Positions 1-64,000 of a stretch of DNA of 64,000 nucleotides are shown one piece after another (within the stretch, counting starts at the first letter, position 1; each line of letters begins with the position of its first letter). The DNA is taken from the NCBI GenBank assembly GCA_025456205.1, contig JALOLA010000004.1, positions 21,980-85,979 on the forward strand, written 5' to 3'. The notes beneath the pieces were generated by a model. The model ran no database searches and was not told the origin of the DNA. It was given only the letters and a program-made list of their open reading frames with translations. The DNA is from Acidobacteriota bacterium (lineage in GTDB: Bacteria; Acidobacteriota; Aminicenantia; UBA2199). Made by a program: the position numbers and the translations under genes.

Positions 1-106
1 AAGTTTGGAGAAATAAAACATGGGCAGCGTTAAAGACTTAAAAATATTAAATACACCCCGATAGTGGTGCAGCGGGAATAAAAAGTATCAGCAAAAATGA
101 GGCTTC

Positions 107-1666
107 ATGACAACCCAAACGATGGATTTCAGCAGCATTTATCTCCGTTACGGCTATTCGAGAGAGGTGATTTCTGTCATTGAAAAGGAGAATTTACTGC
201 CACTCGGATTACTAAAAAGATTGCATTCAAATTATCCGCAGCAATCGGGTTTTTTCAGAACGGATGAAGCTTTTTTTTCAGAAAAAACATTTTTTTCCGG
301 TTTAAAAGGATTCAGGGAAATAATCGAGAAACTAAACGAACATAAAATTGACATCGGATTTATTCGAGAGCGCGAATTTTTCATCGAAGTTTATAGATTC
401 TTAGCAACGAAACACGTCTTGAATTCGATTGATTGGAACAGTTATGAAAAAGATCCGATGTATCATTTGATTTTCCCTCAACCGGGCATGATCCATGCTG
501 ATGAAGTTAAAAAGTATATTGACGCGAAAAATGACGATGAAAGAAAAAAAGTTGTTGAGGAATATAAGAAAAAAACAAATCCACATGATGGAAAGCAAAA
601 ATTGAACAAGCCGTGGTTTGTAAACAAAGAAGGTCGGTTGGAAATATTGCAGGGTTGTCAGCATAAATATCCTCCCGTAAAATTGATTTTCGACAAAACC
701 ACCCAAAATTGTTTCGCGTTTTGTACCTACTGTTTCCGTCATGCGCAAGTGAGAGGCGATGAGGACATGTTCGTACAGCATGATGTTGGTCAGGTTCATG
801 ATTATCTGAAGAAGCACAAAGAAATCAGTGATATTCTAATCACTGGCGGAGATGCTGGTTTCATTACTCGTGAACGGCTTGCAGAATATGTCAATCCGTT
901 AATGGAAGACCCCGAATTGGTTCATATAAAAACCGTTCGTTTTGGCTCAAGAGCAATTACTTTTCATCCTGAGTTGCTTTTAAGCGATCAATTTAAGGAA
1001 ATACTGGAATTATGGAAGAAAGTCATTGACAGCGGCATACAAGTTGTCTGGATGGCGCATTTTTCGACTTCTCGTGATATCTTAAATCCAGGCTCAGTCG
1101 CTGCTATTCGCAGATTAAAACAGTATGGAATTTCTGTTAAGAGTCAAAGCCCAATAATGAACCATGTCAGTTTATTCAAAGATGAAAACGGCAAGGTTGA
1201 CATAGATAAGTCCGCACAAAATTGGATCGATTTGGGAAACATATTGGCCATGGTGGGTGTGGGTTTCCATTCCATGTATTGTGCAAGACCTACTGGAGAA
1301 CATCATTATTTCACTGCTCCTTTGGCGGATATATCAAGAATATTCAATAAAATTTATAGGGAATTGGCATCGATTAATCGTCCTTCTAGGTATATCACCA
1401 TGACTTCTTCTTCAGGAAAAATATCACTGTTGGGTACCGGCGAAATCAATGGAGAAAAAATATTTGCGCTGAAATTTAACGAAGGCAGGGACATGGATTG
1501 GATGGATAGGGTTTATTTTGCTAAATTCGACGAAAAGGAAAACACAATAGAAAAGTTGGAGCCTTATGGGACAGGTAAATATTTTTATGAAGATGAATTA
1601 ATTGAAATCGAAAATAAACTCGCCGAAGCATTGGAAAAAAAAATTAAAGAATCTGAACAATTATGA
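107..1666 (+). CDS. KamA-family radical SAM amino-acid 2,3-aminomutase-like protein (519 aa, about 100 aa longer at the N-terminus than typical KamA)
   Basis: Cys triad CFAFCTYC (CxxxCxxC) at aa 202-209, preceded by GCQHKYPPVKLIFDKTTQN. This matches the lysine 2,3-aminomutase block G-x-HRYP-(hydrophobic run)-D-x-C-x3-C-x2-C. AT-rich codon usage. First gene of a packed + strand operon. Confidence 0.8.
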   Translation: MTTQTMDFSSIYLRYGYSREVISVIEKENLLPLGLLKRLHSNYPQQSGFFRTDEAFFSEKTFFSGLKGFREIIEKLNEHKIDIGFIREREFFIEVYRFLATKHVLNSIDWNSYEKDPMYHLIFPQPGMIHADEVKKYIDAKNDDERKKVVEEYKKKTNPHDGKQKLNKPWFVNKEGRLEILQGCQHKYPPVKLIFDKTTQNCFAFCTYCFRHAQVRGDEDMFVQHDVGQVHDYLKKHKEISDILITGGDAGFITRERLAEYVNPLMEDPELVHIKTVRFGSRAITFHPELLLSDQFKEILELWKKVIDSGIQVVWMAHFSTSRDILNPGSVAAIRRLKQYGISVKSQSPIMNHVSLFKDENGKVDIDKSAQNWIDLGNILAMVGVGFHSMYCARPTGEHHYFTAPLADISRIFNKIYRELASINRPSRYITMTSSSGKISLLGTGEINGEKIFALKFNEGRDMDWMDRVYFAKFDEKENTIEKLEPYGTGKYFYEDELIEIENKLAEALEKKIKESEQL

Positions 1667-2379
1667 TAAACAAATTAGTTAAATCAGCCAGGGAAGCGGT
1701 TGTGGACATTTTTGATGGAGCAACCGTTATGATAAGTGGTTTCGGTGAGGCGGGTAGTCCTATTGAATTGATTCATGCTTTAATAGACCAGGGGGCAAAT
1801 AAACTGACTATTGTCAGTAATAACACCGGCAGTGGTAATGTTGGCCTTGCCGCACTTATTGAAAACAAGCAAGTCAAAAAGATGATATGTTCATTTCCCA
1901 GAACTGCCAATTCCACAGTCTTTCCCGATCTGTATCGTAAAGGAGAGATAGAACTGGAGCTGGTTCCGCAAGGAACGCTCGCTGAGAGAATCAGAGCTGC
2001 CGGCGCAGGGATTCCGGCATATTATACCCAAACATCGGTAAATACGCCACTTGCCCAGAACAAAGAATTGCGAATATTCAATAAAAAGGCATACGTTTTG
2101 GAATACGCCATCAAAGCGGATTTTTCGTTGGTTAAGTGCCATGCCGCTGATAGATACGGTAACCTGATCTACAATAAAACCGCCAGAAATTTCGGTCCGA
2201 TCATGTGTACTGCAGCAAAAACAACTATCGTGCAAGCAAGGAAAATTCTCGAGCTCGGACAAATAGACCCCGAGTGCGTTGTAACCCCCGGAATTTTTGT
2301 TAAAAGAGTTGTGGAAGTTGCTGATCCCGCAGACGAATCGAAACTCGTCGCGGAAAATAGAAGGTACCCATGGAATTGA
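1663..2379 (+). CDS. 3-oxoacid CoA-transferase subunit A (ScoA/AtoD/PcaI type)
   Basis: N-terminus MINKLV...ISGFGEAGSPIELIHALIDQGANKLTIVSNNTGSG is the canonical CoA-transferase family I alpha subunit. Overlaps the upstream stop by 4 nt. Confidence 0.85.
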   Translation: MINKLVKSAREAVVDIFDGATVMISGFGEAGSPIELIHALIDQGANKLTIVSNNTGSGNVGLAALIENKQVKKMICSFPRTANSTVFPDLYRKGEIELELVPQGTLAERIRAAGAGIPAYYTQTSVNTPLAQNKELRIFNKKAYVLEYAIKADFSLVKCHAADRYGNLIYNKTARNFGPIMCTAAKTTIVQARKILELGQIDPECVVTPGIFVKRVVEVADPADESKLVAENRRYPWN

Positions 2380-3041
2380 ATGAAGAAAATATAGGTTGGA
2401 GTGTGAATCAGATGGCCCAAAAAGTGGCCATGGATATCCATGATGGAGCTTATGTGAATCTCGGTATTGGCATGCCGGAGTTGGTTGCCGATTTTATTCC
2501 CGAAGGTCGCGAAGTTATTTATCACACCGAAAATGGTCTGCTTGGCATGGGCAAAGCGCCGCAACCCGGATGCGAGGACCCTGAATTGATAAACGCGGGG
2601 AAAAAATGCGTGACGGCAATACCCGGTGCTTGCTATTTTCATCATGCCGATAGCTTTACAATGATTCGTGGCGGACATATCGATGTTTGTGTGCTGGGTG
2701 CATTGCAGATTTCTGAAGAGGGAGATCTTGCCAACTGGTCAACGGGAGAACCGGGAGCCGTTCCCGCCGTTGGCGGCGCGATGGATCTGGTTGCGGGTGT
2801 TCAAACAATATTTGTGATTACCCAACATTGTATGAAAAACGGCCAAGCAAAAATCGTCAAACAGTGTACTTATCCCCTTACGGGAAAAAATGTTGTGAAC
2901 CGAATTTATTCCAACCTTGCGATTATTGATGTGATTGAAAAAAAACTGTTTGTTAGAGAGCTTGCGCGTGGAGTCACTTTTGGATATTTGCAAAAGAATA
3001 CGGATGCCAAGTTATTCAAAAATTCAGGAGAACAACTTTAA
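2370..3041 (+). CDS. 3-oxoacid CoA-transferase subunit B (ScoB/AtoA/PcaJ type)
   Basis: AYVNLGIGMPELVADFIP ... YHTENGLLGMG is the beta-subunit signature, with the catalytic Glu in the ENG motif. Overlaps subunit A by 10 nt. Confidence 0.85.
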   Translation: MELNEENIGWSVNQMAQKVAMDIHDGAYVNLGIGMPELVADFIPEGREVIYHTENGLLGMGKAPQPGCEDPELINAGKKCVTAIPGACYFHHADSFTMIRGGHIDVCVLGALQISEEGDLANWSTGEPGAVPAVGGAMDLVAGVQTIFVITQHCMKNGQAKIVKQCTYPLTGKNVVNRIYSNLAIIDVIEKKLFVRELARGVTFGYLQKNTDAKLFKNSGEQL

Positions 3042-3050
3042 CTGAACATC

Positions 3051-4382
3051 ATGGTGGAAAAAAATAGCGAAGAGATTTACAGGCAGGCATGTGAAGTATT
3101 AACCGGCGGGGTTAGTCGCAATACCGTTTATCGCAAACCTTTCCCGCATTATGCGGCAAAAGCTTCCGGATGCTATATTTCCGATGTCGAGGGGACGGAG
3201 CGTATCGATTTTGCCAATAATATGGCGGCTCTAATTCATGGGCATGCGCACCCAGCAATAATCGAAGCTGTTTCCCGGCAGCTGCAAAGGGGAACCGCCT
3301 ATACTCTGGCTTCCGAGATTGAAGTGGCATTCGCGCAACTTTTAAATAAAAGGGCTAAGAGTTTTGAAAGAATCAGATTTGTGAACTCCGGAACGGAAGC
3401 CGTCATGGCCATGATAAAAGCATCAAGGGCGTTTACCGGGCGAGCCAAAATCGCAAAAGCAGAGGGCGCTTATCACGGGACTTATGATTATGCCGAAGTC
3501 AGCCAAACTGCAAATCCTACTAACTGGGGGGATATAAACAAACCAAATAGTGTTCCTCTTGTTTATGCAACACCTAAAGGAGTTTTGGATGATGTACTGA
3601 TTTTCCCCTATAATGATATTGAAAGGACAATTGCCATTTTGGACACGCAAGCAGACCAAATCGCTTGTGTATTGATTGACCCTGTTCCGCATCGGGTTGG
3701 GCTTTTGCAGGGCACATGTGAGTTTATTGAGGCAATTTACAATTGGACCCGGAAAAATGGCGCATTACTTGTGTTTGATGAGGTCGTTACTTTGAGAGTT
3801 AAATACGGGGGTGCACAGGAAAAATATTCTGTAAGCCCCGATATAACCGCATTAGGAAAAATTATCGGCGGAGGATTCCCTGTTGGTGCTATCGCGGGGA
3901 GGGCAGATATTATGAAAGTTTTAGACCCTCGTGAAAGTAATCTGCGATTTCCCCATTCCGGAACTTTTTCCGCTAATCCGATCACAATGACCGCCGGTTA
4001 TGTAGCAATGGAACTATTTGACAAAGATGCTGTTCTGAGATTAAATGCGCTAACGGATAAAGCTATCCGACAGATTGAAGAAGTAATCAGGCTCGTCGAT
4101 GTTCCGGTTTCTCTTACAGGAGCAGGCTCCATGTTTCGTTTTCATTTAACTCCAACTCCGCCTTCGACTTATCGTGAAGCTTATCAAACAAAAGAAGCCA
4201 ATGCTATTATTAACGAACTCCTTGACTTTTTGTATTTTAATGAAAAAATGCTAATGATTAACACTTTTGCTTGTATGTTTTCAACGGTAATGACCCAAAA
4301 AGAAATAGATAAACTCTCTGACGGATTGCTGCGAGCTTTTAGGGCATTGAAGCCGAAAATTGAAAAATTACAAAACACATAA
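3051..4382 (+). CDS. Class-III (PLP) aminotransferase of the glutamate-1-semialdehyde aminomutase-like subgroup; candidate beta-amino-acid transaminase
   Basis: YTLASEIEVAFAQLL, FVNSGTEAVMAMIKASRAFTGR and LVFDEVVT...LGKIIGGGFPVGA (PLP-Lys region) are typical of the HemL-like fold type I AT-III subgroup. The subgroup assignment is by similarity pattern only. Confidence 0.75.
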   Translation: MVEKNSEEIYRQACEVLTGGVSRNTVYRKPFPHYAAKASGCYISDVEGTERIDFANNMAALIHGHAHPAIIEAVSRQLQRGTAYTLASEIEVAFAQLLNKRAKSFERIRFVNSGTEAVMAMIKASRAFTGRAKIAKAEGAYHGTYDYAEVSQTANPTNWGDINKPNSVPLVYATPKGVLDDVLIFPYNDIERTIAILDTQADQIACVLIDPVPHRVGLLQGTCEFIEAIYNWTRKNGALLVFDEVVTLRVKYGGAQEKYSVSPDITALGKIIGGGFPVGAIAGRADIMKVLDPRESNLRFPHSGTFSANPITMTAGYVAMELFDKDAVLRLNALTDKAIRQIEEVIRLVDVPVSLTGAGSMFRFHLTPTPPSTYREAYQTKEANAIINELLDFLYFNEKMLMINTFACMFSTVMTQKEIDKLSDGLLRAFRALKPKIEKLQNT

Positions 4383-4383
4383 T

Positions 4384-5589
4384 ATGATGCGGGAAGCTTT
4401 TATTTGCGATGCGATTCGAACCCCGATTGGGAAATACGGCGGTGCATTGTCATCAGTAAGAGCGGATGATTTGGCGGCAATCTCTATTAAAGCACTAATG
4501 AGAAGGAATGCCGGCATTGATTGGAAGGAAATTGATGACGTGATCTTGGGCTGTGCCAACCAGGCAGGTGAAGACAACCGAAATGTAGCCCGCATGGCTT
4601 TGCTGTTGGCCGGCCTGCCCGTAACGGTTCCGGGTGTAACTGCAAACCGCTTGTGTGGTTCGGGAATGGATGCTGTTGGTGCTGCGGCAAGAGCCATCAG
4701 ATCAGAAGAAGCAGAAATGCTGATAGCGGGCGGTGTCGAAAGCATGTCAAGGGCTCCTTTTGTACTGGCAAAAGCAACGGAAGCCTTCTCAAGATCGGCT
4801 GAAATATTCGATTCAACGATTGGCTGGAGGTTCATCAATAAAGAATTCAAGAAAATATTCGGCACTGATTCGATGATAGAAACGGCCGAGAACATCGCCA
4901 GGGAGTTGAAAATCAGTCGCGAAGACCAGGACAGATTCGCATTTCATAGCCAGATGAAAGCTGCAAATGCCCAACAAAATGGATTATTTGCAGATGAAAT
5001 CTTTCCGGTTCTTATTTCACAAAGCAAAGGCGAACAAATAAAAGTGGATCAAGACGAACATCCGCGTTTGACGTCATTGGAAAAGCTTGCATCGTTGAAG
5101 TCGCTTACAGGTGATGGCGGAACAATAACAGCAGGAAACTCTTCCGGTGTCAACGATGGCTCCGCTGCCTTAATTATCGCTTCGGAAAAAGCAATTAAAG
5201 CAAATAATTTAGTGCCCAAAGCCAAAATATTGGGAATGCAAACATCCGGCGTTCCGCCTCGCATCATGGGGATGGGGCCCGTTCCGGCTACAAAACAATT
5301 GCTGAAACGATTGGGATTATCGCTTGACGATATTGGCATCATTGAGCTTAACGAAGCTTTTGCGGCCCAGTCGCTTGGCTGTATTCGCGAGCTTGAACTG
5401 GATGACAATGATGAAAGAATAAACCAGCTTGGCGGAGCTATTGCGCTTGGCCATCCGTTAGGTATGTCAGGTGCTAGAATCGTAGCTACGGCTTGTTGTC
5501 AATTGCAGCGTTCCGATTCCAAATATGCGCTTTGCACTATGTGCATCGGCGTGGGTCAGGGCATAGCAATTGTTTTGGCAAAGGGTTAA
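4384..5589 (+). CDS. Acetyl-CoA C-acyltransferase / beta-ketoadipyl-CoA thiolase-like (PcaF/PaaJ-like)
   Basis: MMREAFICDAIRTPIGKYGGALSSVRADDLAAISIKAL closely matches the PcaF/PaaJ N-terminus. Active-site region NRLCGSGMDAV and C-terminal CIGVGQG are present. ATG at 4384 lies 1 nt after the aminotransferase stop, so I preferred it to the track start at 4360. Confidence 0.85.
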   Translation: MMREAFICDAIRTPIGKYGGALSSVRADDLAAISIKALMRRNAGIDWKEIDDVILGCANQAGEDNRNVARMALLLAGLPVTVPGVTANRLCGSGMDAVGAAARAIRSEEAEMLIAGGVESMSRAPFVLAKATEAFSRSAEIFDSTIGWRFINKEFKKIFGTDSMIETAENIARELKISREDQDRFAFHSQMKAANAQQNGLFADEIFPVLISQSKGEQIKVDQDEHPRLTSLEKLASLKSLTGDGGTITAGNSSGVNDGSAALIIASEKAIKANNLVPKAKILGMQTSGVPPRIMGMGPVPATKQLLKRLGLSLDDIGIIELNEAFAAQSLGCIRELELDDNDERINQLGGAIALGHPLGMSGARIVATACCQLQRSDSKYALCTMCIGVGQGIAIVLAKG

Positions 5590-5810
5590 ATGAAAATCCC
5601 GGTTTGACAGCCGAGATGCCTCCGGCAAATACGCGTGGATTCTTCGAAAACCGGCTGGAATTCTTCGCGTGAACCGATGGCAAGAAGGGAAACAAGCTCT
5701 TTTTTGGTTATGTTTCCGTCTCTGACATCCTTCAAAATATCTTCAATGGGTTTGACCACGCATTCTCCGACAATTCTATTTTTGTCATGACTAATTTTGA
5801 AAAAAACCAT
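5586..5810 (-). CDS. Hypothetical small protein (74 aa; alternative upstream ATG would give 96 aa ending at 5876)
   Basis: This is the 3' tail of the artefactual 995-aa antisense ORF and the only part lying outside fdhA. Intermediate base composition, no recognisable motif. Sits exactly at the AT-rich/GC-rich junction. Confidence 0.3.
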   Translation of the reverse strand: MVFFKISHDKNRIVGECVVKPIEDILKDVRDGNITKKELVSLLAIGSREEFQPVFEESTRICRRHLGCQTGIFI

Positions 5811-5957
5811 TGAAATGGCAATAGGGTCTTTCGAATCATTTATTGCAATTCCCCCGGATATTTCGTACAATACCATACTGGGTATGGGGAATGTAGCGAT
5901 CGCCCATTTGGTCAGCTGGCCATTCGCAATACTTGAGAAGCAAAAAAGGAGGCATCC

Positions 5958-8681
5958 ATGCCGGAAACAGTTACCATTTGCATCGATGGAAAGGAAATCA
6001 AGGCAAACAAAGGCGACAACCTGCTCAAGGTGGCCAGGGACAACGGTTTTGATATTCCCGGCTTGTGCTTTTACGAAAAAATAACCCCCACCGGCGACTG
6101 CCGGCTGTGCATGGTGAAGATAGAAGGGCGGCCCGGCATGGTCCCCTCCTGCCTGGTCAAGGTGGAGGCGGGGATGAAGGTCACCGCCTTCGATGCCCAG
6201 CTCGAGGAAACGCGCCGGATGCTGGCCGACGTGCTGCTCTCCGAGCACAACGACGACTGCATCACCTGCGAGCGCGACGGCGACTGCCAGATCCAGGACC
6301 TGGCCTTCCGCTATGGCCTGGACACCCCCAAGCGCGCGTTCGCCGCGATCTGGAATGAGATCCCCCAGGCCCCCGATTCGTCGGCGCCGGTCCTGTTCTA
6401 CGACTCCTCCAAGTGCATCAAGTGCGAGCGCTGCGTCAAGGCCTGCTTCGAAATCCAGGGCAAAGGGGTGCTGAGCATGGCCCAGCGCGGCATCCACAGC
6501 CACGTCGTGGCCGGTACCGGCCTTTGGTCGGGATCGGAATGCGACGGCTGCGGCGAGTGCGTCCAGGCCTGCCCGGTGGGCGCCCTGATGGAGAAGCCGG
6601 TATACGGCGCCAAGCTGAAGAAAAAGGACGTGGAGCGCAAGGTGGTCACCACCTGCCCGTACTGCGGCGTCGGCTGCCAGCTCGAGCTCTGGATCAAGAA
6701 TGACAGGATCGCCAAGGTGAAGGGCGCCGACATGGTCCCCAACTGGGGGGCGGCCTGCGTCAAGGGACGCTTCGGCCTCGATTTCGTCCAGCGCCCCGAC
6801 CGCTTGACCCGGCCCCTCATCCGCAAGGAGGGCAAGCTGGTGGAAAGCTCCTGGGACGAGGCCCTTGACCTGGTGGCCGCCAAGCTCGGCGCCATCAAGA
6901 AGGAGCACGGCCCCGCCGCCCTGGCCGGCCTCGCTTCGGCCAAGTGCACCAACGAGGAGAACTTCGTCTTCCAGAAGTTGGTGCGCACCGCCTTCGGCTC
7001 CAATAACGTCGACCACTGCGCCCGCCTGTGCCACGCTTCCACCGTCGCCGGCCTGGCCCGCTCCTTCGGCTCGGGCGCCATGACCAACTCCATCGCCGAG
7101 CTGGAGCAGGCCGAGGTCATCCTGATCACCGGCTCCAACACCACCGAGACCCACCCGGTCATCGCCACGCGCATCAAGCGCGCCGTCCTCTTCCACGGCG
7201 CCAAGCTCATCGTCATCGACCCGCGGCGCATCGACCTGGTCAAGTATACCGAGAACTACGGCGGCCTGTGGCTGCGCCAGAAGAACGGCAGCGACGTGGC
7301 CTGGATCAACAGCATGATGAACGTCATCATCGAGGAAAAACTCCTCGACGAGGAGTTCGTCAAGACGCGCACCGAGGATTTCGCGGCCTTCAGCAAGGTC
7401 GTCTCCGCCTATGCCCCAGAAAAAATGGAGAAGATCACCCACATCCCCGCCGAGCAGCTGCGCCAGGCCGCCCGCCTGTATGCCAAGGCCAATCGTGCCT
7501 CCATCGTTTATTCGATGGGCATCACCCAGCACACCACCGGCACCGACAACGTAATGTCGCTGGCCAACCTGGCCATGGTCACCGGCAGCCTGGGCAAGGA
7601 GTCGGCGGGCGTCAACCCCCTGCGCGGCCAGAACAACGTCCAGGGCTCCTGCGACATGGGCGCCCTGCCCAACGTCTTCCCCGGCTACCAGGCCGTGACC
7701 GAACCCGCCCTCAGGGAAAAATTCGAGAAGGCCTGGAGCGTCAAGCTTGACGACAAGGTCGGCCTGACCATCGTCGAGATCATGCACCAGGCCGCCGCGG
7801 GCAAGATCAAGGGCCTGTACATCATGGGCGAGAACCCCATGGTCTCCGACCCCGACCTCGGCCATGTCAGGCAGGCCCTGGAGAAACTGGATTTCCTGGT
7901 GGTGCAGGACATCTTCCTGACCGAGACCGCCGAGCTGGCCGATGTGGTGCTGCCCGTGGCCTCCTTCGCCGAGAAGCAGGGGACCTTCACCAACACCGAG
8001 CGCCGCGTGCTCTGGGTGGAGAAGGCCGTGCCGGCACCCGGTGAAGCGCGCATCGACTGGGAGATCCTCTGCGACGTGGGACAGCGCATGGGATTTCCCC
8101 TGGGCTTCCAGAGCCTGCAGGATATTGTGCGCGAGGTCAACCAGCTGGTGCCGCAGTACGCCGGCATCACCTTCGAGCGCCTCATGCGCGGCGAGAAGCT
8201 GCAGTGGCCCTGCCCCAACCCCGAGCACCCGGGGACGAAGTTCCTGCACCGCGACAAGTTCACCCGCGGCCTGGGCAAGTTCTTCGCCATCGACTACATC
8301 CCGCCTGCGGAATGGCCCGACGCCAAGTATCCCTTCCTGCTGTCCACCGGCCGCCTGCTCTATCACTATCATACGGGCAGCATGAGCCGGCGCACCGAGG
8401 CATTGCCGCAGTATGTTCCCGGCCCCTACATGGAGACGCATGCCGCCGACATGAAGCGGCTGGGCATCGCTGACCGCGAGCAGGTCAAGGTATCGTCGCG
8501 GCGCGGCTCGATCGTCATCGAGGCGCGCGAAAGCGACCGCGTCGACGAGGGCTCGGTGTTCATCACCTTCCACTTCGCCGAGGCGGCGGCCAATGTGCTC
8601 ACCAACGACGCTTTCGATCCCATCGCCAAGATCCCCGAGTTCAAAGTGGCGGCCTGCCAGATAGAAAAAATATCAAAATAA
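5958..8681 (+). CDS. Formate dehydrogenase alpha subunit, molybdopterin-dependent, NAD-linked type with N-terminal 2Fe-2S and 4Fe-4S domains (Cys-type, not selenocysteine)
   Basis: N-terminal ICIDGKEIKANKGDNLL...CRLCMV (2Fe-2S ferredoxin-like). CIKCERCVKAC and CDGCGECVQACPVGA (4Fe-4S). TTCPYCGVGC (molybdopterin-domain Fe-S). NVDHCARLCHASTVAGL with Cys at the position of Sec in FdhF. RBS aaggagg at 5938-5944. No in-frame TGA. Confidence 0.9.
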   Translation: MPETVTICIDGKEIKANKGDNLLKVARDNGFDIPGLCFYEKITPTGDCRLCMVKIEGRPGMVPSCLVKVEAGMKVTAFDAQLEETRRMLADVLLSEHNDDCITCERDGDCQIQDLAFRYGLDTPKRAFAAIWNEIPQAPDSSAPVLFYDSSKCIKCERCVKACFEIQGKGVLSMAQRGIHSHVVAGTGLWSGSECDGCGECVQACPVGALMEKPVYGAKLKKKDVERKVVTTCPYCGVGCQLELWIKNDRIAKVKGADMVPNWGAACVKGRFGLDFVQRPDRLTRPLIRKEGKLVESSWDEALDLVAAKLGAIKKEHGPAALAGLASAKCTNEENFVFQKLVRTAFGSNNVDHCARLCHASTVAGLARSFGSGAMTNSIAELEQAEVILITGSNTTETHPVIATRIKRAVLFHGAKLIVIDPRRIDLVKYTENYGGLWLRQKNGSDVAWINSMMNVIIEEKLLDEEFVKTRTEDFAAFSKVVSAYAPEKMEKITHIPAEQLRQAARLYAKANRASIVYSMGITQHTTGTDNVMSLANLAMVTGSLGKESAGVNPLRGQNNVQGSCDMGALPNVFPGYQAVTEPALREKFEKAWSVKLDDKVGLTIVEIMHQAAAGKIKGLYIMGENPMVSDPDLGHVRQALEKLDFLVVQDIFLTETAELADVVLPVASFAEKQGTFTNTERRVLWVEKAVPAPGEARIDWEILCDVGQRMGFPLGFQSLQDIVREVNQLVPQYAGITFERLMRGEKLQWPCPNPEHPGTKFLHRDKFTRGLGKFFAIDYIPPAEWPDAKYPFLLSTGRLLYHYHTGSMSRRTEALPQYVPGPYMETHAADMKRLGIADREQVKVSSRRGSIVIEARESDRVDEGSVFITFHFAEAAANVLTNDAFDPIAKIPEFKVAACQIEKISK

Positions 8682-8694
8682 AGGAGGATGAACA

Positions 8695-9552
8695 ATGGAG
8701 TACGACTGCAAGGCCCCGGCCATGGTGGCCACGGACCTGAATGAGAACATCTGCGTAAAGAAAACCACGAACAGCTGGTTCAAGCTGCTGGTGCTGGGCA
8801 TCCTCGCCGGCGCCTACATCGGCTTCGGCGGCGAGCTTGCAAACATCGTCGGGCATGATGCGGCGACCTTCGTCGGCGCGGGCCTGGCCGCCTTCATCAA
8901 GGGCGCCGTCTTCTCGGTCGGCCTGATGCTGGTCGTCATCGCCGGGGCCGAGCTGTTCACCGGCAATACCATGATCACCATGTCGGTACTGGACGGCAAG
9001 GCCAAATTCAGCGGCCTGCTGTACAACTGGTCGGTCGTTTACGCGGCCAACTTCATCGGTTCGATGCTGATGGTTTATATCATGTTCGGCAGCGGCCTGC
9101 TGGAAGGCGGCAACGTGGCCGTGGGCGCCTCGGCCCTGAAGACCGCCGCCGCCAAGGCCAGCCTCGACTTCGGGCCCGCCTTCTTCCGCGGCATCCTCTG
9201 CAACTGGCTGGTCTGCCTGGCGGTATGGATGGCTTTGACCTCGCGCAACACCATCGGCAAAATATGGGCCATTTTCTTCCCGATCATGGCCTTCATCGCT
9301 TCCGGCTTCGAGCACAGCATCGCCAACATGTACCTCATCCCGATCGGCATCATGCTCAAGGGAGTGAACGAAGTGGTGGCCGCCGCGACTGCGGCAGGCC
9401 TTTCTCCTGAAAAACTGGCCAACGTCAGCTGGTACGGTTTCGCTGTCAAGAACTTGATCCCGGTCACGCTGGGCAATATCGTCGGCGGCGGCTTCTTCGT
9501 CGCCACTCTCTACTGGTTCGCCTACGTCCGCAAGCCCAAAAAAGCCGCCTAG
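8695..9552 (+). CDS. focA: Formate/nitrite transporter family channel (FocA-like)
   Basis: FNT-family features are present, including LFTGN and the conserved C-terminal half. Lies immediately downstream of the FDH alpha gene. Confidence 0.8.
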   Translation: MEYDCKAPAMVATDLNENICVKKTTNSWFKLLVLGILAGAYIGFGGELANIVGHDAATFVGAGLAAFIKGAVFSVGLMLVVIAGAELFTGNTMITMSVLDGKAKFSGLLYNWSVVYAANFIGSMLMVYIMFGSGLLEGGNVAVGASALKTAAAKASLDFGPAFFRGILCNWLVCLAVWMALTSRNTIGKIWAIFFPIMAFIASGFEHSIANMYLIPIGIMLKGVNEVVAAATAAGLSPEKLANVSWYGFAVKNLIPVTLGNIVGGGFFVATLYWFAYVRKPKKAA

Positions 9553-9570
9553 TTCTTATTCGCTTCATCC

Positions 9571-9606
9571 GGGGCCGTGTCCGTCAGGACCGGCCATTTT
9601 TTTTAA
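9571..9606. terminator. Bidirectional intrinsic terminator between convergent focA-like gene and the LuxR-propeller gene
   Basis: GC-rich hairpin ggccgtgtccgtcaggaccggcc followed by a T8 run (cattttttttaag). Confidence 0.6.
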
Positions 9607-9659
9607 GAGAAGAATTTTCTGTGACGCGTGACAGGCAATTACTGCCCTGTCACTGACAC

Positions 9660-12488
9660 TCAAGTCTTGAGGTTCTGAAATAGCCTGAGCAGCTGGGCGC
9701 GGTTGCGCACGGCGAGCTTCTTGAATATATGGTGCACGTGGATCTTCACCGTGCTCAGCTCGATGAACAGCTCGTCGGCGATCTCCCGGTTCGACCGCCC
9801 CTTCAGCAGCAGCTGGACGATCTCCCTCTCGCGGGGGGAGATGCCGACCTTGGCGAAGAGCTGGTCGCGCGCGGCCTCGGTCCTGACCCGGGCGGCCATG
9901 CGGCGGACGCGGTCGCGCCGCCACTCGTAGAGCAGGAGCAGGGCCAGGGCGGACGCCAGCGCCAGGAACCACCAGGACCGCCACCAGGGGGCGAGCACGC
10001 GGATGACCAGGGAGGTCTCCTTCTCATTCCAGAGCCCGTCGCTGTTGGAGCCCCTGACCCTGAAAACGTACCTGCCCGGAGGCAGGCGGGAAAAGGAAGC
10101 CAGCCTGCGCCTGGAGTCGGTCTGCACCCAGTCATCCATCAGGCCTTCCAGCCTGTAGGCATAGCGGTTCTTCTCGGGCGCGGTGTAGTCGAGGGCGGCG
10201 AACTCGAAGGAAAAGAGCGCATCCTGCGGCCGCAGGAGGATCTCGCTGGTTCTCCCAATGGGCCGGGGGAGCTTCACCTCACGGTTCAGCACCTTGAACG
10301 ATGTCAGCCATACCGGCGGCACATACACGTTGTCGAAAATATTCTGCGGCAGGAAAATATTGAAGCCGTTGCCGCCGCCGATGAACATTTCCCCTTCCCG
10401 GTTCGCCAGGATGGAGTTGCTGATGAACCCACCGCTCTGAAGACCGTCGCTCGCGTCGTAGTTGCGGAACTGCCGTGTGCGCGGCGAGAACCTCGACAAG
10501 CCCTCGGCGGTCGTCAACCAAAGGTTCCCGGACCGATCCTCGAGTATGCCGCAGACCATGTCGCTGGCCAGGCCGTCGGCCGGGGTGAAATGGACGAATC
10601 GGTCCTTCTCCCTGTCCAGACGGCTCAGGCCGCCGCCCAGGGTGCCGACCCAGAGGGCGCCATCCTGCCCTTCGTGGATGCAGAAAACATAGTTGCTGTT
10701 CAGGCTGGCCGGGTCGGCGGCATCGTGACGGTAATGGATGAATCTGCCGGTCTGGCGATCGAAGCGATCGAGCCCGCCGCCGTAGGTCCCGATCCATAAG
10801 GTCCCGCCGTGGTCTTCGCTGACGGCGCGCACGATATTGGCGGCCAGGCTGCCGGGGTCCTTTTCGTTGAAGCGGTAGCGGGTGAAGGTTCCCTGCTTGC
10901 GGTCCATGCGGTTCAGGCCGCCGCCATAGGTGCCGATCCACAAAGAGCCGGCCATGTCCTCGCAGATGGCCAGGATGCGGTCGTTGCTGATGCTGGTCGG
11001 ATCGCCCGGCTCGTGACGGTAGGCCGTGACCCGGCCGCTGCCGCGATCGAAGAGCAGCAGTCCCTTGCCGTCGGTGCCCAGCCAGAGATTTCCGTCGCGA
11101 TCGCCCGCGAGGCAGCGGACGATCGTTTTGCCCAGGCTCCCGGGCTGGCCGGGATGGTAGCCAAAATGGGAGAAGGAGTTCGTCTTGCGATCCAGCCGAT
11201 CCAACCCGTCATGGGTCGCGATCCAAAGCCCACGATCCGGGTCTTCCCAGAAGCCATAGACGGTCGTGGCACCCAGGCTGTTGGCTTTGCCCGGGAGGGC
11301 GCGATAATGGGAAAATTTCTTCCGGTTGGGGTTGAAGCGGTCGACGCCGGTGTCCCCCGTGCCGATCCACAGGATCCCCGACCGGTCTTCATGGATCGCG
11401 AATACCTGGTTGCTGCTCAGGCTCTTGGCATCGAGGGGGTCGTTCTGAAAAACAGTCGCCGCGCCGCTCCTGGCGTCCAGGCGGACCAGCCCGGCCGTGG
11501 TGCCGAACCATAACTGCCCGCTGCTGTCTTCGCAAGCCGCTATGACCGGCTCGTCCCGCAGCGGACTCCCGCCTGCGGTCGGGATCGTTACCCTCGCAAA
11601 GCGTCCGGACCGGCGGTCATGCCGGTTCAGGCCGGACTGGGTGCAGACCCAGAGGGTTCCCGTGCGGTCCTCGTGAACCGCGTAGAGGAAGTCGTTGTTC
11701 AGGCTGGCCGGGTCGGCGGGATCGTTGCGGAAAACGCTGAACCGGCCTGTCCGGCGGTCCAGGCGGATGAGCCCCCCACCGAAGGTGGCGATCCAGAGCA
11801 TGCCGTCGCTGTCCTCGCAGATGCCATGGATGTGGTTGCTGCTTCCCGGCCGGTCCGTTGCCAGTGGAAAGCGTGTAAATTTGCCGGTCGCGCGGTCCAG
11901 CCGGTTCAGTCCGTTGTCCGTACCGATCCAGAACCCTCCGTCGCGGTCCTCGAGGATGGCGCCGACGATATCATCGCTCAGGGAATCGCTGCGGTCTCGG
12001 GCATGCCGGTAGTTAGTGAAGGCGCCTTTTTCCGGGTCAAAGCGGTTGAGTCCTCCGTTCAGCGTTCCGACCCAGATGATCCCCCCCCGGTCCTCGTAAA
12101 GCTTCAAGACGGCGCTATGGCTCAGGCTGGAGGAAGAATCCGGGGAATGCTGAAAAACGGTGAAGTCGTAGCCGTCGAAGCGATTCAGCCCGTTTTCCGT
12201 GCCGAGCCATACGAAACCGTCACGGTCCTGGAGAATGGAATATACCGTTTCATGCGAGAGCCCGTCATTTTTCGAGACATTGATGAAGTTGACGTCCTCG
12301 CTCTGCGGCGCCAGGCGCTGGAAGCAGGCGAGACCGATGGCCGCGAGAACGGCGAGCCGGCGCCGCTTCCTGCTCCGCACCGGCGCGGGCAACTTGACCA
12401 CAGGTTCTGCGTTCAGGTGTGATGGCATGTGGAATCCTCTTGGAATCGGCATTGCATCAAGGTAATTAAGACGTTTCAGGCTGGGCAT
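9660..12488 (-). CDS. One-component transmembrane regulator with periplasmic two-component-regulator-propeller repeats, Y_Y_Y region, a TM segment and a C-terminal LuxR-type HTH
   Basis: N-terminal signal/TM. More than 12 repeats of the DG/NGLxxFD propeller motif (for example GFVWLGTENGLNRFDG). TM segment WWFLALASALALLLL. C-terminus REREIVQLLLKGRSNREIADELFIELSTVKIHVHHIFKKL is a LuxR/GerE HTH. Confidence 0.85.
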   Translation of the reverse strand: MPSLKRLNYLDAMPIPRGFHMPSHLNAEPVVKLPAPVRSRKRRRLAVLAAIGLACFQRLAPQSEDVNFINVSKNDGLSHETVYSILQDRDGFVWLGTENGLNRFDGYDFTVFQHSPDSSSSLSHSAVLKLYEDRGGIIWVGTLNGGLNRFDPEKGAFTNYRHARDRSDSLSDDIVGAILEDRDGGFWIGTDNGLNRLDRATGKFTRFPLATDRPGSSNHIHGICEDSDGMLWIATFGGGLIRLDRRTGRFSVFRNDPADPASLNNDFLYAVHEDRTGTLWVCTQSGLNRHDRRSGRFARVTIPTAGGSPLRDEPVIAACEDSSGQLWFGTTAGLVRLDARSGAATVFQNDPLDAKSLSSNQVFAIHEDRSGILWIGTGDTGVDRFNPNRKKFSHYRALPGKANSLGATTVYGFWEDPDRGLWIATHDGLDRLDRKTNSFSHFGYHPGQPGSLGKTIVRCLAGDRDGNLWLGTDGKGLLLFDRGSGRVTAYRHEPGDPTSISNDRILAICEDMAGSLWIGTYGGGLNRMDRKQGTFTRYRFNEKDPGSLAANIVRAVSEDHGGTLWIGTYGGGLDRFDRQTGRFIHYRHDAADPASLNSNYVFCIHEGQDGALWVGTLGGGLSRLDREKDRFVHFTPADGLASDMVCGILEDRSGNLWLTTAEGLSRFSPRTRQFRNYDASDGLQSGGFISNSILANREGEMFIGGGNGFNIFLPQNIFDNVYVPPVWLTSFKVLNREVKLPRPIGRTSEILLRPQDALFSFEFAALDYTAPEKNRYAYRLEGLMDDWVQTDSRRRLASFSRLPPGRYVFRVRGSNSDGLWNEKETSLVIRVLAPWWRSWWFLALASALALLLLYEWRRDRVRRMAARVRTEAARDQLFAKVGISPREREIVQLLLKGRSNREIADELFIELSTVKIHVHHIFKKLAVRNRAQLLRLFQNLKT

Positions 12489-12578
12489 TAGTTCCGCCTA
12501 AAGTCAATAAAATGAATTCAAGAACCTCTGGATAAATAGGATAATGAAAAGGGGCAAATAATTCAATCTTTTGGAATT

Positions 12579-12607
12579 TTGGCGGCTATCTTGAATTCTG
12601 GTATAAT
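12579..12607 (+). promoter_or_regulatory. Sigma70-like promoter for eno (-35 ttggcg, 17-nt spacer, extended -10 tggtataat)
   Basis: ttggcg at 12579-12584 and tataat at 12602-12607 preceded by tgg. AT-rich island in GC-rich DNA. RBS aaagggag before ATG 12646. Confidence 0.55.
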
Positions 12608-12630
12608 GGCGGCGTTTTATCGAGAAATGA

Positions 12631-13929
<1,299 letters not shown>

Positions 13930-13950
13930 CCGGGAGAACAAATCCTCTGT

Positions 13951-14106
13951 CAAGGCAAAAGGCAAAAGTAAAAAGGCAAAAGTGAAGAAAGCACTCATTG
14001 TACTCATATTGCGGCGGCTATCGTTTCGATCCATGTTTGGAGGATCCAGGTGAAAGCGCTTCTTTCTTACTTTCGCCTTTTGCCCTTTGCCTTTTGCCTT
14101 TCTTTT
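13951..14106. repeat. Heptamer-tandem inverted repeat element R1 (unit GCAAAAG, about 45-bp arms, about 60-bp loop)
   Basis: Left arm aaggcaaaaggcaaaagtaaaaaggcaaaagtgaagaaagc (13951-13992). Right arm gcgcttctttcttactttcgccttttgccctttgccttttgcctt (14056-14100) is its near-perfect reverse complement. Lies between eno stop and the MFS gene start. Confidence 0.85.
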
Positions 14107-14143
14107 CAGACTTGTTGCCTGATCTGCAGAATTTAGGCTGAAC

Positions 14144-15352
14144 ATGGCCACTGCAATCGACCCCGTCCCCGTGAGCCGGAATCTATGGAAGATCCTCGCC
14201 ATGAAGTTCAGCGGCGAGTTCCTGCCCATCGCCCCGGTGCTGATCCTCTACTACACGGTCCATGGCCTCAACTCCACCCAGATCTTCACCATCCAGGCCA
14301 TTTTTCACCTCGGGGTCCTGCTGCTGGAGGTCCCTTCCGGCTACCTGGCCGACGTCATCGGCCGCAGGAAGACGCTGGTCTTCGGGGCGATCTTCTATCC
14401 GCTGGGAGTGGCCGCCTACACCCTGGGGCACAGCTTCTCCGCCTTCGTGCTCGCCGAGCTGGCCTGGGCCGTCAGCGTCAGCATGCGCTCGGGCTGCGAC
14501 TCGGCCATGCTCTTCGACAGCCTGCGCCAGCTGGGGCGCGAGGGCGAGTACAAGCGTTTCGAGGGCAAGTGCGCGCTGGTCGCCCGCAGCGGCACCGCCG
14601 TGTCGTCGGTCGCCGGCGGCCTGCTGGCCTCGGTCTTCCTGCGCCTGCCGTTCCTGGTCAATTTTGCCAGCTCCCTGTTCATGCCGGCGCTGGCTCTCTC
14701 CCTGGCCGAGCCCGAGCGCGAGCCGCGCCGCTCCAAGGATCCGCTCCTCGACATTCTTCGCATCTGCCGTCACTGCCTGCTGCAGCCCCATATCCGGCCG
14801 GTGATCCTCTTCTGCGGGCTGCTCATGGCCGGTCAGCTCACCGCGCTCTGGGCCTATTTCCTGCTCTACAAGGAACTGGGCATCGGCGTGGGCTGGTTCG
14901 GGGTCCTGTTCGCCGTTTTCCAGCTGGCCGGCGCCCTGGGCGGATCGCGCTCCCATGCCTTCAGCGTGCGCTTCGGGGCCAGGGCCGCCCTCTACCTGGC
15001 GCTGCTCAGCCCGCTCTTCTTCATCCTGCTCGGCCTGCTGCCGAGCCTGTGGCTGCTGCCCCTGGTCCCGGCCAACGCCCTGCTCTGGAACCTGGCCTAC
15101 CCGGTGCTGCTCGAGCGGCTGAACCTGGCCGTCGGCTCCGACGTCCGGGCCACGGTCCTTTCCCTGGCCGGCATGGCGGGCAGCGTCACCTTCATCGTGA
15201 TTTCGCCGCTGTTCGGCCGCCTGGTCGATGCCGTCTCCCTCTCCGCCGCCTTTGCCGCCCTGGGCGGCTTCTTCCTCCTGGCCGGGCTACCGCTGCTGGC
15301 GGCCATGCTCAGGAACTGGCAGAAGGAAGTGACTATCCATGGAAAGCAATAA
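14144..15352 (+). CDS. MFS transporter
   Basis: 12 predicted TM helices, MFS-type GRR/K motif (ADVIGRRKT) between TM2 and TM3. Confidence 0.75.
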   Translation: MATAIDPVPVSRNLWKILAMKFSGEFLPIAPVLILYYTVHGLNSTQIFTIQAIFHLGVLLLEVPSGYLADVIGRRKTLVFGAIFYPLGVAAYTLGHSFSAFVLAELAWAVSVSMRSGCDSAMLFDSLRQLGREGEYKRFEGKCALVARSGTAVSSVAGGLLASVFLRLPFLVNFASSLFMPALALSLAEPEREPRRSKDPLLDILRICRHCLLQPHIRPVILFCGLLMAGQLTALWAYFLLYKELGIGVGWFGVLFAVFQLAGALGGSRSHAFSVRFGARAALYLALLSPLFFILLGLLPSLWLLPLVPANALLWNLAYPVLLERLNLAVGSDVRATVLSLAGMAGSVTFIVISPLFGRLVDAVSLSAAFAALGGFFLLAGLPLLAAMLRNWQKEVTIHGKQ

Positions 15353-15505
15353 AATCCCAAATCACAAATTCCAAATTCCAAACAAGCACCAAGCACCAAT
15401 GACCCAAACGAAAAAGAAAAACCCTCAGTGCTTTTGTTTTGGTCATTGGAATTTGGAAATTGGCGCGAAGCGTATTTGGGATTTGGTGCTTGGAATTTGG
15501 AAATT
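15353..15505. repeat. Heptamer-type inverted repeat element R2 (units CCAAATT / CCAAGCAC / CCAATGACCAAAC)
   Basis: cccaaatcacaaattccaaattccaaacaagcaccaagcaccaatgacccaaac pairs with gttttggtcattggaatttggaaattgg...atttgggatttggtgcttggaatttgg. Begins 1 nt after the MFS stop and ends before the B3/4 gene. Confidence 0.8.
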
Positions 15506-15522
15506 TTTAACTGGAGGGGCCG

Positions 15523-16248
15523 ATGAAAGAACTGACCTATGCCATCGCCGCGGAAGTTTTCACCGCGTTCCCTGAGTACCGGCGCGGAGTGGTCGTCGCC
15601 CATGGCGTGCGCAACGGCGATTCGCCCTCCGAGCTGGTCGAGCTGCTGCGCGCCGAGGAGGCGCTGGCCAGGGAAAGGCTCGGCGTAGAGACGCTGACCG
15701 CCGAGCCGCGCCTGGCCTCATGGCGCGAGGCCTTCCGCTGGCTGGGCTACAAGCCCGGCGACTTCCGGCCGTCGATCGAAGCGCTGCTGCGCCGCGTGCT
15801 GCGCGGCCAGGAATTGCCGGCCATCAGCACCCTGGTCGATATCGGCACTGTCATCTCCCTGCGTCACCTGCTGCCGGTGGGCGGCCACGCCATCGACGTT
15901 CTGGCCGGGGATATCGCCCTGCGCCCGGCGACGGGTGCCGAGGAGTTCGTGGCCTTCGGATCGGATGGAATCGAGCGCCCCGCTCCCGGCGAGTTCATTT
16001 TCACCGAAGGGCAAAAGGTCCTGACCCGGCGCTGGATCTGGCGCCAGGCCAAGCACACGCTGACCCTGCCCGGAACCGGCGCGATTGAGTTCAATATCGA
16101 CGGCCTGCCGCCGGTGGCGGACGCCCAGGTGCGAGCCGCGGGCCATGACCTGATGGATCTGGTCGCCCGCTTCTGCGGCGGCAGAACCCGCTTCGAGATC
16201 CTGGATCGGCAGCATCCGCTCCTGCGGCTGGATCGGTCCGTTCTGTGA
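15523..16248 (+). CDS. B3/B4 tRNA-binding domain protein (PheT B3/4-like stand-alone domain)
   Basis: Overall pattern resembles the B3_4 domain found in YtpR-type proteins and PheRS beta. Assignment by sequence pattern only. Confidence 0.5.
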   Translation: MKELTYAIAAEVFTAFPEYRRGVVVAHGVRNGDSPSELVELLRAEEALARERLGVETLTAEPRLASWREAFRWLGYKPGDFRPSIEALLRRVLRGQELPAISTLVDIGTVISLRHLLPVGGHAIDVLAGDIALRPATGAEEFVAFGSDGIERPAPGEFIFTEGQKVLTRRWIWRQAKHTLTLPGTGAIEFNIDGLPPVADAQVRAAGHDLMDLVARFCGGRTRFEILDRQHPLLRLDRSVL

Positions 16249-16385
16249 GGAAAGTCCATTCCCATGCGCCTGAAAAACAAATCCGGCTTCCTGTCCGTAT
16301 AAAAGCCGAGCCTATTCAAAAAATTGAATAATATTGGAAATCCACCATGGCGGATGGTACAACAACTTCAAATAAGGAGAAAAGG

Positions 16386-17888
16386 ATGACAAAAAAAAGC
16401 AAGCGGGCCATGCTGGCCCTGTTCGCCCTGCTGGCATTCTGCGGCAGCGGCCTGTCCGGGCAGACCCTGGATAAAATGAAAACCCTGATCCACGAGAAGA
16501 CCCTGAAGAACGGCATGAAGTTCATCGTCATGGAGCAGCACGAAGCCCCGGTGGCCTCGTTCCATGTCTACGCCGACGTGGGCAGCGCCCAGGAAAGCTA
16601 CGGCATCACCGGGATATCCCATTTCCTGGAGCATATGGCCTTCAAAGGCACGACCACCGTCGGCACCAAGGATTACGCCGCCGAGGCCAGGGTCCTGGCT
16701 GAGCTGGACCAGGCATACGAGGCGCACAGGCGCGAGCAGGCGAAGATCAAGCCCGATGAGGCGGCTCTCAAGGAGCTGAAAGCCCGCTTCGAGGCGCTGC
16801 AGCTGAAGGCCAAGGAGTACGTGGTCAACAACGAGTATTTCGACATGGTCATGGAGCAGGGCGATACCGGGGTCAACGCCTACACCAATTATGATGCCAC
16901 CCAGTACCTCAACAGCCTGCCGGCCAACAAGCTGGAGTTCTGGATGGCCATCACCTCCGACCGCTTCCTGAACCCGGTCTTCCGCGAGTTTTACAAGGAG
17001 CGCGACGTCATCATGGAGGAGCGCCGCCTGGGCCTGGAGACCCAGCCCATCGGCAAACTGATCGAGGACTTCATGGCCGTGGCCTACAAGGCCCATCCCT
17101 ATCACCACCATGTCATCGGGCACATGTCCGACATCCAGGCCATCAGTCACCAGGACATGAAGGATTACTTCGCGAAATACTATTCCCCCAGCAACCTGAC
17201 CGCGGCCATCGTCGGCGATGTCGATCCCCGGGAGGTCTTTCGCCTGGCCGAGCTGTACTTCGGGCGCATCCCCAGCGGTCCCCGACCCGAGCCCCTGCGC
17301 ACCCGCGAGCCCGAGCAGTGGGGCGAGCGCCGGGCCACGGTCACGGCGCAATCGCAGCCGGTGCTGATCGTGGGCTTCCACAAGCCCGCTTCCCAGCATG
17401 CCGACAACGGCGCCCTGGACGCCCTGGCCAACATCATCGGCCAGGGGCGCTCCTCGCGCCTTTGGGAGAGCCTGGTGAAAAAGGAGCAGGTCGCCGCCCA
17501 GGTCGGCTGCTTCAACAACTTCCCGGGCGAAAAATATCCCAACCTGATCGCCTTCTTCTCCATGCCCAGCAAGGACAAGACCGCGGCCCAGTCCCTGGAG
17601 CTGATCGACAAGGAGATCGAGAGGATCAAGACCGAGCCGGTCAGCGCCCAGGAGCTGGCCAAGTACAAGCAGATGACCAAGAAAGGCCTGATCGGCCAGA
17701 TGAAGTCCAATGCCCGCCTGGCGGCCCTGCTGACCGCCTATGAAGTGATCCAGGGAGACTGGCGGCTGGTTTTCGACGAGCTTGCCGCCATTGACAAGAT
17801 CACCGCCGCCGACATCCAGCGCGTGGCCAACACCTATCTCATCGCCACCAACCGCACGGTCGGCGAGATCGTTCCCGAGAAGAAGTAA
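16386..17888 (+). CDS. M16 family zinc peptidase (insulinase/pitrilysin-like), secreted
   Basis: HFLEHMAFKGT (HxxEH inverted zinc motif) and a signal peptide. ATG at 16386 is preceded by aaggag, so I preferred it over the track start. Confidence 0.85.
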   Translation: MTKKSKRAMLALFALLAFCGSGLSGQTLDKMKTLIHEKTLKNGMKFIVMEQHEAPVASFHVYADVGSAQESYGITGISHFLEHMAFKGTTTVGTKDYAAEARVLAELDQAYEAHRREQAKIKPDEAALKELKARFEALQLKAKEYVVNNEYFDMVMEQGDTGVNAYTNYDATQYLNSLPANKLEFWMAITSDRFLNPVFREFYKERDVIMEERRLGLETQPIGKLIEDFMAVAYKAHPYHHHVIGHMSDIQAISHQDMKDYFAKYYSPSNLTAAIVGDVDPREVFRLAELYFGRIPSGPRPEPLRTREPEQWGERRATVTAQSQPVLIVGFHKPASQHADNGALDALANIIGQGRSSRLWESLVKKEQVAAQVGCFNNFPGEKYPNLIAFFSMPSKDKTAAQSLELIDKEIERIKTEPVSAQELAKYKQMTKKGLIGQMKSNARLAALLTAYEVIQGDWRLVFDELAAIDKITAADIQRVANTYLIATNRTVGEIVPEKK

Positions 17889-17902
17889 AGGAAGGATGCA
17901 CC

Positions 17903-20017
17903 ATGAATAAAAAAACTGCAGTCTTTTTGGCATTGGCAGCCGTTCTCTTTTCCCTGTGCGCCGGCCCGCTCGCGGCCCAGAAGAGCCCCAAGGACGCGTT
18001 CGATTTTCCCAAGCTTAACCCGCTGAAAATACCGCCCGTGACGCAACTGACCCTCAAGAACGGCATCCGCCTGTTCCTGATCGAGGACCACCGCTTCCCG
18101 ACCATCGATATGCTGGGGCTGTTTTTCACATCTTCGGCCTTCGAACCCGCCGTGAAGGCGGGCCTGGCCGGCCTGGCCGGCACGGTGCTGCGCACCGGGG
18201 GCACGCAGACGCGCTCCGGCGACCAGATCGACCGCGAATTGGAGACCATGGCCGCCGCGATCGAGACCGGCGTCGACGGCGAGAGCGGTTCGATATCGGT
18301 TTCGCTGCTCAAGGAGAATTTGGACAAGGCGCTGCCGATCATGGCCGACATCCTGCGCCGGCCGCTGTTCGCCCAGGAGAAGATCGACCTGGCCAAGATC
18401 GAGGCCCGCACCGCCATCTCGCGGCGCAATGACGACGTCGGCCAGATCGCCGAGCGTGAATTCACCAAGTTGATCTACGGGGCGCAAAGCCCCTATGCCC
18501 GCCAGAGCGAGTATGCCACCATCGACGCCATCCGCCGCGACGATATCGTCGCCTTTTACAAGGAATACTTCCATCCCGACAACATGTGGCTCGCCGTCTG
18601 GGGTGATTTCAACGCCAGGCAGATGGCGCGGAAGATCGAGACGGTCCTCGGCGACTGGCCGGCGGCCGGCCGGAAGCTGCCGGCACTGCCCGCGGTCGAC
18701 TACGAGTTCAAGTCCACCGTCAATTTCATCGAAAAAAGCGACGTCAACCAGTCCAACATCATGGTCGGCCATATCGGCGGCCTGCTGAACGGCCCCGACT
18801 ACGCGGCGCTCTCGGTGATGAACCGCATCCTCTCCTTTGACCGCATGTTCAAGAGGATCCGCACCGACGAGGGGCTGGCGTATTCGGTCTGGGGCTACTA
18901 CGGGGCAGGCTACAAGGTCCCGGGAGTGTTTTCCGCCGGCGCCCAGACCAAGTCGGGCTCGACGGTCAAGGCCATCGGCCTCATGCTGGAAGAGATGAAG
19001 CGCATGCGCAGCGAGGAGGTCGGCGACCAGGAGCTCAAGAGGGCCAAGGACCAGTTCCTGAACTCGTTCGTTTTCCAGTTCGACAGCCGGGCCAAGATCA
19101 TCCGCCGCATGCTCATCTACGCCTACTACGGCTATCCCCTCGACTTTTCCGAGGATATGATCAAGAAGATCGAGAGCGTGACCAAGGCCGATATCCTGGC
19201 CGCCGCCCAAAAATACCTGCGCCCCGACCAGGTGCAGGTGCTGGTGGTGGGCAAGGCGGCGGACTTCGACAAGCCGCTCAGCGAGCTCGGCCCGGTCAGC
19301 GTCATCGACATCGCTATCCCGGTGCCGGCAGGGGACAAGGCCCCGGAGGCCACGGCCGAGACGCTGGCCAAGGGCAAGGAAACCTTCGCCAGGGCCGTCG
19401 CGGCCATGGGCGACCCGCAGAAGCTGAAGGCGGTCAAGAGCATCCGCAGCGTCAGCGACCTCTCTCAGGCCACGCCGATGGGCGAGATGACGCTGGCGGC
19501 CGAGATCGTTTCCGTCTTTCCCGACAAGCTCCATTTCACGCTGGATACGCCCGGCGGCAAGATGAACATGGTGGTCAACGGCGACAAGGCCGTGATCCGG
19601 ATGCCGCAGGGCACCATGCCGCTGCCCGAGGCGCAGAAGAAAGACCTGCGCGAGAGCATGGGCCGCGACATCGTCTTCATGTGGCAGAACCTGGACCAGT
19701 ACCAGGTTCAGCTCCTGGGCAGGAAGGAATTCGCCGGCGGCGAGGCGATCGAGCTGGCCGTTTCCGGTTTCGGCGCCAGTTTCCATCTCTTCCTGGACCC
19801 CGGCACCCTGCTCCCGCGCGGCACCTCCTTCCAGTCGGTCACGGCGGAGGGGCCGGCCATGGTCGAGGAGCGCGTCTCCGACTATCGTGACGTGGACGGC
19901 ATCCAGATGCCGTTCAAGACCGAGGCCTTTGCCAATGGCAAGAAGGTATCCGGCCAGGCGGTCAAGACGGTCCAGTTCAATACCTCTGTCGGCGAGGATC
20001 TTTTCAAGATCGAATAG
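17903..20017 (+). CDS. M16 family peptidase-like protein, probable non-catalytic partner (no HxxEH), secreted
   Basis: Signal peptide. Two M16-like halves. Lies directly after the catalytic M16 gene, as in PqqL-like pairs. Confidence 0.75.
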   Translation: MNKKTAVFLALAAVLFSLCAGPLAAQKSPKDAFDFPKLNPLKIPPVTQLTLKNGIRLFLIEDHRFPTIDMLGLFFTSSAFEPAVKAGLAGLAGTVLRTGGTQTRSGDQIDRELETMAAAIETGVDGESGSISVSLLKENLDKALPIMADILRRPLFAQEKIDLAKIEARTAISRRNDDVGQIAEREFTKLIYGAQSPYARQSEYATIDAIRRDDIVAFYKEYFHPDNMWLAVWGDFNARQMARKIETVLGDWPAAGRKLPALPAVDYEFKSTVNFIEKSDVNQSNIMVGHIGGLLNGPDYAALSVMNRILSFDRMFKRIRTDEGLAYSVWGYYGAGYKVPGVFSAGAQTKSGSTVKAIGLMLEEMKRMRSEEVGDQELKRAKDQFLNSFVFQFDSRAKIIRRMLIYAYYGYPLDFSEDMIKKIESVTKADILAAAQKYLRPDQVQVLVVGKAADFDKPLSELGPVSVIDIAIPVPAGDKAPEATAETLAKGKETFARAVAAMGDPQKLKAVKSIRSVSDLSQATPMGEMTLAAEIVSVFPDKLHFTLDTPGGKMNMVVNGDKAVIRMPQGTMPLPEAQKKDLRESMGRDIVFMWQNLDQYQVQLLGRKEFAGGEAIELAVSGFGASFHLFLDPGTLLPRGTSFQSVTAEGPAMVEERVSDYRDVDGIQMPFKTEAFANGKKVSGQAVKTVQFNTSVGEDLFKIE

Positions 20018-20035
20018 GTACGCATCCGCGAGCGC

Positions 20036-20070
20036 GTGGGGCGTCCCTGACGCCCCGCCCGCTTTTTCCC
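20036..20070 (+). terminator. Rho-independent terminator after the M16 pair
   Basis: gtggggcgtccctgacgccccgcccgcttttt gives the stem ggggcgtc/gacgcccc followed by a T-run. Confidence 0.6.
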
Positions 20071-20179
20071 CCGGCTTGAATTCCTTTCTCCCCGGCGGTA
20101 CCATAGGATCCGGGACGCATCAGGAAAAATGGCGGCCGCGAGCGCGGCCTGAGCCTTTTCTGGTGGTCGGGAGGTCGCC

Positions 20180-20698
20180 ATGAGCAGCCCGTCGCTGAAG
20201 TTGTACCGCCTGCGCGGGATCTTTATCGTGTACTATATCCTGAAATCGATCGCCGGGGCGGTCATTGCCTTCGGGGTCCTGCGGCCGATCGCCGTCGGGC
20301 GCTATGGCCTGCAGGAATGGTCGCCCGGCGCCCTGGCCGTTTTCAGCCTGGCGATCACCGCGCTCATCCTGTGGCTCGCCTGGCTCGTCTTCGGCCAGCT
20401 GCTGCAGCGCAGGAACTGGGCGCGGGTGCTGCTGCTGGTCATCGGCTGGCTGACGGTCATCAGCGCCATCGCCAGTCTCCTGCTCGCCCCGCAGGCATCC
20501 GCCATGGGTTCCTGGCTCTCCCGCTGGGTGGCACCCCTGGGACTGGACTGGCAGAAGCTGCTGGCGTATGACCGGGTGCAGAAGGTCTTCGAGCTGCTTT
20601 TCTGGGGCTACCTGATCTCGGTGCTGCAGTTCGACCAGGCGGTGCGCGATGAGTTTTTCCCCGGGCCCGACGCCAAAGACGCTCCGCCTGAGCGCTGA
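20180..20698 (+). CDS. Hypothetical membrane protein
   Basis: 4 hydrophobic helices. Codon third-position GC bias is consistent with the host. No recognisable domain. Confidence 0.45.
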   Translation: MSSPSLKLYRLRGIFIVYYILKSIAGAVIAFGVLRPIAVGRYGLQEWSPGALAVFSLAITALILWLAWLVFGQLLQRRNWARVLLLVIGWLTVISAIASLLLAPQASAMGSWLSRWVAPLGLDWQKLLAYDRVQKVFELLFWGYLISVLQFDQAVRDEFFPGPDAKDAPPER

Positions 20699-20730
20699 TC
20701 CGGGAACGACGACTCCTGCGGGAGGGAGAT

Positions 20731-21600
20731 ATGGAACAGATCAGAGAGGTCAAGGAAGTGCGGAGCGGTGCTCCCACTCTGGAGGGGGCGGGGGTGCGGC
20801 TGCGGCGGTTGTTCGGATTTGAAAAGGTCCCGGCCCTGGATCCCTTCCTGCTGCTGGACGATTTCAGCTCGAGAGATCCCGCGGAATACATGGCCGGCTT
20901 TCCCTGGCACCCGCACCGCGGCATCGAGACCATCACCTACCTTCTGCAAGGCGAGATCGAGCACGGCGACAGCATGGGCAACCGCGGGGTGATCGGGCCG
21001 GGAGAGGTGCAGTGGATGACGGCCGGTTCGGGCATCGTCCACCAGGAGATGCCGCGCGAGAGCCGGAAGACCGGCCTGCAGGGCTTCCAGTTGTGGGCCA
21101 ACCTGCCCGCCGCCGAAAAGATGATGCCCCCCCGCTACCGCGGCATCGAAGCCCGGCAGATCCCGCTGGTCGAACGCCGGGACGGGGTGAAGGTGCGGGT
21201 GGTCTGCGGCACGGTCGACGGCGTGCAGGGCCCGGTGCGCGAGATCCGCATCGACCCCGAATACCTGGATGTCGAAATGCCGGCCGGTGCCGTCTTCCAC
21301 CGCCACGTCACCGAAGGCCATGCCATTTTCGCCTATGTCTTCGCCGGCAGCGGGCATTTCGCTCCCGCGAGCAAGAAATCAGCCGCCGCCGGGAACCTGG
21401 TGACTTTCGGCGCGGGTGACCGTGTCGTTATCGCCGCCGGGGAGGCCGGGGTGCGCTTCCTGCTGGTTTGCGGAAAACCGCTGCGCGAGCCGGTGGCCTG
21501 GCGCGGCCCCATCGTCATGAATACCGAGGCGGAGCTGCGCGTTGCTTTCGCCGAATATGCGGCAGGCACGTTTTTAAAGCACAAGGCCGTGCTGGAATAG
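20731..21600 (+). CDS. Pirin family protein (bicupin)
   Basis: FPWHPHRGIETITYLLQGEIEHGDSMGN...GEVQWMTAGSGIVHQE are the pirin N-terminal cupin metal-binding motifs. Confidence 0.9.
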   Translation: MEQIREVKEVRSGAPTLEGAGVRLRRLFGFEKVPALDPFLLLDDFSSRDPAEYMAGFPWHPHRGIETITYLLQGEIEHGDSMGNRGVIGPGEVQWMTAGSGIVHQEMPRESRKTGLQGFQLWANLPAAEKMMPPRYRGIEARQIPLVERRDGVKVRVVCGTVDGVQGPVREIRIDPEYLDVEMPAGAVFHRHVTEGHAIFAYVFAGSGHFAPASKKSAAAGNLVTFGAGDRVVIAAGEAGVRFLLVCGKPLREPVAWRGPIVMNTEAELRVAFAEYAAGTFLKHKAVLE

Positions 21601-21626
21601 CCGGGCCGGCGGATAAGGAGATCGCC

Positions 21627-21899
21627 ATGCGCGAAACATTGCAGGGAATGGTCGGCAAGGATATCGTGGTGGACACCCGTTCGCCCTGGATGTACATCGG
21701 CAGGCTGGAGTCGGTGCAGGCCGACAGCCTGCTGCTGCGCGACGTCGATGTCCACGACAGCGGCGAGAACCCGCTGCCCAAGGAGCGCTACGTGATCGAT
21801 TCCCGCGCCACCGGCATCAAGGCCAACCGCCGCTCGGTCTACGTCAGCCTGGACTATGTGGTCAGCGCCTCGCTGCTGTCCGAGGTCATCAAGTACTAG
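21627..21899 (+). CDS. Hypothetical protein (90 aa)
   Basis: ATG at 21627 preceded by aaggag. The track ORF from 21468 is an upstream extension without an RBS. Confidence 0.5.
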   Translation: MRETLQGMVGKDIVVDTRSPWMYIGRLESVQADSLLLRDVDVHDSGENPLPKERYVIDSRATGIKANRRSVYVSLDYVVSASLLSEVIKY

Positions 21900-21903
21900 C
21901 GCC

Positions 21904-22248
21904 GTGAAGCCCTGGTACCTTTACCTGGTGCGCTGCCGTGACGGCACGCTCTATACCGGGATCTCTTCCGACGTGGGCCGGCGTTTGGCCGAGCACCGCG
22001 CCGGCAAGGGGGCCCGCTACCTGCGCGGCCGGGCGCCCCTGGTGCTGGCGCGCAAGGTCCGCATTGGCCCTGTCGGTGACGCGCTCAAGATCGAGCGCAA
22101 GGTCAAGAGGATGTCTCCCGCCAGGAAAGAAAAACTGATCGCGGGCAAGATCCGGCTGAAAGACTTGATCGAGAAAGACGTCAGACGCCAGACGTCAGAC
22201 GTCAGCAAGAAAAAGATTTTCAAGAACAGGAAAGCAGGGCCTATATAG
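21904..22248 (+). CDS. GIY-YIG nuclease family protein (YhbQ/UPF0213-like); C-terminus reads into repeat R3
   Basis: WYLYLVRCRDGTLYTGISSDVGRRLAEH is the GIY-YIG core. GTG start at 21904. The last 20 codons are encoded by the gacgtca tandem heptamers. Confidence 0.65.
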   Translation: MKPWYLYLVRCRDGTLYTGISSDVGRRLAEHRAGKGARYLRGRAPLVLARKVRIGPVGDALKIERKVKRMSPARKEKLIAGKIRLKDLIEKDVRRQTSDVSKKKIFKNRKAGPI

Positions 22249-22365
22249 CCTCCATCGATGGCTTCGAATTCGATGGACCTCAAAGCGCTTGGCTAACGCC
22301 TGAATTCAGAGTTCGCTTCCTCCCTCTTGCTAACGTCTGACATCTAACGTCTAACGTCTAACGTC
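22177..22365. repeat. Heptamer-tandem inverted repeat element R3 (units GACGTCA / GACGTTA), about 115-bp loop containing palindromes ccatcgatgg and tcgaattcga
   Basis: Left arm gacgtcagacgccagacgtcagacgtcagcaag (22177-22209). Right arm cttgctaacgtctgacatctaacgtctaacgtctaacgtc (22326-22365). Confidence 0.85.
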
Positions 22366-22372
22366 TTCTGGG

Positions 22373-22840
22373 TCATCCTCCCGCCGTTTGCGGGAAGGCG
22401 GTGTTGGAATAGAGGTACTCGACCTTCTCCTTGTGCTTCAACTCCTGGTCGGCCATGGCCAGCAGCATCGCGCGCAGCTCGCCTTCGGGCTGCAGGGCGG
22501 CCAGGGACTTGTAGAAGTTGTAGGAGTTCCATTCGCGGTGGGCGGCGACCAGGTAGACCTCGCTGCTGTTCATGTTCTTCTTGGGGTCGGGCTTCTCGGT
22601 GTATTGGGCGATGTGGTAGTCGATCAGGGTGTCCAGGGGCAGGGCGGCGATCTTTTTTTCGCCCTTCAGGTAGGCTTGCAGGAATTCCTTGTGCGCCAGC
22701 TCTTCGCCGGCCAGGAATTTCAAGGTCTCTTTGGCCAGGGCATCCTGCACCAGGTCATGCAGGCCCAGGTAGAACGTCCGGGCCTCCTCCTCGTTCTTGA
22801 TGGCGCTCTCTATCACGCTCTGCAGGCTTTGTGCTTCCAT
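22373..22840 (-). CDS. Ferritin-like / rubrerythrin-like domain protein
   Basis: Paired E-x-x-H helices (EEEARTFYLGLHD ... ELKHKEKVEY) are typical of diiron ferritin-like four-helix bundles. Confidence 0.55.
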   Translation of the reverse strand: MEAQSLQSVIESAIKNEEEARTFYLGLHDLVQDALAKETLKFLAGEELAHKEFLQAYLKGEKKIAALPLDTLIDYHIAQYTEKPDPKKNMNSSEVYLVAAHREWNSYNFYKSLAALQPEGELRAMLLAMADQELKHKEKVEYLYSNTAFPQTAGG

Positions 22841-22867
22841 TGTGCTCCCTCCTTTGATTGCTTGTCC

Positions 22868-24004
22868 CTACAAACTGAGCAAGGCGCTGAACATGACCTG
22901 GTTGGTCTTGGCCTTGGCGCTCAGGAAATAATCGCTGGTGAAATGGGCGAATTCCAGGCCGAAGCTCACCCCGGAGCCGGCGGCGAACTGGACGCCGGCC
23001 AGCAGCGCGCCGGTTTTCTTCAATTCCCTGGCGGCGAGCTGATCGTCATCGCTCAGGTCCTCGAAGGCGTAGCCCAGCCAGCCGTTCCATTTGCCTTCGC
23101 TGAGCAGCAGCTCCGACCAGAAGGCCTGCACTTTCTTGGCGGCGAATTCCTGCCGGGCGATGTCGGTGAACAGCCCGGCGCGGCTGACCACGTAGGTCAG
23201 ATTGGCGCCGGAGAGGAACTCGCCCTTCAGCGCCAGGCGCTTGCAGATGGAGAGGTTCCAGTCCAGGCTGGCGCCGGCGGCAGCGACCGTGTTATTGAAG
23301 GCGACGGTGGCGGCGCTGGCTTTTTCGCGGCCGTAGATCCCCGAGAGCCCGACCTGGTACCTGCCGTTCGCGCCCAGCTTCAGGCCCAGGCGCCCCTGCA
23401 GCACCGGCATGATCGCCGCCCAGCCGCCCGCGGTGGCGGGATCGCTGATCGAGGCGGCAAAGTCAAAGCGCAGAGCCGAATAGGTGTAGCGCACCTGGGC
23501 GTGGCGGAAGCCGACGTTTCCCGTCTGCCACAGGTAGCCGTTGATCATCAGCGTGGTCGGGCCGAGGGGCGAGAACAGGTCCCAGGCCTGGCCGAACAGC
23601 AGGCTGTGGCCTTTCTTGGCCAGGGAGAAATAGCCCTGGCGGAAGCGCGGCTTCATCTGGTTGGGGCTGGCGGTATCGAAGAAGTCCCATTCCAGAACGG
23701 CGGATAGGTTCATGCCGTTGCTCAACGGGGCGCCGGCGTACTTGAGGCCGAAACGGGTGTGGGTGGCCGACAGGTAGAGATTGCCGTCCCCGCCAGTGGC
23801 GTAGCGCGGGAAGGTCAGGCCGTTGACGCCGCCGTCCTGGTAGGCGGCATCGAGCTTGAAGAAGCCGTAGAGCTGAAGCTTGCTTTTTTCCGTGTCGAGC
23901 AGGGTGACGTCCCCGTAGGCGCGCAGGCAGGGCAGCAGCAGCAAGCTGAGCAGGAATGCCAATATTAAAGTTCTTTTCATCGTGACCTCTTTTTTTGATT
24001 TCAC
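22868..24004 (-). CDS. Outer-membrane beta-barrel protein (porin-like), hypothetical
   Basis: Signal peptide MKRTLILAFLLSLLLLPCLRAYG. Alternating amphipathic beta-strand pattern throughout, with aromatic girdle residues. Confidence 0.55.
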   Translation of the reverse strand: MKSKKEVTMKRTLILAFLLSLLLLPCLRAYGDVTLLDTEKSKLQLYGFFKLDAAYQDGGVNGLTFPRYATGGDGNLYLSATHTRFGLKYAGAPLSNGMNLSAVLEWDFFDTASPNQMKPRFRQGYFSLAKKGHSLLFGQAWDLFSPLGPTTLMINGYLWQTGNVGFRHAQVRYTYSALRFDFAASISDPATAGGWAAIMPVLQGRLGLKLGANGRYQVGLSGIYGREKASAATVAFNNTVAAAGASLDWNLSICKRLALKGEFLSGANLTYVVSRAGLFTDIARQEFAAKKVQAFWSELLLSEGKWNGWLGYAFEDLSDDDQLAARELKKTGALLAGVQFAAGSGVSFGLEFAHFTSDYFLSAKAKTNQVMFSALLSL

Positions 24005-24056
24005 CCATTTTACCCTATTGCCGGGGTGTTTTCAATCAGCCCAGCGGACGGAGAGG

Positions 24057-24809
24057 CTAAAAATTCAGCAAGATCGGCCGCGGCTTGAGCACGTGGCCGA
24101 TGAGGGTCAGGCCGCTGCGGCGCACGATCTCCAGGGCCTTGCTGGTCAGCGTGGTCTGGGAGATGAGGGTGGGAATGCCGGCGTGCAGGCACTTGAGCGC
24201 CATCTCCGCCGAGATGCGGCCGGTGGTCAGCAGCGCCGTGCCGCGCAGGTCGACCCTGGCGGACAGCGCCCAGCCGATCACCTTGTCGACGCTGTTGCTG
24301 CGGCCGATGTCCTCGCGGCTGGCCAGGATCCTGAGCCCGCGCATGTCGGCCAGCATGGAGCAGTGGATGCCGCCGTGGCGGCGGAACATCCGCGCCCGGG
24401 CGGGGAGGAGCTCCATCAGGGCGACGGCCTGCGCCAGGGTGAAATCGTAATCGCGGCGCACCGCCGGCAGGTCCTGGAATAGCGCCGGGCGCACGTCGCC
24501 GCCCGAGCAGGCGGTCACCTGCAGCGGCTGGAAGCGCTCGGGACGGAATGAGGCGCCCGGGCGCAGGCGGACCAGGGCCCGGTCGCCCTGGAAGCGCAGT
24601 GCGGCCATGTCCCCGGCGCCGGCGACAAGGTCTTGGCTGAACAGCCAGCCCAGGACCAGCTCGCGCCGCTGGAAAGGCGAAGAACTCAGGCGGCTCAGGG
24701 CGCGGCCGTTGACGACGATGGTCAGCAGGGTTTCCTCGGGCAGCGCCACCAGCCCGGTCTCCCGGCGCGGTTCAGCTGCCCGGGCCTTTTTTGTCCTTGA
24801 TGTAGTCAT
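24057..24809 (-). CDS. fdhD: Formate dehydrogenase accessory sulfurtransferase FdhD
   Basis: GRHGGIHCSML, TSGRISAEMALKCLHAGIPTLISQ and the C-terminal SAPT-like region match the FdhD family. The annotated 5' end overlaps mobA, so the true start may be internal. Confidence 0.8.
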   Translation of the reverse strand: MTTSRTKKARAAEPRRETGLVALPEETLLTIVVNGRALSRLSSSPFQRRELVLGWLFSQDLVAGAGDMAALRFQGDRALVRLRPGASFRPERFQPLQVTACSGGDVRPALFQDLPAVRRDYDFTLAQAVALMELLPARARMFRRHGGIHCSMLADMRGLRILASREDIGRSNSVDKVIGWALSARVDLRGTALLTTGRISAEMALKCLHAGIPTLISQTTLTSKALEIVRRSGLTLIGHVLKPRPILLNF

Positions 24810-25359
24810 GGTATTCCTCGAGGGTGTTCAGGTTGCGGAACCAGCCCTGCCCGTCCATGGGCACAAAACGGGTGCGGCAGGCCTGGAACAGCGACGATAT
24901 CCTGAAGTCGTTGCCGGCGAGCTGCCTTTCGATGGCCGGGATGACGGCGCGATCGTAGGCGGCGAACAGCGGCTCGAACTTGCCGTCGCCGTAGCGGGGC
25001 ACGACGATCTCGTGGACCGGGGCCAGGGCCAGGATCGCTTGCAGGAAGGGGATGTCGATGAAGGGGATGTCGCAGGCCACGACGAAATTGCCGCGGCAGG
25101 GCGAGGCCCGCAGCGCCGTCAGGATGGCGGGCAGCGGGCCCAGGCCCGGGGATTCGTCCTCGACGATCGGCAGGCCCAGGAAGGTGAACTTCTCGCGGGC
25201 GCCGGCGCTGACCAGGATGGTCTCGAAGCAGGGGCGGATCTGGGCGACCAGCGTTTCGATCAGCGGGCGGCCGCATATGGGCAGCAGCGGCTTTTCCCGG
25301 CGCATGCGCCGGCTGCGGCCGCCGGCCAGGATGATCGCCGCCAGCGGCTCGCGCGTCAT
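24772..25359 (-). CDS. mobA: Molybdenum cofactor guanylyltransferase MobA
   Basis: AAIILAGGRSRRM (LAGGxSxRM nucleotide-binding loop) and overall MobA length and pattern. Confidence 0.85.
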   Translation of the reverse strand: MTREPLAAIILAGGRSRRMRREKPLLPICGRPLIETLVAQIRPCFETILVSAGAREKFTFLGLPIVEDESPGLGPLPAILTALRASPCRGNFVVACDIPFIDIPFLQAILALAPVHEIVVPRYGDGKFEPLFAAYDRAVIPAIERQLAGNDFRISSLFQACRTRFVPMDGQGWFRNLNTLEEYHDYIKDKKGPGS

Positions 25360-25374
25360 GGGGCCTCGCCGCTC

Positions 25375-25773
25375 TCAGGAGCCGGCTTGGACCTTGTCCT
25401 TGCTGATGAAGCCTTCATCGTGGCCGGGCGCCTTTCTCCTGATGAAGGAAGCCAGGATCTCCCGCTGCTTGTCGCTCATGTTCTTGAAACGGGCGCCGAT
25501 GGAAAAAAGCAGGCCTGGGGGCAGGGAGGCGTACTTCTTGCTGTCGAATACGGCGACCTCGGCGCGGTTGATCTCGATCTCGAAGTCCTGCTGGATGTTG
25601 TCGCGACTGTGCATGAGGTAGATCTTGTAGGTCGAGCCGATCACCGGCTGAAAATTGCTGACCAGGTTGATGCCTTCGCTGCTGATGTTGTTGGCCACGA
25701 AGCTGACCACGTTCAGCAGCTTGCCTTTCATCTCCTGTGAGACGTCGAAGCGGGTGCTTTTTCTTTTTTCCAT
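25375..25773 (-). CDS. PilZ domain protein (c-di-GMP binding type)
   Basis: RKSTR (RxxxR) followed by NISSEGI (D/NxSxxG) PilZ motifs. Confidence 0.65.
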   Translation of the reverse strand: MEKRKSTRFDVSQEMKGKLLNVVSFVANNISSEGINLVSNFQPVIGSTYKIYLMHSRDNIQQDFEIEINRAEVAVFDSKKYASLPPGLLFSIGARFKNMSDKQREILASFIRRKAPGHDEGFISKDKVQAGS

Positions 25774-25824
25774 GGTTCCCCGTCCTTATGGTGATAGGCC
25801 ATGGTATCACAATGAAAAAAAAAT

Positions 25825-26421
25825 TCAATCGCTGGCCGGCCGTGATCCGGCGAGGAATTCCTCCGCGTACGGCTGCATTTCGATTTGTTCGCCAGCCACG
25901 CGGAAACCGGCCTTGAGGTAAACGGCCAGGGCGCCGCCATGGTCGTATTGGCAGGTGTGCAGCCAGACGCGCGCCGTTTCCCCTGCCCAGGCCCTGCGAA
26001 TGCCCCAGTCCAGCAGGAACTTACCCAGGCCGCGGCCGATGAAGGCGGGCAGAAGGCCGAAATAGGCAATTTCCACCTGGCCGGGGACGCTCCTGTCCAG
26101 CTCCACGAATCCCGCCGCTTCCCCGGCGCAGAACAGCCGGTGGACCTCGGTCGTCGCGGCGAGCAATATCGCTTCCAGCTTGCTCGTTTCCATGAGCAGC
26201 CGGCCGCTCCAGCCCCAGGCGCCGCCCACGGCGGAGAACAGCTCTAGATATTCAGCGCATTCCGGCTCCGCCCAGCGCTCGACCGCGCAGCCAGGAGGAG
26301 GCGGGACCGCTTCCGTTTCCGGCCGGCTCCGCATCTCCAGGTAGGTGGTCCTGACCGGGATCAGCTTGTAGCCCAGCGGCAGGGGCGGGCGTTCAGTCAA
26401 GTGGCTTGGCATGTATTTCAT
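25825..26421 (-). CDS. GNAT family N-acetyltransferase
   Basis: Acetyl-CoA-binding motif A region QVEIAYFGLLPAFIGRGLGKFLL (Q/RxxGxG/A). Confidence 0.75.
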   Translation of the reverse strand: MKYMPSHLTERPPLPLGYKLIPVRTTYLEMRSRPETEAVPPPPGCAVERWAEPECAEYLELFSAVGGAWGWSGRLLMETSKLEAILLAATTEVHRLFCAGEAAGFVELDRSVPGQVEIAYFGLLPAFIGRGLGKFLLDWGIRRAWAGETARVWLHTCQYDHGGALAVYLKAGFRVAGEQIEMQPYAEEFLAGSRPASD

Positions 26422-26454
26422 GTAGCATAACCCTGACGTTTTTTCAAACGAAAT

Positions 26455-26566
26455 CAGGGAAGACAGAGGGAAGAGAGAGTGGAAAAAACCCTTTCAGAAA
26501 ATCTTTCTCACTTTGTCTTCCCTCTGCCTTTCCCTCTGTTTTCTCTTTCTCTTCCCTTTTTCGTTG
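26455..26566. repeat. Heptamer-type inverted repeat element R4 (unit AGAGGGA-like purine/pyrimidine tracts)
   Basis: cagggaagacagagggaagagagagtgg pairs with cactttgtcttccctctgcctttccctctgttttctctttctcttccc. Lies in the divergent region between the GNAT gene and the DUF1624 gene. Confidence 0.7.
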
Positions 26567-26625
26567 AGCCGAGCCCAACGTTCTGCTACTATATCCTTTC
26601 CAAAAAAACCGGACGCGGGGGTTCC

Positions 26626-27774
26626 ATGACCGAGGAAAAGAAGCGCTATCACTTTATCGACCAGTTCCGCGGCTGGGCCGTGCTGTTCATGGTCGAGACG
26701 CACGTGGTCAACGCCTTCCTGCTGCCCGGGCTGCGCGATTCACTGGCGTACAAGGCCCTGGATTTCTTCAACGGCCTGATCGCGCCGGCCTTCGTGTTCA
26801 TCGCCGGCTTCTCGTTCGCCATCGTGGCCGAGCGCAAGTGGGACGACTTCCTGCGCCCCGGCCGGGTCTTCCGGAAGCAATTCCTGCGCTGCCTGCAGAT
26901 CCTGCTGGTCGGCTACCTGCTGCACGTGCCGCGCTTTTCGCTGCGACACCTGCACCATACCCTCCAATGGGGAGAAAAAAACATATTCTGGGGCGTCGAC
27001 GTGCTGCACGCCATTGCCGTCTCCCTGCTGCTACTGCTGCTCTTCATCCCGCTCTGGCGGCGCAGGGAGCGCTATTTCTTTTTCCTGGCCATGGCCGCCG
27101 CCGCCGTCTCGCTGCTGACGCCGCTGCTGCTTTCGCTGCCGATCGAGAAAACCCTTCCCTGGGCTTTCTCCGGCTATTTAAAACGGCTGCCCTATTCGCA
27201 GTTCCCCCTCTTCCCCTGGATGGGTTACGCCTTCCTGGGCGCGGCCGTCTCCCGGCTCTGGCAGGAGTCCCGGCGGGCCGGGAGCGAGGCGCGCTTCTTC
27301 CGCCTGCTTTTCGCGGCCGGGGCTTCCTTCATCGCCGTGTTCCTTATCCTTACTCTGCAGCCCTTCACCCGCATTGTCCTGGGCTCATTCAACCCCGCCA
27401 GGCCGATCTTCTTCTTCCTCAAGCTGGGCATCGTCGTCATGCTCCTTTCCCTGCTGTGGCTCTGGGAGCAGAAACGGGGAAACCGGCCGGCCGCGGTGAC
27501 GGCGGTGGGCCAGGAGTCACTGCCGGCCTACGCCTTCCACATCGCGGTCATCTATGGCGGCTTCTCCGGCCCTTTCGGCCACAGCCTCGCTTACCTGGTC
27601 GGCCCGACCCGTTCCTGGGCCGAGGCGCTGGCCATGGCCGTCGGCCTGATCCTCATCACAGTCGCGCTCGCGCTGGCCTGGCACTGGCTGAAAAAGAACC
27701 GGCCGGTCGTTGCCAAATGGGTGTTTTGGGTGGGGACAGGATTATTGATCCTTTATATGATATTCCGTAAATAG
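26626..27774 (+). CDS. DUF1624 / heparan-alpha-glucosaminide N-acetyltransferase-like membrane acyltransferase
   Basis: HFIDQFRGWAVLFMV N-terminal motif and about 10 TM helices. ATG at 26626; the track start at 26479 would translate the R4 repeat. Confidence 0.7.
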   Translation: MTEEKKRYHFIDQFRGWAVLFMVETHVVNAFLLPGLRDSLAYKALDFFNGLIAPAFVFIAGFSFAIVAERKWDDFLRPGRVFRKQFLRCLQILLVGYLLHVPRFSLRHLHHTLQWGEKNIFWGVDVLHAIAVSLLLLLLFIPLWRRRERYFFFLAMAAAAVSLLTPLLLSLPIEKTLPWAFSGYLKRLPYSQFPLFPWMGYAFLGAAVSRLWQESRRAGSEARFFRLLFAAGASFIAVFLILTLQPFTRIVLGSFNPARPIFFFLKLGIVVMLLSLLWLWEQKRGNRPAAVTAVGQESLPAYAFHIAVIYGGFSGPFGHSLAYLVGPTRSWAEALAMAVGLILITVALALAWHWLKKNRPVVAKWVFWVGTGLLILYMIFRK

Positions 27775-27785
27775 CGCCAGTTCCT

Positions 27786-28100
27786 TGGCGTTGGGCGGTT
27801 GGCGTAAGGCGTGAGGTAAAAATAAAATCAATTATCCGAAGCGAAAACATTTCTAAATTGCCTTGAGTCGCGCAACTCACCCCCCGACCCCCTCTCTTCC
27901 CAAAGAGAGGGGGAGATGCAAAGGCAATTTTTCATCCCTTCTATTCATAAGAAGATGCATGCGATACCAAGCCAGGGTTTTGCGAGGCATCTGACGATGC
28001 CGTCCGCAATACGGGGGGGATAGGGGATGAGTTTGAGAAACGGTTTTGGGTCTTTGTCTTTTTCTTACCCTGCGCCTTACACCTTACACCTTACACCGAG
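27786..28100. repeat. Heptamer-tandem inverted repeat element R5 (unit GGCGTAA/GGCGTGA) with nested hairpin cccctctcttccc/aaagagagggggag inside an about 235-bp spacer
   Basis: Left arm ggcgttgggcggttggcgtaaggcgtgaggtaa (27786-27825). Right arm ttaccctgcgccttacaccttacaccttacacc (28060-28100). Lies between the convergent DUF1624 and ampG genes. Confidence 0.8.
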
Positions 28101-28105
28101 CCCGG

Positions 28106-29590
28106 CTATTTCTTAGGCACCCAGAATAACAACACCATCCCCGGGATGGAAATGATGAAGCTGATCAGGAACATGCCGCTGTAGCCCAGCCAGGAGGCGA
28201 TGAAGCCGCTGCTGACGCCGGCGACGATGCCGCCCAGGCTCATCAGCCCCGAGCCGATGGCGAAATGGGCCGCCTTGTGCTCGCTCTTGCAGATGCGCAT
28301 CAGGAAGGTGGTCAGCACCGCCGTGCCCAGGCCGCTGGCGAACTGGTCGAAGCCGTGCACGCCCGCGGTCAGGGCCAGGTTGCCAACGCCGATGAAAACG
28401 GGCTGGGCGGCGCCGGTGTTGGCGGCCAGGTAGGGCGCCAGCCCCCCGGCCAGCAGCATGTAGGCGACGTTGGTCAGGTTCTGCGCCAGCAGGAACGGCC
28501 AGATCAGCCGCCGCAGCCCGAAGCGCGAGATCATCCAGCCGCCGATCAGGGCGCCGGCGATGGAGGCCGGCAGGCCGATGCCGCCCGAGATCCAGCCGTA
28601 GTGCGTCTTGACGCCCAGGTCGACGACGAAGGCCGAGGACATGGAGCTGACCATGAACTCGCCGCTGCGCGCCAGGATGACGAAGGCCAGGACCAGGCCG
28701 ATCTTCTCCTGGTCCATGAAAGTAAGAAAGGCCCGGCCGTAGAACGAATCCGGGTCGCGGGTCAGCCGGGCGGTCAGCTGGTTGCGGAAAACGGCCAGCA
28801 GCGCCAGCGCCAGCAGCAGGCCCAGGCCGACCGCGCGGGGGAAGTTAAGTTCCTTCAGCAGCGGGGTCGTCACTTCCCAGCCCCGGTAAACGGAAGAGTT
28901 GAAAAAGAGATAGATGCCCGCGACAGCGCCCAGTAGCAGGCCGATGCGCAGCAGCACCCTGGGGCTGGCGATGAGCCGGAACATGCTCCCGATGGGGCGC
29001 CGCTCGATCTCGCATTCGGGCAGAAAGAAGTGGTGGTAGGTCGCCAGCAGCCCCAGCAGCAGGCCTGCGAGCAGGAATGCGAGCGTCCAGGAAAAGGAGG
29101 CGCCGATGGTGACGATCACCCCTGTCCCGGTCAGCATGGCCACGCGATAGGCCATCACCCGGTAGCCGAGGAACTTCGTCTGCTCCTGCTTGTCCAGGGC
29201 GGCCAGGTAGTAGCCGTCGATGGCGATGTCGTGGGTGGCGGCGATGAAGGCGCCGACGAAAAAGAGCCCGGCGATCAGGCGCACGCCGCCGGGCAGCGGC
29301 ACCAGGAAGGCCGTGGCGCCGATCAGAACGGCCAGCGTGGCCTGCATGGCCAGCAGCCAGCGTTTTTTGGTGGCGAACTCGTCGATCAGCGGCCCCCAGA
29401 AGAACTTGAGGATCCAGGGCAGTCCGAAAAAGGTGGTCAGGCCGACCGCCTCGAGGCTGACGCCGCGGTCGCGGAAAAAAAAAGTGGAGACGGAGCGGAT
29501 GATGGAAAAAGGGAAACCTTCGGCGAAATAGGTGCTGAAGCACCAGACATGCGGGTCTTTCAGGATCGCGGGCGGTGGCTTGCCGTTCAT
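28106..29590 (-). CDS. AmpG-family MFS permease (muropeptide transporter-like)
   Basis: FAEGFPF motif in TM1, length, and 14-TM MFS pattern of the AmpG/PAT subfamily. Confidence 0.75.
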   Translation of the reverse strand: MNGKPPPAILKDPHVWCFSTYFAEGFPFSIIRSVSTFFFRDRGVSLEAVGLTTFFGLPWILKFFWGPLIDEFATKKRWLLAMQATLAVLIGATAFLVPLPGGVRLIAGLFFVGAFIAATHDIAIDGYYLAALDKQEQTKFLGYRVMAYRVAMLTGTGVIVTIGASFSWTLAFLLAGLLLGLLATYHHFFLPECEIERRPIGSMFRLIASPRVLLRIGLLLGAVAGIYLFFNSSVYRGWEVTTPLLKELNFPRAVGLGLLLALALLAVFRNQLTARLTRDPDSFYGRAFLTFMDQEKIGLVLAFVILARSGEFMVSSMSSAFVVDLGVKTHYGWISGGIGLPASIAGALIGGWMISRFGLRRLIWPFLLAQNLTNVAYMLLAGGLAPYLAANTGAAQPVFIGVGNLALTAGVHGFDQFASGLGTAVLTTFLMRICKSEHKAAHFAIGSGLMSLGGIVAGVSSGFIASWLGYSGMFLISFIISIPGMVLLFWVPKK

Positions 29591-29658
29591 GGTGCGGCTA
29601 TCTTATTACAGCCGCGGCTGTTTTGCAATCCGCCGCCGGCGGTTGACTTTTCGGCGAA

Positions 29659-31101
29659 TTGCTGCAAAATAACGCCATGCACGATGAGCAGGCCTCCGCG
29701 CCGGGCGCTACGGATCGATCGCGCGACTTGTCGTACGCGCACTATATCGCGAAATTCGACCGGCTGGCGGCAGGGTATATCCCGGCGCCCGGGACCTGGA
29801 CCCCGGTCGACGATGCGCTCTACGGTCCGCCCGACCCCTTCCGCGTCCCCTACGCCCAGGCGCTGGAGATGCAGCTGCGCGCCGTCCGCTTCGCCCTGGA
29901 GCGCCACTACCATCAGAGCAGGATCTACCACAAGCTCTGCCGCGAGCGCGGCTTCGCGCCGGAGCAGGTCCGGTCCGTCGCGGACCTGGACCGGGTCCCC
30001 CTGCTTCCCGACACGTTCTTCAAGGACTATCCCGAGGGCAGGGAGTTTGCCCTGTGGCTGGGCAACATCGTCAGCGGTGAGCTGCCCAGGGTCGTCATCC
30101 AGCGCAGCAACCCAAGCGCTGACGACGTGGTCCAGGCCTTCAACGAAGCCGGCATGGCGGTCACATTCAGCAGCGGCACCAGCGGCCGCCATACCTTCAT
30201 CCCGCGCGACCGCCGCACTTTCCTCGCCGCCGAATACATCATGGCCAAATCGGTCGTGGCCATGACGTATCCGCATTGGCAGCGCGACTGGCACGGCTAC
30301 CTGCTGATGCCCGACCCGCGGCGGACCAGCCTCTTCGCCGGCCGGGCCTGCGCCGTCTTCTTTGACGTCATCGGCGACGTGCGCGTGGCCGTCGACCGCG
30401 AGGTGACCACCGAGGTGATCCGCCTGGCCATGGCCGGCCAGGGAGGGATCAAGGGCCGGATCGCGAGGCATGTCGCGCGCCGCCGCTGGCAGCGGATGAT
30501 CACCGACATCATCCGCTGGCTGGAACTCCACGAACGGGACGGCGGCAAGGTCATGTTCTTTGGCGCGCCGTTCATCCTGCAGCGGGTGCTGGAACGGTTG
30601 CGGCGTCAGGGACGCCGCTTCGCCTTTGGCGAGCGCGGCTGGGTCGGCAGCGCCGGCGGCTGGAAAACGTTCGAAGGCGAACGCATCCCCCTGGCCGATT
30701 TCCGCGCCCAGGTCGAACAGGTACTGGGCATACCGCAGAAGCACTGCCTCGACATGTACGCCATGGTCGAGAGCAACGCCTGCATGCTGCAGTGTCCTGA
30801 AGGGCATTGCCTGCACGTGCCGCACCCGTTCTTCCGCCCCCTGGTCCTCGGCGACGACGGCCGGCCGCTGCCTTGGGGCAAATGGGGGCGCTTCGCCTTT
30901 TTGGATGCCGCTGCGCTCAGTTATCCCGGCTTCATCATGACCGGCGATCGCGTGCGCCTGCTGGAGCGCTGCCCAACCTGCGACCGTCCCGGGCCGGTGC
31001 TCGATCCCGAGGTGAACCGCTTCGGCGACGCCGGCGTGCGCGGCTGCGCCGAGGAGCTCCGGCGCCTGGTCGCCGCTGACCTGGGAAACATGGAACCCTG
31101 A
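29659..31101 (+). CDS. LuxE-like acyl-protein synthetase / adenylate-forming enzyme
   Basis: Nucleotide-binding motif SSGTSGRHTFIPRD (S/T-rich P-loop of ANL/LuxE-type ligases), with overall LuxE-family length and pattern. Confidence 0.7.
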   Translation: MLQNNAMHDEQASAPGATDRSRDLSYAHYIAKFDRLAAGYIPAPGTWTPVDDALYGPPDPFRVPYAQALEMQLRAVRFALERHYHQSRIYHKLCRERGFAPEQVRSVADLDRVPLLPDTFFKDYPEGREFALWLGNIVSGELPRVVIQRSNPSADDVVQAFNEAGMAVTFSSGTSGRHTFIPRDRRTFLAAEYIMAKSVVAMTYPHWQRDWHGYLLMPDPRRTSLFAGRACAVFFDVIGDVRVAVDREVTTEVIRLAMAGQGGIKGRIARHVARRRWQRMITDIIRWLELHERDGGKVMFFGAPFILQRVLERLRRQGRRFAFGERGWVGSAGGWKTFEGERIPLADFRAQVEQVLGIPQKHCLDMYAMVESNACMLQCPEGHCLHVPHPFFRPLVLGDDGRPLPWGKWGRFAFLDAAALSYPGFIMTGDRVRLLERCPTCDRPGPVLDPEVNRFGDAGVRGCAEELRRLVAADLGNMEP

Positions 31102-31102
31102 C

Positions 31103-32083
31103 ATGCTGACCCCCTGGGAGATCGCGCGCAAGGGGATGCTGCCTCCGCCCCGGCTGCTCGGCATGTTCTGCAAGGGCGCCGTTGCCGTGCTCGCGGTCGT
31201 CCTGAAAAATTTCAAGCTCATCCGCGGGGTGAAGCGCCGGCAAGCCGGTCCGCCTTTCGCGCGGCCGCCGCGGCAGTACGCCCTGCCGGGGTTCCGGGCG
31301 GGCATGAGCAACCTCAGCAGGGAAAGAAAGTATCTCCGCCCGACGCTCTACTGCGATTGCCGGGCGCCCGAGGTGACGGTCATGGCCCTGCAACTGGGCG
31401 CCGGCATCAAGTCCGACCGCGAGTTCGCCGAGGCGGCCTTCGAATTCACCAAGCGCAACATCGCCATCGAGATCATGGCCATGGACGACGTCGGCCGCAC
31501 CCTGGCCCGCGGGGCGGGCAACTGCTTCCACAAGACGGCGGTCTTCGTCGCCCTGTGCCGCGCCGCCGGCGTCCCGGCGCGCTTCAAGTACTGCTCGCTC
31601 ACCGACATGGAAGCCTGGTTCGGCTCCTCGCTGCAGAATTCGCCGTTGATCCGCCAGTGGTACAAGGCCATGGGCAACCTGCTGCCGCACGGCGAAGGCG
31701 AGGTTTTCATCGCCGGCTCCTGGGTCGCGGCCGACATCAGCCGCAGCCCGTGGTGGCAGGCGGCCAAGTCACTGCCGATCTCCCGGCTGGGAGAAAGCGC
31801 GATCGGGCTCTGGATGACCCCCGTTCCCGGGTCGATCTTTGTCCGGGAATCGCTGCCGCTGGGCTTCGGCTGGCCTTCGCGGCTCCTCAGCCGCTTCTTT
31901 GCCGGCGCCGTGGCCGGCTACAACCGCGGCCTGCAGGAGCAGGACGAGATCGGCCTGCGCGTGATCGCGGCGGCGGGCGGCGAGGCGGCCTATGACGCCG
32001 AGGCGCGCCGCCGCCGGCTGTTGTCAGCGGCAAGGGCCGACCTGTTGCGCGAGCACGAACGCATCGTCTTCGATGAAAAATAG
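31103..32083 (+). CDS. Transglutaminase-like (papain-fold Cys-His-Asp) domain protein
   Basis: GNCFHKTAVFVALCRAAGVPARF is the transglutaminase-like catalytic Cys motif (G-x-C-x2-x-A). Start is 1 nt after the LuxE-like stop. Confidence 0.7.
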   Translation: MLTPWEIARKGMLPPPRLLGMFCKGAVAVLAVVLKNFKLIRGVKRRQAGPPFARPPRQYALPGFRAGMSNLSRERKYLRPTLYCDCRAPEVTVMALQLGAGIKSDREFAEAAFEFTKRNIAIEIMAMDDVGRTLARGAGNCFHKTAVFVALCRAAGVPARFKYCSLTDMEAWFGSSLQNSPLIRQWYKAMGNLLPHGEGEVFIAGSWVAADISRSPWWQAAKSLPISRLGESAIGLWMTPVPGSIFVRESLPLGFGWPSRLLSRFFAGAVAGYNRGLQEQDEIGLRVIAAAGGEAAYDAEARRRRLLSAARADLLREHERIVFDEK

Positions 32084-32118
32084 GGCGGAGCGGGACGCCG
32101 GTCGCCCCGGGTCCAGGC

Positions 32119-33471
32119 TCAGGGAGTGACGGCGACCTGCACGAATGGTCCCGAAGACGGGCCGTCCATGGCGAAGGGAGCGGCGACAGGGGAGCCGCAG
32201 ACCCAGAGGATCTCGCCGTCGCCGTTCTCCAGCAGCGGCGCCAGGCGGCGCAGCGGCGCCGGCAGCCCGGAGCTGCGGATCATCTCGAAAACGCTCTGGG
32301 CGTAAGGCGAGTGGATCTTCCGGTACTTGTCCGTGGCGCTGGCGCTGCGGGCGCGCAGGGGGAAAAGCAGCTTGGCCTCCGGGAACACGACCTGGGAATT
32401 GTCCCCGGGCAGGCGGAAGCGCTTCGTGCGCTTCAGAGTGATCACGCGGCCGATCTCCGCCACGGGCCATGCCCCGGGGCCGGTGATCTCCAGTTGGTAG
32501 TCGGCGATCCTGATCTTTTCCGGGAAGATCCAGCCCTTGGCGAATTTGAGGTTCAGGCCCGGCAGGGAGAGGCCGCGTCCCGTATCCAGGCTGTCGAGGA
32601 AACCGGCGATATGCTCGAAGCCAACGCCCAGCAGGTCGCCCTTCAGGCGCCGCAGACATTCGCGGGCCAGGTGGCGGGCCTGGGCCGGATGCAGTCCCGC
32701 GAACGCCCGCGCGGGAAGGATCGCTCCCAGGAGCAGGTTCGCTTCCAGGCCGGCACGCGCTTCGCCCTGGAAATGATCGAATTCGTCCTGGATGAGCAGT
32801 ACCGTCCTGAAGATCCGTTCCTCGATCTCCGGCTCGATGCCGTTGATCACGGGCAGCAGGTCGTGGCGGATGCGGTTGCGCAGGAAGTCCTGCTGCAGGT
32901 TGGTCGGGTCCTGGTAGCATTCCAGGCGATTGCGCTGCAAAAAGGCCAGGATCTCCTTCTCGGAAAAGATCAGCAGCGGGCGGATGATCTTTTTCTCCTT
33001 GTTCTGGAAGATGGCCGAGAGGCCCTGCAAGCCGCTGCCGCGGAAAAGCTTGATGAAGAAGGTTTCGGCCAGGTCGGAACGGCTGTGGGCGGTGGCGATT
33101 CGCGCGCCGGGAGTCTTTGCCGCCAGGGCGTTGAAAAAATCGTAGCGCGAGAGCGAAGCGGCGTGTTCGAGATTCAGTCCGCTCTCTTCGCGGAAGCGCT
33201 TCACGTCGCGGCGGCCGGTCTTCAATTCAATGCCGCGGCCGGCGCAGAAGCGGTGCACCCATTTCTCCTCGTCCCCGGCGTCGGCGCGCAGCCGGTGGTT
33301 GAAGTAAGCGGCGATCAGCCGGAAGGGGGTGTGCTTTTGCAGCTCCAGCAGCAGCAGGGCCAGGGTGACCGAGTCCTTGCCTCCGGAAAAGCCGAGGATG
33401 AGCGTATCGCCGGGACGGACGAGCTCGTGGCGCTCGATGTTCTTCTTGAATTCCGGAAACAGGAGTTTCAT
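32119..33471 (-). CDS. tilS: tRNA(Ile)-lysidine synthetase TilS
   Basis: PP-loop SGGKDS in LILGFSGGKDSVTLALLL, with N-terminal ATP-pyrophosphatase domain and C-terminal substrate-binding extension. Confidence 0.85.
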   Translation of the reverse strand: MKLLFPEFKKNIERHELVRPGDTLILGFSGGKDSVTLALLLLELQKHTPFRLIAAYFNHRLRADAGDEEKWVHRFCAGRGIELKTGRRDVKRFREESGLNLEHAASLSRYDFFNALAAKTPGARIATAHSRSDLAETFFIKLFRGSGLQGLSAIFQNKEKKIIRPLLIFSEKEILAFLQRNRLECYQDPTNLQQDFLRNRIRHDLLPVINGIEPEIEERIFRTVLLIQDEFDHFQGEARAGLEANLLLGAILPARAFAGLHPAQARHLARECLRRLKGDLLGVGFEHIAGFLDSLDTGRGLSLPGLNLKFAKGWIFPEKIRIADYQLEITGPGAWPVAEIGRVITLKRTKRFRLPGDNSQVVFPEAKLLFPLRARSASATDKYRKIHSPYAQSVFEMIRSSGLPAPLRRLAPLLENGDGEILWVCGSPVAAPFAMDGPSSGPFVQVAVTP

Positions 33472-33523
33472 GGTTTTGCGACCGCGTCCCCCTCTTGCCC
33501 GTCCCGGGGAAAAAGGAAAAAAA

Positions 33524-33596
33524 TAGCGGCGGAGGGAATTGAACCCCCGACATAACGGATATGAGCCGTCTGCTCTACCGACTGAGCTACGCCGCC
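33524..33596 (-). tRNA. tRNA with CAT anticodon (Met, or Ile2 if lysidine-modified)
   Basis: Reverse complement GGCGGCGTAGCTCAGTCGGTAGAGCAGACGGCTCATATCCGTTATGTCGGGGGTTCAATTCCCTCCGCCGCTA folds as a cloverleaf. The anticodon loop CTCATAT carries CAT. No CCA is encoded. Ends are within about 1-2 nt. Confidence 0.8.
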
Positions 33597-33660
33597 ATCA
33601 GAGGCCAATTATACCCGAAAACACGGCACTTGGCAACACGGAAAAGCTTGATCTTTCGTG

Positions 33661-33775
33661 ACGCGTAACGCGTAACGCGTGACGTGGAAGAGCGGAACTT
33701 GGCGTAAGGCGTAGGGCGTAGGGCAAGAGGGAAGAAGAAATGGCATACGGTGCAAGGTTCAGGGCGCAAGGTTCA
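33661..33775. repeat. Tandem heptamer arrays R6: 4x (CGTGACG/CGTAACG, four ACGCGT cores), 4x GGCGTAR, 2x GCAAGGTTCA
   Basis: cgtgacgcgtaacgcgtaacgcgtgacg (33661-33688). ggcgtaaggcgtagggcgtagggcaagaggg (33703-33733). gcaaggttcagggcgcaaggttca (33750-33775). Lies between the tRNA and the TPM gene stop. Confidence 0.75.
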
Positions 33776-33840
33776 AGAAGGGCCTCTTCTCTTCCCGTAA
33801 ACACTCTACCGTCAACCGAACGCTTTCCACTGAGTTCATC

Positions 33841-35184
33841 CTAGAACTTCCTGCTGGCGCCGCCGCCTCCGGAGCGGCCGCCGCCGAAGGAGCCTGCCGG
33901 GCGCGATGGGCCGGGGGAGCTCGAAGCCGCGGTGGCGAGGCGGGGAGTGGAGTGCTCGCGGATCTTGCTGAAGTTGCATTTTGGATTGAGGCAAGTCTCG
34001 ATGACGCGCGTCCTGCCGCCCTGCTCCCTGGTGGCCGCCACCATGGTCACGTAGTTTGAGGTGAGCGTGCGGCGCTTGCATTGCGGGCATGTGGAGGCTT
34101 TGTTCAGCTTGACCTTCAGGCTCTCTTCGGCGCCGCATTGCGGGCAGCGCCAGAATTCGTAGTCCATGCCGCCCGCCTTTTCCTCGGCCGCCTCCTCCGC
34201 AGAGAGGAATTGCTCGTCCCGGCTGTCGTCGATCATGTCCATGCCGGTGCCGCAGGCGGCGCAGGGGAGGCGATACGAGGCCAGGCGGCGCTTGAGCAGG
34301 CGGGAGGCCAGCAACTGGCCGGCCGTGGCCAGCCCCGGAGCGGCTAGCATGGCGATGAACGGCGGCAGGAAACTGCCGCTGAAGCCCAGGATAAAGAAGA
34401 ACGAGATCGCTGCCGCGATCCAGGCCAGGATGGTCGGCACTATGGCCCAGCCGATGGCCTTGCCGCGGGCGGCCTTGCCCCGGGAGCGACGGAAGCGCAG
34501 AATGGTCCAGCCCAGCCCGAGGGCGGCGAAGCCCAGCAGCCCGGCGGCGAAAAGCATGGAAGATTGCACTGGGTCCCAGCCCTTTTTCTTGGCCGCTGGT
34601 CGGGCCAGTGGCGTCGGCGCCACCGCCTCCGCCGGCCATGTCGCCGGCTCGGCGATGGAGAAGCCTTTGCCCGCTGCGGTCGCCGCCGTGTGGGCGATAT
34701 CGCGCACGGCCATGAACAGGCCGCGGCCGAAAAAGCCGTCGCGCAGGTAGGACAGGCCGCTGCGCTCCAGCAGGCGCGCGGCCAGGGCGTCGGGGATCGA
34801 CGCTTCCAGGCCATAGCCCACCTCGAGGCGCACCAAGCGGTCGTCGCGGGAGCAGAGGAGCAGCAGGCCGTTGTCCTTGCCGGCGGCGCCGACGGCCAGC
34901 CTTTGGAACAGCCCGACGGCAAAATCCTCGATCGGCAGCCCGCCCAGGTCGCCGACAGTGACCACGGCCAGCTCAATGGCGGTCTTTTCCCGCAGGGCGC
35001 GGCAGGCGTCGTTGATCAGCGTGAGGTACGCGGGAGCGAGCACGCCGGCGCTGTCGGTGATGAAGCCTTTATTGGCGCGCTGCGGATCGAGGATGTCCTC
35101 GACCTTCTCCGCTGCCAGCGGCAACAGGGTCGCTCCCAGCAGCAGCATGGCGATGACCGCCTGGCATTTCAGCTTCGTGCGCAT
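33841..35184 (-). CDS. TPM-domain (YgcG-like) protein with zinc-ribbon-like CxxC insert and Gly-rich C-terminal tail
   Basis: Signal peptide. TPM core AIELAVVTVGDLGGLPIEDFAVGLFQ...NGLLLLCSRDDRLVRLEVGYGLE. Two TM helices. Four CxxC pairs (CAACG, CPQCG, CPQCK, CLNPKC). Tail GSFGGGRSGGGGASRKF. ATG at 35184. Confidence 0.7.
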   Translation of the reverse strand: MRTKLKCQAVIAMLLLGATLLPLAAEKVEDILDPQRANKGFITDSAGVLAPAYLTLINDACRALREKTAIELAVVTVGDLGGLPIEDFAVGLFQRLAVGAAGKDNGLLLLCSRDDRLVRLEVGYGLEASIPDALAARLLERSGLSYLRDGFFGRGLFMAVRDIAHTAATAAGKGFSIAEPATWPAEAVAPTPLARPAAKKKGWDPVQSSMLFAAGLLGFAALGLGWTILRFRRSRGKAARGKAIGWAIVPTILAWIAAAISFFFILGFSGSFLPPFIAMLAAPGLATAGQLLASRLLKRRLASYRLPCAACGTGMDMIDDSRDEQFLSAEEAAEEKAGGMDYEFWRCPQCGAEESLKVKLNKASTCPQCKRRTLTSNYVTMVAATREQGGRTRVIETCLNPKCNFSKIREHSTPRLATAASSSPGPSRPAGSFGGGRSGGGGASRKF

Positions 35185-35287
35185 GATGACTCCTCTGTTC
35201 GGCCTTAGGCAGCGATCCTGCCGGCCAGGGGGGATTGTACGCGAAAAGCCGGTGAAATTCAAAAAATAGGTCCCGCGAATGATTTTG

Positions 35288-35316
35288 TTGACAAAAAAGA
35301 TAAAGTGTATTATATA
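35288..35316 (+). promoter_or_regulatory. Sigma70-like promoter (TTGACA, 17-nt spacer, TATATA) overlapping an imperfect palindrome gtattatatatgtaatac, a candidate GntR/YtrA operator
   Basis: ttgaca at 35288-35293 and tatata at 35311-35316. The palindrome centred about 35315 immediately precedes the GntR gene. Confidence 0.55.
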
Positions 35317-35348
35317 TGTAATACAATGAAGATCGAAGGGGTAACGCC

Positions 35349-35714
35349 ATGAATCTGACGATCGACGCCAAGTCGCCCCTGCCCGTTTACCAGCAGGTGA
35401 TCCAGTCGATCAAGCTGGAGATACTATCCGGGGGGCTGCGCGACGGAGACCCGCTGCCGTCCATCCGCGAGCTGGCCAAGCTGCTCAAGCTCAATCCCAA
35501 TACTGTAGCAAAGGCATATTACGCTTTGGAACAGGAGGGCTTCAGCGAGGGGCGCAGCGGCTCCGGCAGCCGCGTCAAGGCGCCGCCCGGCAGGCAGGAC
35601 GGACTGCGCCGGGCCATGCTCGAAAGCGAATGGCGGGCGTTCCTGGAAAAAGCCGTCAGGCTGGGCTTTTCCCTGGAGGATATCCAGCAGCTCGCAGAGG
35701 GGAGAAAAAAATGA
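35349..35714 (+). CDS. GntR-family transcriptional regulator, YtrA-like (short C-terminal domain)
   Basis: N-terminal winged HTH PLPSIRELAKLLKLNPNTVAKAYYALEQEGF. 121 aa, typical of the YtrA subfamily. Confidence 0.8.
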   Translation: MNLTIDAKSPLPVYQQVIQSIKLEILSGGLRDGDPLPSIRELAKLLKLNPNTVAKAYYALEQEGFSEGRSGSGSRVKAPPGRQDGLRRAMLESEWRAFLEKAVRLGFSLEDIQQLAEGRKK

Positions 35715-36556
35715 GCCAGGCCATTATCGAAGCCCGCGATCTGTCGCTGGGGTTTTCCCGGAGGAAGGTCCTCGACGGCATGAATGCCGCTTTTCAAAAA
35801 GGGGAGTGGGCGGTGATCGCCGGACGCAACGGCGCGGGCAAGAGCACGCTGCTGCGCCTGCTGGCCGGCGTGCTGCTTCCCGACGCGGGCGACGTCGTGC
35901 GCTCGCCGGAGGCGTCAACGGCGAAGATCGGCTTCATCTCCGACCGCCTCAGTCTCTTCGAGGACTGGACGATCGAGCGGGCCGTCGGCTTTCACTGCCG
36001 CGTCTTTGCCATCAGGGAATTCGACGACGGACTGGTCCGGCGCCTGGGGATCGGGACGAAAAGCCGCATTCGCAGCCTGTCGGCCGGGGAGCGGGCCATC
36101 CTGCACCTGTCGCTGGTCCTGGCGCAGAAGCCCGCGCTGCTGCTGGTCGACGAGGTGCTGCACATGCTCGATCCCTACATCCGCGACCTGTTCGTCGATG
36201 CCCTGATCGAGGCCATCGCCGTGCGCGAGACGGCCGTGCTGACGGTCAATCATGCCTTCAGCGAGATCGAGCGCCTTCCCGACCGGGTGCTGGTCATGGA
36301 CGATGGACGTTTCGTCATCGATGAAACGCCCGAGGCGCTCCGCGGCCTGATGAAGAAGGTCGTCAGCCGCGAGGCCCTGCCAAACGGCGTGCCCTGCTTT
36401 TTCAAAAAAACCGAGGGCGAATACAAGGAATATTACGTTTACCCTTTTCATGAAAAGTTGCGCGGGGAACAGGCGCTGGATTTCCAGGATGTCGCGTTGC
36501 CCGAGATCGTCAAGGCATTCATCGGAGGCGGCTATGAGCAGAAAAGAATGGCGTGA
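35711..36556 (+). CDS. ABC transporter ATP-binding protein
   Basis: Walker A GRNGAGKST, signature LSAGERAIL, Walker B LLLVDE. Start overlaps the GntR stop (atga). Confidence 0.85.
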   Translation: MSQAIIEARDLSLGFSRRKVLDGMNAAFQKGEWAVIAGRNGAGKSTLLRLLAGVLLPDAGDVVRSPEASTAKIGFISDRLSLFEDWTIERAVGFHCRVFAIREFDDGLVRRLGIGTKSRIRSLSAGERAILHLSLVLAQKPALLLVDEVLHMLDPYIRDLFVDALIEAIAVRETAVLTVNHAFSEIERLPDRVLVMDDGRFVIDETPEALRGLMKKVVSREALPNGVPCFFKKTEGEYKEYYVYPFHEKLRGEQALDFQDVALPEIVKAFIGGGYEQKRMA

Positions 36557-38438
36557 GGTTTTGGGCCAATGCCTGGTTTTCGTCATCCTGTTGGCGGGTA
36601 TCGCCCTGCTCATCGGCGGCATCGACCTGGTCCAGGGCTTGCCCTTCGAGAGCGAAAAATTCGTCATCATGCTGAGCTTGTGGCTGCTGTCGGGCTCCCT
36701 GTTTCTTGGACTCTCGCCTTTCGCCCTGGACGGCAAGCAGCGGGGACTTGAGTACCTGCTCACCCTGCCGCTTTCCCGGCGCCGGCTGCTGCTCATCAAG
36801 TTCCTGCCGCGCCTGGCCGTGATCGTCATCTTTTATCTCGCCTTCGCCTTTTTGTACGGCCTCATCGGCAATGACGCCTTGGGCGGCAGCTACACCCTTT
36901 TTAGCCTGGCCTATTTCGCCCTGTTCTTCATCTCCTTTTCCCTTTCCGTGGTTCACGAGAATTTCATCGTCCAGTTCATATGGGCCGGCATCGCCATGGC
37001 CGGTTACCTGCCCCTGTGCCTTTTCAGCGTCATGCGCGGCTTCGCCTGGAAATTCAAGGTGCCGGTGTCCTGGGTCGGCTTCGGCATCTGGCATGACCTC
37101 ACCTATGACCTCCCCACCCTGGCCGTTTCCATCGCCGTGTTCATCCTGATGGCCGTCCCTTTCGTGGCCTCGCTCTTCATGGCTTTCGCGAAATTCGATC
37201 TGAAGCCGGCCCGGGCGTTCAACCGCCGCCAGCTGCTGGTCTTCGCGCCGCTGCTGCTGGCGGCCTTCGCGATTTCGCTGGGGCTCACTTATTTTGTGCA
37301 GGGCCGCTCCGCTCACTGGGACTCGCAATTCACCATTCTCAAGGACCGGCGCCTGCTGGAAGCCGGTTTCCCGGGGAAACTGGACGTGCACGACGCGAAC
37401 GGCCGGCACCGCACGGATACGAGGCTCGCCGCATTCTGGGATCGGCGGCCGTTGTTGGCGGATAGGGACCACGTGTATCTGCACGGATATGACACCAAGG
37501 ACGGATCGCAGTTCATCGGCTCGCTGAACCTGGCGGACCTCTCCTGGAAAGAGCTCCACCGCTCCCCGCACGGCTATGCCGTCTCCAGCGACTCCCAGGA
37601 GTTCTACTACGACGGCGAATGCTTCGTCTACCTGCGGCGCACCCGGGTTGGTGCCGGGCGGCCGGGCAGGGACTACGCCCAGGCAGCGGGCGGCGACATC
37701 CTGGAACTGGTCCGCGTCGACCCGGCCAGCGGCAAAAGCAGGACGAACGCCTTCCGCCATCCGCAGTTCCGCAGGCAGCAAAAGTCATTTTTTATCGGTG
37801 GGGATGAGCGGGAAGGCCTGCACTTCTGGTTGATCGTCCGCCAATGGCAAAATGTGCTCCGGCTGTGGGAGGACGGCCGGGTCGAGGACCTCGGCGCCTC
37901 CAAAGGGCTGGCAATTTATGCCGGCGGCATGCTGTTTACCCGCGGTGACGGTTCACTGCGGATACGCCGGCTGCTCGCCGCCGGCAGCGAGGCCGTGAAG
38001 GAGATCGCGGGCAGTTTCAGCCTGATCAACCATCCCAGCTTTTTCGCGATCGAAAACGCCCGGCCGGACGAGATCTATGCCGTGCGCGACAAGCGCATCG
38101 TGTGCATCGATCTGGCGACCCTGGCCGTTGATGACGTCGCGCCGGCGCGCGGCCATATCTGGATGCTCCCGTCCGGGGATTTCTACTTCGTCGAGTTCCA
38201 GAGCTGGCCGGCATTGCCCAGCGACCAATGGAAGAAGCTATACCGCCTGAAGGACGGCAAGCTGGTCCTGCTCAAGCGCTTCGATTTCGCGGATGCCGGT
38301 TATGGAAATATCCGCATCGATGCCCATGGTGTCATCCTGACGCAGTGGCGCAAGGAAAATAAAAATGAGATGAGCGGGACCATGAGGTTTTTCGCCTTTC
38401 CCGACCTGAAGGAACTGCGATTTAAAAAACTGGATTGA
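36535..38438 (+). CDS. ABC-2-type permease-like membrane protein fused to a large C-terminal extracytoplasmic domain
   Basis: About 6 N-terminal TM helices followed by about 350 aa of soluble beta-rich sequence. Start overlaps the ABC ATPase stop. Confidence 0.6.
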
Positions 38439-38504
38439 ACCGCCATTTCCGCCGCGATTGACAGGAGCGGGGGTTCATACTACCATTCTTGCCGGAAGCA
38501 CCCC

Positions 38505-39878
38505 ATGGCAAACCGCAAGCGCGGAAAAAAAACCACCGTCCGCAAGCAGGCAACGCCAAAGGCACCGGCCCGCCCGGACCGGCAGTCCCGCTACCGACGC
38601 CTCAGCCGCGAAACCCTGGAGCTTGCCTTGAACGAGGTCCCTGGCTACGCGGAATGGCGGCAGTTCGACCCGGGGCCAAAGGCCGGCGTGGACGAGCGCT
38701 ACGCGGCGCTGCCGGCACTAACCAAGCGCGAGTTGCGCGAGCATTTCCCGGCAGGCTTCGTGCCGCGCCAGCGCGAGCTGGGACCCGGTCTGGCCGCCGG
38801 CGAGGTCGAGTTCGCCCAGACCAGCGGCAGCACCGACGATCGCGTGACCCTGGTCTTCAACCCGGCCTGGTGGGAAGCATCGGAGCGCGCGGCCTGGGCT
38901 CTGAACCGCCACGCCCGTGATGCGGCCGTCGGCCGGCACCGCGAAGCCGTGCTGGCGTCGCCGCGCTGCGTCGGGCCCGGCTACAGCGCCAGGCCGCTGA
39001 GCGTCGCCGAGCGCACCATCGGCCGCCACCTCTATGTCAACCAGAAGATCAACCCCGCCACCTGGAGCGACGGCGATGTCCGGCGCATGGCCCAGGAGAT
39101 CAACGGCTACGAGCCCGTGGCCCTCGAGGGCGATCCGGCTTACCTGGCGGCGTTCGCCCGCCGCGCCAGCGAGTCGGGGATCGAGGTCTGCCAGCCGCGG
39201 CTGATATTCCTCACCTATTCGTATCCATCCCTGGTCTACCTGCGCCAGATCCGCCAAGTCTTCTCGGCGCCGCTCATCAGTTCCTACGGCTCCACCGAAA
39301 CCGGCCACGTGTTCATGGAATGCGAGGCCGGGCGCCTGCATCAGAACAGCGGCCACTGCCGCGTGGACTTCCTGCCCTGGCTGTTCCGCCATGGCGGCCC
39401 CCGGCGCGGGCGCATCCTGGTCACCGTGTTCCACAACCCGTGGTTCGTGGTCCTGCGCTTCGACATCGGCGACGTGGCCCGCCTCGACGATCACGGCCCC
39501 TGTCCCTGCGGCCGCAGGAGCGGCATGGTCCTGCAGGCCATCGAGGGCCGGGTCGGCGACGTGACCTTCGATCCCGAGGGCAATGCGGTCACCGTGGCGG
39601 ACCTCGACGCCGCCTTGGCCCGGGTGCCCGGCCTGTCCGGCTGGCAGCTGGACCTGCCCAGGCCGGGAGAGATGCGCCTGCGGGTCCAGGTGGATGCCGG
39701 GGCGGCGCGCCGGGCCTGCCGTGAAGCCCGGGAGCGGCTGCGGGTGATCTACGGCGAGGGGGTCAGGATCGAGGCAGCGGCCGCCAGGGCCCTGCAGCAT
39801 GAATCCTCGGGCAAGATGCGCTTCGTGCGCACGGCGTATCCCGTCGACCTGGCCGCGCTGTGGAGGAGCAAGAGGTGA
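38505..39878 (+). CDS. Phenylacetate-CoA ligase family adenylate-forming enzyme (PaaK/CapK/F390-synthetase-like)
   Basis: AQTSGSTDDRV (P-loop) and SSYGSTETGHV (A5-like) motifs characteristic of the PaaK-like subfamily. Confidence 0.75.
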   Translation: MANRKRGKKTTVRKQATPKAPARPDRQSRYRRLSRETLELALNEVPGYAEWRQFDPGPKAGVDERYAALPALTKRELREHFPAGFVPRQRELGPGLAAGEVEFAQTSGSTDDRVTLVFNPAWWEASERAAWALNRHARDAAVGRHREAVLASPRCVGPGYSARPLSVAERTIGRHLYVNQKINPATWSDGDVRRMAQEINGYEPVALEGDPAYLAAFARRASESGIEVCQPRLIFLTYSYPSLVYLRQIRQVFSAPLISSYGSTETGHVFMECEAGRLHQNSGHCRVDFLPWLFRHGGPRRGRILVTVFHNPWFVVLRFDIGDVARLDDHGPCPCGRRSGMVLQAIEGRVGDVTFDPEGNAVTVADLDAALARVPGLSGWQLDLPRPGEMRLRVQVDAGAARRACREARERLRVIYGEGVRIEAAAARALQHESSGKMRFVRTAYPVDLAALWRSKR

Positions 39879-40576
39879 AACCCGTACCGGGCGATATTTA
39901 TCTCATTGCCGGCGACCCCGGGCAGCGCGGCGTCGGCAGGGACCCCCTGCTGGCCGCGATCCTGGGACAACTCGGGCTGGAACGCCCCAGCGTGGCCTAT
40001 GTCGGCGCGGCCAGCGGCGACAGCCGGCTGTTCTTCCTCTGGGCCGCCTCCGTGCTGAAAAAAGCCGGCTCCGGCCCCGTGCGCCTGGCGGCGCTGGCCT
40101 CACGGCGCCCCGATGTGGACAAGGTCCGGCGCACGCTCCAGGCGTCCGACCTGGTGTTCGTCAGCGGCGGCGACGTCGATGCCGGCATGAGCGTCCTGCA
40201 GAGGACGGGTGCCGACAGGTCCCTCAGGGAGCTTCACCGTGCCGGCAAGCCGTTCGTCGGCCTGTCGGCCGGCAGCATCATGATGGCCCGGAGCTGGGTG
40301 CGCTGGCCCGATGCCGGCGATGACGCCACGGCCGAGGAATTTCCCTGCCTGGGGCTGGCCCCGCTGCTATGCGACACCCATGCCGAAAAAGAGGACTGGG
40401 ACGAGCTGAAGGCGCTGCTGCGGCTTTCCGGGGCTCGCGAGGGCTATGGCATCCCCGCCGGGGCGGCCTTGCGCGTTCCCGGCGCCGGCCCGCTGGCCGC
40501 GATGGGCCGGCCGGTGCAGCGCTTGCGGATGGAGCATGGACTGGCGCGGCTGGCGGGCGAGCTGGAGCCGGACTGA
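39860..40576 (+). CDS. Peptidase S51 family (cyanophycinase / peptidase E-like) protein
   Basis: VSGGDVDAGMS ... GLSAGSIMMA is the S51 nucleophile-Ser region. GTG start overlaps the ligase 3' end by 19 nt. Confidence 0.65.
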   Translation: MEEQEVKPVPGDIYLIAGDPGQRGVGRDPLLAAILGQLGLERPSVAYVGAASGDSRLFFLWAASVLKKAGSGPVRLAALASRRPDVDKVRRTLQASDLVFVSGGDVDAGMSVLQRTGADRSLRELHRAGKPFVGLSAGSIMMARSWVRWPDAGDDATAEEFPCLGLAPLLCDTHAEKEDWDELKALLRLSGAREGYGIPAGAALRVPGAGPLAAMGRPVQRLRMEHGLARLAGELEPD

Positions 40577-40612
40577 AAATAAAGTGAAACTGAGATAAAC
40601 GATGGCCTGCGC

Positions 40613-40636
40613 TCATATAATCCCTTGAAAGGGGGG
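40613..40636 (+). promoter_or_regulatory. Conserved upstream motif TCATATAATCCC-n-GGGGG (copy 1), -10-like element plus G-rich SD
   Basis: tcatataatcccttgaaagggggg immediately 5' of ATG 40641. A near-identical block occurs at 48912-48935. Confidence 0.45.
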
Positions 40637-40640
40637 CAAT

Positions 40641-41927
40641 ATGAGAACAAAGATCATCCTGGCGGCCCTGGCGTTCTCCCTGGCCGCGGCCACCTGTGCC
40701 TTTTCCCAGACGATCGTCGTGACCGCGCCCGGCGCGGGCATGGTCCTGTATCATGGCCAGTCCGCTTCCATCACCTGGACTGCGACCGGCGTCATGGACG
40801 GCCGGGTCAAGATCCGCCTGTGGCGCATGACCGGGGCGACCAGCGAGAAGGTCTTGGATATCATCGACTCCACCGCCAACGACGGGTCCCATGAATGGCC
40901 CGTGCCGGCAACGGTCGCGGCCGGGGCCGGCTACTTCATCCGCGTGCGCACCGTGGACGACGCGGTAACGGACGACGGCGACCTGTTCTCCATCGCCGCC
41001 CCCACGATCACCGTCAGCTCGCCCATGGAGACCGGGGCTTACATGGTCCGCGGCACCACTCCCATCTCCATCGCCTGGGCGAGCGCAGGCATCAGCGGCA
41101 GCGTGCGCATCGAGCTGGAAAACTACGATACGCGGGCGCTCACCCTGGTGGCTGCCGGCCGCGCCTACAACGATTCGCCCATGAGCTATCCCGTCCCCGA
41201 CGGCGTGGCTGCCGGCACCTATCGCGTGAAGGTCAGCCAGGGGAGCATTGTCGGCTATAGCGGCCGCATCGGCATCCTGGCCTATGTCGCGCCCAGCCTC
41301 AGCCTGGTCCAGCCGAACGGCGGCGAGGTCCTGACCCAGGGGAGCTACTACACCATCGAATGGGACGCCCATAACCTGGACGGCGACGTGCGCATCGAAC
41401 TCCTGCGCGGCGGCATCGTCGACCAGGTCCTGGCCGAGCGCCATTTCGTCAATACCGGTTTTTTTACCTGGCGCAACATCCTCTCCTCTTCGGGCGGGGT
41501 CAAGCACATGCTGGGCAGCGACTTCAAGATCAGCATCCGCACGCTGGACCGGCGTTTTCGCGACGTCTCGGAGGCCAGCTTCACCATCAAGGCCCCGCCC
41601 GGCATCTGGGTGGTCAAGCCCGCCGCCGGCGAGGTCTGGGACGAGGACAGCCTGAAGGAGATCCGCTGGAATGCCCAGGGGCTCGAAGGCCGCACCGTGG
41701 AGATCATCCTGAAGTTCGTCTCCGGCTCGCCCTTGAACATCCGATCGATCGCGCGCGGGGTCCCGGCCATGGACAAGCGCTACGCCTGGGACGTGATGAC
41801 CCTGAGTGAAGGCCCCTACAACCTCAGGCCGGGAAGTTACACCGACGCCGTCATCACCATCGTCACTGAGGGCGCCGGCGTGCGCTGTGTCGCCAGCAGC
41901 AAGGAATTCACCATCCGCAAGAGATAG
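40641..41927 (+). CDS. Secreted protein with four tandem ~100-aa Kre9/KNH-like (Ser-Thr-rich GPI-anchor family-like) repeats
   Basis: Signal peptide. Each repeat has the pattern I-x-W-x-x-x-G ... V-x-I-x-L ... Y-x-I-x-V, for example ITWTATG..VKIRLWR..YFIRVRT. Confidence 0.6.
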   Translation: MRTKIILAALAFSLAAATCAFSQTIVVTAPGAGMVLYHGQSASITWTATGVMDGRVKIRLWRMTGATSEKVLDIIDSTANDGSHEWPVPATVAAGAGYFIRVRTVDDAVTDDGDLFSIAAPTITVSSPMETGAYMVRGTTPISIAWASAGISGSVRIELENYDTRALTLVAAGRAYNDSPMSYPVPDGVAAGTYRVKVSQGSIVGYSGRIGILAYVAPSLSLVQPNGGEVLTQGSYYTIEWDAHNLDGDVRIELLRGGIVDQVLAERHFVNTGFFTWRNILSSSGGVKHMLGSDFKISIRTLDRRFRDVSEASFTIKAPPGIWVVKPAAGEVWDEDSLKEIRWNAQGLEGRTVEIILKFVSGSPLNIRSIARGVPAMDKRYAWDVMTLSEGPYNLRPGSYTDAVITIVTEGAGVRCVASSKEFTIRKR

Positions 41928-42146
41928 TCCTGGTCAGGTGCATGGCTGTCGGCTGCGCATGATGGCTGCTGCGTGCGCACGACGCGAAGCTCGGCGGTCC
42001 GCTGGGCGTTAGCCGATGTTTCTATCACGATATTCATTTGCTTGCCTTTTTCCTTTCACTTTTCCCCCTTAACTTTTTCGCTTATTGCAACCATTTCAGG
42101 CCTCCATGCATCTTAGCCGGTGAAAAGCGAACTGTGAGGAGGTCAC

Positions 42147-43172
42147 ATGGATAAATTCAACAGGCTCAGCGGCGGCATGAAGGCCGCAGGCGTCGTATTC
42201 ATGGTGCTGGCCCTGACCAGCGCCCTGGTCCTGCTCGCGGCTGAAAAGCCCGCCGACAAGACGGAGCGCGGCTATCTCGGCGTTTCGGTGCAGCGCCTCG
42301 ATGACGATGCCCGGGAAAAACTGGGAGTGAAGCACGGCGTTAAGGTGGCTGCCGTGGAAAAGGATAGCGCCGCCGCCAAGGCGGGCATCGCCAAGGGCGA
42401 CGTCATCCAGTCGGTGAACGGCGAAAAGATCCGCGACGAGAGGACGCTGGTGGAGGTCATCCGCGAGCTGGCGCCCGGAAGCGCGGCCAGGATCGGCCTC
42501 TGGCGCGGCGGCAAGGCGCTGGAGGTGAAGGCGGTCCTGGGCAAGTACGAGCGCCCCAAGCCCCGGTCATGGCAGGTGGGGCCAATGACCAAGGTGCTGC
42601 GCCCGGGGCCCTACCTGGGCATCAGCCTGCTGGAGTTGGACGGGGACCTGGCCGCCTACTTCAGCGTCAAGGCCGGCGAGGGCGTACTGGTCACGCAGGT
42701 GAAAAAAGAGACGCCGGCGGCCAAGGCCGGGTTCAGGTCCGGCGACGTGATCGTGCAGATGGCCGATACGGCGATCCGCAAGAGCGGCGATATCCATGAA
42801 GCCATGGCTGCCCTCAAGAAGGGCGACAGCATCGCCGTAACCGTCGTTCGCCAGGGCAAGCGGGAAACCCTGAAGGCCGAGCCCGATTTCAGCCGCCACC
42901 AGCGCGTCCTGCGCTTTTTCAGCGGCGACAAGGACAAGGACATGGACATCCGCCATCTCGAGCTTCCGGAGCTGGATTTCATCCTGCCGGAGTTCGACGT
43001 GCGCATCCCCGAGCCCCCCGAGCCTCCCGACGCGGAGGAGATCAAGTTCCACATGCAAAAGAAGCTGGATCAGGCTCATGAAGAACTGGACCATGTCCAC
43101 GAGAAGCTGGACCAGGCCAAGGTGCGGATCGAGACGAAGTTGAAAAAGATCGCCGAGAACTACTGGATCTGA
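42147..43172 (+). CDS. Periplasmic protein with two PDZ domains (no protease domain) and a coiled-coil C-terminus
   Basis: Signal/TM. Two GLGV/GISL...GD-I/V-I PDZ cores (YLGVSVQRL...GDVIQSVNG and YLGISLLEL...GDVIVQMAD). RBS gaggagg. Confidence 0.7.
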   Translation: MDKFNRLSGGMKAAGVVFMVLALTSALVLLAAEKPADKTERGYLGVSVQRLDDDAREKLGVKHGVKVAAVEKDSAAAKAGIAKGDVIQSVNGEKIRDERTLVEVIRELAPGSAARIGLWRGGKALEVKAVLGKYERPKPRSWQVGPMTKVLRPGPYLGISLLELDGDLAAYFSVKAGEGVLVTQVKKETPAAKAGFRSGDVIVQMADTAIRKSGDIHEAMAALKKGDSIAVTVVRQGKRETLKAEPDFSRHQRVLRFFSGDKDKDMDIRHLELPELDFILPEFDVRIPEPPEPPDAEEIKFHMQKKLDQAHEELDHVHEKLDQAKVRIETKLKKIAENYWI

Positions 43173-43281
43173 TTCATCTCCTTTCTCCTGAAAGGGGGCG
43201 GGCTCCGGCCCGTCCCCTTTTTTTTTCGCGGCGACGCCGGAGTCGCTTGCAGCTTGCGGCGGCTTGTGCTATTCTTTTTTC

Positions 43282-43464
43282 ATGGAATTGAGCGAACTGG
43301 TCAAGCCGCTGGGGATCGCCACCTACGCCTGCGTCGTCCTCACTTTCCTGGTCGGCCTTTTTCGCGCCAAACTGAAGCTCAAGCTGGCGCACCACAAGCG
43401 CCTGGCCTGGCTGGCGGTCGCCTTGGCCAGCCTGCACGGGCTGCTGGTGATCCTGTATTACTGA
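43282..43464 (+). CDS. Hypothetical small membrane protein (61 aa)
   Basis: ATG at 43282, two hydrophobic helices. Confidence 0.35.
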   Translation: MELSELVKPLGIATYACVVLTFLVGLFRAKLKLKLAHHKRLAWLAVALASLHGLLVILYY

Positions 43465-43486
43465 CCCGTCCGCACGAGGAGGTCCC

Positions 43487-43828
43487 ATGGCCAAAGCGAT
43501 CTTTTTTTTCCTGCTCCTTTCCGCCCTGCTGCTGAGCGCCCACCCGCCCAAGTCCATCGAACTGGGCTATGACGCCGAGTCGGCGGCGCTGAGCGTCAAG
43601 GTCCTGCACAAGGTCAGCGACCAGGACCGGCATTTCATCAGCCGCATCTCGGTCTATTCCGGCAAGGAGCTGCTGGCCGAGAAAACCTATGAGCACCAGG
43701 ATACGGCCGCCGCGCAGGAGGAAATATTTCTCTTCCTGGACAAGCCCCTGGCCCGGGGGACGGCGGTGCGGGTCACGGCCGTCTGCAGCGTGTCGGGGAA
43801 AAAGAGCGCCGACCTGGAGTGGGATTGA
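43487..43828 (+). CDS. Hypothetical secreted small protein (113 aa)
   Basis: Signal peptide MAKAIFFFLLLSALLLSAHP. No recognisable domain. Confidence 0.45.
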   Translation: MAKAIFFFLLLSALLLSAHPPKSIELGYDAESAALSVKVLHKVSDQDRHFISRISVYSGKELLAEKTYEHQDTAAAQEEIFLFLDKPLARGTAVRVTAVCSVSGKKSADLEWD

Positions 43829-43833
43829 GCATA

Positions 43834-43870
43834 GACGCCTGACGTTAGATGTCAGACGTTAGACGGTAGC
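43834..43870. repeat. Heptamer-tandem element R7 (unit GACGTTA), single arm
   Basis: agacgcctgacgttagatgtcagacgttagacggtag contains a 22-nt stretch identical to the reverse complement of an R3 arm. Lies between convergent genes. Confidence 0.75.
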
Positions 43871-43930
43871 AGGAGAAAGAAGCGTCTTCATCCGGGCGCT
43901 TCCGTGGGTGGGGGAGAGACGCAGCGGCGT

Positions 43931-44215
43931 TCAGCCGATGATGGTCGCTTCCTGCTCGCGCACCAGGATATTCACCCGCATGGTGCGGTGCAGCATGTCG
44001 ATATTGACTACCTGGATCTCCAGATTCTCGTTCTTCTCCATGGAGATGAGCCGGGTGGCGATCTCCAGGAGCTGGCCGGCGCTCATCTGCTCGTAATTCA
44101 GCTCGGCGCGGATCTTGGCGAAATTTCCGCTGTCGAACTGGTCGATGCGCAGGGTCTTGAAGCCGTAGTGGTCGAACATGTCATAGATCAGCTGCGGCTC
44201 ATATGTGTTTTTCAT
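43931..44215 (-). CDS. Hypothetical protein (94 aa)
   Basis: ATG at 44215 (MKNTYEPQ...). Divergent from the ACP gene. No recognisable motif. Confidence 0.45.
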   Translation of the reverse strand: MKNTYEPQLIYDMFDHYGFKTLRIDQFDSGNFAKIRAELNYEQMSAGQLLEIATRLISMEKNENLEIQVVNIDMLHRTMRVNILVREQEATIIG

Positions 44216-44340
44216 CTCTTCCCCGCCGGCCCCCATTCTCCTCCCATCGCGGGGTCAATGTCAACCCGCTGCGGGCCATCCACGATATCCCCGCAACGGG
44301 GACCGCGTCGAGACGGCCTTCAGGATACTCTCAGCGCCTG

Positions 44341-44369
44341 TTGTCATTCGCTGCCGACCGTGCTATATT
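44341..44369 (+). promoter_or_regulatory. Sigma70-like promoter (TTGTCA, 17 nt, TATATT) giving a very short leader for the ACP gene
   Basis: ttgtca at 44341-44346 and tatatt at 44364-44369. ACP ATG at 44379. Confidence 0.5.
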
Positions 44370-44378
44370 CTCCGTGAA

Positions 44379-44612
44379 ATGGAAGAAAAGATAAGATCCA
44401 TCCTTGCCGGCATCCTGGAGGTCGAGCCCAAAGGAATCGGGGACGGCTTCGGCCCGGACAGCTGCCAGAACTGGGATTCGCTGGGCAACCTGCGCATCAT
44501 CACCGCCCTGGAGCGTGAGTTCGCCGTCAAGTTCACCTGGGAGGAGATCAGCTCCATGACCAATTTCGCCAGGATCCGCGAGGTCATCGCCCGGCGCGGG
44601 GAAAACCGGTGA
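44379..44612 (+). CDS. Acyl carrier protein (phosphopantetheine attachment site)
   Basis: NWDSLGNLRIITALEREF is the DSL Ser motif of 4'-PP attachment. 77 aa. Confidence 0.75.
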   Translation: MEEKIRSILAGILEVEPKGIGDGFGPDSCQNWDSLGNLRIITALEREFAVKFTWEEISSMTNFARIREVIARRGENR

Positions 44613-45136
44613 GCCTGTCCCATTTCATCCGCCGTTTCCTGGTGCCGCGCTGGGGCATCTCGCTTTACTATTTCCTGAAGTTCCGCTGCAAGGTGAGCGG
44701 GCGTGCCGAGGTGGACCTGAGCCCGCTGCTGACCATCGGCCGCGGCAGCGAGATCGGCTCCTTCACCAAGATCAAGGCGACCTACGGGCCGCTGCGCATC
44801 GGCCGCGACTGCTCCATCGGCTCCGGCTGCTTCATCTCTTCCGGCGCGGGCGGCCTGGAGATCGGCGACGATTGCCTGATCAGCCCCCGCGTGACCATCC
44901 TGGCCAACAACTACAACTACCGCAGGATGGACGTCCCGATCTGGCGGCAGGGATGCTCCTCCAAGGGGGTGCGTATCGGGGGCAATGTCTGGATCGGCAG
45001 CGGCGCCTGCGTCCTCGACGGTTCGCGCATCGGCTCCGGCGTCATCGTCACCCCCAATTCGGTGGTCTCCGGGAATATCCCCGACGCGGCCATCGTGCAG
45101 GGCAACCCGGCCAAGATCATTTTTACCCGCCGCTAA
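44609..45136 (+). CDS. Hexapeptide-repeat (LbH) acyl/acetyltransferase
   Basis: Tandem hexapeptide repeats IGRDCSIGSGCFISSGAGGLEIGDDCLISPRVTI...IGGNVWIGSGACVLDGSRIGSGVIV. Start overlaps the ACP stop. Confidence 0.8.
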   Translation: MSLSHFIRRFLVPRWGISLYYFLKFRCKVSGRAEVDLSPLLTIGRGSEIGSFTKIKATYGPLRIGRDCSIGSGCFISSGAGGLEIGDDCLISPRVTILANNYNYRRMDVPIWRQGCSSKGVRIGGNVWIGSGACVLDGSRIGSGVIVTPNSVVSGNIPDAAIVQGNPAKIIFTRR

Positions 45137-45711
45137 AATTCCCGCTCCTGGCGCGCCCGGCGCTTTTTCTCCAGTCGGCGGCGGAGCAGGGCCATGGCCA
45201 GCGCCAGGCCGCCCAGGATGAGGATCTCGCGCAACGCGGCGTTCAGGTTGTGGCCGCTGAAAAGGCTGGCCAGGAAATCATGGCTGTGCTGCGAGCGGGT
45301 GACATTGATGAAGACGGGATCGGCGGCGATGAAATAACGGCTCGAAAAGGGCCAGAACAGGGGCAGGCCGTACGGGGCAACGAAATCCATGGCGAAAAAA
45401 TCGAGCAGCAAGTGGAAATAGTATACCAGGAAGATCCCGGAGGCCGTCGCCCAGTAGCTTTTCCTGTTCAGGCAAAATATCCAGCCGCCGACGATCGCCA
45501 GCGCCAGGGCGGCGCCCAGGCTGTGGAAGATGCCGTGGTGGTACAGGCTGGGGCGGCCCATGATGATGCCGGGCAGGAAGTCGGCATCGGGCAGGTTGGC
45601 CAGGAAAACGAAGAACAGGGCGTCGTGCCAGCGATTGGCGAAGAACAGGGCCGGGCGGGCCTGGCGCATGGCGATCCCGGCCAGGGCGTGCCCGATGGGC
45701 AGGGGCATCGT
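45133..45711 (-). CDS. YdjM/DUF457-like membrane-bound metal-dependent hydrolase
   Basis: MPLPIGHALAG N-terminus and His-rich TM segments (YHHGIFHSLGAAL, YYFHLLLDFF) typical of DUF457. Confidence 0.55.
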   Translation of the reverse strand, partial: TMPLPIGHALAGIAMRQARPALFFANRWHDALFFVFLANLPDADFLPGIIMGRPSLYHHGIFHSLGAALALAIVGGWIFCLNRKSYWATASGIFLVYYFHLLLDFFAMDFVAPYGLPLFWPFSSRYFIAADPVFINVTRSQHSHDFLASLFSGHNLNAALREILILGGLALAMALLRRRLEKKRRARQEREF

Positions 45712-45712
45712 C

Positions 45713-47205
45713 TCAGGGCTGGGCCTTGAGCAGGCCTTGCACCCGGTCGCATTCCTGCTGCCAGCGCAGGTCGCTCCAGGGGAACAGGGGGCGCAGGTGC
45801 GGCAGCAGCTCCATGACGCGCCGGCGGTTCTCTCCCAGTCCGCCGCGGCGGAACAGCAGGTCGTCCAGGTGCACGACCGCTTCCTCCGCCAGCAGCATGC
45901 GGATGTCGGCGGCCGCTGAGCTGGCAAGGGGAGCCGTCCAGTCGTAGGCGAGGAAGCAGCGCCCCGAGTTGGCATCCGCCGGCGGCGCCAGCGGGGACCT
46001 CGCCTTGCTGGCAGGGAAGATCCGGCGCATGGCCTTCGCGGCCACCAGGCGCGCGGTCGTATACTTGACCCCGGACACGCTGAACAGCCCGGCCGGGCCC
46101 TGGTGCTCGCCATGGGCCAGGATCACTTCGCGCCCGGCCAGCTTGCCCGAGGGAGTGGCGGGGAGCACTCCGGAATACACGTGCTCGATGTCCTGTTCGC
46201 CGAGGGAGAGGTCGGGAACGGCTTCGTTGAGGTCGGCGATGAATTCGGCGATGTCGGCCGGCCGCGGCGACGGCTCGGTCGCGTCGTCGGCGAGCAGCAC
46301 CTCGCCGGTGCCGGCCAGCATGCGCTCCTGCCAGTTGTGGACGAAATACGCGCGCTCGGGGCGTCCGGGCGGGATCAGGGCCAGGGCGTGCCCGCTCAGG
46401 GCCCTTTTCTTGAACAGGATGTTGAATAGCAGCAGGCGCCGGCGGAAAAGCCCGGGGAAGTCCTGGTGGAATTTCTGCGCCAGTTCGCGGCACCAGGGGC
46501 CGGCGGCGTTGACGACCACCGGGGCGCGGAATTCCAGGCTCTGCCCGCTCACGACATCGGCGGCCAGCACTCCCCGCACCTGGCCCTGGTGCAGGAGCAG
46601 GCTGTCCGCGCGCACGTAGTTCAGGGCGGTGGCGCCCAGGGAGCACGCCCAGCGCAGGATCTCCATCAGCAGGCGCTGGTGCTCGGGCATGGCGGCATCG
46701 TACCACAGGGCCCCGCCTTTGAGGCCGTCGCCATCGACCGCCGGGAAGATCGCGCGCACCGCGCGCCGGTCGACCACTTTGCCGGGCCCCAGCCGCTGGG
46801 CTGCGGCGACGCCGAAGTTGCGCCGCGCCCCCAGCACGTCGTTGAGCAGCAGGGCGGCGCGCATGATGCTGGGGCGCTTGAGCCCGCGCCCGTACAGCGG
46901 CATCAGGCAGGGCAGCACGCGGACCAAGGCGGGGAAGTTGCGCAGGAACCAGCGCCGCTCGGCCACCGACTCGAAAAATCGCGGCAGGTCGAGCGATTGC
47001 AGGTAACGCAGGCCACCGTGCACGGTGCGCAGGTGGTTGAGGCTGGTGGCGCCGCCGAAATCGTCTTTTTCCAGCAGCAGCGCCCGCTGGCCGCGCTTGC
47101 CGGCTTCCAGGGCCAGCATGACCCCGTAGATGCCGCCGCCGGCGATGATCAGGTCGAACCGGGATGAGGCTGCCGCGGGCACGTCTCTGCTTATGGATGC
47201 CATGA
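45713..47205 (-). CDS. FAD-dependent oxidoreductase, glycerol-3-phosphate dehydrogenase/oxidase-like (DAO family)
   Basis: FDLIIAGGGIYGVMLALEAGKRG (GxGxxG Rossmann), NHLRTVHGGLRYL and a GlpA/GlpD-like C-terminal region. ATG at 47205. Confidence 0.7.
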
Positions 47206-47243
47206 TTGTCCTTGATCCTCGCTTGGCGCCGGCCGGGCCGGGC

Positions 47244-48827
47244 TCATCTGATCTTTTTCTTCGCCAGGGGCGCCGGGGCGGCGGACGACGAGGCGGGAGC
47301 GGAAAAAGCGCTGCGACGGTCGCCCTTGTCGACGGTCTGGACGCGGAAATATACCTGGGGCAGGAAAGGGAAAAGGTTGAAGGTGCAGTAGCTGGCGGGC
47401 GTGTCCAGCGCATAGGACAGCGCTTGGGGCTGCAGCCCGAATTCGACGCGAAAATGGCTGAAGTCGGACTCATGGTTGACGTTCCAGGACGCCGTCCGGC
47501 TCAGCGTGTTCAGGGGATCGACCACCGTCACGCCGCCGGGGGCCAGCGGCGGGAACTGGGCCAGGGCATTGGCGAAGAGCCCGGCGATCACGCTGTGCCC
47601 GGTCTCGTTGGGGTGGTTGCCCTTGCTGACCCCGGGGATGATGGTCTCCAGCAGGGTTTTCCAGCCGTCCGGGGGATCGGTTTTCATGAAGGCGTCCAGG
47701 GTGTCGATGGCGGCCACTCCCTTGTCACCGGCAAGCTCCAGTATGCCGGCGCTGAGGGCATACAAATTGTCCCAGTAGTACTGGTACAGGGAGATGTAGT
47801 CCTTGCGCGGGGTCAGGGTTGTGACGATCACGCGCATGCCGCGGTCCAGGGCGGCATCGATCATGAATTCGATGCTTTCCAGGGAGCTGGCCAGGGAAAA
47901 ATCGGCCCTCCAGACGTCGTTGACCCCGTAAAAAAGGAGAAAATAAAACCCGGGGTTCCCGTCCAGGTCGCTGTTCACGCGCTCGGCGCCCTGGGAGGTC
48001 TGGGTGCCGCCCACGCCCAGGTTGACCGGGATGGCGGCGCCGTAGACCGGCGGCAGGTAGATGTCGCGCATCTGCGTCAGGAAGCACAGCTCGGGGCGCA
48101 CCACGCCTTGGATCTGTCCTTCGGTGATGCTGTCGCCGAAGCCGACATAGGTGTTGTAATAATCCGGGCTGAAGGTGGTCGCGCCTTTTTTTCTCCAGGA
48201 AGTGGACCGTTCCTCCCGCAGCAGCGAGGTTTGCCTGCTGCCGGGATCGAAGCGATAGCTGTTCCTGCCGCGCAGGTGACTGGTTTCGAATTCCAGAAAT
48301 CCGTCCGTCCACCGGCAGCTAAAGCGCTTTTCGCTGAACGGGGTCCTGGTCAGCTGCGTCAGCGCCCCGCTCCCTGGCTCGTAATGGAAGAGATCTTCAT
48401 TGCCGTCGCGATCGGCCAGAAAGACCAGGGCGTCCAGCCCGCCGTCCTTCTCGACGATCGCGGGCAAGCCGATCGCTGAAAAGCCGCCCAGTGGGAGCTG
48501 GAAGCTGCGCTGGCGGCCGTGGTCGTAATACGCCAGGACGACGCGCTTCTGGCGGTAATTCAGCCAGAATACATAGAAGGTCCCGTTGCCGTGGCGGACC
48601 CCCAGCAGGAGGTTCTCGCCCCTCATCCCGGCGCTCAGGTTCTTTTCGGCCTTTCCCCGCATCCGCAGATCGGCCTGCCCCGGCCGGAAAACGGCATCCA
48701 GCGTGTATGTTGTCCCCTTGAACCGGAACTCCTCGAGGGAAAGCGTGCGGTCGCGGGAGAACAGCTGCAGGGCGGCTGCGGCAGCGATCAGCAGGAAAAA
48801 AATGGCGGTTTTGACTCGGGGTTTCAT
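47244..48827 (-). CDS. Secreted SGNH/GDSL hydrolase with N-terminal beta-propeller-like region
   Basis: Signal peptide. GFGDSITEG (GDS block I), GVND (block III) and DGNHPNETGH (block V DxxH). Confidence 0.75.
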   Translation of the reverse strand: MKPRVKTAIFFLLIAAAAALQLFSRDRTLSLEEFRFKGTTYTLDAVFRPGQADLRMRGKAEKNLSAGMRGENLLLGVRHGNGTFYVFWLNYRQKRVVLAYYDHGRQRSFQLPLGGFSAIGLPAIVEKDGGLDALVFLADRDGNEDLFHYEPGSGALTQLTRTPFSEKRFSCRWTDGFLEFETSHLRGRNSYRFDPGSRQTSLLREERSTSWRKKGATTFSPDYYNTYVGFGDSITEGQIQGVVRPELCFLTQMRDIYLPPVYGAAIPVNLGVGGTQTSQGAERVNSDLDGNPGFYFLLFYGVNDVWRADFSLASSLESIEFMIDAALDRGMRVIVTTLTPRKDYISLYQYYWDNLYALSAGILELAGDKGVAAIDTLDAFMKTDPPDGWKTLLETIIPGVSKGNHPNETGHSVIAGLFANALAQFPPLAPGGVTVVDPLNTLSRTASWNVNHESDFSHFRVEFGLQPQALSYALDTPASYCTFNLFPFLPQVYFRVQTVDKGDRRSAFSAPASSSAAPAPLAKKKIR

Positions 48828-48891
48828 GGTGCATAATTCTAAGGCAATTCCCGCTGCTTGTCAATTTCCCCGGCGCCGGGCCGGGGAGCGC

Positions 48892-48935
48892 TTTACAGGG
48901 GTGGCGCAAGGTCATATAATCCCATGCAACGGGGG
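48892..48935 (+). promoter_or_regulatory. Sigma70-like promoter (TTTACA, 17 nt, TATAAT) embedded in conserved motif TCATATAATCCC-n-GGGGG (copy 2)
   Basis: tttaca at 48892-48897. tataat at 48915-48920 within gtcatataatcccatgcaacgggggc. Precedes the methyltransferase ATG at 48948. Confidence 0.5.
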
Positions 48936-48947
48936 CTGCGAAAACCA

Positions 48948-49919
48948 ATGAACATGAGAGCGCTGGCCGGGACCATCCTGCCGAAAAAACTGAAGTATTT
49001 CCTCGGGCGCAACCTGCTGAAGCTGAAGCAGACCGCCTCGGTGTGGGACCAGGTGGAAACGGCGAAGGCCAGCGAGTACTGGTGGAATTTTCCGGCGGTG
49101 CGTGCCGTCAATCAGAAACGTATCACCGGGGACCCCGGCCTCAGCTGGTACACCTGGCAGATCGCCAGGCGGGAGCGGCCTTTCGGCCGGGTACTGGCTT
49201 TCGGCGACGGCAAAGGCATGGCCGCCGAGGCGGCCTTGACGAAGAGGGACACCAGCGAGGTCGTCTATGTGAATATCTCGCACGAGGAATGCCGGCGTTT
49301 CGACGATCTGTTCTCCGACAATGGCATCGCGGTTCCCCATCGCTGCATCGTCGCCGACGCCAATCACTATGACTATCGCCCGCTCGGGCGCTTCGATACG
49401 ATCATCTCCGTCGGCCTGTTCCATCACATGAACGATTTCGGAGCGCTTTTCCCGCAGCTGAACGATGTCCTGGCCGATGCGGGCACCTTGTATGCCGACG
49501 AGTTCACCGGGCCGTCGCAATGGCGGTACGAAGGCAGGATCGTCGCTCTGGTGAACGACCTCCTGGGCGCCTTGCCCGCCGCGCTGGTGCTGGACCGCGG
49601 CAGGGTGCAGGGGCAGGATTTTCATCGGCTGTGGAAAATCTGCGGCGACCCTTCCGAGAGCGTTCGTTCCGGCGAGCTGCACGCCGCGCTGCTCGACAAT
49701 TTTTCTGTGCGGGAAACGGCCCATTTCGGCGGCAGCGTGCTTTTCCCCCTGTTCCAGACGACCTATATGACCCCCCGGCGCCTGAACGTACCGAACTGGC
49801 ATGAGACCGCTGAAGGCCGGGCCGAGATCGCGCGGCTGGCGGTTTGGGAAGAGGGCCTGATCGGATCGGGGGAGGTCCCGCCGCACTTCCGTTATTACGT
49901 TCTCGGCAAGAAGGCGTGA
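48948..49919 (+). CDS. Class I SAM-dependent methyltransferase
   Basis: Motif I VLAFGDGKG (GxGxG-like) and post-I acidic YVNISHEE. Start chosen at ATG 48948; an alternative is 48924. Confidence 0.65.
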   Translation: MNMRALAGTILPKKLKYFLGRNLLKLKQTASVWDQVETAKASEYWWNFPAVRAVNQKRITGDPGLSWYTWQIARRERPFGRVLAFGDGKGMAAEAALTKRDTSEVVYVNISHEECRRFDDLFSDNGIAVPHRCIVADANHYDYRPLGRFDTIISVGLFHHMNDFGALFPQLNDVLADAGTLYADEFTGPSQWRYEGRIVALVNDLLGALPAALVLDRGRVQGQDFHRLWKICGDPSESVRSGELHAALLDNFSVRETAHFGGSVLFPLFQTTYMTPRRLNVPNWHETAEGRAEIARLAVWEEGLIGSGEVPPHFRYYVLGKKA

Positions 49920-49929
49920 CCGCGACCGC

Positions 49930-51477
49930 TCACTGCCGGCACAGTTCCAGCCCCAGCCCCCAGGAAAAGCGGCGCAGCTCGTCATTGCTGCCGTTGACGA
50001 AATCAAGGCTGACCTGGGTGGTGAGGTTGAGCCGGTGGCTCAGCGCCCAGGCCAGGCCGAATCCCGGCTCCACCACCAGGGACAGGAGCTTGTCCAGCTC
50101 GTCTTCCTTGCTCTTGTACATGAAGCCGGCGACGGTCCGCAGCCGCAACCCGAGCCGGCCTTTCTCCAGCACCGCATAATCGACGGCCAGGCCCCAGAAC
50201 GGCGGGCGGCTGTTCGCTTCCGGTCCGATGCGGCCGAAACCGACCAGGCCGAACGCCAGGGAGCGCCCAAGCCTCGTTCCCAGCTGCATGCCGGGCATGA
50301 ACGTCCAGTGGCCCTCGTAGCGCGACAGCTTGCCGTAAAAATGGGCGTAGAAGTGAAGCCTTTTTTTCGCTTCCGGCCAGCCCTGGTCCCTGACCTTCCG
50401 GTCGCCGCGGGCGATGGCGTCGATGATCTCCGTCGGGCTGAACTGCCCGCCGCCCAGTTCCATTTTTTCGCCGGCCGCCAGCTCCACTTCGGCTTCGCGG
50501 ATGTCGCCCTCGCCGACCGCGATCAGCCGGTAGCGCCCCCGGCTCAGCCCCAGCGCCATCTCCGCGTCCCGGGGCTTCTGGAACTCCATGACCAGGGCGT
50601 TGGTCCGGTCATGGACGAAGATGCGGCCGGCCACTTCCCGGGCGAGGAGCAGGACCGCTTCGCTTCGGCGCACGTCGGTGATGACCACGTCGCCCGTCCC
50701 CGACATCTGGATATTGTAGCTGGGATGCTGCGGGCCATGGACCGTCTTTTCCGTCTGGCGCAGGGTCTCGTTGAAGGCGTACTGGTACGCTTCGCTCAGG
50801 GTGACGCGGCCGTCCCGCGAAGCGTCGGCGGCGCCATGCAGCCCGGTGATCAGGGTGCGGGTGAAAAAGGAGCCGCGCAGGCGCTCGGATTCCTGGGAGG
50901 CCTCGTCGGCCGAGCTGGAGGTCATGACCGCGAAGCCCTTCATGTCGTTGGCGGCGTCGAACAGGAACGGCGGGCGCTTCTGGCCGCCCTTGGCGCGGAT
51001 GAAGGAGCCCGAGGCGCACGAGTCGAGAATGGCGATGCGCACGTCGGCTGCCAGGGATTGCAGCCGGTCGCGCAGTTCGCGGTAGGAGACCTTGTCGCGG
51101 CCAAGCAGCAGGTTGTCCTGGTCGGAGTGGCCGGAGTAATAGAGGAACACTTCCAGGCGGGAGTGCAGCGGACGCAGGCGCTCGATGCGCTGCCGCAGCC
51201 GCCCCGCTTCCCATAGCAGCGTTTCCCGGCTTGGCTCCACCAACAGCCGGCTGTCGTCGGCGGCAACTCCGCCCAGGTTTTCCAGCACCTGGATCACGGC
51301 CATGGCATCGGAAACGGCGTAACGCAGACGCTCGCGGCCCGGGCCTCCATCGTTGGCGCCGATGACCAGGGCCAGGCGGCGGATGGCATTCCCGGCCGGC
51401 TCCGTCCCGGCGCCGGGAAGCCGGGACGCGGAAGCCAGCAGGGCGCAGAAGATCAGGGTCGACGCCTTGAGCCGCAT
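49930..51477 (-). CDS. Caspase (peptidase C14) domain protein with C-terminal beta-barrel-like domain, secreted
   Basis: Signal peptide. Catalytic dyad context YYSGHS (His) and DSCASGS (Cys) is typical of C14. C-terminal 150 aa has alternating beta pattern. Confidence 0.75.
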   Translation of the reverse strand: MRLKASTLIFCALLASASRLPGAGTEPAGNAIRRLALVIGANDGGPGRERLRYAVSDAMAVIQVLENLGGVAADDSRLLVEPSRETLLWEAGRLRQRIERLRPLHSRLEVFLYYSGHSDQDNLLLGRDKVSYRELRDRLQSLAADVRIAILDSCASGSFIRAKGGQKRPPFLFDAANDMKGFAVMTSSSADEASQESERLRGSFFTRTLITGLHGAADASRDGRVTLSEAYQYAFNETLRQTEKTVHGPQHPSYNIQMSGTGDVVITDVRRSEAVLLLAREVAGRIFVHDRTNALVMEFQKPRDAEMALGLSRGRYRLIAVGEGDIREAEVELAAGEKMELGGGQFSPTEIIDAIARGDRKVRDQGWPEAKKRLHFYAHFYGKLSRYEGHWTFMPGMQLGTRLGRSLAFGLVGFGRIGPEANSRPPFWGLAVDYAVLEKGRLGLRLRTVAGFMYKSKEDELDKLLSLVVEPGFGLAWALSHRLNLTTQVSLDFVNGSNDELRRFSWGLGLELCRQ

Positions 51478-51484
51478 GCGCGCC

Positions 51485-52285
51485 TCACTTGCGGACCAGG
51501 AAGGCGAGCTGGGCGAAGCGCGCGGGCAGGTCCAGCGGCCCGGTCATGGCCCGCTCGCGATCGGCGGCCAGCGTGCCGGCTTTTTCCAGGATCATGACCG
51601 TGGGCAGCGGCTCCCTGGCGGTGATGAAGAAGAAGCGCTCGAAACGCGGCGCCTGGTCCAGCTCGAAGGAATTGGCGAGGAGGGTGCGCCGGCCGCCTTC
51701 CAGGGTGGTGTCGCACTCCGCGCAGGCGGGGAAATGCAGGGTGACGCCGCCGGCGCCGTCGATGGAAAGGATGACGCCGTGCCTGGCGCGGCCTGGAAGG
51801 TAGGCCAGCTGCAGCACGTCGCCGGCCTGCGCCCGGTCGCCGCTGCGCAGGGCTTCTTCCGCGCCGCTGCGCTGGAGGAAGACCTGCAGCGCCGGCCCGG
51901 CCTGGGGCGCGCCGCCCTTTATGCCGGTGTATTCGCCGGGATCTTCGGCCACTCCCAAACGGCGCTGCAGCAGCGGCGGCACGATGACCAGCAGGAGCAC
52001 GGCCGTGGCCAGGGCCGGGACCGCTACCCAGGCCAGGCTCCGGCGGCGCGCGGGCGCCGGCTCCGTGCGGGCCAGTCGGGCCCGGCTGAGTATCTGCGGG
52101 ATGATCTGCTCGGCAGGATAGGCGCTGAGGAACTGGCGGTCGGCCGCGCGCAGCTTGTCCAGCTCGGCGCGCAGGCCGGCATCCTGCTCCAGCCGCCTTT
52201 CCATCCGCCGGCGCTCCTTGCGCGGCAGCTCGTCCAGGAGGTAGCGCTCCAGCATCCAGTCCGGCACGGGCGTTTCCTTGTTCAC
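51485..52285 (-). CDS. Anti-sigma factor (single TM, N-terminal sigma-binding domain)
   Basis: N-terminus PDWMLERYLLDELP is the classic anti-sigma start. TM WVAVPALATAVLLLVIV. Immediately downstream of the ECF sigma gene. Confidence 0.7.
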   Translation of the reverse strand: MNKETPVPDWMLERYLLDELPRKERRRMERRLEQDAGLRAELDKLRAADRQFLSAYPAEQIIPQILSRARLARTEPAPARRRSLAWVAVPALATAVLLLVIVPPLLQRRLGVAEDPGEYTGIKGGAPQAGPALQVFLQRSGAEEALRSGDRAQAGDVLQLAYLPGRARHGVILSIDGAGGVTLHFPACAECDTTLEGGRRTLLANSFELDQAPRFERFFFITAREPLPTVMILEKAGTLAADRERAMTGPLDLPARFAQLAFLVRK

Positions 52286-52286
52286 T

Positions 52287-52790
52287 TCACTCCTCCTGGG
52301 TTGCCGCGGTCAGGGCGCGGGCGCGGAAATCGCGCAGGCGCTTGCGCACTCCGGAAACCGACATGCGGGCCTCGCGGGCCACTTGCTGAAAGGTCATGCC
52401 ATCGACGAAATGCAGCACGGCCATCTCCCGCGTCGACGGCTGCTCGCGGCGGAAGAGGCGCTCCAGTATCACCGTGGCCAGAGTTCGCGTTTCCTGCTCG
52501 GCGCAGCAGGCGATGCGGCACAGAATGTCCTCGCCGGCATCGGTCTTGTGGCTCTTGCGCTCGCGGATGACGTTGAGGCAGACGTTGGTGGCGATGCGAT
52601 AGAGCAGGCTCGAGGGATAGCGGCCGTGCAGCCGCTGCTGATGCGTCAGCAGGCGCACGAAGACGTCCTGCATGGCGTCGACCGCCTGCTCCTCGTTGGC
52701 GAGCAGCCGGCGGCAGCGGCGCAGCACCATCGGCGCGTAGCGGCGATAGAGCTGCTCGACATCGATGGCGATCGTTCCGTCCTCGGCCAT
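52287..52790 (-). CDS. RNA polymerase ECF-type sigma-70 factor
   Basis: Region 2 (YRRYAPMVLRRCRRLL, DVFVRL) and region 4 HTH (REMAVLHFVDGMTFQQVAREARMSVSGVRKRL). Confidence 0.85.
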   Translation of the reverse strand: MAEDGTIAIDVEQLYRRYAPMVLRRCRRLLANEEQAVDAMQDVFVRLLTHQQRLHGRYPSSLLYRIATNVCLNVIRERKSHKTDAGEDILCRIACCAEQETRTLATVILERLFRREQPSTREMAVLHFVDGMTFQQVAREARMSVSGVRKRLRDFRARALTAATQEE

Positions 52791-52919
52791 GCTGGGTTTC
52801 CCTTGTCTCTTCCATGACCAGTATAACACAAATGGAAAATTACCATGTCACCGGCCCCTGCCATTCTCGATCGGTGGCGCTTTTTCCCCGGTCGGGTGTT
52901 CCAGTGCCAGGAGGTTCGA

Positions 52920-53159
52920 ATGAACATCCGTTCCAGTTGGCCGCTGCGGCTGCTTTTCTTCTCCCTGATCCTGTGCGCCGCCGCCGTTCACGCGGACGCC
53001 GGCGGGCCATTGAAATTCACGAGCCTGCTGGGGGAGGTTGCCGCCGGGGCCCACGCTCTGGGGGTTCCGGACGTCAAAATACGGCCGGTCTTTGCTCCCG
53101 GCAGCAGAGCCAAATCCCAGATGCGTTTCAATATAAATGTGCTGTGCGTAGAACTGTAA
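52920..53159 (+). CDS. Hypothetical small secreted protein (79 aa)
   Basis: Signal peptide MNIRSSWPLRLLFFSLILCAAAVHA. Divergent from the ECF sigma operon. Confidence 0.4.
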   Translation: MNIRSSWPLRLLFFSLILCAAAVHADAGGPLKFTSLLGEVAAGAHALGVPDVKIRPVFAPGSRAKSQMRFNINVLCVEL

Positions 53160-53196
53160 TGCTACTGCAGGGGGGCGGGCAAAGGCGTGGCCGCGC

Positions 53197-54891
<1,695 letters not shown>

Positions 54892-54928
54892 GTTGTTCCT
54901 CTCTTGATTGGATCGATCCGCTCACGGT

Positions 54929-56245
54929 TCAGGACGGCCGCCGCTGCTCCTGGCGCGGGCGCCCGCCCGGGCCGCCGCCGGAGCGTCCCCGCTGGGGACG
55001 GCCGTCGCGCGGCCGGTCTCCCCGCGGCCGGTCGCCATGGGGGCGGCCGGGGCGGCGCTCACGGTCCGCTGCCTCGCCGTAGCGGGGCTTGAAGACCATG
55101 CCTCGGCTCTTGTCGCGCAGGAACATCTCGTCCTCGGCGTAAACGACGGGGATCTTGCTGGTGAGAAGCTCCTGGATCGGCTCGAGGTTGGTTACCCATT
55201 TCTCGCAGGCCAGGGTGACGGCCTTGCCGCTCTTGCCGGCGCGGGCGGTGCGGCCGATGCGGTGCACGTAGTTCTCGCACTCGCCGGGAAGGTCGTAGTT
55301 GACCACCATGTCCAGGTCCTCGATGTGCAGGCCGCGGGCGGCGACGTCGGTGGCCACCACGATCTTCTGCTTGCCCGCCTTGAAGTCGTCGATGATGCGC
55401 TGGCGGCGGCTCTGGGCCAGGTCGCCGGTCAGGAACTCGTTGGGGAAGCCGTTGATCTCCAGGCGGCGGCTCAGGCGTTCGGCGTCGCATTTCATGTTGG
55501 TGAAGATCAGGACGCTGCGGGGCTGATCCCGCTTCAGGATGCCCAGCAGCAGGCTGACCTTGTCGCGGCTGCCCACGTGGTAGAGCTCCTGGTTGACGGC
55601 GTCGACGGTGATCTTCTCCGGGGTGATGGCGATCTTTTCGGGCTGGTTCATGTGCTCGCGGGCGATCTGCAGGGCGGGGCCCGAGAGCGTGGCGCTGAAG
55701 AGCATGGTCTGGCGGTACTCCACCGCCGGCACCCGGCGCAGGATGCGGCGGATGTCGGGCAGGAAGCCCATGTCGAAGAGGCGATCGGCCTCGTCAATGA
55801 CCAGGAAGCCGATGCCCTTCATGCTCAGCGTTCCCTTCTGCTCCAGGTCGAGCAGGCGGCCCGGGGTGCCGACCATGATGTCCACGCCCTTTTTCAGGGC
55901 GGCTTCCTGGCGATTGTAGCCCACGCCGCCGTAGAAGCAGGCGCTGCGCAGGTTCAGGTGGCGGCCGATGAGCCTGGCCTCGGCCTCGATCTGCACGGCC
56001 AGCTCGCGGGTGGGGGCGATGATCAGCGCTTTTCTCCAGGCGGCGGCCACCGCTTGCTGGCGCTGGAAGATGGTGATCAGGAAGGCGGCGGTCTTGCCGG
56101 TGCCGGTCTGCGACTGGGCGGCAATGTCCCTGCCGGCCAGGGAGAACGCCAGGGTCTTTTCCTGGACCGGGGTCAGCTCGGTGAAGCCCATGTCCTTGAT
56201 CCCCCGCAGCAGCGGCGGATCGAGTTGCAATTCTTCAAAGGTCAT
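54929..56245 (-). CDS. DEAD-box ATP-dependent RNA helicase (RhlE/DeaD-like) with Arg/Gly-rich C-terminal tail
   Basis: Q-motif and GTGKT (motif I), DEAD (VIDEADRLFDMGF), SAT, and HRIGRTARAG (motif VI). Confidence 0.9.
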   Translation of the reverse strand: MTFEELQLDPPLLRGIKDMGFTELTPVQEKTLAFSLAGRDIAAQSQTGTGKTAAFLITIFQRQQAVAAAWRKALIIAPTRELAVQIEAEARLIGRHLNLRSACFYGGVGYNRQEAALKKGVDIMVGTPGRLLDLEQKGTLSMKGIGFLVIDEADRLFDMGFLPDIRRILRRVPAVEYRQTMLFSATLSGPALQIAREHMNQPEKIAITPEKITVDAVNQELYHVGSRDKVSLLLGILKRDQPRSVLIFTNMKCDAERLSRRLEINGFPNEFLTGDLAQSRRQRIIDDFKAGKQKIVVATDVAARGLHIEDLDMVVNYDLPGECENYVHRIGRTARAGKSGKAVTLACEKWVTNLEPIQELLTSKIPVVYAEDEMFLRDKSRGMVFKPRYGEAADRERRPGRPHGDRPRGDRPRDGRPQRGRSGGGPGGRPRQEQRRPS

Positions 56246-56410
56246 CGTGTTTTTCTACCTCGTGTTCAATTTCATTAAGGGGTTGGGAAGGATCGCTCGG
56301 GTGAATCGAATGACACGCTTTATTCGGTCTGTTTCTAGCAAAGCCCTAATCTCTTAATGGAATATTCTATCCCAGTCGCGGCTGTTTGTCAAATCTTGTT
56401 TTTAAAGAAA

Positions 56411-56524
56411 AGTTCGAAGTTCGAAGTTCGACGTTCGAAGTGCAGGAAAAAAGCATGCGTCCGAACCCGTTGCGATTAAACCTGGGTTGTTCAACATCGA
56501 ACAGCGAACGTCGAACATCGAACC
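56411..56524. repeat. Heptamer-tandem inverted repeat element R8 (unit AAGTTCG / its complement CGAACNT), about 45-bp loop with gcatgc
   Basis: Left arm agttcgaagttcgaagttcgacgttcgaagtgc (56411-56443). Right arm gttgttcaacatcgaacagcgaacgtcgaacatcgaacc (56486-56524). Lies in the divergent region between the helicase and GT2 genes. Confidence 0.8.
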
Positions 56525-56586
56525 TTTGGCAAATGCCCAATTCCTCACGCCTTGTAATATGGCTCCGTCTGTGTTAAAAATGGGCA

Positions 56587-57576
56587 ATGAACAAGACGCT
56601 GGTATCGATCGTCATCCCGGTATTCAACGAGGCCGAGAACGTCGGCCCCCTGCACGCCGAGATCGCCGCGGCCGTCAAGGGCCGGCCCGAGGAATACGAG
56701 TTCATCTTCGTGGACGACGGCAGCTCCGACGGCTCGCTGGACGAACTCAGGAAACTGCATGCCGCCGATCCGCGGGTCAAGGTCATCCAGTTCCGCAAGA
56801 ACTTCGGGCAAAGCGCCGCCATATCGGCCGGCTTCGATCTCAGCTGCGGCGGGGTGGTCGTAGCCATGGATGCCGACCTGCAGAACGACCCGGTTGACAT
56901 CCCGCTGCTGGTGGACAAGGTGACGGAGGGCTACGACATCGTCAACGGCTGGCGCAAGGACCGGCGCGACAAGTGGCTGACCCGCCGCGTGCCCTCCTTC
57001 TTCGGCAACAAGCTCATCTCCTGGATCACGGGCGTCAAGCTGCACGACTACGGCTGCACCCTGCGCGGCTTCCGCAGCGACGTGGTCAAGAACCTGAAGC
57101 TGTACGGAGAGATGCACCGCTACATCCCGGCCATCGCCTCGCGCATGGGCATCCGTTCTGCCGAGGTCGTCGTCAACCACCGCGAACGCATGCATGGCAA
57201 GTCCAAATACGGCCTGGGGCGCACTTTCCGCGTCATCCTCGACCTGATCTCGATCAAGTTCCTGCTGGCCTATTCGCACCGGCCGCTGCAGATCTTCGGC
57301 GGCGCCGGGCTGTTCCTGTTCCTGGCCGGCCTGGTCAGCGGCCTCTACCTGACCTATACCAAGTTCGTCCTCAACCAGGGCATCGCCGGCCGGCCGCTGC
57401 TGTTCTTCACCCTGCTGATGTTCTTCCTCGGCTTCCAGGCCATCTCTCTCGGGCTGCTGGCCGAGATGCTCTCGCGCATCTACCACGAGGGACTGGACAA
57501 GAACGAATACTCCATCCGCGAACTCATCGGATTTGCCAATGAAAATATTAATGATCGCCCCCGAGCCGTTCTTTGA
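56587..57576 (+). CDS. GT2 family polyprenyl-phosphate sugar synthase (DPM1/ArnC/GtrB-like) with C-terminal TM helices
   Basis: VSIVIPVFNEAENV ... FVDDGSSDGS ... DADLQND (DxD) and two C-terminal TM segments. Confidence 0.85.
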   Translation: MNKTLVSIVIPVFNEAENVGPLHAEIAAAVKGRPEEYEFIFVDDGSSDGSLDELRKLHAADPRVKVIQFRKNFGQSAAISAGFDLSCGGVVVAMDADLQNDPVDIPLLVDKVTEGYDIVNGWRKDRRDKWLTRRVPSFFGNKLISWITGVKLHDYGCTLRGFRSDVVKNLKLYGEMHRYIPAIASRMGIRSAEVVVNHRERMHGKSKYGLGRTFRVILDLISIKFLLAYSHRPLQIFGGAGLFLFLAGLVSGLYLTYTKFVLNQGIAGRPLLFFTLLMFFLGFQAISLGLLAEMLSRIYHEGLDKNEYSIRELIGFANENINDRPRAVL

Positions 57577-58708
57577 GCCGCGCGGGACCCCTTTTTCCGA
57601 ATACTTCCGCATCCGGGCGCTGTCGGCCCTTGGGCACAGCGTGGACCTGGTCACTTATCCCTTCGGTGCGGACAAGGACATCCCGGGCCTGCGCATCTTC
57701 CGCTGCTGGCGCCCGCCCGGCATCCGGGCGGTGAAGACCGGGCCGTCGGCGGCCAAGCTGGTCCTCGATCTTTTCCTGTTCGCCAAGGCGCTCGGCCGCT
57801 TGCTCAGCGGGAAGTACGATCTGGTGCACACCCATGAGGAAGCGAACATCATGGGCGTCGTCTGCCAGAAGCTGACCAAGACCCCGCACCTGTACGACAT
57901 GCATTCCTCGCTGGTACAGCAGATGGACAACTTCCGCTTCACGCGCTCCCGCGCCGTCGTGCGCTTCTTCCGCTTCATCGAGACCGCCTCCCTGAGGAAC
58001 GCCGCCTCGGTCATCGTCATCTGCCGTTCGTTGTTCGACCACGCCGCCGGCATCACCGCGGCGGCCAAGCTGACCCTGATCGAGAACTTCATGGATGACC
58101 GCCCCCCGGCCAGCGACGGGGACAAGAGGCTGGGCCTGCGGAAAACGCTCGACCCCGGCGGCAAGACGATCGTCATGTACACCGGTACCCTGGAAACATA
58201 CCAGGGCATTCCCCTCCTGCTCGACAGCATGCAGCGCCTGGGCGGCGAGTACCGGCTGGTCCTGGTCGGGGGCACGGCGTCCCAGGTCGAGGGCCTGCGC
58301 CTGGAACTGGCGGCCCGGGGGCTGGCGGAGAGGGTCGTGCTCGTCGGCCGGCAGCCCGCCGACGAAATTCCCTACTATCTCCAGGCGGCGGACGTGCTGG
58401 TCTCGCCGCGCACCCTGGGGACCAACATTCCCCTGAAGGTCTATTCCTACCTGGCCAGCGGCGTGCCGGTCGTGGCCACCGACCTGCCCACGCACACCCA
58501 GACCATCACTTCCGCCATCGCCGTCCTGGCCAGGCCGGAGCCGGATGCGTTCGCCGCCGGCATCGCCCGCGCGGCCGGCGGGGAGGGCCGGGCGCTGGCG
58601 GCCGCGGCCCGGGACTTCTGCCGCCGCAATTACTCCCCGGAGCGCTACCGGGAGCTGGTGGCGGCCGCCCTGGCCAAGGCCGTCCAGCCGCGGCCCGTCG
58701 CCGGCTGA
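57533..58708 (+). CDS. GT4 family (GT-B fold) glycosyltransferase
   Basis: N-terminal KILMIAPEPF, C-terminal EX7E-like region and GT-B pattern. Overlaps the GT2 gene by 44 nt. Confidence 0.8.
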   Translation: MPMKILMIAPEPFFEPRGTPFSEYFRIRALSALGHSVDLVTYPFGADKDIPGLRIFRCWRPPGIRAVKTGPSAAKLVLDLFLFAKALGRLLSGKYDLVHTHEEANIMGVVCQKLTKTPHLYDMHSSLVQQMDNFRFTRSRAVVRFFRFIETASLRNAASVIVICRSLFDHAAGITAAAKLTLIENFMDDRPPASDGDKRLGLRKTLDPGGKTIVMYTGTLETYQGIPLLLDSMQRLGGEYRLVLVGGTASQVEGLRLELAARGLAERVVLVGRQPADEIPYYLQAADVLVSPRTLGTNIPLKVYSYLASGVPVVATDLPTHTQTITSAIAVLARPEPDAFAAGIARAAGGEGRALAAAARDFCRRNYSPERYRELVAAALAKAVQPRPVAG

Positions 58709-58725
58709 ACCGCGGCCGGGCCCGT

Positions 58726-58754
58726 TTGACAAAAAAAAGACGTTATGATAATAC
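58726..58754 (+). promoter_or_regulatory. Sigma70-like promoter (TTGACA, 17 nt, TAATAC with upstream TG) for the PP2C-kinase operon
   Basis: ttgaca at 58726-58731 and tgataatac at 58746-58754, an AT-rich island in GC-rich DNA. Confidence 0.5.
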
Positions 58755-58773
58755 GAAAAAACGGAGGCAGGCC

Positions 58774-58872
58774 ATGAATTTATCCGCCCGGGCGGCCAAG
58801 GGGACGCGGAACGGCAGGGGAACGGCAGGCACGCCTGGCGGGCCGACCGCGAGCGCAGGCCTGCGCCATTGA
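58774..58872 (+). CDS. Candidate 32-aa upstream ORF / leader peptide (MNLSARAAKGTRNGRGTAGTPGGPTASAGLRH)
   Basis: ATG at 58774 with SD acggagg 6 nt upstream. Stop sits 10 nt before the PP2C ATG. Not in the supplied ORF track, presumably below its length cutoff. Confidence 0.3.
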   Translation: MNLSARAAKGTRNGRGTAGTPGGPTASAGLRH

Positions 58873-58882
58873 GCGTGCGCGG

Positions 58883-60652
58883 ATGAACATCCATTTTTTC
58901 GCCAAGAGCGATATCGGCAAGGTGCGCTCTGCCAACGAGGATTTTTTCCTCAACGAGAAGATCGCGGACAACGAATACCTGTTCATCGTCGCCGACGGCA
59001 TGGGCGGGCACCAGGCCGGCGACGTCGCCTCCAAGCTGGCCTCGGAGACCTTTTTCGACGCCTACCGCGGCCAGAGAAAAAAAGGCACGGCCATCCCGGC
59101 CAGCATGGAGCAGTCGGTGCGCAAGGCCAACAGCGTCGTGTTCCGCAAGGCGGCCGCCGACATCGAAAAGCGGGGCATGGGCACGACGTTCTCGGCCGTG
59201 GTCATCTCGGGCATGAAGGCCTACATCGCCCATGTCGGCGATTCGCGCATCTACCTGGTGCGCAAAAACCGCATCAAGCGCATCACCACCGACCACTCCT
59301 TCGTTGAGAAACTGGTGGAGGAGGGCCGGATCTCTCCCGACGAGGCCCGCGACCATCCCCAGAAAAACGTTCTCTACATGTCGCTGGGCGCCCGCGAGAG
59401 CTTCACCCCGGAGATCATGAACGACATCGTCCTCGAGGACGGCGATGCCCTGGTCATGTGCTCCGACGGCTTGAGCAACATGGTGGACGACGAGACCATA
59501 AGGAACATCACCATGGGCGACTACCCGCAGGAAGCGGCCGACGCGCTGGTGCGGCTGGCCAATGCCCATGGCGGCTCCGACAACATCACCGTCCAGGTGA
59601 TCCGCCTGGGGTCCCTGGAAATGCTCGAAAAAACCAAGCCCATCCGCCTGAGCCGGCCGCGGCGCAAGCTGATCAAGGGGATCGCCGCCATGCTGCTCCT
59701 GGTCCTGCTCGCCGTCCTGGCGTACGTTTTTTTCGCAGCGAACGGCAGCCGGGCCGCTGCCAGGAACGGCATCACCCGCCCGGCCCGGCCCGTGGCGAAG
59801 AAACGGGCACCGCGCATCAGCGAGATCGATTCATCGCGGCTCAACGGCCTGGGCGTTGTCGCTGCCGACTGCCGCTTCCTGAGCGGCCGCAAGCTGCACG
59901 TCGTGCAGGGCCGGCGGCTGTTCGTGTTCCACTTGGACAGCCCGGAGATGGTCTCGATCGTCCTGGGAGCGGGCGAACAGGTCGTGCCCAGCCGGGATGG
60001 CGGGATCTATGTGCTGCGGCGCGAGCCGACGCAGGAGCTCGGCTACCAGCTCGTGGAGCGGGGCACGAACCGGACCCTGCTGCAGATCCGCCATGACGGG
60101 CAGGTGATCTCCAAGGAGAGCCGGCCCGGCAGCGTTTCCCTGTACAAGATCGCCGGCCTCCAGGGCAGCATCACCCCGGATTACATCGATGAGAACATCT
60201 TCGTCTTCCATGACCGGCAGCGCTACTTCAAGATCAAGAACTGGCAGACACCCGACAGCATGCCGGTGCTGGTGAAAGGCCTGGCCGTGACGGCAGGGTC
60301 GCGGCTGGGCTTCAAAAGCGGCCCGGAGGGCATGACCATGCTCTACAGCGACGCTGACAGCGGCCGCGCCGCCCTCTTCCGCGTCGGCAACGTTGTCGAG
60401 AAGATCAGTGAATTTCCCCTGTCGCGGCTGCCGCAGCCCCTGCTGCTGGAATACGCCGGCGGCCAGGCGTTGCTCTGCTATTACCCGGACCAATGCCTGG
60501 AGATGGAGGGTGACCTCCAGCTGGCGAGCCACCATTATTTCTTCAACAATTTCCAGCTCAGGATCGTCAAGGTGCTGGTGGACATGGCCGACGGCCTCAA
60601 GCTCATCGTCAACGACGGCAACAAGTTCTTTACCCTGACCTGCGACCCATGA
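58883..60652 (+). CDS. PP2C-family Ser/Thr phosphatase with TM helix and large C-terminal extracytoplasmic domain
   Basis: FIVADGMGGHQAGDVAS, MGTTFSAV and CSDGLSN are PPM motifs. TM at IAAMLLLVLLAVLAYVFF. Confidence 0.85.
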   Translation: MNIHFFAKSDIGKVRSANEDFFLNEKIADNEYLFIVADGMGGHQAGDVASKLASETFFDAYRGQRKKGTAIPASMEQSVRKANSVVFRKAAADIEKRGMGTTFSAVVISGMKAYIAHVGDSRIYLVRKNRIKRITTDHSFVEKLVEEGRISPDEARDHPQKNVLYMSLGARESFTPEIMNDIVLEDGDALVMCSDGLSNMVDDETIRNITMGDYPQEAADALVRLANAHGGSDNITVQVIRLGSLEMLEKTKPIRLSRPRRKLIKGIAAMLLLVLLAVLAYVFFAANGSRAAARNGITRPARPVAKKRAPRISEIDSSRLNGLGVVAADCRFLSGRKLHVVQGRRLFVFHLDSPEMVSIVLGAGEQVVPSRDGGIYVLRREPTQELGYQLVERGTNRTLLQIRHDGQVISKESRPGSVSLYKIAGLQGSITPDYIDENIFVFHDRQRYFKIKNWQTPDSMPVLVKGLAVTAGSRLGFKSGPEGMTMLYSDADSGRAALFRVGNVVEKISEFPLSRLPQPLLLEYAGGQALLCYYPDQCLEMEGDLQLASHHYFFNNFQLRIVKVLVDMADGLKLIVNDGNKFFTLTCDP

Positions 60653-62535
60653 TCAAGATCGGCGAAAAACTGGGCCATTTCCTGATCAAGGCCGAGATCG
60701 GCCGCGGCGGCATGGGCACCATCTACTTCGCCGTGGACACCATGCTCAACCGGGAAGTGGCGCTGAAGGTCGTCCACCCGCAGCTGGCCGACAACCAGCA
60801 GCTGATGGAGCGCTTCAAGATCGAGGCCATGACCCAGGCACGCCTTAACCATCCCAACATCGTCACCATCTTCAGCTTCAACAGGATCGAGGACGAGTAT
60901 GTCATCGCCATGGAGTACATCGCCGGCCGGAGCCTGAAGGAGATGCTCCAGGAAAAGAAGCAGCTCCATCCCGCCGAAGCCGTCGACATCATCACCCAGG
61001 TCGCCGAGGGGCTGCGCTACGCCCACGCCCACAACGTGATCCACCGCGACATCAAGCCGGCGAACATCCTGGTCAGCCGCGACGGCAAGGTGAAGATCTC
61101 GGATTTCGGCATCGCCAAGATCCTCGGCGCCCAGGGCTTGACCAAGACCGGCATCCTGATCGGCACGCCCTGGTACACCTCGCCGGAGCAGATCGTCGGC
61201 AAGGAGATCGACTTTCGCACCGACCTGTATTCCCTCGGGGTCACCTTCTACGAGCTGCTCACGGGCCGGGTGCCGTTCGATTCCGAGACCAACTCCGAGT
61301 TCCAGATCCAGAAAGCCCACCTGGAGACCCCGCCGCCGCGCCCGTCCATCTTCAACCCGGAGATCGGCATCAAGCTGGAAAAGATCATCCTGCAAGCCCT
61401 GCAGAAAAAAGTCGAGAAGCGCTTCCAGAACGCCCGCGACATGATCGAGGAATTGCACGGGGTGCGCAGCGACCTGACGCGGGCGGGCATGAGCGCCCCG
61501 CTGGAGGTCACCCAGAGGATCGTCAGGCGCAGCGAGGGCAAGCGCCGCCTGTTGCTGCTGCCGCTCAAGGCCCTTGCCTTCCTGGCCCTGCTCGTGGCCG
61601 GGATCGCCCTGTTCCTCGTCCTGACCGGGAAGAGCGGCATGGACGAGAGCAGGATCGGGCCGGCGGACAGGCCGGCTCCACGGGATTCCGGGGCGCTGCC
61701 GCCCCAGGGAACGGCGAAACCGGCCGCAACGACGGCAGGGGAGGCGGGCATGGCGGCCGTCCCGGTATCGGGGGCCAGCGCGGGCCCGCCCGGCCAGGGT
61801 GCTTCCCAACAGGCCCCCGGCGCCGAGGCGGATACGATCCGGGGCGCCGCGCCGGTCCCGGCGGATGCCTCCGGTGCCGCGCCGCGCGAATCCGGGCAGC
61901 TGCCGCCGGCCGGCAAGGACGAGGACTCCGCCGGCCAGCCGCTGCGCCGTGATGAGTCCCTGAAAACCACTGAGACGGTCCAGCGGCCTTCAGGCCGGGA
62001 AGCCGCCCCGGAACCGCCGGAGAATGGCGCCAGGTCCCTGGGAAGCCTGGACGAGGAGTTGGAGCGCCTGCGCCGCCTGCTGGAAACCAGGAATTTCATC
62101 GCTGCCGACCGCCTGGCGAACGCCCTGATCCGCTCCCAACCCGAAAGCAGGGCCTTCCCCATGCTGGGCAAGGTCAAATTCCTCCTCGGCCAGTTCCCGG
62201 CCGCCGCCAAGCTCTGGACGCGCGCCCTGCAGGAGAACATGCTGGTCTCCCTGGAGATGGTGCACGTGCACGGCGGCGCCGATGATTTCTGCCTCGGCCA
62301 GCTGAAGTTCAAGAAAGGTCTCATCCTCTTCAATTCCGATACCCGCGGCGATCACAGCCTGGCCCTCACTGCCGCCAATCTCCATCGGCTTACCCTGGGC
62401 GCCGACCTGGCCATCCACGTCAGCGGAACGGTCGGCGGCCAGGAGATCGATGAAAGTTTCATGGTGACCGGCAAGCTGCGCCGGCTGCACAAGGAGAAGT
62501 TCCTTGTCGATTTCATCAACGAACATGTGTTTTAG
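60649..62535 (+). CDS. Ser/Thr protein kinase (Hanks type) with TM helix and C-terminal domain
   Basis: GRGGMGTIYFA (G-loop), VALK (Lys), HRDIKPANILV (catalytic loop), DFGIA, and TM ALAFLALLVAGIALFLVL. Start overlaps the PP2C stop. Confidence 0.9.
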   Translation: MIKIGEKLGHFLIKAEIGRGGMGTIYFAVDTMLNREVALKVVHPQLADNQQLMERFKIEAMTQARLNHPNIVTIFSFNRIEDEYVIAMEYIAGRSLKEMLQEKKQLHPAEAVDIITQVAEGLRYAHAHNVIHRDIKPANILVSRDGKVKISDFGIAKILGAQGLTKTGILIGTPWYTSPEQIVGKEIDFRTDLYSLGVTFYELLTGRVPFDSETNSEFQIQKAHLETPPPRPSIFNPEIGIKLEKIILQALQKKVEKRFQNARDMIEELHGVRSDLTRAGMSAPLEVTQRIVRRSEGKRRLLLLPLKALAFLALLVAGIALFLVLTGKSGMDESRIGPADRPAPRDSGALPPQGTAKPAATTAGEAGMAAVPVSGASAGPPGQGASQQAPGAEADTIRGAAPVPADASGAAPRESGQLPPAGKDEDSAGQPLRRDESLKTTETVQRPSGREAAPEPPENGARSLGSLDEELERLRRLLETRNFIAADRLANALIRSQPESRAFPMLGKVKFLLGQFPAAAKLWTRALQENMLVSLEMVHVHGGADDFCLGQLKFKKGLILFNSDTRGDHSLALTAANLHRLTLGADLAIHVSGTVGGQEIDESFMVTGKLRRLHKEKFLVDFINEHVF

Positions 62536-62544
62536 GAGGCATGG

Positions 62545-63123
62545 ATGAAAAAAGATCAGCTCCCGGCGCCGTCCATCCTGGGCCGCGCCTGCGCCGGTTT
62601 TTCTTTCGCCGGCTTATGGCAGGAAACCAAGGTCCCCTTGCTGCTGGCCCTGCTCGCGCTGGCCGCGGTACTGGCGATGCTCCTCTGGCTCGCCCGCCGG
62701 CGGCGCCGGGACGACTTCCCCGAGATCCAGCCCGGGACCCCCTCCTCCAGGCCCGATCTGGGCATGACCCAGGTCGAGGATGCGGAGAGCGGCGTCGAGC
62801 GCAAGCCCTCGCCTTCCCCCGGCATCCATGGCAAGATCGAGGTCCTGGTCGGGGGCCAGCAGATCAGCTCCTACCTGGTCACCGACAACCCCCTGCCCAT
62901 CGGCCGCGATCCCGGCCAGGCCCTGGTGATCATCCAGGAACCGATCGTTTCCAAGCTGCATTGCCAGGTCTACGCCCAAGGCGGCCAGGTCTTTGTCAAG
63001 GACCTCAATTCCACCAATGGCATCTATGTGAACGACGTGAAGATCAGCGAGCGGCAGCTGCAGGACGGGGACGCGATCTTCCTCGGCAAGAAGGGGACCG
63101 TGCGGGTCATCTACCGCCGCTAG
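62545..63123 (+). CDS. FHA domain protein with N-terminal TM anchor
   Basis: FHA core LPIGRDPGQALVIIQEPIVSKLHCQVY...VFVKDLNSTNGIYVND. Confidence 0.8.
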   Translation: MKKDQLPAPSILGRACAGFSFAGLWQETKVPLLLALLALAAVLAMLLWLARRRRRDDFPEIQPGTPSSRPDLGMTQVEDAESGVERKPSPSPGIHGKIEVLVGGQQISSYLVTDNPLPIGRDPGQALVIIQEPIVSKLHCQVYAQGGQVFVKDLNSTNGIYVNDVKISERQLQDGDAIFLGKKGTVRVIYRR

Positions 63124-63131
63124 GAGGCAGC

Positions 63132-63596
63132 ATGAAGCGCATGATCGTCCTCGCCGTCGCCCTGGCTTCCATCGCCGGCCATGCCTGGGGCCAGAAGCCG
63201 GTCGACAGGGCCAGCCTGCTGCAGGACCCCGAATGGAAAAAGGTGTATGATGACTATGTGCCCGACGCGGGATGGATCGCCAGCCTGAGGAAAAGGTCGG
63301 AGGAACTCCGCGTCGATGTCTATTTCGCCTTCTGGTGCAGCGATTCCCTGAACCATGTTCCGGTGTTCCTCAAGATCATGGACGCGGTCAATGCCCCGGG
63401 ATTCCAGGCCGCCTTTTATGAAGTGGAGCGCAAGGCTCTTCCGGAGCAGAAGTACTATGTCGAGGGTTTGCAGGTGGAAAGAGTTCCCACTTTCATCTTC
63501 TACGCTGCCGGCGGCGAGATCGGGCGCATTGTCGAGAATCCATCCGCTTCCATCCTGGAAGATATCCTTGCCATCGCCAGCGGAGGCCAAAATTAA
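63132..63596 (+). CDS. Thioredoxin-fold protein, secreted (atypical WCSDS active-site region)
   Basis: Signal peptide. YFAFWCSDS sits at the position of the WCxxC motif. SD aggagg precedes ATG 63132. The track ORF 62541..63596 is a read-through frame fusion. Confidence 0.6.
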   Translation: MKRMIVLAVALASIAGHAWGQKPVDRASLLQDPEWKKVYDDYVPDAGWIASLRKRSEELRVDVYFAFWCSDSLNHVPVFLKIMDAVNAPGFQAAFYEVERKALPEQKYYVEGLQVERVPTFIFYAAGGEIGRIVENPSASILEDILAIASGGQN

Positions 63597-63615
63597 AAGA
63601 CCAGCCATCGTTGTT

Positions 63616-64000
63616 TTGTCGCTCACGCTCGTTTGCTCCCTGATCCTGCGCGCGGTGCCTGCCGATGCGGCACCGCCGGTCCCGGCCGCCGAAAAAGGTT
63701 CAACCGCCGTTCCGGAAAAAGCCGGGGACGAAGGCAACGCCTTTGTGGAGCAGGAATCCCCCGTGTTTGAAAATGAAAAACCCAGGCGGGGCGCTCCCCT
63801 GGTGGTGGGGGCCGCGGTCGTGCTCGTTGTCGCGGCGGTATATTTCCTGGCCCTCAAGAAACCCAGCACCGCCAGCACCAGGATCGAGGTGAATTCGGTC
63901 CCTGACGGCGCCAATATCACTCTGGATGGCCGGAATTCCGGCAAGGTGACCTCTTATACGTTTCCGAACGTGACCCCGGGATCCCACGCCGTGAAATTGA
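63616..64000 (+). CDS. PEGA-domain protein, 5' partial at window end (start uncertain, possible TTG 63616)
   Basis: Hydrophobic N-terminus, TM VVGAAVVLVVAAVYFLAL, then VNSVPDGANITLDGRNSGKVTSYTFPNVTPGSHAVKL, a PEGA motif. Runs off the window. Confidence 0.5.
   Translation, partial: MSLTLVCSLILRAVPADAAPPVPAAEKGSTAVPEKAGDEGNAFVEQESPVFENEKPRRGAPLVVGAAVVLVVAAVYFLALKKPSTASTRIEVNSVPDGANITLDGRNSGKVTSYTFPNVTPGSHAVKL

What the first reader, a model, noticed from the sequence alone, without database searches (positions are those of the whole stretch)
107..5589. AT-rich five-gene operon: aminomutase, beta-transaminase, CoA-transferase, thiolase; a candidate undescribed beta-amino-acid catabolic route
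Seen in sequence: five + strand genes packed with 1-10 nt overlaps. They are a KamA-family radical-SAM aminomutase-like enzyme, CoA-transferase A and B subunits, a HemL-like class-III aminotransferase and a thiolase whose N-terminus is PcaF/PaaJ-like. Established knowledge: KamA-family enzymes move the alpha-amino group to C3 (lysine, glutamate, arginine 2,3-aminomutases). Characterised beta-amino-acid transaminases belong to the GSA-aminomutase-like AT-III subgroup. PcaIJ/ScoAB-type transferases activate 3-oxo acids, and PcaF-type thiolases cleave 3-oxoadipyl-CoA to acetyl-CoA plus succinyl-CoA. Inference: the operon could convert an alpha-amino (di)carboxylate such as 2-aminoadipate or glutamate into the 3-amino isomer, then the 3-oxo acid, then the 3-oxoacyl-CoA, then acetyl-CoA plus an acyl-CoA. 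This is distinct from the known lysine fermentation route (KamA-KamDE-Kdd-Kce-Kal), none of whose other genes are present. I do not recognise this gene combination as a described pathway.
Basis: partly seen in the sequence, partly recalled or inferred. Interest (0 to 1): 0.72.

Follow-up and report, generated by a model that had tools for sequence, protein, structure and literature searches.

The report
Candidate new 2-aminoadipate (lysine) breakdown operon
A five-gene operon, acquired by horizontal transfer here and conserved in hundreds of mostly anaerobic bacterial species, most likely breaks down the lysine product 2-aminoadipate by moving its amino group one carbon along and cleaving the product to acetyl-CoA and succinyl-CoA; I found no description of this route.

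Summary
Five intact + strand genes (107-5589) encode a deep-branching KamA-like radical-SAM/PLP enzyme, a PcaIJ/ScoAB-type CoA-transferase (A and B subunits), a class-III aminotransferase that is not HemL, and a thiolase that passes the PcaF (3-oxoadipyl-CoA thiolase) equivalog cut-off.

They lie on a ~7 kb AT-rich island (38-45% GC) inside 62-68% GC DNA. The same junctions occur in four independent assemblies, so this is horizontal transfer and not a chimera.

The array is strongly conserved. 470 species-level genomes encode the aminomutase-like protein, and 63 of 64 sufficiently long loci carry all five genes in the same order.

In 23 Marinilabiliales loci the array is directly followed by L-piperideine-6-carboxylate dehydrogenase, which makes 2-aminoadipate, and a saccharopine dehydrogenase. 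Two of these loci also carry a lysine-ketoglutarate reductase.

The enzyme keeps the Fe-S cysteines, the SAM motif, the carboxylate-binding Arg and the PLP Lys. The two Asp that bind lysine's epsilon-amine in lysine 2,3-aminomutase are Arg and Thr here.

Best reading: 2-aminoadipate -> 3-aminoadipate -> 3-oxoadipate -> 3-oxoadipyl-CoA -> acetyl-CoA + succinyl-CoA. Full-text searches found no description. No biochemistry exists, and the step order is unresolved.

The parts
1..16 (+). Last five codons and stop of a purE-like (AIR carboxylase) gene. Most of the gene lies upstream of the window and belongs to the same AT-rich island. It is probably donor cargo and not part of the pathway.
   Evidence: L001 9416-9910 is Pfam AIRC, 143.7 bits. 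Window position = L001 position minus 9894. The same purE-AM adjacency is seen in L011, L053, L057, L061 and L086.
107..1666 (+). KamA-superfamily radical-SAM/PLP enzyme and candidate 2-aminoadipate 2,3-aminomutase (519 aa). Key residues: C202/C206/C209 (Fe-S), R211, G247-G248-D249 (SAM), R394, T431, K438 (PLP).
   Evidence: NCBIfam matches only KamA-family models, all below cut-off. A family profile matches lysine 2,3-aminomutase 2A5H at E 1e-38. In the AF2 model (pLDDT 79, pTM 0.82) 2A5H is the only hit below E = 0.001 (E 3.7e-13, 418 columns). The listed residues are invariant in the family.
1663..2379 (+). 3-oxoacid CoA-transferase subunit A (PcaI/ScoA type). It overlaps the previous gene by 4 nt.
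   Evidence: TIGR02429 346.5 bits (cut-off 128.5). Best PDB hit is succinyl-CoA:3-ketoacid CoA-transferase subunit A, 3CDK.
2370..3041 (+). 3-oxoacid CoA-transferase subunit B (PcaJ/ScoB type). It overlaps subunit A by 10 nt and carries the TE54NG motif.
   Evidence: TIGR02428 294.9 bits (cut-off 243.55). The motif was read in the translation. Assigning the catalytic Glu to that motif is my own knowledge of SCOT enzymes.
3051..4382 (+). Class-III aminotransferase of the GSA-aminomutase-like subgroup. Candidate 3-aminoadipate (or 3-aminoadipyl-CoA) : 2-oxo-acid beta-transaminase.
   Evidence: Pfam Aminotran_3 185.7 bits. The hemL equivalog scores 334 against a cut-off of 527. Best PDB hit is 6K8H, the Sphaerobacter thermophilus beta/gamma-amino-acid omega-transaminase, at 378.7 bits over the full length, and its proposed carboxylate-binding R36 aligns with R23 here (PMC10589169).
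4384..5589 (+). 3-oxoadipyl-CoA thiolase (PcaF/PaaJ type), 401 aa. The alternative TTG start at 4360 is less likely.
   Evidence: TIGR02430 pcaF equivalog 649 bits (cut-off 597) and NF006551 672 bits (cut-off 605). Best named PDB hit is beta-ketoadipyl-CoA thiolase 6PCA at 528 bits. The LCGSG, GHPLG and CIGVGQG catalytic motifs were read in the translation.
5586..5876 (-). 96-aa ORF on the island, probably a remnant of a donor hydE-like gene. Not part of the pathway.
   Evidence: No Pfam hit. tblastn gives 50% identity to the N-terminus of the resident HydE-like radical-SAM gene at L001 7830. A gene was called here in L001 and L002.
5958..6134 (+). Right-hand island boundary inside the formate-dehydrogenase alpha gene (5958-8681). 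The first ~45 codons are AT-rich. Positions 6094-6134 are one copy of a 41-nt imperfect direct repeat; the other copy lies at the left boundary, outside the window.
   Evidence: GC rises from 0.40 to 0.62-0.66 across 5850-6300. Repeat D3 lies at L001 9152-9192 and 15988-16028, 85% identical. See also the sequence and the Pfam domains of the gene.

Best explanation
The five genes form a self-contained catabolic module for L-2-aminoadipate, the product of lysine breakdown through saccharopine.

Step 1 (inferred). The KamA-like enzyme uses a [4Fe-4S] cluster, S-adenosylmethionine and pyridoxal phosphate to move the amino group from C2 to C3, by the radical mechanism known for lysine 2,3-aminomutase. 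The product is 3-aminoadipate.

Step 2 (inferred). The GSA-aminomutase-like class-III aminotransferase passes the beta-amino group to 2-oxoglutarate or pyruvate, giving 3-oxoadipate.

Step 3 (family membership shown, substrate inferred). The PcaIJ/ScoAB-type transferase takes CoA from succinyl-CoA to make 3-oxoadipyl-CoA.

Step 4 (family membership shown at equivalog level). The PcaF-type thiolase cleaves 3-oxoadipyl-CoA to acetyl-CoA and succinyl-CoA, which regenerates the CoA donor.

Net reaction: 2-aminoadipate + 2-oxoglutarate + CoA -> glutamate + succinate + acetyl-CoA. This needs no O2 and loses no CO2.

In this window the module sits on a ~7 kb low-GC island that a high-GC bacterium (the MAG is labelled Acidobacteria) acquired from a Bacteroidota- or Ignavibacteria-like donor.
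For: 1. Strict conservation. 470 loci in species-representative genomes encode the AM protein. 63 of 64 loci long enough carry AM-CtA-CtB-AT-Thl in the same order and strand, at median 70-78% protein identity. They span Bacteroidota, Ignavibacteria, Chlorobiota, Balneolales, Rhodothermaceae, Acidobacteria and 'Edwardsbacteria'.

2. The lower half of the route is the canonical beta-ketoadipate lower pathway. The thiolase passes the pcaF equivalog (649 against 597), and its best named PDB hit is beta-ketoadipyl-CoA thiolase 6PCA. Both CoA-transferase subunits pass the pcaI/J-scoA/B family cut-offs.

3. Genes that make 2-aminoadipate are contiguous with the module in 23 Marinilabiliales loci, for example Draconibacterium orientale DSM 25947 (L048). 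The gene right after the thiolase passes the L-piperideine-6-carboxylate dehydrogenase equivalog (802.8 against 730). It is followed by a saccharopine dehydrogenase, and most of these loci have a second, divergently transcribed copy upstream of AM; the best PDB hits are 1E5L, 2AXQ and the human AASS SDH domain. In L031 and L038 a lysine-ketoglutarate reductase is inserted as well, with the human AASS LKR domain 8DDA as best PDB hit at E 7.5e-42. In a 24th locus, L074, the AM gene is followed directly by the P6C dehydrogenase and the other four genes are absent.

4. AM keeps what 2,3-aminomutase chemistry needs: C202xxxC206xxC209, R211 (LAM R134), GGD247-249 and K438 (LAM K337, same 12-residue spacing from a conserved Pro). 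At the positions of LAM Asp293 and Asp330, which bind the lysine epsilon-ammonium, it has invariant Arg394 and Thr431. That fits a distal carboxylate.

5. The closest solved relative of the AT is a transaminase for free beta/gamma-amino acids, and the proposed carboxylate-binding Arg is conserved (PMC10589169).

6. AT homologs at 75% identity or more that I looked up all sit in this same operon.
Against: No enzyme of this family has been assayed, and I found no report of 3-aminoadipate as a defined metabolic intermediate.

The AM scores far below every curated KamA-family cut-off.

Arg394 is not specific to this family. About 26 of 41 more distant clade members, which are not in such operons, also have Arg there.

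The AF2 model has low confidence exactly in the active-site loops (157-222, 395-400). Residue equivalences therefore rest on sequence alignment only.

The link to saccharopine genes is seen in only one bacterial order, so the 23 loci are not phylogenetically independent. The window itself has no such genes.

The gene order (transferase before transaminase) and the Kat precedent (PMC3149608) fit a CoA-first order equally well.
Confidence: 0.5

Rival explanations
1. The substrate and end products are the same, but CoA activation comes first. 3-Aminoadipate is converted to 3-aminoadipyl-CoA by the CoA-transferase, with succinyl-CoA as donor. The HemL-like aminotransferase then acts on the CoA ester, as Kat does on 3-aminobutyryl-CoA, to give 3-oxoadipyl-CoA directly. 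This avoids the free beta-keto acid.
For: Kat is a HemL-like class-III aminotransferase from digester Bacteroidetes and Cloacimonas. It accepts only CoA or NAC thioesters and is encoded next to a thiolase (PMC3149608). The gene order AM-CtA-CtB-AT-Thl matches this step order. Free beta-keto acids are prone to decarboxylation (PMC10589169).
Against: The transferase subunits fall in the 3-oxoacid (PcaIJ/ScoAB) family. The AT's closest solved relative works on free beta-amino acids and keeps the proposed carboxylate-binding Arg. I could not obtain the Kat sequence, so similarity to Kat is untested. All AT homologs at 75% identity or more that I checked lie in this operon and not in lysine-fermentation clusters.
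Confidence: 0.22
2. The substrate is glutamate. A glutamate 2,3-aminomutase makes beta-glutamate, which is transaminated to 3-oxoglutarate. That is then activated and cleaved to acetyl-CoA plus malonyl-CoA, or it decarboxylates to acetoacetate, which ScoAB and the thiolase convert to two acetyl-CoA.
For: A basic or neutral residue pair in place of the two LAM aspartates is also the hallmark of glutamate 2,3-aminomutase (my own knowledge: Ruzicka and Frey 2007). ScoAB-type transferases act on acetoacetate, and the best PDB hit of subunit A is ScoA.
Against: The Glu_2_3_NH3_mut equivalog scores 52.7 bits against a cut-off of 650. The thiolase passes the 3-oxoadipyl-CoA thiolase equivalog and not an acetoacetyl-CoA thiolase model. 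The contiguous genes in 23 loci make 2-aminoadipate, not glutamate.
Confidence: 0.08
3. The aminomutase acts on some other alpha-amino acid, such as lysine, aspartate, leucine, methionine or 2-aminopimelate. The downstream enzymes then process the corresponding beta-amino, beta-keto and beta-ketoacyl-CoA compounds. One example would be beta-lysine -> 3-oxo-6-aminohexanoyl-CoA -> acetyl-CoA + 4-aminobutyryl-CoA.
For: The AM belongs to an uncharacterised deep clade, so its specificity cannot be read from homology. Beta-transaminases and Kat are promiscuous (PMC3149608, PMC10589169). The saccharopine-gene linkage is confined to one order.
Against: The lysine-binding Asp293 and Asp330 are replaced by Arg and Thr. 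The thiolase is an equivalog-level PcaF, about 528 bits to beta-ketoadipyl-CoA thiolase. No KamDE, Kdd or Kce-type genes appear among the conserved neighbours.
Confidence: 0.1
4. The first gene product is not an aminomutase. It is a KamA-fold radical-SAM enzyme doing other chemistry, such as an epimerisation, a C-C rearrangement or a protein or cofactor modification. The operon would then serve a different 3-oxoadipate-related function.
For: It scores below all curated KamA cut-offs. It has an N-terminal extension of about 75 aa and a different C-terminal region from LAM. The active-site loops are poorly modelled.
Against: The PLP-lysine, the alpha-carboxylate Arg, the Fe-S cysteines and the SAM motif are all invariant. 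The strictly co-inherited aminotransferase needs an amine substrate. An aminomutase followed by a beta-transaminase explains how an alpha-amino acid can reach a 3-oxo acid.
Confidence: 0.05

Closest known systems
Lysine 2,3-aminomutase (KamA, Clostridium subterminale; PDB 2A5H) and the KamA family (AblA, EpmB, glutamate and arginine 2,3-aminomutases)
   Same: It is the only structural match below E = 0.001, and the alignment spans almost the whole LAM chain. The CxxxCxxC cluster motif, the GGD SAM motif, the Arg after the third Cys and the PLP-binding Lys are all conserved. The radical, PLP-assisted 1,2-amino shift is therefore probably the same.
   Different: About 18% identity. It falls below every curated family and equivalog cut-off. 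It is 519 aa long with an extra N-terminal segment. The two Asp that hold lysine's epsilon-amine are Arg394 and Thr431. Its gene context is a PcaIJF-type lower pathway, not KamDE/Kdd/Kce, AblB or EF-P.
Beta-ketoadipate lower pathway (PcaIJ 3-oxoadipate:succinyl-CoA transferase plus PcaF thiolase) of aerobic aromatic degradation
   Same: The transferase subunits and the thiolase pass the corresponding NCBIfam cut-offs, and the thiolase scores 528 bits to beta-ketoadipyl-CoA thiolase 6PCA. The predicted products, acetyl-CoA and succinyl-CoA, are the same.
   Different: Here 3-oxoadipate would come from an amino acid through an aminomutase and a transaminase, not from ring cleavage of catechol or protocatechuate. 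No pcaBCD or cat genes are among the conserved neighbours. Many hosts are taxa I know as anaerobes or facultative anaerobes (Lentimicrobiaceae, Ignavibacteria, Chlorobiota, Draconibacterium); oxygen physiology was not tested here.
Variant lysine fermentation with Kat, the HemL-like 3-aminobutyryl-CoA aminotransferase (Perret et al. 2011, PMC3149608)
   Same: It also combines a KamA-type aminomutase, a HemL-like beta-transaminase, a two-subunit CoA-transferase and a thiolase. It is likewise found in Bacteroidetes from anaerobic digesters.
   Different: That pathway needs KamDE, Kdd and Kce and ends in acetoacetyl-CoA. None of those genes accompany this operon. The aminomutase here is not a lysine 2,3-aminomutase, and the thiolase is PcaF-type. 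Sequence similarity of the AT to Kat could not be tested.
Saccharopine pathway of lysine catabolism (LKR, SDH, AASA/P6C dehydrogenase), continuing through 2-oxoadipate and glutaryl-CoA
   Same: The upper part (LKR, SDH and P6C dehydrogenase homologs) is physically fused to this operon in Marinilabiliales and would supply 2-aminoadipate.
   Different: The known continuation runs 2-aminoadipate -> 2-oxoadipate -> glutaryl-CoA -> crotonyl-CoA and loses two CO2 (my own knowledge). The route proposed here isomerises 2-aminoadipate and splits C6 into C4 + C2 without decarboxylation.
Beta-amino-acid omega-transaminases of the GSA-aminomutase-like subgroup (StoTA 6K8H, MesAT 2YKU, Variovorax 4AO9)
   Same: StoTA is the best PDB hit, aligned over the full length (378.7 bits), with the PLP-Lys region and the proposed carboxylate-binding Arg conserved. 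MesAT and Variovorax score about 190 bits.
   Different: Those enzymes were characterised on aromatic and aliphatic mono-carboxylic beta-amino acids. Here the predicted substrate is a dicarboxylic beta-amino acid, or its CoA ester.

Membership tests
KamA-family radical-SAM/PLP 2,3-aminomutases (superfamily level) | CxxxCxxC [4Fe-4S] motif and a GGD/GGE SAM-binding motif | tested here: met
   C202, C206, C209 and G247-G248-D249 are invariant in the 23- and 42-sequence family alignments. They are nearly invariant in the 52-sequence clade alignment.
KamA-family radical-SAM/PLP 2,3-aminomutases (superfamily level) | PLP-binding lysine (LAM K337) and alpha-carboxylate-binding arginine (LAM R134) | tested here: met
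   R211 follows the third Cys, as R134 does in LAM. K438 lies 12 residues after the conserved P426, matching LAM P325...K337, and is Lys in 50 of 52 clade members. The LAM residue roles are my own knowledge (Lepore et al. 2005). The equivalence rests on sequence alignment, not a structure.
KamA-family radical-SAM/PLP 2,3-aminomutases (superfamily level) | Curated family score (TIGR00238 cut-off 199.2 bits) | tested here: not met
   78.1 bits. Distant clade members score 38-126 bits. This is a deep, uncurated branch.
KamA-family radical-SAM/PLP 2,3-aminomutases (superfamily level) | LAM-like fold over the whole chain | tested here: met
   The AF2 model (pLDDT 79.4, pTM 0.82) has 2A5H as its only Foldseek hit below E = 0.001 (E 3.7e-13, 418 aligned columns, TM 0.60 normalised to LAM).
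Lysine 2,3-aminomutase proper (KamA/AblA) | Asp293 and Asp330, which bind the epsilon-ammonium; equivalog score | tested here: not met
   The aligned residues are Arg394 and Thr431. TIGR03820 scores 60.6 bits against a cut-off of 525.4.
Glutamate 2,3-aminomutase | Equivalog score TIGR04368 (cut-off 650) | tested here: not met
   52.7 bits.
EpmB (EF-P beta-lysylation) | Equivalog score TIGR03821 (cut-off 369.3) | tested here: not met
   47 bits, the weakest of the KamA-family matches. No epmA or efp genes are among the conserved neighbours.
PcaIJ/ScoAB 3-oxoacid CoA-transferase | Subfamily scores for both subunits; catalytic Glu in the ENG motif of subunit B | tested here: met
   TIGR02429 scores 346.5 bits (cut-off 128.5) and TIGR02428 scores 294.9 bits (cut-off 243.55). 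TE54NG is present in the translation. The AtoD equivalog is not reached (189.8 against 315). The actual CoA acceptor and donor cannot be tested here.
PcaF/PaaJ 3-oxoadipyl-CoA thiolase | Equivalog score; catalytic Cys-His-Cys | tested here: met
   TIGR02430 scores 649 bits (cut-off 597) and NF006551 scores 672 bits (cut-off 605). It scores 528 bits to beta-ketoadipyl-CoA thiolase 6PCA. The LCGSG, GHPLG and CIGVGQG motifs are present.
HemL (glutamate-1-semialdehyde 2,1-aminomutase) | Equivalog score TIGR00713 (cut-off 527.3) | tested here: not met
   334.4 bits. Solved GSAMs score about 220 bits, against 379 bits for the beta/gamma-amino-acid transaminase 6K8H.
Kat (3-aminobutyryl-CoA aminotransferase, EC 2.6.1.111) | Close sequence similarity to CLOAM0809 or DIG1_60031 | not tested
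   The Kat sequence was not obtainable with these tools. It is not in the paper's supplements, and no named hit appeared among the top 120 homologs.
Kat (3-aminobutyryl-CoA aminotransferase, EC 2.6.1.111) | Location in a lysine-fermentation cluster with kamDE, kdd and kce (PMC3149608) | tested here: not met
   No such genes are among the conserved neighbours in 80 loci. Three further AT homologs at 75% identity or more also lie in this five-gene operon.
Saccharopine pathway upper module (in related loci, not in the window) | P6C/AASA dehydrogenase, saccharopine dehydrogenase (Glu-forming) and lysine-ketoglutarate reductase | tested here: met
   NF050084 scores 802.8 bits against 730. The two Sacchrp_dh paralogs score 228 and 302 bits to saccharopine reductase 1E5L. 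The AlaDh_PNT protein in L031 matches the human AASS LKR domain at E 7.5e-42. These genes are absent from the window.

The most novel reading that the evidence does not exclude
The first gene encodes a 2-aminoadipate 2,3-aminomutase, a fourth substrate class for radical-SAM/PLP aminomutases. Together with a beta-transaminase it channels lysine-derived 2-aminoadipate into the PcaIJF lower pathway. That would define an oxygen-independent, decarboxylation-free lysine catabolic route (lysine -> saccharopine -> 2-aminoadipate -> 3-aminoadipate -> 3-oxoadipyl-CoA -> succinyl-CoA + acetyl-CoA). The route would be present in at least several hundred species across Bacteroidota, Ignavibacteriota, Chlorobiota and other phyla, and would move between phyla as a compact five-gene cassette.
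Probability: 0.65. Interest if true: 0.8.

Novelty: new variant of a known kind. Interest (0 to 1): 0.74.

Why it matters
If this is right, it adds a new enzyme activity (2-aminoadipate 2,3-aminomutase) and a new intermediate (3-aminoadipate) to amino-acid metabolism.

It would explain how many bacteria from anoxic or low-oxygen habitats dispose of 2-aminoadipate by a route that does not go through 2-oxoadipate and glutaryl-CoA. I did not check whether they lack that route.

It would give the beta-ketoadipate lower pathway a role outside aromatic degradation.

The route keeps all six carbons, as C4 + C2. That is attractive in reverse for bio-based production of adipate or aminoadipate precursors and of beta-amino dicarboxylic acids.

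It also corrects a widespread annotation problem. The genes are currently labelled 'hypothetical protein', 'lysine 2,3-aminomutase' or 'glutamate-1-semialdehyde aminomutase'.

Cultured hosts exist (Draconibacterium orientale DSM 25947, D. sediminis, D. mangrovi, Maribellus spp.), so the hypothesis can be tested directly.

Tried and rejected
**Assembly chimera at the GC jump.** Rejected. Both junctions are identical in four independent assemblies from different samples, and L001 shows GC-rich DNA on both sides.

**EpmB, true KamA, glutamate or arginine aminomutase, and true HemL.** All rejected on curated score cut-offs.

**Comparison with Kat.** Attempted, but the sequence could not be obtained. 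The paper's supplements hold no sequences, and the top 120 homologs carry no such name. As a substitute I looked up three AT homologs at about 75% identity; all lie in the same operon.

**Contexts of distant AM relatives** (P0244 at 39%, P0250 at 35%). No similar operon, so the association is specific to the close family.

**Other flanking genes** in loci outside Marinilabiliales (sulfatase, fucosidase, MacB/FtsX, Mur ligase, PorP, AIM24 and others). No consistent link to the operon. An XRE-HTH/cupin regulator directly upstream in 15 loci is the only other recurrent neighbour.

**Promoter and terminator scan.** Counts were at shuffle level and uninformative.

**Using Arg394 as a family-specific substrate determinant.** Weakened, because Arg is common at this position across the wider uncharacterised clade.

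**AF2 model.** It confirms the fold, but confidence is low in the active-site loops and no coordinates are accessible, so it could not be used to check residue geometry.

**Literature.** Eight full-text searches for the pathway, the intermediate or the enzyme found nothing relevant. One hit for 'beta-aminoadipic' was a misprinted reference title. Subscription-only papers are not covered.

Full report
**1. What is in the window**

Positions 107-5589 hold five intact + strand ORFs:
- AM, 107-1666, 519 aa.
- CtA, 1663-2379, 238 aa.
- CtB, 2370-3041, 223 aa.
- AT, 3051-4382, 443 aa.
- Thl, 4384-5589, 401 aa. A TTG at 4360 would extend it, but the PcaF model aligns from residue 10 of that longer ORF and gene callers on identical contigs chose the ATG.

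Two junctions overlap (4 and 10 nt) and two are gaps (9 and 1 nt).

Family scans confirm all five assignments:
- AM matches only KamA-family radical-SAM models, all far below cut-off (TIGR00238 78 bits against 199; AblA 61 against 525; Glu-2,3-AM 53 against 650; EpmB 47 against 369).
- CtA and CtB pass the PcaI/ScoA and PcaJ/ScoB subfamily cut-offs (346 against 128; 295 against 244).
- AT is Aminotran_3. It is HemL-like but well below the HemL cut-off (334 against 527).
- Thl passes the 3-oxoadipyl-CoA thiolase equivalog (649 against 597).

**2. The operon sits on a horizontally acquired island**

GC content is 38-45% up to about position 6000 and 62-68% for the remaining 58 kb. The exact AM protein is found on four contigs from four samples (two JGI, two Logan). 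These are 99.98-100% identical to the window over the island. L001 extends upstream and shows GC-rich DNA on the other side too, carrying [FeFe]-hydrogenase genes and HydF, HydG and HydE. An assembly chimera is therefore excluded.

The source record is a MAG labelled Acidobacteria. The nearest relatives of all five proteins (76-89% identity) are from low-GC Bacteroidales/Rikenellaceae and Ignavibacteria, and the best nucleotide identity is 76%.

The island also carries:
- a purE-like gene, whose stop codon is at window 14-16;
- a 96-aa remnant resembling the N-terminus of HydE (5586-5876, minus strand);
- the AT-rich first ~45 codons of the formate-dehydrogenase alpha gene.

A 41-nt imperfect direct repeat encoding DCRLCMVKIEGRP marks both island ends (L001 9152-9192 and 15988-16028, the latter equal to window 6094-6134). 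The fdhA gene is therefore a donor/resident mosaic.

**3. The five-gene array is conserved and widespread**

A scan of one genome per species (GTDB) with an alignment of AM relatives found 470 loci that encode a relative. The best 80 were fetched. tblastn of the five window proteins shows the complete co-linear array in 63 of the 64 loci that are long enough. Median identities are 70% (AM), 78% (CtA), 76% (CtB), 72% (AT) and 70% (Thl).

Hosts include these cultured strains:
- Draconibacterium orientale DSM 25947, D. sediminis and D. mangrovi
- Maribellus sediminis and M. mangrovi

They also include MAGs of these groups:
- Lentimicrobiaceae, Rikenellaceae and Prolixibacteraceae
- Ignavibacteria/Melioribacteraceae and Chlorobiota
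- Balneolales/Cyclonatronaceae and Rhodothermaceae
- a second Acidobacteria MAG and 'Edwardsbacteria'

AT homologs at about 75% identity, looked up independently, are in the same operon. More distant AM relatives (35-39%) are not. The five genes are therefore a functional unit that is specific to this AM family.

**4. What the aminomutase-like protein retains**

A profile built from 52 clade members matches lysine 2,3-aminomutase (LAM, 2A5H) at E 1e-38 over LAM residues 80-324. In an AlphaFold model (pLDDT 79, pTM 0.82), 2A5H is the only hit below E = 0.001, aligned over 418 columns.

The following are invariant in the family:
- C202xxxC206xxC209, followed by F-R211. LAM has C125/C129/C132 and R134, the alpha-carboxylate binder.
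- G247-G248-D249, the SAM motif.
- K438. It lies 12 residues after a conserved proline, exactly as LAM K337 (the PLP lysine) lies after P325.

Two independent HMM alignments place LAM's 'PYYIYQCD293LS' against 'FHSMYCAR394PT'. The ungapped C-terminal register places LAM D330 against T431.

In LAM these two aspartates hold the epsilon-ammonium of lysine. In glutamate 2,3-aminomutase they are Lys and Asn (my own knowledge: Lepore et al. 2005; Ruzicka and Frey 2007). An Arg/Thr pair therefore argues against lysine and for a substrate with a distal carboxylate.

Two caveats apply. Arg at this position is common throughout the wider uncharacterised clade (about 26 of 41 distant members), so it is not a private signature. 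The model's active-site loops are also of low confidence.

**5. The decisive context: enzymes that make 2-aminoadipate**

I clustered all flanking ORFs of the 80 loci. In 23 loci, all Marinilabiliales, the thiolase gene is followed by a 513-aa aldehyde dehydrogenase and then a ~450-aa Sacchrp_dh protein. In most of them a second Sacchrp_dh paralog is transcribed divergently just upstream of AM.

- The dehydrogenase passes the NCBIfam equivalog for L-piperideine-6-carboxylate (2-aminoadipate-semialdehyde) dehydrogenase (803 bits against 730). This enzyme makes 2-aminoadipate.
- Both Sacchrp_dh paralogs (35% identical to each other) are full-length homologs of saccharopine reductase 1E5L, yeast Lys9 and the SDH domain of human AASS.
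- In the two Sunxiuqinia loci (L031, L038) an AlaDh_PNT protein lies between them. Its best solved relative is the lysine-ketoglutarate reductase domain of human AASS (E 7.5e-42). These two loci therefore carry the whole saccharopine pathway from lysine to 2-aminoadipate plus the five-gene core, all in one direction.
- In a 24th locus, the Tangfeifania locus L074, the AM gene is followed directly by the P6C dehydrogenase and the other four genes are absent.

Elsewhere the only recurrent neighbour is an XRE-HTH/cupin regulator just upstream of AM (15 loci). The remaining neighbours are unrelated housekeeping genes.

**6. The lower half of the route**

The thiolase's best named solved relative is beta-ketoadipyl-CoA thiolase (6PCA, 528 bits). 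CtA is closest to succinyl-CoA:3-ketoacid CoA-transferase (3CDK). These are the PcaIJF reactions: 3-oxoadipate + succinyl-CoA -> 3-oxoadipyl-CoA + succinate, then thiolysis to succinyl-CoA + acetyl-CoA.

The AT's best solved relative is the Sphaerobacter thermophilus omega-transaminase 6K8H (379 bits over the full length). That enzyme works on free beta- and gamma-amino acids. The Arg proposed to bind their carboxylate (R36) aligns with R23 here (PMC10589169).

**7. Most likely mechanism**

L-2-aminoadipate -> (AM, radical-SAM/PLP 2,3-amino shift) 3-aminoadipate -> (AT, with 2-oxoglutarate or pyruvate as acceptor) 3-oxoadipate -> (CtAB, succinyl-CoA as donor) 3-oxoadipyl-CoA -> (Thl) acetyl-CoA + succinyl-CoA.

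What is shown is the family membership of the last three enzymes, retention of the aminomutase catalytic residues, the strict co-inheritance, and the physical link to 2-aminoadipate-forming enzymes. What is inferred is the AM substrate and product, the AT substrate, and the step order.

The main alternative keeps the substrate but activates first: 3-aminoadipate -> 3-aminoadipyl-CoA -> 3-oxoadipyl-CoA. The precedent is Kat, a HemL-like transaminase from digester Bacteroidetes and Cloacimonas. Kat accepts only CoA or NAC thioesters and is encoded next to a thiolase and AtoAD (PMC3149608). I could not obtain the Kat sequence for comparison.

These readings are less likely for the reasons given under the rival explanations:
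- glutamate as substrate
- other amino acids as substrate
- a non-aminomutase function for the first gene

**8. Comparison with known systems and novelty**

Each enzyme belongs to a known superfamily, but the combination does not match any pathway I know or could find. The classical and Kat-variant lysine fermentations need KamDE, Kdd and Kce, which are absent here. The known continuation of the saccharopine pathway goes through 2-oxoadipate and glutaryl-CoA. The beta-ketoadipate pathway is fed by aromatic ring cleavage.

Eight full-text searches (7.7 million PMC papers plus bioRxiv) for 3-aminoadipate, aminoadipate aminomutase or this gene combination found nothing relevant. Subscription-only literature is not covered. 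Public annotations of these proteins read 'hypothetical protein', 'lysine 2,3-aminomutase', 'glutamate-1-semialdehyde aminomutase' or 'aspartate aminotransferase family protein'.

I rate it a new variant of known kinds: a new substrate class in the KamA family and a new catabolic route assembled from known modules.

**9. Verdict**

- Confidence in the free-acid version of the pathway: about 0.5.
- Confidence in the CoA-first version: about 0.22.
- Together, about 0.7 that the module converts 2-aminoadipate to acetyl-CoA plus succinyl-CoA via a 3-amino intermediate.

Interest is high for a metabolic finding, 0.74. The operon is widespread and unannotated, it implies a new radical-SAM activity and a new branch of lysine catabolism, and it can be tested directly in cultured Draconibacterium and Maribellus strains.

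Noticed in passing
window 1-6134 (island); L001 9152-9192 and 15988-16028: The ~7 kb AT-rich island is bounded by a 41-nt imperfect direct repeat (85% identical). The repeat is the DCRLCMVKIEGRP-coding piece of the formate-dehydrogenase alpha gene. The first ~45 codons of fdhA (5958-6093) have donor-like low GC and the rest has resident high GC, so fdhA looks like a recombinant mosaic. No integrase was seen among the called genes in or next to the island; tRNA genes were not scanned for.
   Followed up: partly
window 5586-5876 (- strand): A 96-aa ORF with no Pfam hit. By tblastn it is 50% identical to the N-terminus of the resident HydE-like radical-SAM gene upstream of the island (L001 7830-8870). 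It is probably a truncated hydE carried over from the donor.
   Followed up: partly
window 1-16; L001 9416-9910; also L011, L053, L057, L061, L086: A purE-like gene lies immediately upstream of the aminomutase gene on the island. In Lentimicrobiaceae-type loci the same purE, often with purC and a TsaC/Sua5-like gene, precedes the operon, and an XRE-HTH/cupin regulator comes before those. This suggests the donor was of that kind. Whether purE has any functional link to the operon is unknown.
   Followed up: partly
L005, L008, L011, L022, L030, L037, L040-L042, L053, L057, L061, L069, L083 and others (upstream of AM): A ~183-aa XRE-family HTH plus cupin-domain protein lies directly upstream of the operon in 15 of the 80 loci. 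It is a candidate small-molecule-responsive regulator of the operon. It is absent from the window.
   Followed up: no
L074 10-3269 (Tangfeifania MAG): This is the one exception to the five-gene synteny. The aminomutase gene is followed directly by the L-piperideine-6-carboxylate dehydrogenase gene, and no transferase, transaminase or thiolase genes are present on this 6.1 kb contig.
   Followed up: no
L048 8139-9458 (-) and 17432-18790 (+), and equivalents in most of the other 22 Marinilabiliales loci: Two saccharopine-reductase-type paralogs (35% identical to each other) flank the operon, yet an AlaDH-type lysine-ketoglutarate reductase is present only in the two Sunxiuqinia loci. One paralog may do the LKR step or act as a lysine 6-dehydrogenase. 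This is unexplained.
   Followed up: partly
window 5958-12488: Just downstream of the island lie a formate dehydrogenase alpha subunit with an N-terminal 2Fe-2S/NuoG-like domain (5958-8681), an FNT-family formate/nitrite transporter (8695-9552) and a large Reg_prop/Y_Y_Y/LuxR-type regulator (9660-12488, - strand). Upstream in L001 are [FeFe]-hydrogenase genes and the HydF/G/E maturases. The island therefore landed in a formate/hydrogen metabolism locus.
   Followed up: partly
window 5586-8573 (- strand) and many other long ORFs in 6000-64000: Long antisense 'shadow' ORFs, such as a 995-aa ORF opposite fdhA, are artefacts of the high GC content and not genes.
   Followed up: no
search result: 3-Aminoadipic acid is listed as a detected feature in a rumen-related goat metabolomics paper (PMC12664060) and in a CE-MS methods preprint. 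This is of interest because Bacteroidota are abundant in the rumen, but I did not open the papers to judge the identification.
   Followed up: no

Follow-up and report, generated by a model that had tools for sequence, protein, structure and literature searches.

To our knowledge, tandem repeats of heptanucleotides have been a statistical oddity since 1990 and 2007, without an accepted origin or role; we know of nothing like the elements treated below described in the Aminicenantes, nor of any such element in the phylum. The cyanobacterial STRR sequences, attributed to Mazel in 1990, reportedly comprise tandem heptamers of several kinds. MITEs such as the Correia elements of Neisseria are non-coding, AT-rich sequences of 100-300 bp with inverted ends that are co-transcribed with neighbouring genes, and the pneumococcal BOX elements are modular, with a variable number of internal tandem modules. 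According to PMC4679880 and PMC4692102, which summarise Mrazek 2007, heptanucleotide repeats are the most abundant long simple repeats of most prokaryotic genomes, with polymerase slippage as the hypothesis for their formation. In Xanthomonas, 70-75 of some 185 arrays of the heptamer GGGAATC form convergent inverted pairs capable of forming stem-loops (Rehm 2015, PMC4692102); these intergenic arrays have a mode of four units, and their length and sequence vary between related species (PMC4692102). REP, BIME and REPIN sequences, finally, are mobilised by RAYT (Y1/HUH) transposases (PMC2817692, PMC3116915, PMC3733652).

The window considered here, that is, the whole 64,000-nt stretch of Acidobacteriota (Aminicenantia) DNA that was analysed, contains intergenic elements that share features with several of these systems. 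As with LSSR/STRR repeats, tandem 7-nt units stand in three to six or more copies between genes, several unrelated heptamers occur per genome, period 7 is favoured and the pattern varies between close relatives at given intergenic sites; with at least three head-to-tail 7-nt copies each, the window arrays belong among the heptanucleotide repeats. Unlike LSSR/STRR repeats, they are mostly paired as the arms of discrete palindromes with a defined loop, and whole elements reappear at further sites. The intergenic position, the inverted pairing and the variation between relatives are likewise those of the Xanthomonas repeats. These, however, are one G-rich family with G-quadruplex potential, whereas the window holds at least seven unrelated families, mostly AT-rich and free of G3 tracts: its units (GCAAAAG, CCAAATT, GACGTCA, GGCGTAA, CGTAACG and AAGTTCG) lack the tract of three or more Gs per unit that characterises the G-quadruplex repeats of Xanthomonas and Nostoc.

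Resemblance to REP/REPIN sequences lies in the intergenic palindromes made of two inverted halves that form one long hairpin, and in a dispersed, lineage-specific distribution with clustered nests and no visible target-site duplications. The elements differ from them in that they share neither a GTAG or CGTC tag nor one consensus, in that no RAYT gene is linked to them within the window or the 10 kb preceding it, and in arms that consist of tandem heptamers rather than of one 20-40-bp palindrome. Presence or absence at orthologous sites, insertion in either orientation and half copies are shared with MITEs and BOX elements; for the window elements no target-site duplication was visible and no parent insertion sequence with matching ends was found, and an internal 7-nt periodicity sets them apart. 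Because they lack a REP tag, no RAYT linked to them was found over the stretch covered, and they are MITE-like save for target-site duplication and a parent element, we file them between known kinds, as a combination of heptanucleotide tandem repeats with MITE/REPIN-like palindromes. The preliminary description did not recognise the class. Heptanucleotide repeats, STRR and the Xanthomonas inverted pairs are in fact published (PMC4692102, PMC4679880).

Period-7 arrays and hairpins in the window

Ten strong period-7 tandem arrays were detected in the window by our own self-match scanner, against 0.05 expected from 20 dinucleotide-preserving shuffles, and each of the other periods among 4-14 yielded 0-3 arrays (same scanner, 64 kb). 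Tandem Repeats Finder reports period 7, with 3.3-5.3 copies, at seven of the eight loci described, and the longest close inverted repeats of the window are these same heptamer loci (Table 1). Long-hairpin folds occur at six loci on both strands (z -3.6 to -9.2), and true inverted heptamer pairs at five (fold z about -4 to -9). The loci are also carried by two independent JGI metagenomes (3300037408 and 3300037461) at 99.8-99.94% identity without indels, and are therefore not an assembly artefact.

These results narrow the original account of eight loci, each with 7-nt tandem units, a heptamer of its own and a reverse-complement partner. Period 7 holds for seven of them, but the locus at 26456-26559 has period 11; five are inverted heptamer pairs, but those at 33657 and 43834 have no partner; and the heptamers are only partly locus-specific, as GACGTYA units occur at two loci and GGCGTAA-type units at another two. 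By contrast with these revisions, the gene contexts are as originally described: loci follow stop codons, separate convergent genes or occupy divergent promoter regions.

Table 1. Repeat elements of the 64-kb window and neighbouring features, with REP copies of related loci (families, F numbers; comparison loci, L numbers; TRF, Tandem Repeats Finder).
Feature	Coordinates	Arms, units and interior	TRF	Fold (region; z, strand)	Site
F1	13945-14110	left (AAGGCAA)x4-5 at 13952-13986; right (CTTTTGC)x4-5 at 14066-14101; interior about 80 nt; arms 32 nt, 88% complementary	13952-13982; 14070-14101	13945-14110; -4.8 (+), -8.6 (-)	17-22 nt past enolase stop, upstream of MFS gene
F2	15351-15508	CCAA+NNN heptamers (CCAAATT, CCAAGCA, CCAATGA); core CCAATGACCCAAAC...GTTTTGGTCATTGG	15352-15382; 15445-15502	15348-15510; -4.9 (+), -3.9 (-)	starts on MFS stop codon, ends 15 nt before B3_4 gene
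F3	22176-22366	left (AGACGTC)x4 at 22176-22210; right (TAACGTC)x4-5 at 22325-22366; arms 35 nt, 86% complementary	22176-22205; 22330-22366	22170-22370; -5.0 (+), -9.2 (-)	between convergent GIY-YIG (+) and rubrerythrin (-) genes
F6	26456-26559	purine-rich arm AGGGAAGACAG, period 11, against pyrimidine-rich arm(s); not a heptamer array	detected	26440-26570; long hairpin, both strands (sixth folding locus)	divergent region, GNAT (-) / HGSNAT (+)
F4	27785-28097	left GGCGTAA/GGCGTGA units at 27785-27825; right (CCTTACA)x3.3 at 28066-28097; interior about 260 nt	28075-28097	27770-28110; -4.5 (+), -4.7 (-)	between convergent HGSNAT (+) and MFS (-) genes
Hairpin in F4 interior	27887-27915	CCCCCTCTCTTCCCAAAGAGAGGGGG, perfect and separate			
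Solo arrays	33657-33724	(CGTAACG)x4 at 33657-33684, then (GGCGTAG/A)x3.4 at 33701-33724	33657-33684; 33701-33724	33657-33790; about -1	upstream of tRNA-Met promoter
Direct repeat	33740-33775	13-14 nt, GCAAGGTTCA(GGGC)GCAAGGTTCA			beside the solo arrays
F3 half element	43834-43900	inverted copy of right arm of the 22176 element plus about 35 nt of interior		43834-43900 (solo arm); -1.5 / -3.2	between two small unannotated ORFs
F5	56410-56523	left (AAGTTCG)x4.6; right (CGAACNT)x4.4; 54 nt between	56410-56441; 56493-56523	56400-56530; -4.3 (+), -4.2 (-)	divergent region, DEAD-box helicase (-) / family-2 glycosyltransferase (+)
REP copies in relatives	L095:2919, 4174, 4601, 4913; L096:1005, 2228; L090:3466; L091:9940; L099:19838, 20150, 20740				

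All arrays are intergenic but one, the F3 left arm, which falls within the GIY-YIG ORF, in its tail outside the domain. As originally noted, this ORF (21856-22248) is invaded at its 3' end: it reads through the left arm, whose array corresponds to codons 107-117, past the Pfam domain at residues 20-88. The protein has 130 residues in the window and 106 in the related locus L101 (19354-19674); the extra C-terminal tail is encoded by the F3 left arm and interior, and the L101 stop codon lies within the first heptamer of an element of that locus's own. The difference in the tail between the two genomes indicates that the repeats reshape ORF ends.

Two loci depart from the paired architecture. At 33657-33790 two different arrays stand in series without a reverse-complement partner. 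The half element at 43834-43900 aligns to the 22176 element with a local score of 30, shuffled sequences giving 9.0 +/- 1.5. The homopurine/homopyrimidine arms of F6, with their 11-nt period, are mirror-like and have triplex (H-DNA) potential.

The window is ordinary chromosome but for a low-GC block at 1-5900 (GC 0.39-0.45 versus 0.64 elsewhere) that continues for some 700 bp beyond the window's upstream end (L102:9300-15800). Its products are a PurE-like protein, a protein with a weak radical-SAM match, a class-III aminotransferase, a thiolase and two subunits of a CoA-transferase. The block was probably gained as an operon by horizontal transfer, and has no heptamer arrays within it.

The families resemble one another in architecture and not in sequence, since their units are no closer than random and share no end motif. 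Specifically, the best-phase distance between family consensus units averages 3.17, against 3.18 for random units of the same composition (P 0.48), which upholds the initial view of a shared architecture with unrelated primary sequences and led us to reject a hidden common motif (G-N-C-G-T-N-A or GTNA). At least eight families occur in the lineage, seven with 7-nt units and one with period 11; elements are 90-330 bp long, and in the seven heptamer families the arms consist of three to six tandem, slightly degenerate units.

The same sites in related genomes

For comparison we assembled about 180 kb from related genomes (about 244 kb of the lineage in all, within which copies were counted). The set includes 14 loci with the enolase-MFS-B3_4 gene order, obtained by a metagenome scan with the MFS protein as query, and six further loci of 14-21 kb each, fetched via TilS homologues; TilS of Candidatus Aminicenantes MAGs is 70-78% identical to that of the window, which itself is 100% identical to TilS of an NCBI 'Acidobacteria bacterium' MAG. 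Enolase was less informative for taxonomy, its best genome matches among those listed (74-79%) being scattered over Anaerolineales, Cryosericum, Syntrophobacteraceae and Aminicenantes and lacking synteny. Three of these loci, the long ENA contigs L105, L106 and L107, have fragmented gene calls (TilS and MFS are split, for example), which suggests frameshift errors in long-read assemblies, and array unit counts there are to be treated with care.

The enolase-MFS spacer illustrates how variable a single site is. It measures about 50 bp and holds a REP hairpin (GTAGGGGTTTGAT-NN-ATCAAACCCCTAC) alone in L086, L088 and L095, an F1 element (GCAAAAG) in the window and L093, a diverged F1 in L089, an F2 element (CCAAATT / CAAGCAC / CAATGAC) in L087 and L091, the latter retaining the REP beside F2, and an F8 element (ATGGGTN) in L085. 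In the adjacent MFS-B3_4 spacer, F2 is complete in the window and L088, reduced to its left half in L089, and absent from L087 and L092, which have no element there. Where the window has F3, between GIY-YIG and rubrerythrin, L101 has a different family and L099 a plain 9-bp hairpin; the F4 site bears an AGTGACA-family hairpin in L101 and F2 plus F7 or F5 arrays in L105 and L106. Upstream of tRNA-Met (window 33657), nothing was found in L099, L100, L101 or L105, and L106 carries F6 (L106:9725-9820). The comparison of orthologous sites, a check proposed with the first description, thus returned sites that are empty, carry a REP or carry different heptamer families. That related genomes differ in the family present at each site, if any, argues for propagation of the elements into varied intergenic sites.

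The GTAG-tagged classical REP occurs at many intergenic sites of the relatives, including the same sites as the elements (Table 1), and no copy within two mismatches is present in the 64-kb window; the hairpin repeat system therefore differs between related genomes. Between B3_4 and MFS, L099 has a Y1_Tnp gene of low GC content and IS200-like type (19888-20379; Pfam E 7e-7), flanked by REPs, and a further REP copy falls at about 20150, inside the called Y1_Tnp gene.

Dispersal of whole elements

Copies of one family recur at different sites and in different orientations. The F2 element of the window, between MFS and B3_4, is the reverse complement of the L091 and L087 copies at a different site: aligned across the two sites, column identity is 83% as reverse complement versus 68% forward, and pairwise matches number 129/152 versus 109/144. 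F2 is represented by seven full copies at four sites (alignment, with BLAST support), and its termini, AAAATTCCAAAT...ATTTGGRATTTT, are kept in all seven, forming terminal inverted repeats as in MITEs. Further full copies of F2 come from L106, with one at the MFS/HGSNAT site and one at the HGSNAT/GNAT site, and from L105, with a single copy. A single family of L101, (AGTGACA)3 - loop - (TGTCACT)3-4, occupies two sites matching those of F3 and F4 in the window, its copies being about 80% identical over 100 nt. F5, F6, F7 and F8 also lie at non-orthologous sites in L105 and L106, among them a solo F5 array in L106, and a CGTGACG/CGTAACG array of L105 is at a site other than window 33657. Half elements are present in the window (43834-43900, F3) and in L089 (F2).

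Such insertion polymorphism, with different sites and different orientations, is that of MITEs, and the combination of presence and absence, non-orthologous sites and inverted and half copies speaks for dispersed copy-and-paste families and not for hairpins formed in place. The original statement that the loci are unlike MITE or REP-type repeats is accordingly not supported: whole elements, arms and loop together, recur elsewhere, inverted, present or absent, and halved. Copies of one family within one genome are 1.2-21 kb apart, and local copying or ectopic conversion may be their source.

Neither a transposase nor a RAYT gene was found across the 64 kb of the window and the 10 kb that precede it. 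The sequences bordering the F2 copies, whose exact ends are uncertain by a few bases, contain no visible target-site duplication, and a reading of all element ends revealed neither a common terminal motif nor a conserved GTAG/CGTC tag. Having seen no target-site duplication and no conserved terminal motif, we infer mobility from the distribution of copies alone.

Change within elements

Between species, the arms have been remodelled. The variant unit TTGCCCT of F1 is at a different position in the window than in L093, the right arm being equally long, and in the F1 element of L089 most units, in either arm, have T or A in place of the C of GGCAAAA; these T/A variants are out of register between the arms, with several pairs broken. 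Arm-specific units distinguish F3 (GACGTCA / GACGTTA), F4 (GGCGTAA / GGTGTAA) and F5 (AAGTTCG / ATGTTCG), in each of which an arm is uniform within itself and one position apart from the opposite arm. The patterns fit gain, loss and homogenisation of units within arms, with some exchange between arms; the comparison of within-arm and between-arm unit identity is suggestive only, as its coordinates take in flanking sequence. In the F2 stem, compensatory change affects 2 of 43 pairs across seven copies and many pairs are broken, so the stems look inherited and decaying rather than selected.

At strain level, four metagenome contigs that are 99.8-99.94% identical to the window have arrays of unchanged length, and unit turnover was seen at species-level divergence only. 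Contingency-locus hypervariability was rejected, given that no array indels separate the strains. The one substitution inside any array among the strain-level contigs is at 15356 (C in the window, T in L002); it converts AAATCCC to AAATTCC, the majority unit of that array, and this single event could be chance or conversion. The proposal that the loci evolve by heptamer slippage therefore fares unevenly: turnover between orthologues fits it, but arrays are invariant among strains and slippage itself was not directly seen.

Occurrence beyond the lineage

The density of strict inverted pairs falls from 4.7 per 100 kb in the window to 1.5 in Aminicenantes relatives and 0.15 in diverse genomes, the last being 1.31 Mb from 80 genomes fetched via enolase, among the matches listed. 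Period 7 is the commonest in this diverse set (13 arrays versus 0-8 for other periods), and inverted heptamer hairpins occur in L036 (Chloroflexia), L071 (Bacteroidales) and L024 (Acidobacteriota).

In principle, these elements could be a local mutational by-product, with pre-existing terminator hairpins growing by 7-nt slippage and each change being mirrored to the other arm by intrastrand template switching (quasi-palindrome correction), and with nothing mobile. The predominance of period 7 in diverse bacteria and the inverted heptamer hairpins of unrelated phyla are consistent with such growth, as are the T and A unit variants that both L089 arms share out of register and the lack of a common end motif among families. 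It leaves unexplained, however, the homologous loops and unit order at different sites, the inverted orientation, the half copies and the insertion beside a retained REP in L091, and it is already contradicted for F2, F3 and the L101 family. We regard this account as improbable; dispersal of whole elements is the reading we retain.

Two loci outside the lineage place arrays next to small genes. In L024, from an unrelated Acidobacteriota MAG, the spacer after enolase (11306-11818) has an (ATTTCAG)4 / (CTGAAAT)5 hairpin, followed by a gene that encodes an Avd-like four-helix bundle of 121 residues (PF05635, '23S rRNA intervening-sequence protein') and that overlaps a (GAAATCT)5 array at its 3' end; heptamer arrays may thus form the borders of a small gene cassette here. 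Cassette borders were rejected as a reading of the window arrays, since no ORF longer than 43 residues and no family match was found between the arms of the window elements. The larger insertions of L090, L091 and L093 consist of ordinary genes. In L023 (Litorilinea, a Chloroflexi MAG; 4666-5009), a (GATTGGC/GATTGGA)x4 array directly precedes a small nucleotidyltransferase gene and is partly read into this NTP_transf_2, antitoxin-like gene.

RNA-level and protein-binding explanations

The suggestion that the loci are structured terminators or attenuators is not borne out: they lack a GC-rich stem with a U-tract, include two divergent loci, show no strand asymmetry linked to transcription and have hardly any compensatory change. 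Of 16 terminator-like sites in 13000-29000, not one falls on an element, and their count equals the shuffle expectation; canonical GC-rich terminators exist elsewhere, for example at 20036-20058, and also in L102. An asymmetry between G-U and A-C pairs was rejected as a sign of RNA-level constraint, as the strand that folds better bears no consistent relation to the transcribed one. In a search of the window against Rfam 15, tRNA-Met alone reached the gathering score, and at E<=0.1 the sole further matches were spurious plant or animal miRNA hairpins on 26434-26559.

A broader functional reading would make the elements RNA hairpins under selection (terminators, 3'-end protectors or RNase III sites), with heptamers as their mode of growth. 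Arms begin 0-22 nt from stop codons at four co-directional or convergent loci, the folds are strong, short T-rich runs follow F1 and F2, and relatives have some hairpin (plain, REP or heptamer) at nearly every 3' end compared; moreover, E. coli REPs act as 3'-UTR regulators (bioRxiv 10.64898/2026.03.23.713779) and the Xanthomonas heptamer repeats are mostly transcribed (PMC4692102). Set against this, two loci lie in divergent promoter regions and two solo arms do not fold, the stems are AT-rich with interiors of 50-260 nt and none is terminator-like, fold energy has no consistent bias to the transcribed strand, F2 stems are nearly devoid of covariation, and the elements are dispensable at orthologous sites. 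We therefore hold selection on RNA hairpins to be an unlikely basis for the loci and exclude it as a general explanation; at the four 3'-end loci, where relatives carry some hairpin, a 3'-UTR hairpin role is possible.

It has also been proposed that the arrays bind a repeat-recognising protein. In this case they would be multivalent sites for a protein with about 7 nt per domain (cold-shock-domain, S1-type or nucleoid), the hairpin being incidental. Cold-shock proteins bind one heptamer per domain, as cited in PMC4679880, and the arrays are regularly built and lie between genes; the window has no candidate gene linked to them, however, and no single sequence-specific reader fits heptamers that are unrelated between families. 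Binding of this kind seems very improbable as their explanation.

A model of propagating palindromes

Taken together, the loci are probably complete or half copies of small, propagating, non-coding palindromic repeats in multiple families with heptamer-tandem arms. The distribution of copies shows elements propagated into intergenic DNA as whole units, arms and loop together, in either orientation, beside stop codons or in promoter regions, and often adjoining one another or classical REPs. After insertion, replication slippage in a preferred step of 7 nt, as has been suggested for heptanucleotide repeats at large, may add, remove and homogenise the units of an arm, while shared ancestry or copying templated by the hairpin would keep the opposite arm roughly complementary. 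In this model they would be selfish or near-neutral DNA, any 3'-UTR hairpin effect being secondary. That no target-site duplication and no end motif common to the families was seen is suggestive of structure-dependent mobilisation, such as by an HUH/Y1-type enzyme acting on single-stranded hairpins. The model gives no reason for the 7-nt step that unrelated families have in common.

A more speculative extension, which we consider doubtful, is a class of mobile DNA set by structure: palindromes with a 7-nt step, in many unrelated families, served by one sequence-independent mechanism. That this mechanism would be a heptad-hairpin enzyme, or a universal 7-nt slippage of the replisome on hairpin DNA, is likewise a tentative and rather unlikely proposal. 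If such a structure-defined class were real, the loci of Chloroflexia, Bacteroidales and other Acidobacteriota would belong to one widespread, unnamed phenomenon.

In practical terms, heptamer-armed elements break short-read assemblies, extend or truncate ORFs, as in the GIY-YIG tail, and can pass for terminators or small-RNA genes in the annotation of MAGs. For the biology of the lineage, the related genomes provide a natural series, in which identical intergenic sites are empty, REP-bearing or heptamer-palindrome-bearing in genomes that are 75-89% identical. This series makes two alternatives testable: whether such elements spread as mobile units or grow in place, and whether the 7-nt step comes from replication or from a dedicated enzyme.
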